Source of the DNA: Eledone cirrhosa
Lineage: Eukaryota
NCBI GenBank assembly: GCA_964016885.1
Contig: OZ024750.1
Span: 51,894,001-51,958,000, forward strand
Direction of reading: 5' to 3'
DNA length: 64,000 nucleotides
The notes under the pieces were generated by a model. The model was not told the origin of the DNA. It was given only the letters and a program-made list of their open reading frames with translations, and ran no database searches. Numbering within the stretch: position 1 is the stretch's first letter; each line of letters opens with the position of its first letter. A program made the position numbers and the translations under genes. Shown here in pieces: positions 1 to 64,000 of this stretch.

Positions 1-1097
1 GTGGAGTCTGCACTGATTGCTGTGCCCGCTTGAAAGAGGACTGTGAGCGCCTGAGCGCATTCAAGGTGCCAGGCGCCCATCGTTTTCGGTCTTTTCTTGA
101 CCCAGGACTGCAGCTCCGTCAGCGAGACGAGCTGCGGGAAAGCCTGTCTCACAAACGGTGCCCACACCGGTTGGGGGTCGGTGAGGAATACATGGAGATG
201 CCGCAGCCTCAGCGCATGCTTGCGCATCATCAGCCACGGCATTCCCAGCCCTCCGTTGGAACGGTGCTGACAGCAGACGGATCTCCTCACCAGCGGAGCC
301 TGCTTCTTCCACAGAAACTGGAAGAGCATGCGTTCCATCTTGACGAGGTGTTCCATCTTGACGGGGACAAGGCACGGCAGTCAAGCGGTAGTAGATGACG
401 GACGCTATGAAAGTGTTCGCCACTTCCGCTCGACCTTTCAAGGATAGTTTGCACTCTACCCACTTCTGGGTGAGCACAAATACCTTGGCCGTGACTTCGT
501 TCCAGTTTTTATCCATTTGGAGTTCTGGACCGAACCAGACCCCGAGCAATTTCACCGGTCCGTCCGTCCAGCGTCCAACGACGCTGTCGGACGTCATCGG
601 TTTGCCTCTCCACGTACCGAGGTGCAAACCGACAGACTTGTCCGGGTTTAGTTTTGCTCCCGTCAGCGTTTCGTATTCTTTCAGTAAGTTGCCGATCACC
701 CCGATTTCCGAGGTGCTCGACACCATTACCGTCATGTCGTCGGCATAAGCCGACGCTGCTTTGCGCAGTTCCAGTTCTAGAGGGATGCCCTGCAACAGCT
801 CCAATTTCCGCAGTAGTGGCTCTAGAGTCAATACATACAGAATGGAGGAGAGAAGATATCCCTGTCGAATGTAACGCGTGATTGCGAACTGCTTCGATAG
901 GTAGCCGTTCACCTTGACCCTCGAGCAGATGCTGGTGTGCATCGCCTCGATCCAGCCTCTCAAAACGGGACCGAAACCGGCCGCCTTGAGAACCGCTTCC
1001 AAGTATCGATGGTCGACCCTATCGAATGCCTTAGACTGATCCAAATTGGTCAGAGCCCCACCGAAGCCGGGCTTACTACCCACCCTCTCTATGATGT
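1..1097 (-). mobile_element. Tx1-clade LINE family A, 5'-truncated copy A0 (RT and thumb region), running off the window start
   Basis: ORF 61-1167 carries LDQSKAFDRV, RQG..LS, YADD and KLLGVWF and is homologous to ORF2 at 7518-10955. Homology begins exactly at the (GATA)n tract; frameshifted near 340. Confidence 0.9.
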
Positions 1098-1120
1098 ATA
1101 GATAGATAGATAGATAGATA
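1098..1120. repeat. (GATA)n tract: 3' tail of copy A1 and 5' flank of copy A0
   Basis: Read directly; minus-strand AATAAA at 1127-1132 lies just before it. Confidence 0.95.
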
Positions 1121-4100
1121 TATTTCTTTATTAGCCACAGGGGCACAAAAGAAGGGGACAAATACAAAGGGGGAAGTTTACATACAATAAAAACGTGTAA
1201 AATGTTATCACAGATGGAATTTAAAAGCTAGTCGATTTTCCCCAATAGAGGGAGACAGTTTATATGGGTAACACATACCCCCGAAAAAAAATGTGCAACC
1301 CTCATCTCCAGGAGTACGAAGAGCTTGTACTCCTTTCCTCTCCTCCTCCTTTTCCTCAACCTACAGGCTGATATAGAGAGAAGGCCCATTCACTCGGGCC
1401 ATTCTCGCCACTTTCACCCACCTTTCATAAAACTTGCTGGGGTACAGCACCTCTCTCTCCATCCTGATTCTTCTTCCAAAGTGGTATTCGAAAAAAAGAA
1501 TCAGTTGTTGGCCGGAGAGAAAGGTGTCTGACCTCAGCCCTTTCAACCTTTTCCACCATACAACCTCTTTCGCCATAGCTATCACACAAAGGAAAACCGC
1601 CTCTCCTTCGTTTTTGAAGGAGGGTGGCGGTTTGATCATGACAATGGACTCGGTGGTCAACTGGATTGGTCCCACCCGCGACAATAGTCGTTCCACATAG
1701 CCCCACAGGTCAGTGACGCCCGGGCAGTGTATGAATGCGTGCGCGACGGTTTCTTCGTCTCGCACGCACCTCGGACAGATCTTTTTTGCAGGGTCCCTTC
1801 CCGGGCGCCCATGTCTGTAGAGCTTGTCTCGAACTGGTAGAGGTCCTCGGTAGCACTGCCAGGCCAGGGACTTTTGGAAGTTGTCCATCGGTCCCGGGCG
1901 GAAGGTCCTACCGAACAGACTGGCCAGTTCATCTTCCTCTACGCCTAGAGTTTCACCGAGCGCGTCGTCGCACTTGCTGCGGACCAACCCTCTATAGAAT
2001 GACGAAGTGGGGTCTCCACTGATCGCCGGATCCGCCTGCCAGAGGGCTGTGAGCGCCTGAGCACATTCGATGTGCCAGTCGCCCATTTTCCTCGGTCTCT
2101 GCTTGACCCAGGACTGCAGCTCGGTCAGCGAGACGAGTCGTGGGAAGGCTCGCCTCACGAACGGGGCCCACACCGGTTGTCCGGTGAGGAATACGTAGAG
2201 ATGCCGCAGCCTGAGCGCGTGTTTGCGCATCGTCAACCACGGCATCCCCAGCCCTCCGTTAGAAGGGTGTTGGCAGCTGGAAGAAGTCGGGCCGTTCAGC
2301 TCCGAAAGGGGAGTAGACGGCGACCAGTCTCAAGGCCGCACTTTCACTACTGCCAACGTCTAGCACCAACAAACGACCCTCCGGGTCCGAGTGCACAACC
2401 TGTACGGCAAGACCCAGGTGTTTTTGCAGCAGTACGACAACCCACCCCCACCTCCAGGTTGACAGAGAGATGCATGCACCTCAAAGTCATCGAAGGTGGG
2501 GGCCAGCTGCCGCACGACGCTGATTCGAGTCGCACAGATAACCATTACATTTATACCACATGACCTGAGGTCATTTAGAAGCTTTGCTTGCTTCCAAGTT
2601 GAGCCCAGGCCACGTGCATTCAAACATCCTACTCTTAACACATCCATGTGGGCGGCAGAGCCAAAGGAGAGTGTAGAGACCTACCTTTCCGCTTCCCGGG
2701 GTTCGGGTTGCACGACTTCCATGGGGTCGGGGGTGTTGGGTGAAGGGGTGTCTTGTGGTGGTGTGGGGTCGTCAGTGTGTGGTAGGGTTGGGGTGTTTGG
2801 AGTTGTGTTGGGGAGGGGAAGGGGAGGGGGAAAGCTTTTTAGTAGGACGCGGTTTGTGGGTTTGACAGAGGGTGGTCCTACGTCCTCCTTAAAATCCTTT
2901 TTTAGTTTTTGGTAGAGGTTCATTGGGATCTTTATTAATTTTAAATGTGGGTAGTTTTCTGAAGAAACAAAGTTTACACCTTCGGTTTGTACCGAAGGAT
3001 TATTGTATATGAGTTCATTTAATTTATTATTGTTTCTGTTGATGTAAGTATAGTGTAATGTCTTTTTTTCGGATGGTGTGAGTGTTTCGAAGAGGGGAGG
3101 GGCAGGTTTGGTTTTGTTTGTTGCTGGAGGGGTGTTTTCTGTTTTGTTGGATTGTGTTGAGATTTGGGTGGGGGTTGTTTGGCCTTGTGTGTTTTGCACA
3201 TGTTTTCTTTTTTTCCTTTTAATCTGTCTGAAGGACTCCGTTTCTTCCTCCGAATTCGTTGGGTTATCTTCAGTGCTGGAGGGAAGAGGTATGTTTGCTG
3301 GTAATGTTTCCGTGTTGGTTTTCTTTGTGGGGGAGATGGATGTCATTATGTTAGACTGTGTTGTGTGTTGTGTCTGCGGTGGTTGTGTTGTTTTATTGAG
3401 TGAGAGGTTGGGTGGGCCTGTATTTTGTTTTGGGGTAATGTGTTGTGACTGTTTGTGTTGTGGTGGTGGTGTGGTTTTACTGAGGGACGGGTTGGGTGGG
3501 ACTGAGTTTTGTTGTTTGTTTATCTGTTGTGGTGGTGGTGGTGGAGGTGGTGTTGGTAGCAGGGTTTTCTTTTTGTTGAGTTGGGGACAAGCGGCCTTCA
3601 GGTGCCCTCTGCCTGCACAGATATGGCAGGACGGCCTTCTCCCCTCCACGCTAATGTTTATATACCCGTGGCCCTCTAATAGGATTCTGTCGGGTATTTG
3701 GGCGATGTGTTCAGGCTTCATTTGCACTACCAGCTCTATACCTGTTCCACTGAACGCATTGCCTGTGGTTTTCCCAATGGAAATCACGTTGTCATTCACT
3801 GGATCGATGAAGCCAGCTATGAGCCAGCAGTAGTCCACATCTGGCATCATTGCATCCAGCCATATGCGTTGAGTTCTTTTAGCCATATAAGATGGATAAA
3901 AGGTGAAATTTTTCGAACGAATCGGTGACAAAGCATATTTTTTTGCCGCCGATTCGTTCTTCATGATAATTGCTAGGCTTCCATACAGTCTGTCTTTTCT
4001 TATGAAAGTGGTTTCATTAAGTACTTCTGTAAGTACTGTTTTGATATCTGCTTGAGAAGGCTGTTCAGGTTTTTTTGTACCGTTGTTGATGGTGCGAAAC

Positions 4101-4776
4101 TTGACCGTTCGGCTTTCAATGTCTTTGGTGAATTCTTGAGGCATTTTTACCGATAAAATTCCATTCTCTCCTTCACTTATGTATTGTTTGGCGTCTGTGA
4201 TTCTTCGTGCCACATCTGAAATATTTTCCGGTATATAAGTCAAAGATTTCTTTGTTGTCTGTGCAAATGAAATCTTGTCGTCTGCTTTGCTTTCTGTTAT
4301 GGTGTTATTTTCAAATGTTATTTTTGTGTTTGTTGTGTCTTTGTTTGTGTTATTAGTATTGTCATGCAATTTTTCAAATTTTTTTTTTTCGTTGTTGGAA
4401 TCCATGTCCAGATTTGTGTTTTCGTCATTTTTTTTCTCCGCAGATTCGTCTGTTTTTATTTTAATTTTTCCTTCCTTCTCTATGACGTTAGTTGGGAAGG
4501 AAGAGGGGACTAAAGCGTGCGAGCTTACAACTCTTACCGCTGTCCCCCCACCACTATTTTCGTTCGCTGCGTTTAACATTTCTGTTAGACGATTGAAATT
4601 TTTTTGCCACAAAATTTTTTAGAACAGGTTTTTCACCTCTAGGAGGGGTAAAGATGAGCTGACCCACCACCTGACAGTTCAGACGGGGGGTCAAGCTACA
4701 CAATTGTATCAAAATTAAATTTGAACTCACAAAATTTCCGCAATAAATTTGAACAAAACTTCTGCGCGAAGTGAAT
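1121..4776 (-). mobile_element. Tx1-clade LINE copy A1, internally deleted or chimeric
   Basis: 5' UTR, ORF1 and the start of APE are nearly identical to 10583-13060. These are joined at 2276-2277 to an ORF2 C-terminus (1361-2245) and a 3' UTR. Confidence 0.9.
2681..4579 (-). CDS. Tx1 ORF1 (gag-like nucleic-acid-binding protein) of copy A1
   Basis: Open frame from ATG 4579; CHICAGRGHLKAAC knuckle, Pro/Thr-rich linker and KRKKRK basic patch; near-identical to 10989-12866. Confidence 0.88.
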   Translation of the reverse strand: MLNAANENSGGGTAVRVVSSHALVPSSFPTNVIEKEGKIKIKTDESAEKKNDENTNLDMDSNNEKKKFEKLHDNTNNTNKDTTNTKITFENNTITESKADDKISFAQTTKKSLTYIPENISDVARRITDAKQYISEGENGILSVKMPQEFTKDIESRTVKFRTINNGTKKPEQPSQADIKTVLTEVLNETTFIRKDRLYGSLAIIMKNESAAKKYALSPIRSKNFTFYPSYMAKRTQRIWLDAMMPDVDYCWLIAGFIDPVNDNVISIGKTTGNAFSGTGIELVVQMKPEHIAQIPDRILLEGHGYINISVEGRRPSCHICAGRGHLKAACPQLNKKKTLLPTPPPPPPPQQINKQQNSVPPNPSLSKTTPPPQHKQSQHITPKQNTGPPNLSLNKTTQPPQTQHTTQSNIMTSISPTKKTNTETLPANIPLPSSTEDNPTNSEEETESFRQIKRKKRKHVQNTQGQTTPTQISTQSNKTENTPPATNKTKPAPPLFETLTPSEKKTLHYTYINRNNNKLNELIYNNPSVQTEGVNFVSSENYPHLKLIKIPMNLYQKLKKDFKEDVGPPSVKPTNRVLLKSFPPPLPLPNTTPNTPTLPHTDDPTPPQDTPSPNTPDPMEVVQPEPREAER

Positions 4777-7251
4777 TATTTGCCACCAGGGCATCAAAAG
4801 TGGGACAAGTACAATGGGGGGAGTTTACAAAACAAGGCGTCCTCAATAAGGAGGAGGCAATAACAATATATAAAAATAAAATAAAATATAACAAAAAATA
4901 AAATTTATAACAAAGTCCTCAATAGAGAGGAGGTGCCTTGTGGGGTCGCACACACCCCCGAAAAAAGTGTGCAACCCTTCTCCTCAGGAGCACAGAGAAG
5001 GGGTGCTCCCTTGGTCTTTCATCTTCCTCACCTATAGTCTGATGTAGAGTGAAAGCCCATTCACACGGGCCATTCTCGCCACTTTCACCCATCTTTCATA
5101 AAAACGGCTGGGGTGCAGCAGCTCTCTCTCCATCCTGATCCTTCTTCCGAAATGATATCGGAAGAAACGGACCTGTTGTTGGCCAGAGAGAAAGGTGTCT
5201 GACCTCAGTCCTTTCAGATGCGTCCACCATACAACCTCTTTCGCCATGGCTATTACGCACAGAAACACCGCCTCTCCTTCGTTTTTGAAGAGGGGAGGCG
5301 GCTTGATCGTTACAATAGACTCGGTGGTCAACCGGATCGGTCCCACCCTTGACAGCAGTTGTTCGACATAGCCCCACAGATCAGCAATGCCCGAGCAGTG
5401 TACCATGCGTGTGCAACGGTTTCCTCGTCGCACACGCATCTGGGACAGATCTTTTTCGATGGGTCCCTACCCAGGCGCCCGTGTCTGTAGAGCCTTTCTC
5501 GAACGGGCAGAGCCCTTCTGTAGCATTGCCAGGCCAGGGACCTCTGGAAGTTATTCATGGGTCCCGGGCTGAATGTCCTACCGAACAGGTTGGCCAGTTC
5601 GTCTTCCTCCATGCCTAGGGCTTCTCCGAGGGCGTCGTCGCACCTGCTAACCACCAGCCCTCTATAGAATGACGAGGTGGATTCTCTACTGACAGCCGGG
5701 TCCGCCTGCCAGAGAGCCGTGAGCGCCTGGGCACACTCGGTGTGCCGGGCGCCCAGTTTTCTCGGTCTTTGCTTGACCCAGGATTGCAGCTCGGTGAGTG
5801 AGACGAGTCTGGGAAAGGCTCGCCTCACAAACGGGGCCCATACCGGTAGACCGGAGAGGAATACCTGAAGGTGCCGTAGCCTTAATGCGTGTTTACGTAT
5901 CATTAGCCACGGCATCCCCAGCCCTCCTTTCGAAGGGTGTTGACAGCAGATGGATCTCCTCACCATAGGAGCCCGCTTCTTCCAAAGGAATTGGAAGAGT
6001 GCGCGCTCCATTTTGGCGAGCGTTTCCCTTGGGCAAGGCACAACGTTCAGGCGGTAGTAGATGACGGACGCTATATAAGTGTTAGCCACCTCTGCCCGAC
6101 CTTTCAGGGACAGTTTGCACTCGGCCCACTTCTGGGTCAGTGCAAACACCCTGTTCGTTACCTCACCCCAGTTCTTCTCCACCTGGAGGTCTGGTCCGAA
6201 CCAGACCCCGAGCAACTTTACCGGGCCCTCCGTCCAGCGCCCGACGACGCCATCGGAGGGCATCGATCTGCCCCTCCACGTGCCGAGTTGCAGACCGATC
6301 GACTTGTCCCGGTTCAGCTTAGCCCCTGTAAACCTTTCGTACTCCTCCAGTAAGGTGCCGATCGCCCCGATTTCCGAGGCCGTCGACACCATTACTGTTA
6401 CGTCATCGGCGTAGGCTGACACCGCTTTCCGCAATCCCGGTTCCAACGGAATGCCCTGCAACAACTCCAACTTCCGCAGCAGTGGCTCTAGAGTCATTAC
6501 ATACAGAAGGGAGGAGAGAGGGCACCCCTGTCGGATGGACCGCGCGATTTCGAACGGCTCCGAGAGGTAGCCGTTCACCTTGACCCTAGAGCAGATGTGC
6601 ATGGCATTGATCCAGCCCCTGAAAACGGGTCCGAAGCCTGCCGCCGCTAGCACCGCATCCAGGTAACCATGGTCGACCCTATCGAATGCCTTAGATTGAT
6701 CCAAGTTGATCAGGGCCCCACCAAAGCCGGGTTCGTTCCCAACCCTCTCTATGATGTATCGCATGAGGTGGAGGTTGTCGTGGATGTACCTGGACGGGAT
6801 AGCACATGTCTGCGCATCTCCCACCAGATTGCCCACGACAAGCGCCAACCTCTTTGCTAGCACCTTGGCCAAAATCTGTAACTCTGTATTTAGCAGAGTT
6901 ATGGGCCTGAAATTATTTATATCGTCCCCCTTGTTCTCGTCCTTCCTCACTAGCGTGACTACGCCCTTGGTCACAGCACAAGGAATTCTCCCGTTCTGTT
7001 GCCAGTTGCAGTAGACCGCCTCGAGGAGATCGGGGAACAAGTCCGGCATAGCTAGATATAGTTCGTATGGAAGACCATCGAGACCCGGGGATTTGCGTTT
7101 GCCGCATTGGCTCAGCTCGTCCTCTATCTCAGCGGCTGAAATCGGCTCCTCGCAGGACTTCGCCTCCCTGTCCGAGAGACGCGGCAGGCCGTCGAGGTAT
7201 GGACCGAAGTCCACATCCCCAACCGGCCCCCCGCCCCTTCCGAACAATCCG

Positions 7252-7252
<1 letters not shown>
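4777..7252 (-). mobile_element. Tx1-clade LINE copy A2, 5'-truncated (RT, Cys-rich domain, 3' UTR)
   Basis: ORFs 5328-7247 and 5032-5439 (one frameshift) are homologous to ORF2; the copy starts at the (GATA)n tract. Confidence 0.9.

Positions 7253-7300
<48 letters not shown>
7253..7300. repeat. (GATA)12 tract: tail of A3 and 5' flank of A2
   Basis: Read directly. Confidence 0.97.
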
Positions 7301-7303
<3 letters not shown>

Positions 7304-7517
7304 TTCTTTATTTACCATAAAGGCATAAAAAGAAGGGACAAATACAAAGGGGGAGTTTACATATAATCGAGTAAAAAGGGTGTAACATGAAAATAATCGA
7401 AAATAACCTCAAAAGGGAGGGGACGTGATGGGGGTTGCACACACCCCCGAAAAAGTGTGCAATCCTTTGCCCGGGGAGCACATGGAGAAGGTGCTCCCCT
7501 CTCCTTTACTTCTTTAC

Positions 7518-10500
7518 CTACAGGATGGTATACAGAGAAGGCCCATTTACACGAGCCATTCTCGCCACTATCACCCACCTTTCATAAAACTGCCTGTGGC
7601 CAAGCACCTCTCTCTCCATTCTTATCCTTCTTCCGAAGTGATATCGGAAGAAGTAGACCAGACTATGGCCAGAGAGGAAGTTGCCTGACCTCAGACCTTT
7701 CAATCGTGTCCACCAAACAACCTCTTTCAACATGGCTATTACGCACAGAAAAACCGCCTTTGCTTCCTTTGTGAAGAGGGGAGGCGGTTTGATTGTCATC
7801 ACGGACTCGGCGGTCAATTTAATCGGCGCCACCCGCGACAGCAGTTGTTCGGCGTAGCCCCACAGATCAGCCACGCCCGGACATTGCACCAATGCGTGCG
7901 CCACGGTTTCTTCGTGACGCACGCATCTAGGGCAAATCTTTTTTGAGGGATCCCTGCCCGGGCGCCCGTGTCTGTAGAGCCTCTCTCGAACGGGTAGAGC
8001 CCCTCGGTAGCACTGCCAGGCCAGTGACTTCTGGAAGTTGTCCATTGGTCCTGGGCCGAAAGTCCTACCGAACAGGCTGGCCAGTTCGTCTTCCTCCATG
8101 TCCAGCGACTCTCCAAGGGTGTCATCGCCCCTGCTAGCCACCAGCCCTCTATAGAATGATGAGGTGGATTCTCCACCGATGGCCCGGCCCGCTTGCCAGA
8201 GAGCCCTGAGCGCCTGAGCACACTCAGTGTGCCAGTCTCCCAGTTTTCCGGATCTTTGCTTGACCCAGGACTGTAGCTCGGTGAGTGAGACGAGTCTCGG
8301 AAAGGCTCGTTTCACGAACGGAGCCCACACCGGTTGACCAGTGAGGAATACCTGTAGGTGCCGTAGCCTTAATGCGTGCCTACGCATCATCAACCACGGC
8401 ATCCCCAGCCCTCCTTTCGAAGGTTGTTGGCAGCAGATGGATCTTCTCACCATAGGAGGACGCTTCTTCCAAAGAAATTGGAAGAGCATGCGTTCCATGG
8501 TGGTGAGTGTTTCCTTAGGGCAAGGCACGACAGTCAGGCGGTAGTAAGTGACGGACGCTATGTAAATGTTCGCCACCTCCGCCCGGCCTTTTAGGGACAG
8601 CTTACACTTGGCCCATTTCTGGGTTAGTGCAAACACCTTGTTCGTAACCTCGTTCCAGTTCTTTTCCACCTGGAGGTCCGGTCCAAACCAGACCCCAAGC
8701 AACTTTACCGGGCCCTCCGTCCAGTGTCCGACGACACCGTCAGGAGGCATCGGTTTGCCTCTCCACGTTCCGAGTTGCAGCCCGATGGATTTTTCCCGGT
8801 TCAGTTTCGCTCCTGACAACCTTTCGTACTCCTCCAGTAAGGTACCGATCGCCTCGATCTCCGAGTCGGTTGATACCATTACTGTTACGTCATCGGCGTA
8901 GGCCGACACCGCTTTGCTCAATCCTGGTTCCAGGGGGATACCCTGCAACAACTCCAACTTCCTCAGTAAAGGCTCGAGAGTCAATACGTACAGAAGGGAG
9001 GAGAGAGGGCACCCCTGTCGAATGGATCGTGTGATTTCGAACGGCTTCGAAAGGTAGCCGTTCACCTTGATCCTAGAACAGATGTGGTTGCTATGTAGGG
9101 CAGTGATCCAGCCTCTGAAAACAGGACCGAACCCAGCCGCCGCTAGCACCGCATCCAGGTAACCATGGTCGACCCTATCGAAGGCCTTAGACTGATCCAA
9201 GTTGATCAGGGCCCCACCGAAGCCGGGTTTGTTGCCAACCCTCTCTATGATGTATCGCATGAGGTGGAGGTTATCGTGAATGGACCTGGATGGGATTGCA
9301 CATGTCTGCGCATCTCCCACCAGGCCACCCACGACAAGCGCCAACCTCTTTGCTAACACCTTGGCCAAAATCTTTAACTCTGTGTTTAGCAGGGTTATGG
9401 GCCGAAAATTATTTATACTATCCCCCTTGTTCTCGTCCTTCCTCACCAGCGTGACTACGCCCTTGGCTACAGAACAAGGAATTCTCCCGTTCTGCTGCCA
9501 ATTGCAGTAGACCGCTTCGAGGAGTTCGGAGAAGAAGACCGGCATTGCTAAATAAAGTTCGTAAGGTATACCATCGAGACCTGGAGATTTGCGTCTGCTG
9601 CATTGGCTCAGCGCATCTCCGATCTCATCAGCCGAGATTGGTCCCTCGCAGGACTCTGCCTCTTTGTTCGAGAGACGCGGCAGGCCGTCGAGGTATGGAC
9701 CGAAATCCACGCCCCGGCCCGGACCCTCGCCTCCCCCGAACAATCGGGCAAAGTGCTTTTGAAAGGCCTTGCACATCTGCTTAGGCTCCCGGATCACTCG
9801 TCCATCTTCGTCTTGCAACGACCGGATGGTGGATCGATTTCCACTTTTAGCTTCTGTCACGCGGGCCCATCCAACGGCTTTGGCCCCCTCATTACCTAGA
9901 GCACGTATTTTACTTCGAATGACGCAGCCTTCATGCTTTGCATCGAAAAACTGGTTCAAGGCCGTCCTCGATGCCATCACTCTGGCCACATCTTCGCTCT
10001 TGATTGCCTCTTCTAATTTACCTGTTAATTCTTTCTCGTTTCTATTCCTATTGGCAGCTAACATCTTGCTATAACTTATTGATTCTGTTCTAATCTCTCT
10101 TTTGAGAGATGCCCACCATCGGTTGTTGACGATTGCACCCGTCAACCTCTCCTTAACTAATCTGCTAATCCGGTTTCTGTAAGTCTCTTTTGCCGGTAAC
10201 GACAAATTAAGTTTCCAGTAACCGGGACCCTGTCTATGTGTTTTCTCGAGATTGACCACGCAGGTCACTAATTTGTGATCCGTGTAGCCAACCGTGCGCA
10301 TTTCTGGACAGCTTAATATGTCCCTATCCTTACTTCTAACTAAGAATCTATCTAAGTACGATCTAGATTGACCACTGTGGTTTCTCCAAGTCCAGGTAGG
10401 CACAGTTGGAAAATCTAGTCGATATCTATCGACCAAGTTAAAACGGTCGAGTAACCCCTTGAGGCTGTTACACCCCCCTCTATTAGGACATGCTCCTGCA

Positions 10501-10955
10501 TAGTCCCAACGTGCATCCAGGATGTCATTCCAATCCCCCGCTAGAAGCAGGGAACGCGACGTTCCCAGAAAAGTCTCCAAACGCTGGAAGAAGTCGGGCC
10601 GTTCAGCTCCGAAAGGGGAGTAGACGGCGACCAGTCTCAAGGCCGCATTTTCACTACTGCCAACGTCTAGCACCAACAAACGACCCTCCGGGTCCGAGTG
10701 CACAACCTGTACGGCAAGACCCAGGTGTTTTTGCAGCAGCACGACAACCCCACCCCCACCTCCAGGTTGACAGAGAGATGCATGCACCTCAAAGTCATCG
10801 AAGGTGGGGGCCAGCTGCCGCATGACGCTGATTCGAGTCTCACAGATAACCATTACATTTATACTACATGACTTGAGGTCATTTAGAAGCTTTGCTTGCT
10901 TCCAAGTTGAGCCCAGGCCACGTGCATTCAAACATCCTACTCTTAACACATCCAT
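7518..10955 (-). CDS. ORF2 polyprotein: APE endonuclease, reverse transcriptase, C-terminal Cys-rich domain (1145 aa)
   Basis: APE motifs LNARG, CET, VYSP, GDWN, YLDRF, TDH; GPGYWKLN; RT motifs KSPGLDG, NFRPITLLN, DQSKAFD, RQGCPLS, YADD; CPRC...ETVAHALVQC. Confidence 0.96.
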   Translation of the reverse strand: MDVLRVGCLNARGLGSTWKQAKLLNDLKSCSINVMVICETRISVMRQLAPTFDDFEVHASLCQPGGGGGVVVLLQKHLGLAVQVVHSDPEGRLLVLDVGSSENAALRLVAVYSPFGAERPDFFQRLETFLGTSRSLLLAGDWNDILDARWDYAGACPNRGGCNSLKGLLDRFNLVDRYRLDFPTVPTWTWRNHSGQSRSYLDRFLVRSKDRDILSCPEMRTVGYTDHKLVTCVVNLEKTHRQGPGYWKLNLSLPAKETYRNRISRLVKERLTGAIVNNRWWASLKREIRTESISYSKMLAANRNRNEKELTGKLEEAIKSEDVARVMASRTALNQFFDAKHEGCVIRSKIRALGNEGAKAVGWARVTEAKSGNRSTIRSLQDEDGRVIREPKQMCKAFQKHFARLFGGGEGPGRGVDFGPYLDGLPRLSNKEAESCEGPISADEIGDALSQCSRRKSPGLDGIPYELYLAMPVFFSELLEAVYCNWQQNGRIPCSVAKGVVTLVRKDENKGDSINNFRPITLLNTELKILAKVLAKRLALVVGGLVGDAQTCAIPSRSIHDNLHLMRYIIERVGNKPGFGGALINLDQSKAFDRVDHGYLDAVLAAAGFGPVFRGWITALHSNHICSRIKVNGYLSKPFEITRSIRQGCPLSSLLYVLTLEPLLRKLELLQGIPLEPGLSKAVSAYADDVTVMVSTDSEIEAIGTLLEEYERLSGAKLNREKSIGLQLGTWRGKPMPPDGVVGHWTEGPVKLLGVWFGPDLQVEKNWNEVTNKVFALTQKWAKCKLSLKGRAEVANIYIASVTYYRLTVVPCPKETLTTMERMLFQFLWKKRPPMVRRSICCQQPSKGGLGMPWLMMRRHALRLRHLQVFLTGQPVWAPFVKRAFPRLVSLTELQSWVKQRSGKLGDWHTECAQALRALWQAGRAIGGESTSSFYRGLVASRGDDTLGESLDMEEDELASLFGRTFGPGPMDNFQKSLAWQCYRGALPVRERLYRHGRPGRDPSKKICPRCVRHEETVAHALVQCPGVADLWGYAEQLLSRVAPIKLTAESVMTIKPPPLFTKEAKAVFLCVIAMLKEVVWWTRLKGLRSGNFLSGHSLVYFFRYHFGRRIRMEREVLGHRQFYERWVIVARMARVNGPSLYTIL

Positions 10956-10988
10956 GTGGGCGGCAGAGCCAAAGGAGAGTGTAGAGAC

Positions 10989-12866
10989 CTACCTTTCCGC
11001 TTCCCGGGGTTCGGGTTGCACGACTTCCATGGGGTCGGGGGTGTTGGGTGAAGGGGTGTCTTGTGGTGGTGTGGGGTCGTCGGTGTGTGGTGGGGTTGGG
11101 GTGTTTGGAGTTGTGTTGGGGAGGGGAAGGGGAGGGGGAAAGCTTTTTAGTAGGACGCGGTTTATGGGTTTGACAGAGGGTGGTCCTACGTCCTCCTTAA
11201 AATCCTTTTTTAGTTTTTGGTAGAGGTTCATTGGGATTTTTATTAGTTTTAAATGTGGGTGGTTTTCTGATGAAACAAAGTTTACACCTTCGGTTTGTAC
11301 CGAAGGATTATTGTATATGAGTTCATTTAATTTATTATTGTTTCTGTTGATGTAAGTATAGTGTAATGTCTTTTTTTCCGATGGTGTGAGTGTTTCGAAG
11401 AGGGGAGGGGCAGGTTTGGTTTTGTTTGTTGCTGGAGGGGTGTTTTCTGTTTTGTTAGATTGTGTTGCGATTTGGGTGGGGGTTGTTTGTCCTTGTGTGT
11501 TTTGCACATGTTTTCTTTTTTTCCTTTTAATCTGTCTGAAGGACTCCGTTTCTTCCTCCGAATTCGTTGGGTTATCTTCAGTGTTGGAGGGAAGAGGTAT
11601 GTTTGCTGGTAATGTTTCCGTGTTGGTTTTCTTTGTGGGGGAGATGGATGTCACTATGTTAGACTGTGTTGTGTGTTGTGTCTGCGGTGGTTGTGTTGTT
11701 TTATTGAGTGAGAGGTTGGGTGGGCCTGTATTTTGTTTTGGGGTAATGTGTTGTGACTGTTTGTGTTGTGGTGGTGTTGTGGTGTTACTGAGGGACGGGT
11801 TGGGTGGGACTGAGTTTTGTTGTTTGTTTATCTGTTGTGGTGGTGGTGGTGGAGCTGGTGTTGGTAGCAGAGTTTTCTTTTTGTTGAGTTGTGGACAAGC
11901 GGCCTTCAGGTGCCCTCTGCCTGCACAGATATGGCAGGATGGCCTTCTCCCCTCCACGCTAATGTTTATATACCCGTGGTCCTCTAATAGGATTCTGTCG
12001 GGTATTTGGGCGATGCGTTCAGGCTTCATTTGTACTACCAGCTCTATACCTGTTCCACTGAACGCATTGCCTGTGGTTTTCCCAATGGAAATCACGTTGT
12101 CATTCACTGGATCGATGAAGCCAGCTATGAGCCAGCAGTAGTCCACATCTGGCATCATTGCATCCAGCCATATGCGTTGAGTTTTTTTTCCCATATAAGA
12201 TGGATAAAAGGTGAAATTTTTCGAACGAATCGGTGACAAAGCACATTTTTTTGCCGCCGATTCGTTCTTCATGATAATTGCTAGGCTTCCATACAGTCTG
12301 TCTTTTCTTATGAAAGTTGTTTCATTCAGTACTTCTGCGAGTACTGTTTTGATATCTGCTTGAGAAGGCTGTTCAGGTTTTTTTGTACTGTTGTTGATGG
12401 TCCGAAACTTGACCGTTCGGCTTTCAATGTCTTTCGTGAATTCTTGAGGCATTTTTACCAATAAAATACCATTCTCACCTTCACTTATGTATTGTTTTGC
12501 GTCCGTGATCCTTCGTACCACATCTGAAATGTTTTCCGCTATATAAGTCAAAGATTTCTTTGTTTTCTGTGCAAAAGAAATCTTGTCGTCTGCTTTGTTT
12601 TCTGATATGATGTTATTTTCAACTGTTATTTTTTTGTTTGTTGTGTCTTTGTTTGTGTTATTAGTATTGTCATGCAATTTTTCAAATTTTTTTTTTTCGT
12701 TGTTTTCGTCATTTAATTTTTCCTCCGCAGATTCGTCCGTTTTTATTTTCATTTTTCCTTCCTTCTCTATGACGTTAGTTGGGAAGGAAGGGAGGACTAA
12801 AGCGTGCGAGCTTACAACTCTTACCGCTGTCCCCCCACCACTATTTTCGTTCGCTGCGTTCAACAT
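10989..12866 (-). CDS. Tx1 ORF1 (625 aa, CCHC zinc knuckle)
   Basis: ATG-initiated open frame upstream of ORF2 with the CX2CX4HX4C motif CHICAGRGHLKAAC. Confidence 0.92.
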   Translation of the reverse strand: MLNAANENSGGGTAVRVVSSHALVLPSFPTNVIEKEGKMKIKTDESAEEKLNDENNEKKKFEKLHDNTNNTNKDTTNKKITVENNIISENKADDKISFAQKTKKSLTYIAENISDVVRRITDAKQYISEGENGILLVKMPQEFTKDIESRTVKFRTINNSTKKPEQPSQADIKTVLAEVLNETTFIRKDRLYGSLAIIMKNESAAKKCALSPIRSKNFTFYPSYMGKKTQRIWLDAMMPDVDYCWLIAGFIDPVNDNVISIGKTTGNAFSGTGIELVVQMKPERIAQIPDRILLEDHGYINISVEGRRPSCHICAGRGHLKAACPQLNKKKTLLPTPAPPPPPQQINKQQNSVPPNPSLSNTTTPPQHKQSQHITPKQNTGPPNLSLNKTTQPPQTQHTTQSNIVTSISPTKKTNTETLPANIPLPSNTEDNPTNSEEETESFRQIKRKKRKHVQNTQGQTTPTQIATQSNKTENTPPATNKTKPAPPLFETLTPSEKKTLHYTYINRNNNKLNELIYNNPSVQTEGVNFVSSENHPHLKLIKIPMNLYQKLKKDFKEDVGPPSVKPINRVLLKSFPPPLPLPNTTPNTPTPPHTDDPTPPQDTPSPNTPDPMEVVQPEPREAER

Positions 12867-13090
12867 TTCTGTTAGACGATTGAAATTTTTTACACAAAAT
12901 TTTTTAAAACAGGTTTTTCACCTCTAGGAGGGGTAAAGATGAGCTGACCCACCGCCTGACAGTTCAGACGGAGGGTCAAGCTACACAATTGTATCAAAAT
13001 TAAGTTTGAACTCACAAAATTTCCTCAATAAATTTGAACAAAACTTCTGTGCGAAGTGAATGACATCCACACTGTAGAACAGACGACAGC

Positions 13091-13097
13091 TAGATCT

Positions 13098-13130
<33 letters not shown>

Positions 13131-13147
13131 GTGAGTGAGTGAGTGAG
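13091..13147. repeat. (GATA)n followed by (GAGT)n, at the 5' flank of A3
   Basis: Read directly. Confidence 0.95.
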
Positions 13148-13228
13148 GGTACCAATGTTATCATCTGCCATATTTGAAAACGGTCGGGGGGGGGGGGGGG
13201 TAAAGATGTTTTAAGCAACATTATGTAA

Positions 13229-13366
13229 GCAAAGAGTTACGGCCCTTTATGGTCTGAGTTCAAATCCCGCCGAGGTTAACTTTACCTTTCATCCTTACGG
13301 GGTCGATAAAATAGAGTACCAGTAATGCACTGGGTAATTACTGGCCTTGTGCCAAAAATAGAAACA
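13229..13366 (+). mobile_element. tRNA-derived SINE family 1, 5'-truncated, 9-bp TSD ATTATGTAA
   Basis: B box GAGTTCAAATCC; body matches 61845-62022; TSD copies at 13220-13228 and 13367-13375. Confidence 0.88.
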
Positions 13367-13732
13367 ATTATGTAATAGAAGTTGATAAAAGTTTGGGCGG
13401 AGTTCGCTTTAAACTATTGTAGTGGCAGTAGCGGTAGGGGGTTATGATGGTGGTGGTGGGGGTGGGGGTAGGGCGGTGGGGTAGTGGGTGATGGTGGGGG
13501 GTCCTAGTTTCTGTTATAGTGATGTCGATGATGATGGTGTATTAGTTGTTGTTGATGTCTGTCCTGATGACTATGATGGTGGGGTGGTGACAGGGGTTGG
13601 GCTGGCATTCATAGCGGAGGCTGGGAGTAGAGCTGTGGCGTGTAGGTGGGTGTAGCTTTGTCTATAAACATCTGCACCATCACATCTATGTAGTGTTCTG
13701 TGTGTTTATGTGTGTTTCTGTCTCTGTATATT

Positions 13733-13734
<2 letters not shown>

Positions 13735-13818
<84 letters not shown>

Positions 13819-14092
13819 TGTGTGTGTGTTCATTTGTCTGTGTGCATCAATGAGTGTGTGTTTTTGTGGTCGTGTGCATATGCGTGTGTATTTGTGTGTC
13901 TGTATGCATGTAGTATGTATCTGTGTATTTACGCCCATATATGTATGTATGTATGTATGTACGTACGTATATATGTACGTATTATGTATTTATGTATGTA
14001 TGTATGTTTGTTTGTATGTATGTATGTACGTATGTATGTACGTATGTATGTATTTATGCATGTATGTATATATGTATGTATGTATGTATGTA
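13735..14092. repeat. (TG)n followed by (TATG)n microsatellites
   Basis: Read directly. Confidence 0.95.
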
Positions 14093-14367
14093 TATCTTGG
14101 TTAAGAGAGTGGGACTGGCTTTGTGCAGTGCCTTTGCTCACTATAAAAGCATTGCTTTATATCTGGAGATCTCTCTGCACTTGTCGTCACATGGTACCAT
14201 GGGCCCAACACTGTGTGTCAATAATTGTCACAAGTGTAGTGTTTGTACCAGAGTTTTCAAGTCGGTGGCTGGACTAAAAAGTCACACTCGTTCAGCGCAT
14301 CGGTAGGGGTTCTCCTACATGGATATAAAGTAGTGGCCATACTCGAAAACTAGTTGGCAGCCACCAT
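14093..14367 (+). mobile_element. RTE-derived short element family R1 with (ATGT)n tail
   Basis: Encodes a terminal C2H2-like CSVCTRVFKSVAGLKSHTRSAH*, as seen at RTE ORF C-termini; second copy inverted at 39361-39743; (TATG)n on both sides. Confidence 0.7.
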
Positions 14368-15479
14368 GTATGTATGTATGTATGTATGTATGTATGTATA
14401 TATGTATGTATGTATATGTGTCAAGCATCTTCTTTGCTTTTTGGTTTTTTTGTTTTGTTTTTTCAAGTTTCCCATCAAAGAGTTAATGTAAGCAATAAAT
14501 GCAAAGAGAACTGCAATCGTTGCACTTCAAATAAATACTTGTCAACGCCGACTTGCCAGCAACTACATTCAGATAGTTTTCCCGCCATTTTTACTATAAA
14601 AGAAAGGGCGCGAAATTGAGCTAAATGAGATTACAAAAGTGTTTTACTGCTGGTGGTCTATTTGTGGTGGGGTGATGCTAATTACATCCAGGGACGGCGT
14701 CTGGGTACTTAACGCCCTCGGCTAGCCCAACAATGTTCACCCCTTTCTCACATCTATGCACCCCGTTTCCCTCAATAAAATAATTTCAATTTACTGTTTG
14801 GTTAGCTAACAATCTTAATTTTTTATGTTTCTTGCTCTGTCTTACCACACTAAAAAATTACGAAGCCTGTATTTTCTACTACACAGTCCACATTCACCTA
14901 CACCCAATCATGTGACAGATTATAATACCACACAACTCTTTCCATTACTTTGAATATTACACAACGTTGCCACTCGGGAAAGATGCATTATACAAATTTG
15001 TATAAAACTGTGATTCTTTAAGGTTCATCTTTGACATCTTCGCCCTAGCTGGCTGCCTGGTTAACTTAATGGGAGCCTCAGCTCTGCACGCAAATTAATT
15101 TTCATTCCTGGTGATCTATTTATCCTTGGGCACCCCGCACATCACCCACAAATATAATTTACCCCTGATGGCGTATATTTGGCTAGGTACCCCATATATC
15201 AACCACGAATGAATCTACTCCTTATTGTGTATATATGGCTGTATGTCCCATACATCAGCACCTACAAATTCCATTACCAAAGGTGGACAGGGGTAAATTA
15301 AGCTTCCATGGGTCTCCTGGCTGAAAATGTAATCGGGACCCTTGCGTATTATTTATGATAGTAAACAAATTTATTTGGGACCCCTCAAATATTGTGGGGG
15401 CCCTGGCTGCTACCTAAACAGTCACTCTGTCCCCTCTAATCCACTAGTACTGATGGTCTGTTTAGAGCTGGGTGGGTGT

Positions 15480-15486
<7 letters not shown>

Positions 15487-15573
<87 letters not shown>
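15487..15573. repeat. (TG)n microsatellite
   Basis: Read directly. Confidence 0.97.
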
Positions 15574-15575
<2 letters not shown>

Positions 15576-15935
15576 CCACGGGTTTGCACTTGGAATGTTC
15601 TTCTACAAGACACAAAGTATTTGTGAAAGATGCCCGTACATTCCAGTCCCCTTCTTCTCTCCACGTAACCAAATTTTATGCAAGTGAAAAAAAAGGTAAA
15701 GTCGGTTTCAATTGGGTGAACTGGAGCAACGTGAAATAAAATGTCTTTCTTGCTCAAGGTGACAACGCACCACCCAGTCCGTGAACTGAACTTCATCGCA
15801 ATTTGTTTTTCTCTCCCGTTCAGTAAACTGGAGCTAGATAAAGTGCCTAACTGAAGGACACAATACGCAACCAAGTCAACGAATATAAAGCTAACGGCAT
15901 TAAATCCAAACACATTTAACCACTAAGTCACATGA
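15574..15935 (-). mobile_element. tRNA-derived SINE family 2, degenerate
   Basis: The reverse complement has an A-box-like TGACTTAGTGG, the core TTTCACGTTGCTCCAGTTCAC and a 3' end matching 45182-45482. Confidence 0.65.
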
Positions 15936-15965
15936 AAGGAAAATATCTATATATGTATATATAAT

Positions 15966-16150
15966 TGTTTCTACTATTGGCACAAGGCCAGCAATTACCC
16001 AGTACATTGCTGGTACTTTATTTTATCGACCCCGTGAGGATGAAAGGCAAAGTTAACCTCGGCGGGATTTAAATTCAGACCGCAAATGGACGTAACTATG
16101 CTGGAAAGCATGGTGTCCGACCCTCTAACGATACTGCCAATCCACCGCCC
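15966..16150 (-). mobile_element. tRNA-derived SINE family 1, full length
   Basis: A and B boxes on the minus strand; flanking near-duplication TATATATGTATATA(TA)AT. Confidence 0.88.
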
Positions 16151-16167
16151 TTATATATGTATATAAT

Positions 16168-16245
16168 GATTTATTTATTAGCCACAGAGGGCTCACATTA
16201 AGAAAACGTTAAAGATGGCACAGAACGATACAGTGTAACAAATTC
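16168..16245 (-). mobile_element. Extreme 3' fragment of a Tx1 family B-like element
   Basis: GATTTATTTATTAGCCACAGAGGG matches the Tx1 3' termini at 21964 and 37376; the right boundary is uncertain. Confidence 0.6.
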
Positions 16246-16319
16246 AGCCTCTTATATAATAGCACAGAACATGTGACCAATATCCTAACCACGATGCGTC
16301 ATCAGTAAGAGGAAATACT

Positions 16320-16729
16320 TATATGTGTATATAACTATGGTTTAACTCAAGATAACACAATATATATGTATATAACTATGGTTTAACTCAGCATAACACA
16401 ATATATATGTATATAACTATGGTTTAACTCAAGATAACACAATATATATGTATATAACTATGTTTTAACTCAAGATAACACAATATATATGTATATAACT
16501 ATGGTTTAACTCAAGATAACACAATATATATGTATATAACTATGGTTTAACTCAAGATAACACAATATATATGTATATAACTATGGTTTAATTCGAGATA
16601 ACAGTATATATGTATATAACTATGGTTTAACTCAAGATAACACAATATATATGTATATAACTATGGTTATCCGGAGTTAAACCATAATTATATACATATA
16701 TATTGTGTTAACTTAAGTTAAACCATAGC
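16320..16729. repeat. 41-bp AT-rich minisatellite (about 8.5 copies) ending in an inverted 1.4-copy fold-back
   Basis: Unit TATATAACTATGGTTTAACTCAAGATAACACAATATATATG; 16674-16729 is its reverse complement. Confidence 0.92.
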
Positions 16730-17070
16730 TACAGGTATCTAGGGTTCAATGAAGGCCAAGGTATTCACCACGCCAACAGGAACATCCCTACAGATATCTA
16801 GGGTTCAATGAAGACCAAGGTATTCACCACACCAACAGGAACATCCCTACAGATATCTAGGGTTCAATGAAGGCCAAGGTATTCACCACACCAACAGGAA
16901 CATCCCTACAGATATCTAGGGTTCAATGAAGGCCAAGGTATTCACCACGCCAACAGGAACATCCCTACAGATATCTAGGGTTCAATGAAGACCAAGGTAT
17001 TCACCACACCAACAGGAACATCCCTACAGATATCTAGAGTTCAATGAAGGCCAAGGTATTCACCGCGCCA
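16730..17070 (+). repeat. 59-bp tandem repeat (about 5.8 copies) derived from R4/Dong RT coding sequence
   Basis: Units start at 16730, 16789, 16848, 16907, 16966 and 17025; they translate QEHPYRYLGFNEGQGIHHA, and the last unit continues into SMKHSIRKECYRR. Confidence 0.9.
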
Positions 17071-17566
17071 GTATGAAACATAGCATTAGGAAGGAATGCT
17101 ACCGGAGACTAATCCCTGTTGTCACCTTCAGTTTCAATATTATAAATTGAAACGTTAACGAAATTAAGAGAATGGGCACCAAAGTCAGGAAACATTTGAC
17201 CTGTAATAGAATACATCACCCACAAACAGATATCGACCATTTCTGTCTCCCTAGAAGAAATGGAAGTAAAGGAATGATTCAGCTAGAGCTTTCATAGAGG
17301 ATATCGACCACAGTACCTTAAAACCACAGATGACTGGATGATGAAAATGGTCGCAGTTCACGAAGGAAGAAGAGGTTACATTCAGTCACAAGGGCAAGTA
17401 GGAAGTTTGCGGAAGAACTGGGAATACAGTTTGAAAATAATAATGGCGATTCTGCAATTAAAGCCGCAAAGAATATCAAATATGAAGGTCAACAGAGACT
17501 GTGCACAAAATGGGAGCAAAAATCACTGCATGGGCAGTATGTTATCCGTAGCAAAGAACCATATGT

Positions 17567-17985
17567 CATCATCATCATCATTCGTCGACTACTGTCGAGA
17601 TGATGGATCTCACTCTCATGCCCCAGAATTCCCTGTCCCCCATGGCCGCCCCCAGGTCCTGTCTACTGATTTCCGTATCCCTAGAGATAACGTCAGGGAA
17701 TGACAGCCTCCTACTCCTAGGCAGGCTGGAGTCAGGGTTCCAGAGCAAGAGAGCGGATATGATTTCATTGCTGGCACGGTGACAGTGGCCAGCAAATTGA
17801 GCTCTCCGGGATTTTAGAAGGGCAGAGGCTCGAGGGAGTTTGCCATAGATTTTAGACAAGGTGGGATGTCGTTTCCAGGATAGGTTTTGCACTCTCATTA
17901 AGAGGCGGGTATATGTGCCATCCAATCTCCTCTGAAGTTGTGATGTTGGTGTCCAAGTTTCGGATCCATAAAGTAATATGGGCTT
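17567..17985 (-). mobile_element. RTE-clade LINE 3' fragment with (GAT)n tail and 10-bp TSD
   Basis: PILLYGSETW...FAGHC...DREFW; TSD AACCATATGT 17557-17566 and AACCAGATGT 17986-17995. Confidence 0.88.
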
Positions 17986-18882
17986 AACCAGATGTAGATG
18001 AAACACTCACCCATCAGTCGCTTTGGAGTTCTGAGCTAAAAGCAGAGAGTGAAGGTTTCATTTTGGCTGCACAAGACAAATGTCTCCCAACGCACAACTT
18101 TCAAGTCAATGTGATCAGAAATAGAATTGACCAAAGAGTCGATTCGGGATGAACATGTTGAGACCTTTGACCAACTGGTTTCAGGCTGCAAGTTACTAGC
18201 TGTCCAGGAATATATAACGAGGTATGATAGGGTGGGACAATACTTACACTGGGTAATGTGCAGGTTTTATGGTCCGAAAACCGAAAGAAAATGGTACAAA
18301 CATCACCCAGATGCAGTAACAGGAGGCGAGAACGCGAAAATCCTCTGGGATTTCCCTGTGAATACTGACAGAACAATCAAGGCCAACAGACCTGATATAA
18401 TTGTGAAAGACCATAAAGAGAAATCATGTTTCTTAATTGACATGAACATTCCATCAGATCGTAACATCTCCTCGAAAGAGTTGATAAAGCTCAGTAAATG
18501 TAAAGATCTATCAATTGAAATTGAAATTGAGAAAATAAGACATCTTAAGGCCTGTATAATACCAGTGATAGTTGGAGCACATGGAATTATGAAAAAAGGG
18601 TACTGGAATATATTTGGACCAGATACCTGGAAAGCCATCTCTGCAAGAGATACAGAAAATAGTGCAGACTGGTACTCCGCATGTCCTGAGAAGCGCATTA
18701 TCAATTTAAAAACTTTGCAAGGACATTTACTGTTGTTTATGCCCTTGTGGCACCATTTGTGTGACAATTGGTTGTAAGGTGTGTGTATTATCACATTCTG
18801 CCTCAGGTGTCAGGTTGACAATCGGTTTGATGTGGGAAAGAAGTAGAACTGAAAGGCAGTTTTAAATCCGAATAATAATAAT

Positions 18883-19087
18883 TGTTTCTATATTTGGCAC
18901 AAGGCCAGCAGTTTGAAGGGAAGTGGAAGTCGACTAAATCAACACCAGTTTATTACTGGTAATTTAATTTATCGACCGGCAAAGCTGTATCAGACTTAGC
19001 GGGATTTGAACTCAGATCGTAAAGAGGCGTAACTCTATGCCATAAGGCTTATTCTCCGACGCACTACCGATACTACAAATACAGCGC
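18883..19087 (-). mobile_element. SINE family 1 variant between (AAT)n tracts
   Basis: Same 3' end and B box as the other copies, with an extra internal segment. Confidence 0.8.
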
Positions 19088-19104
19088 AATAATAATAATA
19101 ATAA

Positions 19105-19180
19105 TTGTTTCTACTTTAGGCACAAGGCCAGCAATTACCCAGTGCATTACTGGTACTTTATTTTTATCGACCCCGTAAGG
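19105..19180 (-). mobile_element. SINE family 1, 5'-truncated, within (AAT)n
   Basis: 3' half of the SINE; (AAT)n on both sides. Confidence 0.85.

Positions 19181-19260
<80 letters not shown>
19181..19260. repeat. (AAT)n microsatellite
   Basis: Read directly. Confidence 0.97.
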
Positions 19261-19262
<2 letters not shown>

Positions 19263-21385
19263 CAACTATAGACCTATCACATGTCTGCCACCAACTATAG
19301 ACCTATCACATGTCTGCCACCAACTATAGACCTATCACATGTCTGCCCGTAATGTGGAAACTGTTGACGAGCATTGTGTCTGAGGAAATCTACCATCACC
19401 TCCACACAAACAACTTGTTGCCGGACGAACAGAAAGGATGCCGAAAGAAGTCACGTGGTACAAAGGACCAGTTGCTTATTGATAAGATGGTAATGGGGAA
19501 TTGCAGGAGGAGACACACTGATCTTGCCATGGGATGGATAGACTACAGAAAGGCATTTGACATGGTGCCTCATTCCTGGATCACCAAAAGCCTGGAGATC
19601 TTCAGGGTGGCAGATAACATCAGACAGTTGCTGGGCAGGAGTATGGGGTCCTGGGAGACAGAGTTGACATCAACTGGAGTATCCTTGGGAAGCGTGAAGA
19701 TCAAGAGAGGTATCTTCCAGGGAGATAGCCTGTCCCCTCTGTTGTTTGTCCTTGCCCTGATGCCCTTGACCATTATGCTGCGAAAAGTGAGAGCAGGATA
19801 CAAGTTGGGAAGGGGAGAGCTTACCATCAATCACCTCCTCTTCATGGACGATCTTAAGCTCTTCGGGAAAAGTGAGAAGGAGTTGGATGTGCTTGTTGAC
19901 ACTGTCCGTATTTTCAGCAGTGATATATGTATGCAGTTTGGTATTGGTAAATGTGGAGTCATTGTGATGAGGAGGGGTAGGTTGAGCAGAAGTAACGGGA
20001 TCCAGATACCAACAGGTGAGATGATAAAGGAAATTGACTCTGAGGAAGGATACAAGTATTTGGGCGTTCTGGAGGCTGATGGCATAAAGAACAAAAAAAT
20101 GAAGGAATTGTTAAGAACTGAATACATTCGGAGAGTAAGGAGCGTATTGAAGTCACATCTGAACAGCAGAAATGCCATAAGCGCAGTAAATTCCCGAGCT
20201 GTGTCTATTATTAGGTACAGTGCGGGAATTCTGAGATGGAATGTTGCCGAACAAAAAGAAATGGATAGGAAGACTAGGAAGCTATTGACTATCTACAACA
20301 TGTTCCACAAGAGGAGTGATGTCGATAGACTCTACCTAAGGAGATCTGAGGGTGGAAGAGGTCTTATCAGCATAGAGGACTGTGTTCAGATGGAGAAAAA
20401 CAACCTATACAAATACGTGACCTATAGTAAGGAGCCAATGCTCAGAGCTGTACTGAAGGAGGGGACAGTAGGCCAGGGGATACCCAAGGAGGAAATAACA
20501 TCAAGGAGGAAGAGCAGCCTTAAGGGAAAATCCCTTCATAGTACCTTCTTTGAGAAAACTGAATTTAGAGATCCACAGACATGGAACTGGTTGAGAAGAG
20601 GAGACCTCAAAAAGGCTACAGAAGGAATGCTAATGGCTGCGCAGGAGCAGGCCCTCAAAACGAAGTGGTTGAAGCACCATATCTACAAGGAGGAGGCTAG
20701 CCCACTGTGCAGGATCTGTGGAGAGAGAGAGGAGACTGTGGCTCACATTGTGTCCGAGTGTAAACACCTAGCCCAGACCCACTATAAGGGCTGGAGACAC
20801 GATGTGATGGGCAGGGTGATCCACTGGCACCTGTGCAAAGTAAACAATCTACCACATTCTGAGAAATGGTATGAGCATAGGCCAGAGGCGGTGATGGAGA
20901 ACAGTCAGGTGAAGGTGCTGTGGGATTTTAGGATACAGACGGACAAAAAACTGGAACACAATAGACCTGACCTGGTGGTTGTGGACAAAGAAAAAAGATC
21001 GTGCCTGATTGTGGATGTGGCCTGCCCGTTCGACACGAGACTGCAAGAGAAGGAGAGGGAGAAAATTAACCGATACCAGGACCTAAAGTGGGAGGTGAAA
21101 AGGATTTGGAACTGCCATGAAGTCAAAGTGATCCCGATTGTCATAGGCGCACTGGGGACTATCTCCAAAGGTTTCCAGGGATGGTTAAAGAAAATCGGCC
21201 CCTTCACGCTTTTTGGAACGCTTCAAAAGGCATGCTTGCTTGGAACGGCAAGAACCCTCCGATACGTCCTGAATATCTGAGGCTGCAGGTAGTGGCTTGA
21301 TATTCAATCCAACGGACTTTCCAGTTAACCAACATCAATGACTGAGATTCAAGGAATAACAATAACAATAATAATAATAATAATA
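19261..21385 (+). mobile_element. Young 5'-truncated R4/Dong-type LINE with (AAT)n on both flanks
   Basis: Uninterrupted RT to RLE frame, short 3' UTR, (AAY)n tail, and a 29-bp triplication at the 5' end. Confidence 0.93.
19319..21280 (+). CDS. RT, zinc knuckle and restriction-like endonuclease (N-terminally truncated)
   Basis: [34 protein letters not shown]; CRIC...HIVSEC; RHD; RPDL...DVACP...K..RY. Confidence 0.92.
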
Positions 21386-21944
21386 AAGAATTGGTGGGAG
21401 CATCAACCACCTTCCATACTTGAAAAAGATCACATCTCAATCTTGTGGAACTGTAGCATCCAAACAGACCGAAAAATAGATGCAAATAGACCTGATATAA
21501 TATTGAAGGACTTTCAAAAGAGGGTATGCCTGCTAATTGATGTCTGTTCCAATAGACAAGAATGTATCTATAAAAACATTTGAAAAATTGAGCAAGTATA
21601 AGGACCTGGAGATAGAAATTGGAAAAATGTGGAAATTGAGAACTAAAACAATACCAGTGGTTGTAGGCGCTCTGGGAATGATACCTAAGGGGTCTAATGA
21701 TTACTTATCGCAGATCCCAGGAAACCCGCGTATAGGAGAAATACAAAAGATAGTACTAATGGGAACTGCCCATATACTAAGGAAGATTCTGTCAATATAA
21801 GTACATCACAAGTCTAAACACTAAAGATGCATGCGTGAGTATGTATGTTCTTCCTTGAACATGGCGGACCTTGTTGTCTCTTGAGGTCACTGGTTGTGAC
21901 TTGGTGATAACTCGTATGAACATAAAGCAAGATAAATGCAACTG
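21386..21944 (+). mobile_element. R4/Dong-type LINE 3' fragment (different family) between (AAT)n tracts
   Basis: WWEHQP, ILWN, NRPDII, EKLSKYKDL and PVVVGALG; begins in the tail of the previous element. Confidence 0.88.
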
Positions 21945-21963
21945 TAATAATAATAATAATAAT

Positions 21964-24900
21964 GATTTCTTTATTAACCACAAGGGTTTACATAAAGTAG
22001 ACATTAAGGACAGTGCAGGACAATACAGGACGGTACAAATGGGCATTTCTGCGTGTAAAAAACAAAAACAGAGGATGTAACAAAAAATAACAATGAAAAA
22101 TTCCCCAATAGGGGGGAGACTTCGGAGGGACATTTGTGGAGAAAGCCCAGTAAAAGGCCACAGTGACCCTGACCACCAAGGCAAGTGCCCTCTCCCATTT
22201 TTCCATCTTTAATTTACAGATACATACTCGGAGTAGGCCCATTCACTCGGGCCATTCTTGCTTCTCTCACCCATCTTTCAACAAAATGCTGGGAAGAGAG
22301 CACTTCCCTCTCAACTCTGATTTTCCTTTTCAAATGAAATTTGAAAAAATCAATCAGGGCATCACCGAAGAGGTAAGTGCTCGTCTTCAGCCCTTTCAAA
22401 CGTGTCCACCATACGATCTCTTTCGCCATGGCCACCAGACAGATAAAAACTGCCTGCCCTTCCCGGCTAAAGGAAGATGGCGGGGCAATCCTCACAATGG
22501 ACTCGGACATGCCCGGCTGACGGCACCTCCATGCCTGTAGAGTTTATCCCGAACTGGCAAAGCTCCTCTGTAGCACTGCCAGGCCAGGGATTTCTGGAAG
22601 TTGTCCATAGGCCCCGGCCCGAAAGTCCGTCCGAAGAGATTGGCTAGTTGATTTTCGTCGACGCCTAGAGTTTCTCCAAGTACGTCGTCGCTCTTCCCCT
22701 CCACTAATCCTCTATAGAACGCCAAGGTGGAGTTTCCACCGATCACATTGCCCGATTGGTCGAGGGCTGTGAGCGCCTGAAGACATTCCAGTCTCCAAAC
22801 GCTCCCTCTCGGTCTTCGCTTGACGCAGGACTGCAGCTCCGTCAAGGAGACGAACTGGGGAAAGACGTGTCTAGCAAACGGCGACCACACCTGATCACCG
22901 TTGAGGAAGAGGTGGAGATGTCGTAGCCTGAGCGCGTGTCTGCGCATCATCAGCTACGGCACTCGCAGCCCTCCACGTAGCGGGTGTTGACCGCAGATGG
23001 ACCGCCTGACCATCAGAGCGCGTCCCTTCCACAAAAAGCGAAAGAGCAAACGCTCCAGCGCAGTTAGGAGGGGCTTAGGACAAGGTACGACGGTCAGGCG
23101 GTCAAAGATGATGGACGCGATATACGCGTTAGCCACCTCCGCTCGACCTTTCAGGGATAGCTTCCTCTCCGCCCATTTCTGGGTGAGAAAGGCCACCCTG
23201 CTCGTCACCTCGTCCCAGTTCTTGTCCGTCTGGAGGTCCGGACCGAACCAGACCCCTAGCAATTTAACCGGTCCGTCCGTCCAGCGCCCGACGACGCTGT
23301 TGGGCGGCATGGACCTGCCTCTACAGGTGCCGAGCTGCAGGCCCACTGACTTTTCCTGGTTGATCATTGCTCCTGTCACCGCTTCGTATTCTCTTAGTGT
23401 AGTGCCGATCGCCTCGATGTGTTTGGCGTTCGACACCACTACGGTGACATCGTCCGCATATGCTGACACGGATCTTCCGCATCCTAGTTCGCGCGTCTCT
23501 AGTTCGCGCGTCTCTAGTTTGTGCAGTAATGGTTCGAGAGTCAATACGTACAAGAGGGACGAGAGGGGACATCCTTGGCGGACCGAGCGCATGATGTTAA
23601 ACGGTTCCGAAAGGTGACCGTTCACTCTCACCACAGAGCAGATGTCGCTGTGCATGGCAGCGAGACAGCCTCTGAAGACGGGCCCAAAGCCAGCCGCCCT
23701 CAGGACTGCCACTAGGTAGCGATGGTCGACCCTATCGAAAGCTTTCGCCTGATCTAAATTGATCAAAGACCCACCCATGCCAGGTTCCCTAGCTACCCTC
23801 TCTACGATGTATCGCATGAGGTGGAGGTTGTCGTCGATGGATCTGTCGGGAATGGCGCATGTCTGCGCCTCTCCCACCAGACCACCAACGACAAGCGCCA
23901 ACCTCTTTACTAGCACCTTGGCCAAAATCCTGAACTCTGTGTTTAGCAGAGTTATGGGCCGGAAATTGTCTATGTTATCCCCCTTGTTCGGATCCTTTCT
24001 CAGCAGTGCCACAGCTCCTCGGCTCACAGAGCTGGGAGTTCTCCCGTTCTGTTGCCAGTTGCAGTAGACGTCCGCCAAGAGGCCTCCGAAAAAGTTATGG
24101 CATCTGTACGTAAAGTTCATAGGGCAGACCATCTAAACCAGGCGATTTACCCCTTGTGCAGCCAGTCATTGCATCCCGTACTTCAGCGGCTGTTATCGGC
24201 TTTTCGCAACACTCCGACTCAGTGGCCGAGAGCCGCGGCAGTCCGTCGAGGTAGACACTAAAGTCCATCCCTCGACCCGGCCCACCGCTGCCCCCGAACA
24301 ACTGAGCGAAGTGTCGCTGAAAAGCTTCACACATTTGCCCGGGATCGAGTAGCATGCGCCCGTCGTGGTCCACCAAAGACCGGATCGTGGCTTTGTTGCC
24401 ACGACGCGCCTCCGCCACTCGGGTCATTGAACGGCTTTCGTCCCCTCGTGTCTGAGAGCACGCACCCTAGCTCTGACAACGCAGCCTTCTTGCTTTGCAT
24501 TGAAGAATTGGTCAAGGGCCAATTTCGCCGCAAGCACGTCGGTCGCAATGCCTTTGCTAAGCGCCTCGTCTAATTTTCTAACTAGTTCTCCCTCTGCTCT
24601 ATTTTTCTCTATTGCTAAAGCCTTACTAAACCTAATGGACTCTATTCTAATCGCTCTTTTCAGAGCAAACCACCATTTGTTGTTGACGATGGCCCCCGTC
24701 AACGCCCGCTTAACTAGTTCGCTAATCCGGTCTCTGTAGGCCTTGCGCGCTGGTAAGGACGCGTTTAGCTTCCAGTAGCCGGGTCCTCGTCTATGAAGCC
24801 TATCTAAGTCAAGCACACAGATCACGAATGTGTGGTCCGCGTAGCTGACTATCTTGAATTGCGGACAGCCTATGCTAGATGAATCTATTTCCCTACAAAA

Positions 24901-26857
24901 TAGTCTATCTAGATATGATCTGGATGACCCGATACGATTTGTCCAAGTCCACATTGGCACATTCGGGAAATCCAATCGGTACCTGTCAGACAGTTCAAAA
25001 CGCCTGAGCAGGTTGGTGAGGCTCTTGCACCCTCCTCCCCTATCCGCTAATCCCACACAATCCCAGTGTGCATCTAAGATCCCGTTCCAGTCGCCCACTA
25101 ACACTAAAGAGCGGGACGTTCCAAGAAAGGTCTCCAGACGCCGGAAGAAATCAGGCCGCCCTGCTCCTGTTGGGGCATAGACGGTCACTAGGCTGAAAGC
25201 TTGCCCGTCTCGGCTGGTCACGTCCAGCACCACCAACTTACCTTCTGGGTCCAGGAAGATGGCTCGTATGGCGAGATCCAAACCTCTCCGAAAAAGCACA
25301 GCAACTCGTTCCCCGGGAGATTCGTACACATCGTAGCCGCTGAAGATCGGTGCGAAGGCCCGTGCTTCGGAGATTCTGGTCTCGCTGATGGCCATTACAT
25401 CTATGTTTAATGACCTGAGGTCGTTGAGCAGGTGGCCCTGCTTCCATGACGACCCCAAGCCACGCGCATTTATGCTGCCTATTCGAGTGAGGTCATGTTG
25501 AAATGGAGTGGAAAAGATGGGAAAGATCACTTACCTTACTTTTCGTAGAGGACGGATGGTTTCTCAATCCCTTTTTACTTGATCGTCTTGTGAAGGAACC
25601 GTTGTATCGTCCCTTCGGCTGGTCGTCGGCTCTTCTATGAGTATGTCCGAATATACTCTCCGGTTGAGAGTCCCTCCTAGGTCTCTGAAATCACCAACTG
25701 CGTTGTGGAATTTCGTTTTAATGTTTGTGTATTGTTTCTGTGCTATTCTTACCAGTCTTATATTCGTTGGTGTTTTGATTGGTGCTGGTATAATGTAGTC
25801 GTGCTGTGAAATGTCTGTGTGTTCAATTATGTAAGTCATTAGTTTCTTGTTGTGTGTATTTATTGCCGTGCATTTGTTTTTCTGGGAGTGGGGTGTGGTT
25901 CTGCTATTTTCTTGTCGTAGTTGCTGGGTGTGTGTGTTTTGTTGTTGTGTTTGCGATGTTGGTGCTTATGGTGGTGGTGTTGAAGGTGTTGTTGTTGTTG
26001 GCGGTGGGGTTGTCGCCGATGTTGATGGTGGTGCTAGTGTGGGTGATGATGGTGTTGGTGGTGTTGCTGCTGTGAGTCTCTTTGCAGTAGCCTTTACCCT
26101 TTTTTCATTTCTATCCTCCCTTTTCGAAGGCGACGATGCGCTGCTTCTGCGTTTGTGCCTTCTTGCGACCTTTTGCCATCCCTCTCCCACCTCACACTCC
26201 ATGTATGATTCTGTGAGGTCGGGGAGGGGTACCAGCTCCACTCTTTCACTTGTTGTTGTTGGTGATATTTGCAGTGGAGTCTCTGTTGCAGCTGCAGTTG
26301 GTATTACTGTTGTTGTTGTTAATACTTCCACTGCTGCTGCTGTTCTTGATTTCCGTGGCGTGGGTATGGGTGCCACGGACCTATCGTTCCTGGTTGCCGC
26401 TTGTCCTGTTGCTGGTAGCAGTGGAGCCGGTTTCGGAAGGAGGGGGCTTTCTCCTTTCTCAGGGTCTTCTCGTTGCAGAAGGCCCTGAGGTGAGTCTTCG
26501 ATCCACAGCGAAAGCATTTCGGGCGTTTGCCCTCAACACTTATGGTCAGTTGAGTGCCGTTATCGAAGTCTATCACATCCAGGATAGCTTCGATGCACTC
26601 CTGGTTGGTTTGGATTAACATCTCAATGGAGGTGCCGACCCAATCTTCTCTTACTTTTTTCTGTACTTGCAGTACAGTTGTTTTGTCCTCGATTCCGACG
26701 AGGACAGACGCGGCCAGCCAAGAAGGGGCCATCCCGGGGGGACGTGGGTCAGTTTGACCCTCACAATTTTTTGCCCGCACTAGGAGGGCACCAACACCAT
26801 TTCCTCGGTCCTTAGAGTCACTAAGGATTGAGCCTTTGCCTCCTGGGGTGTGACAAA
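21964..26857 (-). mobile_element. Tx1-clade LINE family B, copy B1 (decayed, 5' part of ORF1 missing), (ATT)n tail
   Basis: Fragmented ORF2 (22214-25530) with APE and RT motifs; ORF1 remnants with CFRCGSKTHLRAFC; AATAAAGAAATC(ATT)n terminus. Confidence 0.9.
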
Positions 26858-29800
26858 ATCTCTTTTGCCATGGCCACCAGACAGATAAAAACTGCCTGCC
26901 CTTCCCGGCTAAAGGAGGAGGGCGGGGCAATCCTCACGATGGACTCAGATGATAGCCGGATCCGTCCTAAACGCAACAGCAGGTGTTCGACATAAATCCG
27001 CAAGTCAGCAATTTTCGGACACTGGACGAGTGCGTGCAGGACGGTTTCGTCGCCATGCGCGCATCTCGGACATGCCCGGCTGACGGCACCTCCATGCCTG
27101 TAGAGTTTATCCCGAACTGGCAAGGCTCCTCGGTAGCACTGCCAGGCCAGAGATTTCTGGAAGTTGTCCATAGGCCCCGGCCCGAAAGTTCTTCCGAAGA
27201 GATTGGCTAGTTGATTTTCGTCGACGCCTAGAGTTTCCCCAAGTACGTCGTCGCTCTTCCCCTCCACTAATCCTCTATAGAACGCCGAGGTGGAGTTTCC
27301 ACCGATCACATTGCCCGATTGGTCGAGGGCTGTGAGCGCCTGAAGACATTCCAGTCTCCAGGCGCTCCCTCTCGGTCTTCGCTTGACCCAGGACTGCAGC
27401 TCCGTCAAGGAAACGAGCTGAGGAAATACGTGTCTAGCAAACGGCGACCACACCTGATCACCGTCGAGGAAGAGCTGGAGATGTCGTAGCCTGAGTGCGT
27501 GCCTGCGCATCATCAGCCACGGCATGCCCAGCCCTCCACGTAGCCGGTGTTGACAACAGATGGACCTCCTTAGGACAAGGTACGACGGTCAGGCGGTATC
27601 AGATGACAGACGCGATGTACGCGTTAGCCACCTCCGCTCGACCTTTCAGGGATAGCTTCGTCTCCGCCCATTTCTGGGTGAGAGAAGCCACCCTGCTCGT
27701 CACCTCGTCCCAGTTTTTGTCCGTCTGGAGGTCCGGACCGAACCAGACCCCTAGCAATTTAACCGGTCCGTCCGTCCAGCGTCCGACGACGCTGTTGGTA
27801 ACGATGGTCGACCCTATCGAAAGCTTTCGACTGATCTAAATTGATCAAGGACCCACCCGTGCCAGGTTCCCTAACTACCCTCTCTACGATGTATCGCATG
27901 AGGTGGAGGTTGTCGTGGATGAATCTGTCGGGAATGGCGCATGTTTGCGCCTCTCTCACCAGACCACCAACGACAAGCGCCAACCTCTTTGCTAACACCT
28001 TGGCCAAAATCTTGAACTCTGTGTTTAGCAGAGTTATGGGCCTAAAATTATTTATGTTATCCCTCTTGTTTGGATCCTTTCTCAGCAGCGCCACCGCTCC
28101 TCGGCACACAGAGCTGGAAATTCTCCCGTTCTGTTGCCAGTTGCAGTAGACGTCCGCCAAGAAGCCTCCGAACAAGTCTGGCATTTGTACGTAAAGTTCA
28201 TAGGGCAGACCATCCAAACCAGATGATTCACCCCTTGTGCAGTCAGTCATTGCCTCCCGTACTTCAGCGGCTGTTATCGGCTTTTCGCAACACTCTGCCT
28301 CAGTGGCCGAGAGCCGCGGCAGTCCGTCGAGGTATACACTAAAGTCCATCCCTCGATCCGGCCCGCCGCTGCCCCCAAACAGTTGAGCGAAGTGTCGCTG
28401 AAAAGCTTCACACATTTGCCCGGGATCGAGTAGCATGCGCCCGTCGTGGTCCACCAAAGACCGGATTGTGGCTTTGTTGCCACGCCGCGCCTCCGCCACT
28501 CGGGACCATTGAACGGTTTTGAGCACGCACCCTAGCTCTGACAACGCAGCCTTCTTGCTTTGCATTGAAGAATTGGTCAAGGGCCAATTTCGCCGCAAGT
28601 ACCTCGGTTGCGATGCCTTTGCTAAGCGCCTCGTCTAATTTTCTAACTAATTCTCCCTCTGCTCTATTTTTCTCTATTGCTAAAGCCTTACTAAACCTAA
28701 TGGACTCTATTCTAATTGCTCTTTTCAGAGCAAACCACCACTTGTTGTTGACGATGGCCCCCGTCAACGCCCGCTTAACTAGGTCTCTGTAGGCCTTGCG
28801 CGCTGGTAAGGACGCGTTTAGCTTCCAGTAGCCGGGTCCTCGTCTATGAAGCCTATCTAAGTCAAGCAAACAGATCACGAATTTGTGGTCCGTGTAGATG
28901 ACTATCTTGAATTGTGGACAGCCTATGCTCGACCTATCTATTTCCCTACAAAATACTCTATCTAGATATGATCTGGATGACCCGATACGATTTGTCCAAG
29001 TCCACATTGGCACATTCGGGAAATCCAATCGGTATCTATCAGACAGTTCAAAACGCCTGAGCAGGTTGGTGAGGCTCTTGCACCCTCCTCCCCTATCCGC
29101 TAATCCCACACATTCCCAGCGTGCATCTAAGATCGCGTTCCAGTCGCCCACTAACACTAAAGAGCGGGACGTTCCAAGAAAGGTCTCCAGACGCCGGAAG
29201 AAATCAGGCCGCCCTGCTCCTGACAGGGCATAGACGGCCACTAGCCTGAAAGCTTGCTCTGCTCCGCTGGTCACGTCTAACACCACCAACTTACCTTCGG
29301 GGTCCAGGAAGATGGCCCGTATGCCGAGATCCAAACCTCTCCGAAAAAGCACAGCAACTCCTCCCCCGATCCCGGACGGCTGGGAGATGCGTACACATCG
29401 TAGCCGCCTAAGATCGGTGCGAAGGCCCGTGCTTCGGAGAATCTGGTCTCCCTGATGACCACTACATCTATGTTTAGTGACCTGAAGTCGTTGAGTAGGT
29501 GGCCCTGCTTCCATGACGACCCCAAGCCACGCGCATTTATGCTGCCTATTCTGAGTGAGGTCATGTTGAAATGGAGTGGAAAAGATGGGAAAGACCACTT
29601 ACCTTACTTCTCGTAGAGGAAGGATGGTTTGTCCATCCTTTTCACTGCTTGTGGCCTCCTCCGGAAGGATGTCCTTATAAATCCTCCTGGAGAGTGCTTG
29701 TCGGAAGTCTCTGATGTCTTTGGGGAATTTTTGTTTTAGTGTCGTGTACGTTTTCTGTGTGATGCGAGTGATTTGTATGTGTGGAGGTGGTGTCAACTTT

Positions 29801-31744
29801 TGGCTTGTTGTGTAGTCTTTTTCTGTGATGCTGGTGTTGTGTTGGATGTAGAGTAATAATTGGTTGTTGTTCAAATGTAATGCTGTGTAGTGTGTATCGT
29901 TTTGGTTGTTTTGGTTTGTTTGCGTCTGTTGTGGGTTTGTTTCTGTTTCGCTTTTTGGTGACTTTTGTGGTGTTGGTGATGGTGGTGTTGGGGTTAATGA
30001 TGGTGATGGTGTTGGTGTTGGTGGTCATGGGGTTGGTGATGCTGGTGTGGATGGTAGCATATCTGTCCTAACTTATTGTTTGATAATTTATTTGTTTCCC
30101 TCTATTTTGTTTTTGGAAGGGAAAGGAAGAGAATTTTTTCTTTTTGGGTTTATTTTTTTATTTTTTCCTGATACCGTTTCCCACTCCTCGTCGTCACAAT
30201 CTGTCTCCAGTTGCGATAAGCCGGAGAGTGGAAAATCCTCCACAGGCGTTGGTTTTGGTTGTGGCGTGGTGGATGGTGTAGGCGCTGGTGCTAGTTCTGG
30301 CGCGTTGGGTGGTGGTGGTGTTGGTTTTGCTACTGTTGCTGGGGATGTTGCTGTTACAGTTGCTTCTGTTGTTGCTGCTACAGTTGTTGCTGCCATTTCT
30401 GCTGCTGGTGGTGTTGATGGTTGAGTCACTGGGGTGGGTAAGAGAGGTGGCCTCAACCTTTTAGCCTGAGGGCAGAAAGCCCTTAGGTGGGTTCCTTCAC
30501 CACAAACGACACACCTAGGTCTTCTGCCCTCGACGATTACGGTGAGGTGGCTGCCGTCAGTGAGGTCTATTACCTCTGGGATCTCCTCAATGCTTTTATG
30601 GTCCACTTGGATCAGGAGCTCCATCCCAGATCCGGACCAGTTCTCCTTCTTTTCTTTCGCTATTTCGATTATCTTGGTGTTGGCGTCGATGCCGGCGAGG
30701 ACGGCAACCATTAGCCAGGGAATTTCGATGGCCGGTGGAACGTGGGTCACCCTGATCTTCACAAGTCTCTGGCCACAATAGCTTGGGACGAGTGTGAAGT
30801 CGTCACTTCTTAATGGGGCCATGGAGTGTTCTCTGGCCTCCTGTGGTGTTTCAAAGAACACGTCCACGGTTCCATACTTCTGCCCACGTCTGAATTGGTT
30901 TTTTTTTGCCCACACATGTCCCAAAGCTTTTTGGATTTGGGACTCGGATGCTCGTTCCACTCGGCGCGATTTTATGTTAATTGTCCGATAAGACGTTGCT
31001 CCATTTTATTAGGTGGGGGTGAGACTGACCCTGTACCCATCTTTCTTTACCATTCCTTTGGCTTCTTCTAATTCCTCCTGAGTTACCTGGATCACTTCGC
31101 ACGTTTTTGCTACTCTGGCAAAACTCAGAGTAGTTTTCTTAATTTCATTGTTGCTGTTGTTGTTATCGTTATTTTTGCTATTGTTAATTTTAGTTTCAGT
31201 TGTGGTGGTGGTGGCGTCAGTGGTGTTCGGTGGGGAAGAGTTCATTTTGGTTGAATTCATTTCGATATCACGAGTTAATTTATTTTTTCTTTTGTTTCTG
31301 TTGTCGCTGTGGGGGTGGTTCGGGTGGTGGTTGTCGCGGTGGTGGTGGTGGTGGCGGCTTTAACACCTGCAGTCATTGGTAATGACGGGAAATGAACGTC
31401 TGCCTGAGACAAATTTAAAATATTGCTACTGCTTACATTTCCAGTGTTGGCAAACGTAGCAATATTTACAATGGTGGTGTCGGTGTGAGGTGTTAGATTG
31501 TGAGGTAGGAGTGACTCTGAGTTATCCATGATTTTTCAAAGAAAAATTTTTGTTTGATAATTAGAAAAAGTTTAAATTTTGGGCTCAAGGCCCCAATATT
31601 TTTGTGTGTCCTTTTCAGAAATCAATGTATGTGCACTTATATACAGTTAACAATAAAAAATTTCCATAAATGGCAATTTTAAACAACTGAAAATAACAAG
31701 CCCTTGCGGAGCTCACGATGATACGATTTACTACATAGGTCGCC
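26858..31744 (-). mobile_element. Tx1-clade LINE family B, copy B2 (decayed, 3' end missing, 5' end abuts (AAT)n)
   Basis: ORF2 fragments 26858-29564; ORF1 fragments 29599-31529 with CVVCGEGTHLRAFC. Confidence 0.9.
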
Positions 31745-31765
31745 AATAATAATAATAATAATAAT

Positions 31766-31946
31766 TGTTTCTACTTTTTTGGCACAAGGCCAGCAATTAC
31801 CCAGTGCATTACTGGTACTTTATTTTATCGACCCCGTAAGGCTGAAAGGCAAAGTTAACCTCGGCGGGATTCGAACTCAGAATGGCAAGGACCGTAACTC
31901 CATGCGTCAAAGCATAGCGTCCGACCCTCTACCGATACTGCCAATC
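31766..31946 (-). mobile_element. SINE family 1
   Basis: A and B boxes on the minus strand; its tail is the (AAT)n at 31745-31765. Confidence 0.88.
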
Positions 31947-31959
31947 TACATATGCATAT

Positions 31960-33867
31960 TATTATGCATTAGGTAAGCCATCACAAGGCAGACACACTTT
32001 AAACTCCTACAAAATCTGGAAAACTCAGAATCAAGCTAGCAAACGTGATATGGATGGAAATAAGTTGGCAAATGTAAGGAGGTATATCTTCATAGATATA
32101 CCTCCTTAGACTCACAGACACTGAATTAACTGCGATCAAGCAGGCTGTGGAGAATGACATAAATATAAATGATGAAAGAACTGAAGAATCTCCTGGAGAT
32201 AGTAACCAGTCACAAGTCTTTACTGAAAGATCCCCATCTGACCAAATCACAAATAGGTTTGTAGAAATGAGAAGCCCTATTGAACCCGCTGAAAATAGCC
32301 AGGAGAGGGACTTAGAAACAGCAATTGAAAACCAAACATCTGCTGAAGAACACAGAGAGACTATGAAGGAATTAAAGCAAAAAATACTGAATGAGCTTGC
32401 AGTAGTAAGACATTCTAGTATAAATGATAGAGGACCACTTCAAAAACTCCCAAATACAATCCAAAATAGAAAACAAATAATGATTGGTAATTCTGTGACA
32501 AAAGAAATCATAGAAGAACTAGAACCTGATCTTACTGAGTTAAATGAAATCATTTATGCATCTGCTAGAGTAATTGAAACAAGTTGTTTACCACCAAAAA
32601 AACAAAAAAGGTCGAACCTTCGAGGTAAACCAATTTGGACGAGTAGAATCGAAAAGGAGATTGACATAATGAGAGGGGAAATATCTTTATTGAGTTAGTT
32701 AACCGCTGGAAATGATATAAGATCCAAGAAGGTAAGAAAGCTAAAGAGAAAATATGGACTGTCTTCTAGAGAAGCAATAGTTTCAACAAAAGAATCTCTG
32801 AAACAAAAAGTCCAAGTAAAAGCCCAACGAATTCGTAGATTCGAGAAGCGAAACAACTTCTACAGGCAAAATGAGTTGTTCTCATCCAATGCCAAGTCAT
32901 TTTATAGAGAAGTAGGGAAGAAAAAAATAATTATTGAACAAAAAGGGTGCCGACGAGGTTCATATGGTTGCAAAGATCAACTTTTGATTAATCGTATGAT
33001 GCTTGAGAACTGTCATAATAAACACAGAAATCTCAGTTCTGCATGGATCGATTATAAAAAGCCTTTGACAGCATACCACACTCATGGATTCTGAAATCAC
33101 TGGACATCTTCAAAGTGTCACAACAAAAAAATAAACCACCTATTTTATATGGATAATTTGAAGCTATATTTCAAAGATAATGACGAACTGGAAGACCTTT
33201 TGCGGACAGTAAAAACGTTTAGCGATGACATCAGGATGGAGTTTGGACTTGACAAGTGTGCAAAAGCCACTTTCAAGAAGGGGCAGCTTGTCAACTCAGA
33301 CTCAGTTGAATTGGATGCTGAAACAATCATAAAGGAACTTGAGCAGGAACAAACCTGGAAATACTTTGGGATTAATGAGGGCTCTGGCATGCAGCATGCA
33401 AGTATGAAAGAGAGGATAAGGAAAGAATGTTACAGGAGATCAGAACTAAACGCTCGTAACAACGTGCTAGCCATAAATTCCTTGGCAGTCCCAGTTGTCA
33501 CTTATAGCTTCGGTGTGTTGAACTGGAATATGAGTAAAATCAAAAGAATCGACACCAAAGTCCGTAAGCTACTGACCTGTAATAGGATGCACCACCCAAA
33601 AGCAGATGTGGATTGTCTTTACCTTCCTAGAACTCAAGGAGGCCGTGGCCTGATCCAATTTGAACTTGCTTACAAGACCACCATCATTGGACTGGCCAAA
33701 TACCTTGAAACAACTAACGACTGCATGCTGAAACTTGCTGAAAAGCATGAGAGAAGTAAGAAGCTTCATTCTATCTTGAAGGAGAGCAAAAAATATGCTA
33801 CTGATCTCATGCTTGATACTCAGGCTGGACAGACTAAAGAAACTGTTGCAACTGATGCTGTTAGGCA
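31960..33867 (+). mobile_element. Heavily deleted R4/Dong-type LINE
   Basis: EQKGCRRGSYGCKDQLLI, WIDYKK, MDNLKL, FGLDKCA and GGRGL fragments. Confidence 0.82.
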
Positions 33868-36510
33868 CATATCTACCAGCTCCCCGTCCTTTCTATTTTT
33901 CTCTAACGCTAGTTTTTTGCTGAACTCTATCGAAGTTACTCTAATCTCTGTTTTGAGAGCCCCCCACATCTGTTGTTGATGATCTCCCCTGTCAACTTTA
34001 ACTAATCTAAATTGTTGACTCGGTCCCTGTAAGCCGTACGTGCCGGAAATGACATGTTCAGCTTCCAGTAACCCGGTCCAACCTACGCGTTTTATCTAGG
34101 TCGACCATACAGATCACAAATTTGTGATCTGAATAGGCGACCGTTTTAAAAAGTGGGCAGCCTACACTATTTCTATCTATTTTCTTAATGAAGATCCTGT
34201 CTATATACGATCTAGATGACCCCAAGCGGTTGGTCCATGTCCATACTGGCGCATTGGGGAAATCTAGTCGATACCTCTCAGACAGTTGGAACTGGCTGAT
34301 TAGGTGCTTGAGGCTTTTGCAGTCACCCCCCCCCCCCCCTTCCCCTCCTCCCCGCTCCTATCAGCACAATCCCAGCGTGCATCTAATATGCCATTCCAGT
34401 CCCCCGCTAACAGTAAAGGGCGAGACGTACCCAGAAAGGTCTCCAGGCGCCTAAAGACGTCCGGTCGTCCGGCCCCTGAAGGGGCGTAGACGGCCAGCAG
34501 TCTAAAGGCACCACCTTCGCTACTGCTCACATCCAAGACCACCAACTTACCGTCTGGGTCCCGGAAGATCGACCTTACCTCGAGATCCAGTCCTTTCCTA
34601 AACAGCACTGCTACCCCACCTCCCATTCTCGGCCTGCTAACAGATGCGAATATTTGATAGTCGTCGAAAATGGGGGCTAGTGCGCGCGTGTCGGAAAGTC
34701 TGGTCTCGCTGACGGCAATCACATCCATTTCCAACGACCTGAGTTCGTTGAGCAGGCGACTCTGCTTCCAGGGTGACCCCAGGCCGCGAACATTTAAACT
34801 TCCTACTCTTAATATGGCCATGTTGGCAAGAGAGAGGGAAGGTTTACTTACCTCCCGAGGTCTTGTGAAGGTCGGGTGGTTCGACCTCCATGGTTGGTGG
34901 GGTTTCTTTTGGTAACCCCTTTAAAAGTCTCGATGTGGGTTTCACATTCGGGGTTCCCACGTCTTGAGGAAAGCTCTCCCGAATTTCTTTGAAGGAATCG
35001 AGTAACATTCGCACCAGAAGCAAATCTTCTGGCACGCAAAATGTGCTCATTTCAAAGATCTCCCCCTCTGTTGAATGTCCACGCTTCGTGCGAAGAGGGC
35101 CATCAGTTTATCGTTGGCCCTTCTGACAAGCACGAAGTTTTTAACATTTTGTTGGTGGGGTTTTATTTGTTTTCGTTTTGGTGACTGTGGTGGTGATGGT
35201 TTTGGTGGTGTTGTTTCGGGTATGTCTGTGTTTGTTGTAGGTGTGGTGTCTGGAATTTCAGGTATTTGTGTGTTTATTTGTACTTGTGTTTGTTTAGGTT
35301 GTTTGCGTTTCGGGGATTGTGGGGGTGGTGTCGATGTTGCTGTTGGTGCTGGTATTATTGGGGAAGTGTTTGCGTTAGTGGTGTCTGTATTTTTTGTTGT
35401 GTATGTTTTTGTGTTTTGTTGGGGCTTTTTTTTTTGTGAGTTTTCTCTGGGGGTTTTTTGCACTTTTGGGTTTTCCTTCATCTTCGCTGCTGGAAGACAA
35501 AGGGTCTGTGGCTGTGAGTGTATCTGTGTCTGTGTGTGCGTTTATTGTTTTGCTATGTGTATAATTTGAGGGGTAGGGGGAGTGGGAGAACTTTCCTTGT
35601 TTTCCTCTTGGATTGGTTTCTGTGTTGGTGGTGGTCCGGCTGTTTTTAATGTTGGTGTCCGTGTCTTTGTTGGCGTTGTTTTTGGTGGTGGTGGTGCAGC
35701 TTTCCGTGCTGACAATGGCGTTGGCAACAAAGGAGGTTTGCGAACCCCTGCATTTTTGCGCTGAGAGCAGAAGGCTTGCAGATGCTTTGCTTCTTCGCAG
35801 ACGAAGCAGTGCGGCCTTCTTCCCTCAGTGATTAGTTGGATTGTTGTCCCGTCCTGCAGGCGGGCAAAATCCGGGTGGTTGTTCATGTCCTCTGGTTTCA
35901 TTTGGAGAAGAATCTCCAAAACCATTCCGGACCAGTCTTCTCTCTCTGTCCTTTTGATATCCAGGAGGGTAGTGTCTGTCCCCTCCTCGATTACGCATCC
36001 CAGGAGCCACCATATGTTCATTCCTGGTGGGATCCTGGAAATGCGGACCTTTACTGTCCTTTTACCCATGTAGGACGGGTGCATGATAATGCGTTCCGTT
36101 CTGCAGGGGGTCACCGAGTGCTTAAGAGCAAGGGCCTCGGTTTTGAACAGTACCGAGATGGTACCGAACTGTTTGGCCCTTGCTTTATAGTCTATCTCAC
36201 TCCAAAGCAGCCTCGACCTCTGCTTGGCTGGCAAGTTCCACTTTGCGTGTCTGCACTGCATCGAAAGTGCACCGTCCTCCTTTGCATGGCCGCTATTGCC
36301 CCGTCCGGGATGGTCAGGTTTGCCCAGGACTTCTCCCGTTTAATTAACCTCCACGCCTGGGCCAACTGTTCGTCTTTATCGCTAATATCAACATTCAATA
36401 AGCGCTTTGTTTTTGCTGCTGCTGCAGCAAAGGTGGTGCCGCTGTTGCTCTTGTTGTTGGTGTTGTGGTTCTTGCTGTTGTTGTTGGTGTTGTTGTTATT
36501 GTTATTGTTT
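33868..36510 (-). mobile_element. Tx1-clade LINE family C fragment (ORF1 and APE)
   Basis: MAILRVGSLNVRG...SET...GDWN; ORF1 remnants with RRPHCFVCEEAKHLQAFC. Confidence 0.85.
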
Positions 36511-36520
36511 AAGGACCTTA

Positions 36521-37237
36521 AAGACTTAAAAAAGCTACAGAAGGAATGCTAATGGCTGTGCAAGAGCAAGCCCTCAGAACGAAGTGGGTGAAACACCATA
36601 TTGACAAGGAGGAAGCTAGCTCACTGTGTAGGATCTGTGGAGAGAGAGAGGAGACTGTGGCTCACATTGTATCCGAGTGTAAACACCTAGCCCAGACGCA
36701 CTATAAAGGCTGGAGACATGATGTGATAGGCAGGGTGATCCACTGGCATCTATGCAAACTAAACAATTTATCACATTCTGAGAAGTGGTATGAGCCGGAG
36801 TTGGTGATAGAAAACGATCAGGTGAAGGTGCTATGGGATTTTAGGATACAGGCGGACAAGGTGGTTTTGGACAAGGAAAAAAGATCATGCTTGTTGTAGA
36901 TATAGCCTGCTCCTTTGACACAAGAGTGCAAGAAAAGAAAGAGAAAATTAACCGATACCAAGACTTAAAGTGAGAGATAAAAAGGATTTGGAACTGCTAT
37001 GAAATCAAGTTCGTCCCGATTGTCATAGGCGCACTAGGTACTATCTCAAAGAGTTTCTAAGGATGGTTAAAGAAGATTAGTCCAGCCCCGCTTTTTGGAA
37101 CACTTCAAAATGCATGCGTGCTGGGAACAGCAAGAACCCTCCGATACGTCCTGAATATCTGAGGCTGCAGGTAGCGGCTTGATATTCATTTCAACAAACT
37201 TTCCAGTTAAATAACATCAATGACTGAGACTCAAAGA
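36521..37237 (+). mobile_element. R4/Dong 3' fragment of the same family as 19261-21385, with (AAT)n tail
   Basis: Colinear with about 20605-21355, with stops and small deletions. Confidence 0.9.
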
Positions 37238-37254
37238 ATAATAATAATAATAAT

Positions 37255-37356
37255 TGTTTCTACTTTAGGCACAAGGCCAGCAATTACCAGTGCATTACTG
37301 GTACTTTATTTTATCGACCCCGTAAGGATGAAAGGCAAAGTCAACCTCGGCGGGAT
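37255..37356 (-). mobile_element. SINE family 1, 5'-truncated, within (AAT)n
   Basis: 3' half of the SINE with AAT repeats on both sides. Confidence 0.85.
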
Positions 37357-37375
37357 TAATAATAATAATAATAAT

Positions 37376-37658
37376 GATTTCATTTATTAGCCACAAGGGT
37401 CGATATGTAGGGGACAATCCAACGACAGGGACAGTAGGGATTTACAATAAGGTCGAGTAAAAGTGCACAATGGCAAGACTAATTTAACAATGAAGATATA
37501 CAAATATAAAATAAACTATGTATAAATATAACAAAATAAATAAATTCCCCTATAGGGGTGGACGACCCAGGGGTGACTCAGGTACCCCACCAATCCTGAA
37601 CCACCCTGCACTTCTAGGGCACCCAGGGAGAGCACCCCTCTCCTCAAGTTAGCTAGCC
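37376..37658 (-). mobile_element. Tx1 3'-UTR-only insertion flanked by (AAT)n
   Basis: Terminus GATTTCATTTATTAGCCACAAGGG and UTR layout similar to 21964-22210. Confidence 0.75.
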
Positions 37659-37694
37659 TATAATAATAATAATAATAATAATATTAATAATAAT

Positions 37695-37880
37695 TGTTTC
37701 TACTTTTGACACAAGGCCAGCAATTATCTCAGTGCATTACTGGTACTTTATTTCATCGACCCGGTAAGGATGAAAGGCAAAGTTAACCTCGGCGGGATTT
37801 GAACTCAGACCATAAAGGGGTGTAAGTGATAGCTGCAAAGCATGGCGTCCGACCCTCTACCGATACTGCTAATCCACCAC
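37695..37880 (-). mobile_element. SINE family 1, near full length
   Basis: Matches 15966-16150. Confidence 0.88.
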
Positions 37881-38034
37881 TCTACTGCCAACATGTAGGG
37901 TACAATACTAATAATCTAATACACACGTGTATACATTGAAGACAGGATATGCACCCTACAGTCTCCCACGAATAATACGACCACTGAGGTTTTTAGTGTC
38001 AGGCGATAACAAAAGTTATTGTAACCCAGACACT

Positions 38035-39115
<1,081 letters not shown>

Positions 39116-39276
39116 TGAGATGTTGACAGCACTAAATCTAGACCTTTGCGAAACTGTTCCAAACACCCAATTACCCTCTCAATATTTTACACGTACATGT
39201 AATACACACACTCACACACATTAGCCCCCCACACACACATACATACATACATACATACATACATACATACATACAT

Positions 39277-39307
<31 letters not shown>

Positions 39308-39360
39308 TACATACATACATATATGCATGCATGCATGCATACATGCATACATACATACAT

Positions 39361-39743
39361 GGTGGCTGCCAACTCGTTTTCGAGTAAGGCCACTACTTTA
39401 TATCCATGTAGGAGAACCCCTACCGATGCGCTGAACGAGTGTGACTTTTTAGTCCAGCCTGCGACATGAAAACTCTGGTACAAACACTACACTTGTGACA
39501 ATTATTGACACATAGTGCTGGGCCCATGGTACCATGTGACAACAAGTGCAGAGAGATCTCCAGATATAAAGCAATGCCTGTGCCGTGAAGCTTTTATAGT
39601 GAGCAATGGCACTTCACAAAGCCAGTCCCACTCTCTTAACCAAGATGATATTTACCAAAAAGAAGAACAAGTCAACATCATTGGATACCATCAGGGTTGT
39701 TGGTGTTATATCAGAGTTTTCCTTCTCCTAGAATTCTGCCTTG
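39361..39743 (-). mobile_element. RTE-derived short element family R1, within (CATA)n
   Basis: Reverse complement of 14093-14367 plus a 5' extension containing CTAGGAGAAGG; (CATA)n on both sides. Confidence 0.72.
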
Positions 39744-39817
39744 ATACATACATACATACATACATACATACATACATACATACATACATACATACATACA
39801 TACATACATACATACAT

Positions 39818-40010
39818 GATGGCTGCCCCCTCGTTATCGAGTATGGCCATTGCACGATATACCATTATTAATAATTATTAATTAATTCTATCGTGCAATT
39901 CCTGTGCGTAGATATTTTTTTAAATGAGGAAAGACTGTGCACTGAGCCAATCCCACTCTCTGAGCGACAGTAGCTATAACCCGAAAAGAAGAAAAGATCT
40001 ACATCATCGG
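39818..40010 (-). mobile_element. RTE-derived short element family R2, truncated
   Basis: Matches 59262-59457; shares the 3' terminus and the AGAGAGTGGGA.TGGCT motif with R1. Confidence 0.7.
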
Positions 40011-40038
40011 TACATACATACAGACATACACAGACAGA

Positions 40039-43000
40039 CAGTCAACGCGATCAGTCGCATATTTTGGAGAGGGGGACTATTTATTAAATTTAAGATGAAT
40101 ACTATCTCCGACAGTAATGCCACAACTACAGTCAGGTTGAATAACTGGTTATTCTTCTAACTATCCCTTCTGAAGACACATTTTATTCGAATTCGTAGAG
40201 ATATCCGACTAAATACATAATTCATTTTACAAGGATTTGCTACAAACAGCATGGCTGAACACCACATCAACAAAAAAATTAAGGAATTATCGAAGACAAA
40301 TAACAAGGAAGGTAATCAAACTTTATTCAGTTGTAGCTACAGAAGAAACCGAAATTATAAATCGCATTTCTCTTGGAGATGCGAACTTAATAATGATTTA
40401 TTTAATTGTTATAAAATGGCAAAAAACAATCCCTCCATTGTCTATGTGAACAGAATGAAGCTACACTGAGACGAAAAGCACCCAGAGCCAAATTATTTCA
40501 CAGCGAAACAATTACGCCAACAAGCGACGTTTGTTGGACGTAAAAATAAGATAAATATTATTAATTGTAAGTCGCCCTCAACAAACGTGGGATCAACAAC
40601 ACGTGCTACAGGTCGCCATGCTACTAGACTTCCTAGCAGCCAGGTCGAACAGTGCCTTGAAACAACTATGTCTGTAAGAAACTTGACATCACCCGTACTA
40701 TCTAAGTCTACTTCGAATGCTGGGGAAAACACTATCGATAATAATAATAATCGAAGAAATAATAATAATAATCGAATAAATGTGACACCACGTATACCAT
40801 CCGAGTCTACCTCGACTGTTGTGGAAAATACTATCGATAATGATAATCAAAAGTATAAACAATTGAAAATTTCCCTCAACGAAATCTTCCAGAGAGAAAT
40901 TAACTCATATATAAATATCTCTATTGCTGAACGTATTAAAACGACAATGTTGAATAAAAAACCAAATAATGAAATACTACGTGTTATTGACAAAATAGGG
41001 GATGAATATTTACGACGGATAAAAACCCCAACATTTTGGCAAATCAACGCCTGTTTATATGCCTTAGCAACGACAGTGAAGCATTATCTTGGTGATAGCA
41101 GATATATTAACAAGAACAGAACACCACCAAAAATACCATCATATATAACTAAAATAGAAAAAAAGAGTGCTGACCTACGAAAAAACATAGGACATGTGAC
41201 ATAGGACATGCAAACAAACACAAAAAACCTCACTCTCACCAACAAAGAGTGAAAAATAAAATAGAGACAATGTTTGGTAACAGTAGAACCAGAACTCTCC
41301 AATATAAGCTGATCACCCTCAAACAAGAATTGAGAGCTGATACCTGAAGGTAGATGAGAGAAAAGTGCTTAATAAAAGATTCAGACGAAACCAAACATCA
41401 GTCTATAGAGATATGAAGGGCAAAATAATAAGTGTCACTGAGGCCCCATCCCAGAAAGACGGAGATTCCTTTTAAAGAAAAATATGGGGTGAAAAGAAGA
41501 ATTTCAACCAAGATGCAGTGTGGCTAAGAGAAATCCGAAAGAACTATTGCTCCTACACTACAACAAAAACATACGAAATAAGTGAGGGTACCCTTGAGAC
41601 TGTGATCGGAAAACTCCAAGATCAGAAAACACCAGGAAGAGACATGATTGTCGGCTACTGGTACAAAAAACTAATATTCTATCGGAGGTATCTTACTGAC
41701 CTCTACCAACAAATTCTTAAGGGAGATACACTTATACCAGAATGGTTGACATTAGCACAAACGTTACTGGTCCCCAAGAACAAAGACACCCACTTGGAAA
41801 AAGACTACCGACTCACAGAACCTGATGTATAAGATGTATACAGCCTGCCTGAACCTATTCCTCCAAGATCACTGTGAAAATAATAACATCATCACAGATG
41901 AACAAGCAGCTGGAAAGAAAGGGATTTGGGGATGTGCTGAACAACTCCTAATCAACAAAACTGCGATGTCGGAGGTGCGGCAACTTAGGAGGAATATGAC
42001 TACAGTCTGGCTGGACTACAGGAAAGCTGTTGATTCTTTTCCCCACTCTTGGATGATAGAGGCCCTCCAACTTGCTAAAGTCCCAGACATTATTATCAGA
42101 GCCATAGAGAGGCTGTCTTCTTCTTGGGCTACTATCCTAAGGTTAAAGACAGAGAGGGAGGACTCTATTTTCACTGATAAAATAAAATATTGCAGGGTTA
42201 TATTTCATCGGGACAGTCTCTCTGTGATATTGTTCATCTTGTCATTAAACCCCTTGTCCTTTCGGCTCAAGAAATGTGAGGGATACATCATTGGCTCACA
42301 GGAGGACAGAAATACGAACCTAACCCATAATTTCTTTGTGGACGATCTGAAACTCTATGCCAAGGACATGGATGGGATGAAGAAAAATCTTGACCTGGTT
42401 ACAACGTTCTCAAAGGATATAGGAATGGAGTTTGGCCAAGATAAATGCTCATATATGACTGTAAAGCGGGGGAAAACAACAACCCAATCTAGCAATATTG
42501 TCATCAATCATCTAACTGTTTCACCGATATCTGATGAGTACTGCTACAGTTACCTGGGGATAGATGAGAATAGATCCTATAATGGTATCTGTAATAAAGA
42601 ACGCGTAACCAGGGAATACTACACCCGATTAAGAAAGATCTGGTCATCGGAACTTTCTGCGCAAAACAAAACATTGGCTCACAATGTGTTTGCTGTGCCT
42701 GTCCTAACACCAACGTTTGGAATACTAGATTGGACAATAGACGAAATCCTAGCAACTGATGTTAGAACTCGAAAAATACTGAACAACGCCGGAAACTTCC
42801 ACATCAAGTGACATAGACCGCCTTTACTTGAAACATAAGCAGAGAGGCAGAGGCCTAACATCAGTCCAGACAACATTTGAATGTCGCATCATATCTCTCC
42901 GACAACATCTACGAACCTCGAAGCGTAGGAGCCCGTTTCTCGAGCAAATCTATCTGCATGAAACAGATAAGATCATGAAAGTTGGGAAGGAACTCATCGA

Positions 43001-44100
43001 GAGATATTCCCTGTGTGATAATCAAAAACTCACACCCAGGGATGTCGCTCAGCAGTATCGCAGTGAATCCATGGATGAAAAACTGCACGCCTATCAGCAG
43101 AAAATCATGCATGGATATGTTGCCAGGAAGCTCCAGAGTGAGAGTAATATAGATAAGGAAAGTAGTCTATCTTGGACCAACAACCGCTATATTGGCTCCC
43201 ACTTTGAAGGATACGCTTTTGCAATCCAGGAACAGGAGATTAGCACGAAATACCTGATTCACAAAAGAGATAGGGATGCAGGCAAAACACCTAGATGTGA
43301 CAACAAGTGCAGACTCTGCAGAACTAACATCGAGGATATCACCCATGTCATCAGCAGCTGTCCAAAGATGTCATCGCGGTACTATCTACCTATGAGCCAT
43401 GATGTAGTGGCCAAAATACTGTACAATGAAGTTCGTAAAAAAGATAGCCCCGATAATAAACACATTAAAAGCTACAGCAATGTGGAAGACATCCATGTAC
43501 ATAATATGAAAGAGTACTGGTAGAATGTTCCAGTAAAAACCCCAATAAAATGCAGGCATAGCAGACCAGATATTATGATATTGGACAGGGAGAAGAAAGC
43601 ATGCACAGTAGTGGAAATTAGCTGCCCACCAGATGCCAATATAATATCAAAGATTAGTGAAAAGGAGAACATGTATTCAGAATTGATGAGAAATCTGCAG
43701 ATACTCCACCCTGATTACACCTTCAGATGTATGCCTGTGATTATTGGGGCACTGGGATATGTTAGTAACTGCCTCAATACAAATCTTGAGAAGCTAGGCT
43801 TCACAGGAACAGAAAGAACACAACTAGTTAGAAAATTACAAGTACAATCCATTAATGGAACAGTAAAAATATGTAGAACATTCCAAAAATGTTGCATCTA
43901 ATAACTGCATATACACATGCACACATACAACTCAAAACATACACATCAACACATGCAATAACATCCATATCTACACATGCATACATACATATCTACCTAG
44001 TTGATGTTGTGTAAATTCCAATGAGAGAGTCTTGTGTCTATGTTAGAAACCGACTCTCTCTCTATTGGTAAAACTTTGTGAAATTATAAAACCAGAAGAA
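40039..44100 (+). mobile_element. Near full-length, decayed R4/Dong-type LINE family E (copy E1) with (CATA)n tail
   Basis: N-terminal Myb-like W..CY..Y..RM segment, RT (FVDDLKLY), CRLC...HVISSC and RPDI motifs; CATA-type repeats on both flanks. Confidence 0.9.
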
Positions 44101-44230
44101 CATACATACATACATTCATACATACATACATGCATACATACATACATACATACATACATGCATGCATGCATACATACATACATACATACATACATACATA
44201 CATACATACATACATACATACATACATACA

Positions 44231-44262
<32 letters not shown>
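44101..44262. repeat. (CATA)n tract, tail of E1
   Basis: Read directly. Confidence 0.96.
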
Positions 44263-44506
44263 CGGTGCTTTTCCCGGTTTTGTGGCGCGAAGTGACTAAT
44301 ATCAGAACATTTCCGAGTTTATGTTAATCTTAGCTACAAATACAGATCGAAAGTAGTCAATAAATGAAACTACTAACGAACGGAAGTATATTCAATAGTG
44401 AAAGTAATTATTATTTTCCAATAGATTCCTCGACATAGCGTTAATCTACCACATCTAAAATTTGTGTTAGTTGAATTTCATTAAAAATCTGCATTATTAG
44501 GAAAGT

Positions 44507-44736
44507 AATGCACTGGGTAATTGCTGGCCTTGTGCCTAAAGTAGAAACAATTATTAGGAAAGTTGGCAGTATCGGTAGTTGGTCGGGCGCCATGCTTTGA
44601 AGCATAGAGTTACCTCCCTTTATGATCTGAGTTCAAATCTCGCCGATGTTAACTTTGCCTTTCATCCTTACGGGATAAAATAAAGTACCAGTAATGTACT
44701 GGAACAATTGCTGGCCTTGTGCCAAAAGTAGAAACA
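44507..44736 (+). mobile_element. Two tandem SINE family 1 insertions with a triplicated 14-bp TSD
   Basis: ATTATTAGGAAAGT at 44493-44506, 44550-44563 and 44737-44750; inserts at 44507-44549 and 44564-44736. Confidence 0.9.
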
Positions 44737-44989
44737 ATTATTAGGAAAGTTAATCGGGGGTCAATTCGGGTGTAAGGGAGATAACCCATATAAGATTTGC
44801 TGATCAAGGGAGACTACTGCGTCAAATGTATTTAGAATGATGTCCCATATATCATTTACATTTCAATAAATGAATATATCTCTCTCTCCTTTGCTCTCTC
44901 TCTCCCTCTCTCTCTCTTTCTCTCTCTCCATTGCTCTCTCTCCCTCTCCCTTTTTCTCTCTCCCTCTCTCTTTAAATATATATATTATT

Positions 44990-45157
44990 GAGGGGACAGG
45001 TTCCGCGTCTGGGGCGGGTCCATCAGCTGCCAGCAGCCTCTACGTTGAGGGCTGGGCATGCCGTGACTAATGATGCACAAACTGCATGCCGTGACTAATG
45101 AGCTGAGACTGCGCCACCACGGTGAACAGGTGTGGTCGCCGTTTGTGAGACAGGCCT
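44990..45157 (+). pseudogene. Small decayed Tx1 ORF2 fragment
   Basis: GLGMP*LMM...LRLRH...EQVWSPFVRQA with an internal duplication. Confidence 0.7.
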
Positions 45158-45181
45158 TTATATACAGGAGAGAGATATGTG

Positions 45182-45482
45182 AAGGCACATGGCTTAGTGG
45201 TTAGAGCATTGGCCTTGCAATAATGAGATTGTGAGTTCGATTCTCGGACCGAGTGATGCGTTGTGTCTTTCAGTAAGATATTTTATTTCACGTTGCTTCA
45301 TTTCACTCAGCTATAGAAATAAGTTTCTGGTGCCAGCTGTATCGGTCATTGCCTGGACGACATAGGTGGCGTGGAGAGAGGAAGACTAGTATGCATGGGC
45401 AACCGCTGGTCTTTCATAAATAAAGCTGCCCGGACTTGTGGCCCAGAGGGAAACTTTCTAGGCGCAAACCCCATGGTCATTA
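45182..45482 (+). mobile_element. tRNA-derived SINE family 2
   Basis: A box TGGCTTAGTGG, B box GTTCGATTC and a core-like central region; paralog at 15574-15935. Confidence 0.8.
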
Positions 45483-45499
45483 CTCTATATATAGAGTAT

Positions 45500-47007
45500 A
45501 TAAATTACAGAATAATCAAAACCATGTTCAAAACATTTTATTGCTGACAATCGTTTCTTCTAAACTTTCGTTTGAAATCATCGGAGCAGTAGCAAAGTTT
45601 AGACATATAATTAACCTCCTATTCCACAGGACAATCGTAAAGATACATAGATGTTAGTGTTGTCATTAATAGTGTCATATTTAAAGAGTGAAGTTGATGT
45701 GGTCAGTATCAGTGGATGCGACATAGATTATAAAAGAATAATACAACAATTATAGATGAATTAAAGAAGAGAGTTACTCGCAAAACGAGGACATTAGCAG
45801 TACATATACAAGCCTATAGAAAGAGTGCAGAGGTATTAGGCATGTACAGAATAACCAGGTAAGAAACAAGCAATGGTACTAAGCATATATATATCACAGT
45901 ATGGCAAAGGTATCACATAATACAATACAGGTATAAAAGTATATTTAGCAGACAGAGATGCGTGGGAATGGAAAGCAGTTTCTATGAAGTTTATGGTGGA
46001 TGTAGTGTGATAATTGTTCCGGTAATGTTCAAATGTACATGTGTTGTGAGTATCAATATCAAGGTTTTCCTTTCCATTACATTGGTTATATTTTAGTAAA
46101 TGTTTATCAGTAGTTACAATTGGTCCTATTACAATCTTATCAGGGGTTAAAGTTGTTCTGGAGTGATCTGTCTAACAGTTTAATTTCAGGAAGTGAATTA
46201 GAGATCTATATTAAGGGAGCTAATGTGACAGGAGGGGGGGGGGTTAATTGGCGATTAATTTGTATATAAGAAAAAAAATGTATAGTTGTTTACAACTCCA
46301 CTTAGTTAAATTCTGTGTAAAAGTGAATCTTTTTATATATAATGCTATTTATTTTTAAATTTATATATTTAATTTTAAATACAATCTTTTTTCTATAATA
46401 TCTTAAAGGTCTCATTTTATCACTACCTACCCATATACTAATTAAATGAATAAAATATTAGTAAGTTATAGTAGTTATATTAAATGGTGGTAACTTTACA
46501 TTTATTCCTACTAGTTATTGTAGAGTATAAGATTTGAGATAAACAGGAGGTAAGTAGAGGAATGAGCTGATCATAGTGATGCTGTGATGCTGTGGGGGTA
46601 ATGATCAATGTGATGCTGTGGGGGTAATTATATACTGATAAAACCTAGAGGTAAAGTGTTAATGGTGGTGAGTAATCCATTGTTATATAATAGCAGCTAT
46701 GTTTGAAGTTGTGGAAAGAGTGTCGCACATGGAAAAAATTTTTGATTTATATTTAAGAGGTTTAGCTTAAAATAGATTATAGTGCGGTCTCTAGAAGACA
46801 GAGGTTACATAATCTATTCGGTGGTTTATACGTTGCGGCCATATCTATTACTTCCCATTGAAGTGTATATAGTCTATTCTTAGTTTTCAGAGAGTGTATG
46901 TAGTTTGATAAAGAAGTGGAGTTGGCTAGATTGCGATTTTTGAAAGTGTGGAGATGCGAGTTATATCTCGTCTTGAAGCAGTTCGAAGTAGAACCGATAT
47001 ATGTTTT
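45500..47007 (-). mobile_element. Penelope-like element 3' remnant (GIY-YIG endonuclease end and probable pLTR/UTR)
   Basis: The minus strand from 47007 translates KTYIGSTSNCFKTRYNSHLHTF...TSLSNYIHSLK...LQWEVI...YKPPNRLCNLCLLE; the left boundary is inferred. Confidence 0.7.
45540..45590 (-). ncRNA. Putative type I minimal hammerhead ribozyme (U4C core variant)
   Basis: tgct-CCGATGA-[tttcaaac gaaa gtttagaa]-GAAAC-gatt-GTC-agca, downstream of a Penelope-like GIY-YIG remnant. Confidence 0.6.
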
Positions 47008-47545
47008 TAAAGTTTACTTCTCACAATGTGGCCATGAAGAAAAGTAATAAAAGTACTAGCCACTCTAACTCTAGATAGCAGATATGGAGGAGGACTTCTT
47101 ATTACTAAATGGGCAGATGGTCTACCAGAACACTTTATTTGCTGATCTGAAGTTGGATTCCAGCTTAAACAAAGTCCTGCGGGTGCAAGAAGGGGACTTA
47201 TTTCCAAGCCAAGCGTTGTAAGCCTCTGAATATCTTGAATATTGTTCGTTATATATCAGAGAATATCCAATGTTTTCTTATCAGTCGAACCGGCAGTAAT
47301 GGCGGGATTAACGACAGAGCAGACTTACTTTACACTGCTCTGCGTGTGTGTGTGTGTGTGTATCCCGGGTTCAATCGAGGGTAACAACAGTAAATAAGGT
47401 ACTCAATACATAGTAGAGTATATACAATATTTTTAATAGAAATGGCTCCTACAGGACTAGAACTGTTTCATTCGAAGGAAATCATCATATATATATATAG
47501 AAGTAGTACCACAACAGTTAGGTCACCATACCGAGAACAAATGGG

Positions 47546-47584
47546 CGAGCTGAAGATCCGCATAAGGTGAAACAATTGTTCTCG
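47546..47584 (+). ncRNA. Putative type I minimal hammerhead ribozyme inside a long inverted repeat
   Basis: cgag-CTGAAGA-t[cc gcataa gg]t-GAAAC-aatt-GTT-ctcg. Confidence 0.65.
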
Positions 47585-47682
47585 GTATGGTGAACTGACT
47601 GTTGTGGAACCACTTCTACCTAACTCGTCCCATGGACTGAGTGCTCTACTACTACGGATATAACCCTCCAGTGTTCTACTAT

Positions 47683-47685
<3 letters not shown>

Positions 47686-47761
<76 letters not shown>

Positions 47762-47827
47762 GTGTGTGTGTGTGTGTGTGCGTGTGTGTGCGTGCGTGTG
47801 TGCGCGTGAGTGCGCGTGAGTGCGCGC

Positions 47828-47912
<85 letters not shown>

Positions 47913-47930
47913 TGTGTGTGTGTGTGTGTG
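47686..47930. repeat. (TG)n microsatellite with CG interruptions
   Basis: Read directly. Confidence 0.96.
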
Positions 47931-48125
47931 TCGGGTCGTTCTCGAGTGCTACTGGTAACATGTAACCCACTACAACCTGTCTCATGGTCGGGTTGTCGGC
48001 GACTAAACCTGCATCCCCACCAAGCCTGCTTGCTGTGGAGGGTGATATTTGGACACCCTGGGGGATGAAATTCAAGACCAGGCAAAGAGTGGAGGAACTC
48101 AGCAGAGTCAACGGCCATCCAAATA
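47931..48125 (+). mobile_element. Interspersed repeat, possibly an RTE 5' end fragment
   Basis: A diverged inverted paralog lies at about 59700-59888; the RTE assignment is inference. Confidence 0.45.
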
Positions 48126-48481
48126 GTTTATTTGTTTTGGGCGTTTTTTTGTACGGAGAGGTTAAACTCCGAGGTATAAAAAGCTGAGGGCTGTGGTTGT
48201 ATTTTCTGTGGCAAACATTTGCACCGAAGATATGTGCCGCCAATTCCAAAAAGTGTGGTTGGTCCTACACAAGCCATCACCACTCGAAACAAAACTTTGT
48301 GTGGGTAGTTCAACATCAGTTCACTTTCTCACATTTCGCCAGTCTTTTGAAGGCGGAGTCCGTAGGTGATGGGGATTGAAATGTCACAGGGGACACCGCC
48401 ATCCAGAGAGCTGAACTTTTGTTGGACACTCATACGTCGTATATGAACGGAAGAGTTAGTCATATATATATATATGTGTGT

Positions 48482-48513
<32 letters not shown>

Positions 48514-49262
48514 ATTAAGAAATGCACTAAGTAGCCATAATATATGATAAAACTATATCTGTATATATACAGGGTGGGTAACCGAGACTGCAACAGTGTG
48601 CATATAAATATACACATTTTTAATATACTAATTATATGCAAATTAGCACGTCCATTCCAGAAAACTACTAGGAGGGAATGGGTATATAAGCCCATCCAAT
48701 AAGTGTTTCCTTGTAGTTGTTTAAATTATATACACGCTTTCTGCTGTCGCCCCAACTAGGTCTGAAAATCGATTAAAGGTGCTTAGCATTTTTTTCAATT
48801 TACAAAGAAATTAGCATTTTTTCTGGCATGTTTACATGTCTGCATATTAATAATGGGTACATTTACATATTGATGCAGTCTCAGTTATCTATTCTGTATA
48901 TATATATATACATATATATATTTATTTACATATAAATATTCTGATATACAGACTTGTATTTACAAAATACCTGTTCTGGCGCGAGTGGCAAACTGCGATC
49001 TTGGACGAATTCTATCTGTCTGGTTCGTTAAATTAATATTTAATTTTCCCTAGTAACGGGTTTGCCAATAATCGTAAGTTGAATGTTATATATATTTTCT
49101 TATATTAATTCAATTTCTATGAATTCTGCTCTTCTAATCGTTTTTTATGCTTGGTTGAAATCTCCGTAAGGGTTGCTTCGGTTGTTTTCCTGTATTTCCT
49201 ATGTAATTCCTTGCGAATGAAGTTATTATAAATGGTGATATCCATAGAGTAAACATTCCCCA

Positions 49263-51016
49263 TTTACTCTATAGATATCACCACGTGTAATTATTTCACA
49301 AGGAATTACATAGGAAATACAGGAAAACAACCGAAGCCATCCTTACAGAGATTAAGTATAGTGAAATGATTGGACCTAACCGACAGAACTGAACCTTTTG
49401 CCGCCAGATGCCCCACATTCAACTTTAAAAAAACCACAAGAGCAATTTCGAACCAAACCCCTCCATTAGACTGATATGTCCATCCAAATCAGACGTAGGA
49501 AAAATAAGCAAAACCATCCTAGATAGGGTAATAGCACAAATTAAGAGTAGACTAACAACCAAACTGTGGGGTAACACTAGAGAGGTAGTTAACTGGTTTA
49601 GTGAAACAGATAATAAAGTTTATTCAGTTTGATATAAACGATTATTATTCATCCCTAACTCCTGTCATCCTAAATAAGGCATTCGCTTTAGCTAGAAAAG
49701 AACTCTGACCTAACTCTAGAAGAAATTAAGATAGTGATAGTAGCTAGGTAAACTATTATTAAATTTGGAACGAAGTGATAGAGAAAACAGTTTCGATATC
49801 ACAATGGGGTCCAGTGACTCGGCACAAGTTACCGATGTAGTCGGAATTTACATAGTAAATATATATATCCTACATAGCCCATAATATCCATAGGGAATTT
49901 GATAACCTCCTAGGAGGAATTTATAGAGACGATGCTCTGCTACTAGTCAAAACAAATAATCAAAATCTAGAAAGTATACGGAATGGGATCAGATCTTTCT
50001 TCAGTATAATAGGCCTAGAAATATCATTGGAGCATAACTTCAAGAAGACAAACTTCTTGGATGTGACGTTTAATCTAAACACCGGACTAACATATCCCTT
50101 CCATAAGAATAATGAGAACCTAGCATACATTAGGCATTAATCCACCTACCCCCATTCTATAATCAAATCAATAACACGCAACGTGTCTCTAATCATCCTC
50201 CCTAGAAATAATTAATGAGCCTGCCGATTACTACAATAGTGCATTACGTAAGGCTGGACATAAGGATAAACTGGAGTATATAAGCGAAAGCGAGATGATT
50301 AGACACACACCAGACCGCAGGACCAGACCCAACAATAACTCTAGGGTTACCCGTAGCAAAACCTACCACATTAAACACAATAGTAGTAATTGAAAATGAG
50401 ACAAATATATGCACTCTACCCAAAGAACTAGACGTAACGAGAGCTCTAAGAATAACCATAGTAACAGCCACCACGCCGAAATCAACAGTAAGAGTAAAGA
50501 AAATAATAGATCCATATACCCCACCCCCACCCACCCACCGTGCAAACCCCACACACCAGCGCCTCAAAAAAATCTAGAAGTAGAACATACCTCTGGTATA
50601 ATCCTGTCTTCAACTCCACAATTAAAACCAACCTCACCCTAGTTTTTAATTTTTTTAAATAAATAGATAAACATTTACCAAAATCGCACAAATACCACAA
50701 CATTTTTAAAAGGAAAACCCTCAGCTTATCATACTCAACTACAATGAATCTTGCTGCAAACATAATGAAGCTCAGCAAGAAGCGTATACCTAAGTATAAT
50801 AATACACAAGACCTTAGAATAGATTCTAATAACAAAAGCTAGTACTCTCGCAACCGGTTAACAAACCTAAAACTAGACATTTGCGTGGCATAATTAAATC
50901 TTCATCACAACCTAATCCAACTCATACCGCATATCATAGGGTAGAACTCTTACATAGAAAAATGGTCAACTGTAACTACACCCAACCAGATAGATGCCCC
51001 CTTCAAAACAAATGGC
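49263..51016 (+). mobile_element. Decayed Penelope-like element reverse transcriptase (Neptune-like)
   Basis: RLICPSKSDVGKISKTILD, QFDINDYYSS, FDITMGSSDSA, GIYRDDAL, NFLDVTFNL, WYNPVF and a Cys linker ending CPL; many stops. Confidence 0.85.
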
Positions 51017-54000
51017 AAGCCCATTCACACGAGTCATTCTTGCCTCTCTCAGCCACCTTTCAACAAACTGACTGGAAGGCAGCACTTCCCTCTCCACTCT
51101 GATTTTCCTTTTCAGATGAAACCTGAAAAGGTTAATGAGGGCGCCACCGAAGAGGAAAGTACCCGTCTTCAATTATTTCAGACGCGTCCACCATACGACC
51201 TCTTTTACCATGGCCATCAGGCAGATAAAAACTGCCTGCCCTTCCTGGCTAAAGGAGGGTCAGCTGATAACCGGAGCCGTCCTACACGCGACAGTAGATG
51301 GTCGACATAAGCATACAGGTCAGCGATGCGCGAACACTGGAAGAGTGCGTGCAGGGCGGTTTCGTCGCCCTGCGCGCATCTCGGACAGTCCCGGCTGACG
51401 ACACTTCCATGCCTGTAGAGTTTACCCTGAACTGGCAAAGCTCCCCGGTAGCACTGACAGGCCAGGGATTTCTGGAAGTTGTCCATGGGCCCCGGCCCGA
51501 AAGTTCTTCCGAAGAGATTGGCTAGTTGATTTTCGTCGACACCAAGAGTCTCCCCAAGGATGTAATTACCCTTTCCTCCACTAACCCGCTATAGAACGCC
51601 AAGGTGGAGTTTCCACCGATCACATTGCCCGACTGGTCGAGGGCTGTGAACGCCTGAAGACATTCCAGTCTCCAAACACTCCCTCTCGGTTTTCTCTTGA
51701 CGCAGGACTGCAGCTCCGTCAAGAAGACGAACTGAAGAAAGACGCGTCTAACAAACGGCGACCACACCTGATAACCGTCGAGGAAGAGGTGGAGGTGTCG
51801 TAGCCTGAGCGCGTGTCTGCGCATCATCATCCATGGCATGCCCAGCCCTCCTCATAGCGTGTGTTGACAACAGATGGCCCGTCTGACCATAGGAGCGCGT
51901 CCCTTCTACAAAAAGTGAAAGAGCAAACGCTCCAGCGCAGACAGGCGAGGCTTAGGACAAGGTACGACGGTCAGGCGGTAGTAGATGACGGAGGCGATGT
52001 ACATGTTCGCCACCTCTGCTCGACCTTTCAGGGATAGCTTCCTCTCGGCCCATTTCTGGGTGAAAGAAGCCACCCTGCTCATCACATTGTCCCAGTTTTT
52101 GGAGGTCTTGACCGAACTAGACCCCTAGCAACTCAACCGGTCCGTCCCTCCAGCGCCCGACGATACTGTTGGACGGTATGGACCTGCTTCTCCAGGTGCC
52201 GAGCCCACTGACTTTTCCTGGTTGATCATAGTTCCTCTCACCGCTTCGTATTCTCTTAGTGTAGTGCCGATCGCCTCGATTGTGTTTGGCGTTCGACACC
52301 ACTACGGTGACGTCGCCTACATATGCTGACATGGTTCTCCCGCATCCTAGTTCACGCGGGTCGCCCCTCAACGTCTCCAGTTTCTGCAGTAATGGCTCGA
52401 GAGTCAATACGTACAACAGGGACGAGAGGGGCCATCATTGGGGGACGAGCGCATGATGCTGAACGATTGCGAAAGGCCACCGTTCACTTTCACAACAAAA
52501 CAGATGTCGCTGTGCATAGCAGCTATCCAGCCTCTGAAGACTGGCCCAAAGCGGGCCGCATTTAGGACCGCCGCTAGATAACGATGGCCAACCCTATCGA
52601 AAGCTTTTGACTGATCTAAATTGATCAAAGACCGAATGTGCCAGGTCACCTAGCTACCCTCTCCACGATGTATCGCATGATGTGGAGGTTGTTACGGATG
52701 GATCTGTCTGGAATGGCGCATGTTTGCGCCTCTCCCACCCGAGCACCGACGACAAGCGCCATCCTCTTTGCTAGCACCTTAACCAAAATCTTGAACTCTG
52801 TGTTTAGCAGAGTTATGGGCCTGAAATTATCTATGTTATCCCCAATGTTCGGATCCTTTCTCCGCTCCTTGGCTCACAGAACTGGGAATTCTTCCGTTCT
52901 GCTGCCAGTTACAGTAGACGTCTGCCAAGAGGCATCCGAACAAGTCTGACATGCGTATGTAAACTTCGTAGGGCAGACCATCCAAACCAGGTGATTTACC
53001 CATCATGCAGTCAGTCATTGCTACCCGTACTTCAGCAGCTGTTATCGGCCTTTCGCAACACTCCGCCTCAGTGGCCGAGAGCCGTGGCAGTCCGTCAAGG
53101 TAGGCGCTAAAGTCCATCCTGCGATCCGACCCACCACTACCCCGAACAGCTGAGCGAAGTGCCGCTGAAAAGCCGCACACATTTAATCGGGTTCGAGTAA
53201 CATACGCCCGTCGTGGTCCTCCAAAAACCAGATCGTGGCTTTGTTGCCATGACGTGCCTCTGCCACTCGGGCCCATCGAACGGCTTTCGTCCCCTCGTTT
53301 CTGAGAGCACTCGCCCTAATCTGACAACGCAGCCTTCATGTATTGCGTTGAAGAATTTGGTCGAGGGCCAATTTCGTCGCAAGCACGTCGGTCGCGATGC
53401 CTTTACTAAGCTCCTCGTCTAATTTTCTAACTAGTTCTCCCTCTGCTCTATTTTTCTCTATTGCTAAAGCCTTACTAAACCTAATGGACTCTATTCTAAT
53501 CGCTCTTTTCAGAGCAAACCACCACTTGTTGTTGACGATGGCCCCCGTCAACGCCCGCTTAACTAGTTCGCTAATCCAGTCTCTGTAGGCCTTGCGCGCT
53601 GTTAATGATGCGTTTAGCTTCCAATAGCCGGGTCCCCGTCTATGAAGCCTATCTAAGTCAACCTCACAGGTCACGAATTTATGGTCCGTGTAGTCGACTA
53701 TTTTGAAATGTGGACAGCCTATGCTAGACCTATCTATTTCCCTACAAAATACCTTATCTAGGTATGATCTGGATGACCCGATGCGGTTTGTCCATGTCCA
53801 CATTAGTACATTCGGGAAAATCCAGACGGTACCTGTTAGACAGCTGAAACCGTCTGAGCAGGTTTCCGGCGCTTTTACACCCTCCTCCCCTATCCGCTAA
53901 TCCCACACAGTCCCAGCGTGCATCTAAGATCCCGTTCCAGTCGCCCACTAACACTAAAGAGCGGGACGTTCCAAGAAAGGTCTCCAGACGCCGGAAGAAA
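51017..54000 (-). mobile_element. Tx1 family B copy B3, decayed ORF2 only
   Basis: Frameshifted ORFs colinear with B1 and B2 ORF2. Confidence 0.9.
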
Positions 54001-54240
54001 TGTTGCATCTAATAACTGCATATACACATGTACAGATACTAAGCATATACACATGCACACATACAACTCAAAACATCCACATGCACACATACTACAACAT
54101 CCATATCTACACATGCATGCATACATACATATCTACCTAGTTGATGTTGTGTAAATTCCAATGAGAGAGTCTTGTGTCTATGTTAGAAACCGACTCTCTT
54201 TCTATTGGTAAAACTTTGTGAAATTATAAAACCAGAAGAA
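54001..54240 (+). mobile_element. Family E 3' fragment with (CATA)n tail
   Basis: Matches 43890-44100. Confidence 0.9.
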
Positions 54241-54265
54241 CATACATACATACATACATACATAC

Positions 54266-57200
54266 AATGGCGACCGTTGTGGTCAGTGTCCGATAATCGG
54301 ACGTGTGTAATTACGGCTTACATGAAGGCAACATATATTGGAAAAAGTTGAGCTACATTACGCGGTAAGATTACATACAATAATTCTACATAAGAGTTTG
54401 AACTGTGTTTGAACTGTAAGTGTGTTGTAAAACACCTATTTATATGAACGATACATACACTTATGATATATGAACGATACATACACTTTAATATATAAAT
54501 GCAACGTTGTTATATTACATTTATAAAGAAATGTGCAAGTAACGTTTTCGATTCAGAAACAAAAACATAAGTGTTTGAACTGTGAATATGTTGTAGAACA
54601 CCTATTTATATGAATGATACATAAACTTTAACATATAAATACAACGTTGTTATATTATATTACATTCATAAAGAAATATACTAAGTACCGGTTTTTTGGG
54701 GGGTTTTTTGTTCTCGATTCAAACGATTCAAGAACAACGTTTAAAACACAGTTGTAGAATTAAAAACTAACTGAAAAGAAATATTATCCAAGCTGTGAAT
54801 AACTTTAAATTTGATTCTGACAGAACTATGTCGAAACTTTTAAAGAAGATCATCGACTATTTTGAAAAATAAATACAAAATATTAGTGAATAGACGAACT
54901 CATCATGGCAAAACGTACAAGTCTCCTTCGACCAAATCGCAACTACAACCGTTGTATACAGTGGAGCTACGAGCTTAGCAAAGAATTATATAAAGCATAC
55001 AAACAATCTGAACCCCAAAAGTTCGGTTTTATGCAAAGGCTAAAAACTTTATGGAACTCCAAACCCAGAATTAGACTTTTCTCCAAAGCATTTAAATGAA
55101 CAGGCAAAACGTATCATTAGATGTAAATTGATACATCTAACGGAATTGTGTGATACTACAAATACAGCCCTTGTAGACAACCACCCCACCTCCACTGACA
55201 GACAAAGAGAATGGCCAGCTAAATCTAACAGTGAACAGCTCACCAACAATTTTACTGAAATCCATCCCACTTCCACTGAAGAACAGCGAGAATGGTCAGC
55301 TAACTCTAGTAGTAATTGTCACCACATCAACAACGAGGTTGAAATTCATGACTCTACTGTACAAACAGAACACAAAAAACTTGTGGACACCTTACAAGTG
55401 ATATGGGACGAAATGTTTCAAGAGATACACAGCCTTAATGTGAGTGACAGGCCATACAACACCAGAATCAGTAAAGAACCCACTAAATTGGAATTGGAAG
55501 CGGTGAACGAAATAGCTGGCAATTATCTGAAGGCTATACGATCTAAAGGTGTAGAAACGACATTTGAAACGCTTAATATTTTGTTACATGTTTCAGCTGT
55601 CACATTGCTATCATATAACACACATCTAAAACCACGCAATCAAGATACAAACAAAAAGCCTGAACCAGCGTGGATGCGAAATTTAAAAAGCAAAATTTTG
55701 TCCCTGAAACGAAGTATCTCACACATCGCAGTCGTTATCAAATGCAACATAGAGAGCAACTTCACACGACACCAGGAAAACCTAAAAAGAGGTTAGTGAG
55801 ACGATTTGGAGATACAAAATTTAAAACTTTGAACTCCAAATTACACCAGTTGAAACAACAACTCACAGCTACAACAGAAAGACTAAAATATAAGTCAACA
55901 GCACATAAACGACAAGTGCTAAATAGATTGTTTGCCAGAGATCCTAAATCAGTTTATCGCAGCTTCGGTGGCAAAAGCTCAATCCCTGTAAATGACACCC
56001 CTTCAAAAGAACAGGTTGAGAGCTACTGGAGATCTGTATGGGAAACGGATGACGGATTCAACAGACAAACTAATTGGCTAAAAGAACTGGAACAGGACTA
56101 CTGCCAACATGTCCAGACAAAACAATATGACATAGATCGGTCAATACTGGAAACAGCTCTATAGAAAATGTTGAATAGGAAATCACCAGGCCCAGACCTC
56201 ATTACAGGATACTGGTTGAAGAATTTCACTTTCTATCGGCAAGATCTCATACGGCTGTTTACAGAAACCATTAAAAGCACACAAGAACTGCCCAGATGGT
56301 TATCAACTGCCACTACTCTCCTCATTCCCAAAAATAGCCAAACCACCCTTGCTAAAAATTACCGCCCAATAGCCTGCCAAAACATCATGTATAAATTATA
56401 TACTGGGTGCCTTAACCTGTTCTTACAGGATCACTGTGCTACCAACAACATCATAACACCTGAGCAAGCTGGTGGAAAGAGGGAGGTGTGGGGTTGCATA
56501 GATCACCTACTAACTAATAAAATGATTCAAGAAAAAACAACAAAGAATCGCAGAAACATGACTGTGGTGTGGCTGGACTATCAAAAAGCATTTGATAGTG
56601 TACCTCATGGGTGGATTGTTAAGGCTTTACAGTTAGCCAAAGTCCCACAATCACTGGTAGCTGCTGTTGAACGTCTGACCAAGAACTGGTACACCAATTT
56701 GATCCTTAGAAGTGAGAAGGAGCAAGTTAAGTCTGATAGGATACATTACCAGAAAGGCATCTTTCAGGGTGATAGCTTGTCAGTGCTACTCTTCGTTCTC
56801 TCACTAAATCCACTATCTTACCTACTCAGGAAACAAGGTGGACAAAGAAGTGGGTCAAGAAGTATCTCCCGTCTTTTCTTTGTTGATGACCTGAAGTTGT
56901 ATGGGCCAAATATCAATGACATCAAGAAACAATTGGACCTCATTACACAATTTTCAACAGATATCAAAATGAAATTTGGTGAGTCCAAGTGTGCATATTT
57001 GGCAGTAAAACGTGGAAGAGCTGTGCCCTCCTCTAGAAATCTAGAGATGAACGGCCTGACAATACAACCTCTACAGTCAGGTGACAACTACAGATATCTT
57101 GTACAGGATGAGAATGTCAGATATGATGGACCCATAAATAAGGAGAGAACCAGAACTGAATACCTCATAAGAGTAAAGAAAATATGGTCATCAGAACTGT

Positions 57201-58505
57201 CAGGGTACAACAAATACATTGCCCCCAATAGTTATGCTGTGCCAATTCTAACGCCAACATTTGGCCTGCTGAACTGGTCATTGCAAGAACTAAGTGAGAT
57301 GGATGTTAGAACTCGCAAACTTCTCAGTGTTACTGGGAACTTTAACATCAATGGTGATGTGGATAGGCTATACTTCTCACGCAAGGAAGGTGGCCGGGAT
57401 CTAAAATCCATATTAACATCATATGAGACCCGGATATAAGTCAACAGCACATAAACTGAAGCAACACCTTCAACAGAGGAAAAAGGTTGGCAACCATCTT
57501 GCCCAGGTTTATGAGCATGAAAAAAAAAATATCATTAGAATAGCCACTGATCTGGAGGAGAGATATGGAATAAAGCCTGATATAAATCTCTCACCCAGAG
57601 AAATCGGAAGATCCTATTCAATGTTCAAACAAGATGAAAAAATTGACCAATTAACAGAAAAAGTTGTGCATGGATACTTGAGACGTAACACACAGACCAT
57701 AGAGGGAATAAACCACTCAAAAAGCCTGGCATTGAGTTCTGACAAGTTTATGACATCACACATTGAGGGATATCTCTATGCAATAGAGGAACAAGAACTC
57801 CATACCAAATATTTACTGCACAAAACGGGAGGGCCATCAGCTGACAATAAATGTAGGCTATGTAAAACAAAGATCGAGGATGTAAGCCACATCGTTGCCA
57901 GCTGCGAAAGAATGTCATCTCGCTACTACCTCCCCATGAGACACGATGGGATAGCTAGAACCACCTGGAACGCACTTCGGAAAACAAAATTAACAACAAA
58001 CAAGGAAGAATATATTGAGACAGATGGCACTAAGGAATACTGGTGGAACCTGAAAATAAAAACTGCCACCAAATTAAAGCACAACCGGCCTGATATTGTT
58101 GTTTGGGACCACACATTGAAAACGTGTTCTGTTGTGGAGATCAGCTGCCCACTTGATGTAAACGTTGTCAGAGAAATACAGGAGAAGGAGGACATCTACG
58201 GACCATTGATGAGGAGTTTAGAAATCCAGTATCCAAGATACACCTTTAGCTTCATACCCATCATTATTGGAGCTACGGGTTATATACCAACCCGTTTGGA
58301 CCAAAGTATGACTGAACTTGGATTTGCGGACAAAGAGCGCAGCTCCCTAATTCATAGTCTACAAATGGCTGCGATAACTGGCACCTTCAACATTTGCAAA
58401 TCATTCTTGCGATTCAAGGGATGACAATTTCTTTTCTTTTACAACCATGCCACCAGGAAGGTGGCCGGTCAAAAAAATACTGGAAATTAAGAGAAAGAGA
58501 TAACA
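54266..58505 (+). mobile_element. Near full-length R4/Dong-type LINE family F (few disablements), between CATA-type tracts
   Basis: ORF pieces 54905-58424: N-terminal W..GFMQRL..W, RT ([17 protein letters not shown]), CRLC...HIVASC, RHD and NRPDIVV. Confidence 0.9.
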
Positions 58506-59079
58506 TAGAAACATACTTACAAACATACATACATACAAACATACATATATACATACATACATAGATAACACACACACGCATTAATGGTACAGTCCTGTTA
58601 TGCAATATATGTATTTAAACTAATCAACCTATTTCTGGAAAAGTTCTGCTCCAGAAAACCAGAAAGGAGACGTTTAATTAGGAAATTCACACATTCACTA
58701 ATAGAACAATAGAAATAGGTCGAACATTCTATAGATGTAGATATCAGAGAATAATTAGAGTTACTCGGCAATACTTTCACTACCCAGATTCAACTGAGCT
58801 GGATCATGGATTATATTAGATTACATGGTATCAGAGTGGTTGGCTTGAGAGTATTAGACACACGATCATAAGGTCATGGTTTCGATACCTTTTGCTCTTC
58901 ATGATAGGACTGCTCTAACACCCCCACCTTAGACCTGAGAAGCCTTCTGTGAATTACAATGGCGTACGAATATAAACTTACATAGGTGTGAAATTTCATT
59001 TCATTTTCAGTGGAACTCACGAGTGGCTTGACATACATACATACATACATACATACATACATACATACATACATACATA

Positions 59080-59235
59080 CATACAATAACATCCATATCT
59101 ACACATGCATGCATACATAGATATCTACCTAGTTGATGTTGTGTAAATTCCAATGAGAGAGTCTTGTGTCTATGTTAGAAACCGACTCTCTCTCTCTATT
59201 GGTAAAACTTTGTGAAATTATAAAACCAGAAGAAT
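59080..59235 (+). mobile_element. Family E 3'-UTR fragment within (CATA)n
   Basis: Matches 43955-44100. Confidence 0.85.
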
Positions 59236-59261
59236 ATACATATAAACATATATACATACAT

Positions 59262-59612
59262 GATGGCTGCTCCCTCGTTATCCAGTATGACCATTGCACG
59301 ATATAACATTATTAATAATTATTAATTAATTCTATCGAGCAATGCCTGTGCATGAAGATATTTTTTAAACTGGGGAAAGACTGTGCACTGAGCCAATCCC
59401 ACTCTCTGAGCGACATTAGCTATAACCCGAAGAGAAGAAAAGATCAACATCATCGGTAACTACTGAGCCGCAGGTTTTATGTCGGAGTTATCCCAGTTAC
59501 CTGAGTTGCCTTCTCCTAGAAGAATGCCCTGACAAAGGCTAGGGGTCCTTCACTCCCAGTGGTTTAACCGCGCGATCGAGTGTCCAGCCCGACTATTTCT
59601 ATGTCCCCGCGC
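59262..59612 (-). mobile_element. RTE-derived short element family R2
   Basis: 5' part with CTAGGAGAAGGCAACTC, the shared AGAGAGTGGGATTGGCT motif and a 3' end followed by (ATGT)n. Confidence 0.7.
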
Positions 59613-59983
59613 ATATCCATACACATGAACCCATGTATATATATACACATATACATATACACACATATGTACATGTGTATATACATATTTACACACTTTG
59701 GGATGGCAGTTGACTCTTATGAATTCTTACGCTCTTTGTCAAATTTTGTTTTTTGACCTGCAGGGTGTCCAAAATCAACCTCCTCACCAAGTAAACTTGG
59801 TGGGGGTTGCCGGTTTAGTCGCCGACGACCCAAACATGTGACAGGTTGTACTGGGTTGTACCAAGTAGCATTCGAGAACAACCTGGCATAACATACATAC
59901 ATACATACATACATACATACATACATACATACATACATACATACATACATACATACATACATACATACATACATACATACATA

Positions 59984-62900
59984 GAGTCAACGTGATCGGT
60001 CGCATATTTTGGCGAGGGGGACTATTTATTAAATTTAAGATGAATACTATCTCCGACAGTAATGCCACAACTACAGTCATGTTGAATAACTGGTTATTCT
60101 TCTAACTATATCTTCTGAAGACACCTTTTATTCGAATTCGCAGAGATATCCGACTAAATACATAATTCATTTTACAAGGATTTGCTACAAACAGCATGGC
60201 TGAACACAACATCAACAACAAAATTAAGGAAGTACCGAAGACAAATAACAAGGAAGGTAAACAAACTTTATTCAGTTGTAGCTACAGAAGAAACCGAAAT
60301 TATAAATCGCATTTCTCTTGGAGATGCGAACTTAATAATGATTTATTTAATTGTTATAAAATGGCAAAACACAATCCCTCCATTGGCTATATGAACAGAA
60401 TGAAGCTACACTGGGACGAAATGCACCCAGAGCTAAATTATTTCACAGCGAAACAATTACGCCAACAAGCGCCGTTTGTTGAACGTAAAAATAAGATAAA
60501 TATTATGATTGTAAATCCCCCACAACAAACATGGAATCAACAACACGTTGTACAGGTCGCCATGCTAGACATCTTAGCAGCCAGGTCGAACAGTGCATTG
60601 AAACAACTATGTCTGTAAGAAACTTGACACCACCTGTTCCATCTAAGTCTACCTCGAATGCTGGGGAAAACACTATCAATAATAATAATAATCGAAGAAA
60701 TTTTACACCACGTGTACCATCCGAGTCTACCTCGACTAATGTGGAAAATACTATCGATAATGATAATAATCAAAAGTATAAACAATTGAAAATTTCCCCA
60801 TCGAAATCTTCCAGAGAGAAATTAACTCATATATAAATATCTCTATTGCTGAACGTATTAAAACGACAATGTTGAATAAAAAACCAAATAATGAAATATT
60901 ACGTGTTATTGATGAAATAGGGAATGAATATTTACGACGGATAAAATCCCCAACATTTTGACAAATCAACGCCTGTTTATATGCCTTAGCAACGACAGTG
61001 AAGCATTATCTTGGTGATAGCAGATATATTAACAAGAACAGAACACCACCAAATATGCCATCATATATAACTAAAATAGAAAAAAAGATTGCTGACCTAC
61101 GAAAAAACATAGGACATGTGACATAGGACATGCAAACAAACACAAAAAAAACCTCACTCCTCACCAACAAAGAGTGAAAAATAAAATAGAGACGATGTTT
61201 GGTAACAGTAGAACCAGAACTCTCCAATATAAGCTGATCACCCTCAAACAAGAATTGAGAGCTGTTAGCTAAAAACGCCGATACCTGAAAAAGGTAGATG
61301 AGAGAAAAATGCTTAATAAAAGATTCAGACGAAACCAAACATCAGTCTAGAGATATGAAGGGCAAAATAATAAGTATCACTGAGGCCCCATCCCAGAAAG
61401 ACATAGATTCCTTTTGGAGAAAAATATGGGGTGAAAAGAAGAATTTCAACCAAGATGCCGTATGGCTAAGAGAAATTCGAAAGAACTATTGCTCCTACAC
61501 TACAACAAAAACATACGAAATAAGTGAGGGTACTCTTGAGACTATGATAGGAAAACTCCAAGATAAGAAAACACCAGGAAGAGACATGATTGTCGGCTAC
61601 TGGTACAAAAAGCTGATATTCTATAGGAGGTATCTTACCGACCTCTACCAACAAGTTTTTAAGGGAGATACTCTTATACCAGAATGGTTGACATTAGCAC
61701 AAACATTACTGGTCCCCAAGAACAAAGACACCCACTTGGCAAAAAGCTACCGACCCATTTCATGCCAGAACATGATGTATAAGATGTATACAGCCTTCCT
61801 GAACCTATTCCTCCAAGATCACTGTGTAAATAATAACATTATCAATTGGCAGTATCGGTAGAGGGTCGGACGCCATGCTTTGACGCATAGAGTTACGGCC
61901 CTTGCCATTCTGAGTTCAAATCCCGCCGAGGTTAACTTTGCCTTTCATCCTTACGGGGTCGATAAAATAAAGTACCAGTAATACACTGGGAAATTGCTGG
62001 CCTTGTGCCAAAAGTAGAAACAATTATCACAGATGAACAAGCAGCTGGAAAGAAAAGGGTTTTGGGGATGTGCTGAACAACTCCTAATCAACAAAACTGC
62101 GATGTCGGAGGTGCGGTAACTCAGGAAGAATATGGCTACAGTCTGGCTGGACTACAGGAAAGCTTTCGATTCTGTTCCCTACTCTTGAATGACAGAGGCC
62201 TTCCAACTTGCTAAAGTCCCAGACATTATTGTCAGAGCCATAGAGAAGCTGTCTTCTTCTTGGGCTACTATCCTAAAGACAGAGAGGGAGGACTCTATTT
62301 TCACTGATAAAATAAAATATTGCAGGGATATAATTCAGGGGGACAGTCTCTCTGTTATATTATTCATCTTGTCATTAAACCCCTTGTCCTTTCGGCTCAA
62401 GAAATGTGAGGGATACCTCATTGGCTCACAGGAGGACAGAAATACGAACCTAACCCATAATTTCTTTGTGGACGATCTGAAACTCTATGCCAAGAACATG
62501 GATGGGATGAAAAAAAATCTTGACCTGGTTACAACGTTCTCAAAGGATATAGGGATGGAGTTTGGCCAAGGTAAATGCTCATACATGACTGTGAAGCGGG
62601 AAAAAACAACAACCCAATCTAACAACATTGTCATCAATGGCATAACTGTTTCACTGATATCTGATGAGGACTGCTACAGATACTTGGGGATAGATGAGAA
62701 CATATCCTATAATGGTATATGTAATAAGGAACGCGCAACCATGGAATACTACACCCGATTAAGAAAGATTTGGTCATCGGAACTCTCTGCGCAAAACAAA
62801 ACAGTGGCTCACAATGTGTTTGCTGTGCCTGTCCTAACACCAATGTTTGGAATACTCAAATGGACGATAGACGAAATCCGAGCAGTTGATGTTGGAACTC

Positions 62901-63402
62901 GAAAAGTACTGAACAACACCGGAAACTTCCACATGAACAGTGACATAGACCGCCTTTATTTGAACGTAAGCAGGGAGGCAGAGGCTTATCATCAGTCCAG
63001 ACAGCATTTGAATGTCAATCATATCTCTCCGACAACATATACCAACCTCAAAGCGTAGGAGCCCGTCTCTCGAGCAAGTCTATCTGCATGAAACAGATAA
63101 GATCCTGAGAGTTGGGAAGGAACTCCTCGAGAGATATTCCCTGTGTGATAATCAAAAACTCACACCCAGGAAGTCGCTCAGCAGTTTTGCAATGAATCCA
63201 TGGTTGAAAAACTGCTTGTAATTTCCTAACTAGTTGTGTTCTTTCTGTTTCTGTGAAGCCCAGCTTCTCAAGATTTGTACTGAGGCAGTTACTAACACAT
63301 CGCAGTGCCCCAATAAACACAGGCATAAATTTGAAGGTAGAGTCAGGGTGGAGTATCTGCAGATTCCTCATTAGTTCAATATAAATGTTATCCTTTTCAC
63401 TG
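59984..63402 (+). mobile_element. R4/Dong family E copy E2, with a SINE insertion and an inverted 3' piece
   Basis: Colinear with 40039-43085; follows (CATA)n at 59892-59983; 63216-63402 is inverted. Confidence 0.9.
61845..62022 (+). mobile_element. SINE family 1 with 7-bp TSD ATTATCA
   Basis: A-box-like TGGCAGTATCGG and B box GAGTTCAAATCC; TSD copies at 61838-61844 and 62023-62029; the empty site is visible at 41888-41894. Confidence 0.93.
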
Positions 63403-63409
63403 AACTGAT

Positions 63410-63690
63410 GAGAATCTATAGCTACTCCACAAACTACGTCAGTTCTTCCAAGCCTGAGAATCAATTTCCAATAGCTTCAGGCTTTTTGACACATTCGAGG
63501 GAGGTGAGCAGAGTTGGAATTTCATGTACAGAAGTTTTTGAGGACTTCTGCCATTTTTCATTTCTTTCCAGAGTTGCTCATTGCAGGAACATATATTCAT
63601 TGATCCCCATTGTGTAGCTCTCCAGTGTAACTCTCCAATGTGAATTACCTGGTCGTGTTGTTTAGTAGTCTTCTGTGTTGGTGGAACATT
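63410..63690 (-). pseudogene. Possible decayed RTE ORF C-terminal fragment
   Basis: MKNGRSPQKLLY...LKLLEIDSQAWKN resembles the RTE C-terminus. Confidence 0.4.
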
Positions 63691-64000
63691 CAACTCATTG
63701 TAGTATCTCTGGTGAAATATTCTCTCGTGTTGATTAACTTAATATATACACGGGGAACAAACTTTACCACCTGTGATACCTGTGATAAAACATTCTCTCA
63801 GGAATTGAAACATTGAGGGTTGGAAGGGTTGTTTTGTATTTTTACTCTTCTGTAGAAATATCTAAAGTTTGCCAAGACCCCGGAGGCTCGTCAGGCTGGT
63901 GTTTGTCCCAGTTTCCATGGTATGAAGTAACTAGTAGAAAACTCCCCCTGGACAGGACACCAGTCCATCGCAGGGTTAAACTCTTCAGCTATTGCTGGTA

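Follow-up and report, generated by a model that had tools for sequence, protein, structure and literature searches.

The control of the ratio of ORF1 to ORF2 protein in LINEs has been explained only in part; the routes known so far, namely re-initiation, stop-start coupling and 2A skipping, all act in translation. According to excerpts of the relevant papers, mammalian L1, SART1 of the silkworm and Zorro3 of Candida make ORF2 by termination-reinitiation on a two-ORF RNA, and the ORF2 ATG of Zorro3 is required (PMC5972666, PMC2881922, PMC1965478). Transcripts in which introns have been described include those of L1, Tad and TART antisense (excerpt of PMC1636488), and Tad may be a closer precedent for the locus described here. 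For L1, the excerpted text of PMC5860796 states that a conserved donor is mostly left unused, that genomic copies arise from spliced RNAs (about 2% of full-length L1s) and that the L1 proteins act in cis, preferring the RNA that made them. Our literature search, with Repbase and most subscription papers outside its scope, returned no report of splice signals where the ORFs of Tx1-like or octopus LINEs meet and, among the papers listed, no mention of an ORF1-ORF2 fusion or of an intron next to ORF1; the excerpt of an octopus LINE paper (PMC9115989) contains neither 'Tx1' nor 'splic', and that of a gastropod survey (PMC11203168) neither 'intron' nor 'splic'.

The window analysed here, a stretch of 64,000 nt from Eledone cirrhosa (assembly GCA_964016885.1, contig OZ024750.1), holds a cluster of minus-strand LINEs in which the ORF1-ORF2 junction is present for three families, A, B and C, which Repbase entries may describe. 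Copy A1, with intact ORF1 and ORF2 (12917-7518), is 96% identical to A2. The ORF2 proteins have the architecture of L1/Tx1-type elements, with an N-terminal APE endonuclease, RT and a C-terminal zinc finger: Pfam PF03372, PF00078 and PF13966 match A1 ORF2 (PF13966 just under the cut-off), PF03372 matches B1 and C, and the closest solved relatives are human L1 ORF2/EN. A separate ORF1 carries a CCHC zinc knuckle, C-x2-C-x4-H-x4-C, visible in A1, B2 and C; the nearest Atlas clusters to family A ORF1 are CCHC or ZCCHC3-like (scores 0.90-0.92), and no Pfam match to A1 ORF1 was found. We call these elements Tx1-like, a provisional label that follows the original prediction; no named Tx1 reference was among the relatives returned. 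Tx1 elements often target microsatellites. Microsatellites border the copies here, with (ATCT)n after the 3' end of A1 and near its 5' end, and (ATT)n after the 3' end of B1 and before the 5' end of B2, the copies being too few for a tail to be distinguished from a target site. Related loci were found in 0 of 39 stretches in viral contigs and 0 of 11 in prokaryote genomes; in metagenomes the counts were 0 of 85 and 1 of 17, the single locus (L001) being 26% identical and lacking upstream DNA. Two weak tests for long relatives were negative, with 0 of 580 candidates for A1 ORF1 residues 170-400 and 0 of 7999 for the endonuclease profile.

At the ORF1-ORF2 junction of copy B2, a GT...AG stretch of 52 nt occupies 29602-29551 on the minus strand, starting with GTAAGT and ending with CTCAG (Table 1), exactly as in the original prediction, which had described a perfect donor over the ORF1 TAA, a pyrimidine tract and a CAG acceptor. 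The stretch matches the consensus of a U2-type 5' splice site with an AG end (AG/GTAAGT ... CAG). ORF1 ends in ...PLREVR* with its TAA at 29601-29599, and the ATG of ORF2 follows at 29564, within the proposed intron and in the context AACATG. Donor and acceptor are both in phase 2, so that removal joins ORF1 to ORF2 in frame, giving ...PLREVR + IGSINARG...; the 34-nt spacer of B, across which readthrough is out of frame, also agrees with what had been predicted. The spacer is 33 nt in A and 21 nt in C, and we rejected stop read-through as a general route since spacers of 33, 34, 35 and 29 nt span all three frames. The pyrimidine tract begins directly behind the donor and stops 17 nt short of the AG; this layout, like the ATG within the proposed intron, was left out of account in the original prediction. 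In U2-type introns the tract adjoins the AG and the branch point lies some 18-40 nt ahead of it. Words resembling yUnAy were found by eye in B2 only 6 and ~12 nt from the AG, the consensus used being a general one and not octopus-specific.

Table 1. Features of the ORF1-ORF2 junctions in the window (a slash marks the proposed exon-intron boundary)
Feature	Positions	Strand	Remarks
B2 ORF1, zinc-knuckle type	29599..31005	-	broken into frames 31005-30088 and 30024-29599
B2 donor-like motif AAG/GTAAGT	29597..29605	-	exon side ends at 29603; overlaps ORF1 stop TAA
B2 spacer pyrimidine tract	29568..29594	-	24/29 bases pyrimidine; without AG from donor to ATG
B2 ORF2 start AAC ATG (MTSLRIGSIN...)	29562..29567	-	
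B2 proposed acceptor CAG, phase 2	29551..29553	-	inside Leu-Arg codons of ORF2
B2 ORF2, APE endonuclease and start of RT	27798..29564	-	frameshifted, internally deleted
A1 cassette	10942..10995	-	AG/GTAGGT at 10992, ATG 10955, AAG acceptor 10942; 51 nt, in frame
A2 cassette	2634..2687	-	sequence same as A1
B1 cassette	25484..25537	-	donor 25534, tract, ATG 25496, AG lost by 1-nt deletion
C cassette	34808..34854	-	AG/GTAAGT at 34851, ATG 34821, homologous AG 34808; 44 nt, out of frame
Second perfect donor-like motif, G-K-L codons in endonuclease	29289..29297	-	also at 25241 (B1) and 34550 (C)

Of the 18 sequencing runs listed, four (X4, X1, X5 and X16) were compared over 29300-29900 (likeness 82, share 3), and the matched material comprised 68 contigs from X4, 3435 from X1, 94 from X5 and 6853 raw RAD reads from X16. 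None of the listed runs is recorded as RNA, which says nothing about expression, and three of the four are contig sets, which can show that a form is present but not that it is absent, and which drop rare forms. X1 may be the sample from which the window came; X4, with 88 million letters of contigs under the same organism label, may by its size be a transcriptome; and the RAD reads of X16 sample few loci, with a depth of about 90-150 reads across the spacer. These runs and the other copies bear on the frame of the B2 ORF1 tail. Positions 30024-29602 are homologous to family A ORF1 by tblastn, which supports this frame, and the commonest variant of the last ORF1 codon of B, AGG to CGG (63,435/310,936 in X1, 77.7/104 in X4 and 44.1/77.7 in X5), is a synonymous Arg only if the tail is read as REVR. 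An alternative tail, ...SFLYEK*, with its stop before the donor, was rejected on the strength of this last-codon variant, of the conserved domain, from which both B copies reach the REVR frame, and of the indels, none of which is listed as common over 29603-29900 except in one X4 contig. We also considered and rejected a hairpin conserved around the stop and the donor, the z-scores being 0.13 (B2), 0.64 (A1) and -1.77 (C), and -1.44, 1.21, -2.45 and -0.24 in longer windows.

The cassette recurs in the other copies (Table 1). Joining would be in frame in A1, A2 and B2, so the predicted phase match holds in A and B, with phase 2 on both sides. Copy B1 had been described as keeping donor and tract with a 1-nt deletion at the AG, and indeed the A of the AG is missing between 25485 and 25484; since the same deletion breaks ORF2 from its ATG, B1 is uninformative on function. 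No B1-type deletion is listed at a frequency of at least 3 in 100 in any of the four runs, which bears out the expectation that the family majority has the CAG. In C, the donor is in phase 1 behind an ORF1 tail ...MEVEPPDLHKTSGGK (...TSGGK), and the only in-frame AGs lie 2 and 5 nt further, at 34806 (GAG) and 34803 (TAG), where they cut into the first strand of the endonuclease; family C is represented by a single decayed copy, whose phase could be altered by a difference of one base. Family B had also been put forward as independent support for A. The two are related, with ORF2 DNA 68-70% identical, and what they share is conservation and not independent origin.

Several measures set this conservation apart from its surroundings. 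In a five-copy alignment of families A, B and C, 7 of 8 columns of the donor motif are invariant, compared with 16/130 in the sequence upstream, 4/30 across the spacer and 49/90 in the part that begins with the ATG, although the aligner may anchor on the donor motif itself. Along the sense strands of A1, B2, B1 and C, GG-stop-GT occurs at only 7 of 634 stop-like triplets, four of them at the ORF1 ends of these copies and three at one homologous site in the endonuclease. Windows of 28 nt with at least 24 pyrimidines are similarly scarce (2/3873 in B2 and 2/4693 in B1), the spacer being the top window. At the acceptor place, the Arg codon is AGA or AGG in five of five cases, while AGR accounts for 53 of the 98 Arg codons of A1 ORF2; the families share ancestry, so the five are not independent draws. 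Donor, tract and AG are thus conserved across diverged families, and we conclude that the cassette is a real, conserved and apparently undescribed cis-element. The endonuclease G-K-L codons call for caution here, as a perfect donor can persist in two families within coding DNA.

The runs extend the cassette to further relatives. A B subfamily with a spacer 1 nt longer, present in X1 (16,006/309,221), X4 (77.7/228.4) and X16 (7/153 reads), keeps donor and AG in phase, and the B family also occurs under a second organism label, with 2 and 10 differing letters in X5 records 23 and 24. Among the 40 best-supported variants listed, none falls on the GT, the ATG or the AG. Other families were recognised from loose ends of contigs, among the 24 rows listed and after reverse-complementing by eye. 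One X4 contig (loose end at 29570) reads GG/GTAAGT, tract and AAC ATG, and three X4 contigs at 29568 (agreement 0.8) read a branch-point-like CTCAC, a tract and a CAG 5 nt before the ATG. The Leu-Arg AG is present at X4 29530 and X16 29539, Lys (AAG) replaces Arg at X5 29540 with the AG shifted by one base, and a diverged B-like copy at X4 29625 has GC at the donor and has lost the stop.

The ATG of ORF2 is conserved together with the splice-like signals. It lies 14 nt before the AG and in frame with it in A, B and C, and AAC ATG recurs in four read-derived families among the 24 rows (X4 29568, X4 29570, X5 29540 and X16 29539). Of 172 relatives, 43 have a recognisable N-terminal motif, and in 32 of these a Met stands 1-4 residues ahead of the first-strand R/K, a count that is partly by construction, as gene callers start at ATG. 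Were the intron always removed, the ATG would be free to decay. In all families observed, however, ORF2 has retained an ATG of its own within the supposed intron, so that no frame needs restoring, and the claim that splicing is needed to restore it is not supported, the more so as excerpts on L1, SART1 and Zorro3 describe ORF2 being made from unspliced two-ORF RNA. The splice-fusion interpretation in the original prediction is supported in its signals and its phase in A and B, but not in the need for a restored frame, nor in C, whose one decayed copy is out of frame: fusion by splicing is possible, but it is probably not the main route to ORF2.

We propose, with a probability of about one half, that the cassette belongs to an unspliced two-gene RNA from which ORF2 is made by re-initiation, and that donor and tract form a rarely excised U1-type docking element. 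By analogy with L1, SART1 and Zorro3, the LINE RNA would normally be kept unspliced across the spacer, and ORF2 would be translated from its own ATG by ribosomes re-initiating after the ORF1 stop; the feature expected of L1-type re-initiation, an ORF2 ATG shortly after the ORF1 stop, is present. Donor and tract would be a putative platform on which U1 snRNP docks together with a helper that binds U-rich RNA, and bound U1 might shield the long transcript of the element from premature termination or give it the appearance of an intron-containing RNA. Excision would be rare, given a distance of only 44-53 nt and no branch point in a suitable place, and because it is rare the intron-like stretch would be copied back into the genome in each round of retrotransposition.

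The RNA is taken as normally unspliced on the grounds that the cassette persists across diverged families and that no intron-less copy or junction was found among the 3435 + 68 + 94 contigs and 6853 reads; if the RT were made mainly from a spliced fusion mRNA, cis preference would make intron-less copies common and the intron would be lost. Contigs of X4 span the whole spacer unspliced (records 14 and 15 and a contig of depth 77.7, the last figure deduced from shared variant depths), and their depths of 4.19, 22.2 and 77.7 sum to the 104 seen at 29604; record 6 of X1 is likewise an unspliced contig across the whole spacer. A skip of 52 nt is absent from the joints listed in X4, X1, X5 and X16, a weak negative as none of these runs is recorded as RNA, and the nine joints that are listed, all in X1 at depths of 4-16, skip 98-483 nt without splice-type ends. 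One observation counts against the unspliced reading: the X4 depth is 107.1 at 29607-29612 compared with 104 at 29604, and a contig of depth ~3 does not reach the donor but stops, or has been clipped, 1-3 nt before it.

That the motif is conserved apart from any fusion frame follows from C, where the donor is kept although its register to the stop differs, and docking is favoured because the tract touches the donor and not the AG. U-rich tracts behind a donor help U1 binding (TIA-1), and small fly introns with the same layout are known; the layout fits both a bound and an excised stretch. Protective 5' splice sites are known to act near promoters, however, and the donor described here lies ~2 kb in. 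Docking also leaves three observations unexplained. The donor and the first AG behind the tract share a phase in A, in B and in the B variant with the 1-nt-longer spacer; all five acceptor Arg codons are AGR; and just ahead of its last Arg, ORF1 has Val in B and Ile in a variant, which fits the first strand of the endonuclease. Protection of transcripts from Restrictor termination by a 5' splice site is described in an excerpt of PMC12211998.

These same observations are the core of the strongest rival, a real alternative intron whose removal from a minority of transcripts yields a functional ORF1-ORF2 fusion beside the ORF2 made from its own ATG, which we regard as possible but tentative. The two ends are in phase in A (51 nt), in B (52 nt) and in the B subfamily with the inserted base, the stretch from donor to ATG is free of AG in all three families, and the last ORF1 codon ends in GG in A, in B, in the B variant (CGG) and in a read-derived family (GGG), a shared ending from which it follows that G/GT is what is kept. 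Splicing would drop the Leu aligned with Ile8 of the human L1 endonuclease and put in its place Val in B, or Ile in the variant at 29607, either of which would fit a first-strand residue that, from the L1 endonuclease alignment and its conservation, is probably buried. In A, though, the fused protein would have Glu at a position that is L, I, M or V in 41 of 43 relatives. The frame fails in C (one decayed copy), the AG is shifted by one base in the read-derived family with Lys (AAG), another such family has its CAG 5 nt before the ATG, and intron-less copies are missing although a LINE should copy its spliced RNA. A relative, P0055, reads G-E-Q-I-L-P-F-L-S-L before its Met, which donor and tract could encode, an observation made on the protein only. 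Precedents point both ways: excerpts report that some transcripts of the LTR element Ogre have an intron between the ORFs spliced out (PMC6317226) and that some spiralians (annelids) have median introns of 57-66 nt (10.1101/2020.05.07.078311), but also that human introns shorter than about 70 nt mostly lack canonical ends (PMC5435141); no octopus intron-length figure came out of our literature search. Such an intron would require cephalopod Tx1-like LINEs to keep a 44-53 nt intron, make a Gag-Pol-like ORF1-ORF2 fusion from a spliced minority and yet avoid copying the spliced RNA into the genome, thereby breaking the usual cis preference, a combination to which we give limited credence.

We consider it unlikely that the cassette is incidental mimicry, in which a stop, a last Arg codon, an unstructured, pyrimidine-rich scanning spacer, a Kozak ATG and a conserved Leu-Arg happen to imitate an intron. 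An equally perfect donor does persist at the endonuclease G-K-L codons of B1, B2 and C, from which it follows that 70%-identical families are not saturated, and the conserved donor of L1 is retained for a transcription-factor site (excerpt of PMC5860796). Against this, A, B, C and a read-derived family all retain GG before the stop and GT behind it amid an ORF1 tail and a spacer that have diverged to the extent given above, and C keeps the motif with its stop in another register.

Quite unlikely, in our judgement, is that the two sites serve distant partners, the donor being used for an RNA with ORF1 alone and the acceptor for one with ORF2 alone, with their closeness ensuring mutual exclusion. 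The X4 29568 family has a branch-point-like CTCAC, tract and CAG just before its ATG, human L1 makes an ORF2-only spliced RNA (excerpt of PMC2896524), and the Octopus bimaculoides RefSeq model P0144 reads ...A-N-M-A-V-L-R into a related endonuclease. However, A, B and C lack an AG before the ATG, the 5' part of A1 has no strong donor and the donor in B2 (31086) reads as phase 0, and no X4 loose end falls at the donor among the 24 rows listed. P0144 is a predicted model, and its N-rich stretch does not align with ORF1.

The strong form of the original prediction, in which splicing to an ORF1-ORF2 fusion is the main expression route of ORF2, draws on the same sequence evidence as the alternative intron and is very unlikely, given that the ATG within the intron is conserved in every family seen, that all three X4 contigs covering the base before the donor continue unspliced, that cis preference would strip the intron from the lineage (excerpt of PMC5860796) and that no ORF1 tail fused to an endonuclease occurs among the 150 + 14 matches listed, a weak test in which the matches from this lineage are short fragments.

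That several diverged families keep a splice-site cassette where ORF1 meets ORF2 suggests that RNA is processed at this place. Should the stretch only be bound, as we favour, a mobile element would here display intron signals in a small natural setting that a handful of point mutations could probe. Should it be excised, LINEs would have a new expression route, and the question would arise how an element copied by reverse transcription retains an intron; a functional spliced ORF1-ORF2 fusion, if true, would be new for LINEs.

Among known systems, the Tx1 clade resembles these elements in its APE endonuclease, RT, C-terminal zinc finger, zinc-knuckle ORF1 and, for the few copies at hand, microsatellite neighbours, and the excerpt that describes it mentions no inter-ORF splice cassette (PMC4494074). 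With L1-type elements they share two ORFs that do not overlap and lie only a short way apart (63 nt in L1, compared with 33-35 nt in A and B) and an ORF2 with its own ATG, but none of the excerpts at hand describes for L1, SART1 or Zorro3 an ORF1 stop overlapped by a donor with a pyrimidine tract behind it, the Zorro3 spacer being poly-A and SART1 having an overlapping stop-start. The SpIREs and SpORF2 of L1 offer a second likeness, a conserved LINE donor that is rarely used and whose spliced RNAs leave intron-less copies; the L1 splice sites differ in lying in the 5' UTR and ORF1 and in giving dead-end copies or an ORF2-only RNA, and none of the splice events in the excerpts joins ORF1 to ORF2 in frame (PMC5860796, PMC2896524).

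A further parallel, in working, is the LTR element Ogre, which, in the excerpted text, has an intron-like region between its structural ORF and its RT ORF whose removal would give one polyprotein, with a spacer averaging 274 bp and splicing experimentally shown (PMC6317226). The Ogre-type LTR architecture (gag-pro, RT-RH-INT) is absent here, and the likeness is one of working only and not of membership. Inter-ORF splicing in Ogre was reportedly described by Neumann in 2003 and Steinbauerova in 2008. In contrast to Ogre, the stretch described here, known from sequence alone, belongs to an EN-RT LINE, is 44-53 nt long and contains the ATG of ORF2.

From ~45 nt upstream of the donor-like motif onward, the two family B copies of the Tx1-like LINEs, B2 and B1, are 92% identical, while their ORF1 proteins share only ~38-44% identity (window 29646-31005 against 25579-26905). 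The difference between these copies is an apparent ORF1 swap, with its breakpoint just before the cassette that spans the ORF1 stop and the ORF2 start. Upstream sequence of the B1 type is also present in sequencing runs X4, X1 and X5, whose contigs depart from B2 at 29642, and therefore the B1 and B2 types are both real subfamilies.

A second perfect donor-like motif is located inside the endonuclease of families B and C, but not A, ~255 nt past the proposed acceptor. Together with the upstream tract and AG, this motif delimits an exon-sized unit, a candidate for splicing into host transcripts.

The family A elements are arranged in a head-to-tail train (window 1-13060), where the start of copy A2 directly adjoins the 3' end of the preceding element. 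The 3' terminus of copy A1 is AATAAAGAA, followed by (ATCT)13. Family A adjoins (ATCT)n, in contrast to the (ATT)n found after the 3' end of B1 and before the 5' end of B2 (21950-21970 and 31736-31762). It is possible that the two repeats are microsatellite targets specific to each family. Elements of other types and further repeats are listed in the table.

Features of the window
Feature	Positions	Strand	Remarks
A1	~13060-7305		intact ORF1 and 1145-aa ORF2
Second perfect donor-like motif, inside endonuclease	29294 (B2), 25241 (B1), 34550 (C)
RT-bearing element of another type, 2 copies	40011-43086, 59954-63215	plus	92% identical, ~20 kb apart
Further RT elements	19301-21280, 32096-33979, 55044-58424	plus
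Tandem array, 41-nt unit, 8.6 copies	16320-16668		94-96% matched (range for both arrays)
Tandem array, 59-nt unit, 5.7 copies	16729-17064		94-96% matched (range for both arrays)
SINE-like dispersed repeat, ~185 nt, 5 copies	15961-16145, 31745-31949, 37674-37877, 44563-44743, 61845-62027		85-95% identical

In a sister family, seen where X4 contigs depart from B2 at 29568, the sequence CTCAC, a tract and a CAG together resemble a textbook 3' splice site, 5 bases upstream of the ORF2 ATG; one contig of this family is probably record 9 (depth 67). In Octopus bimaculoides, a RefSeq gene model predicted as a kinesin (P0144, XP_014773926.1) continues at residues ~340-510 across a stretch rich in Asn and into a related endonuclease start (A-N-M-A-V-L-R...), a predicted join for which an acceptor immediately upstream of the ATG may have been used.
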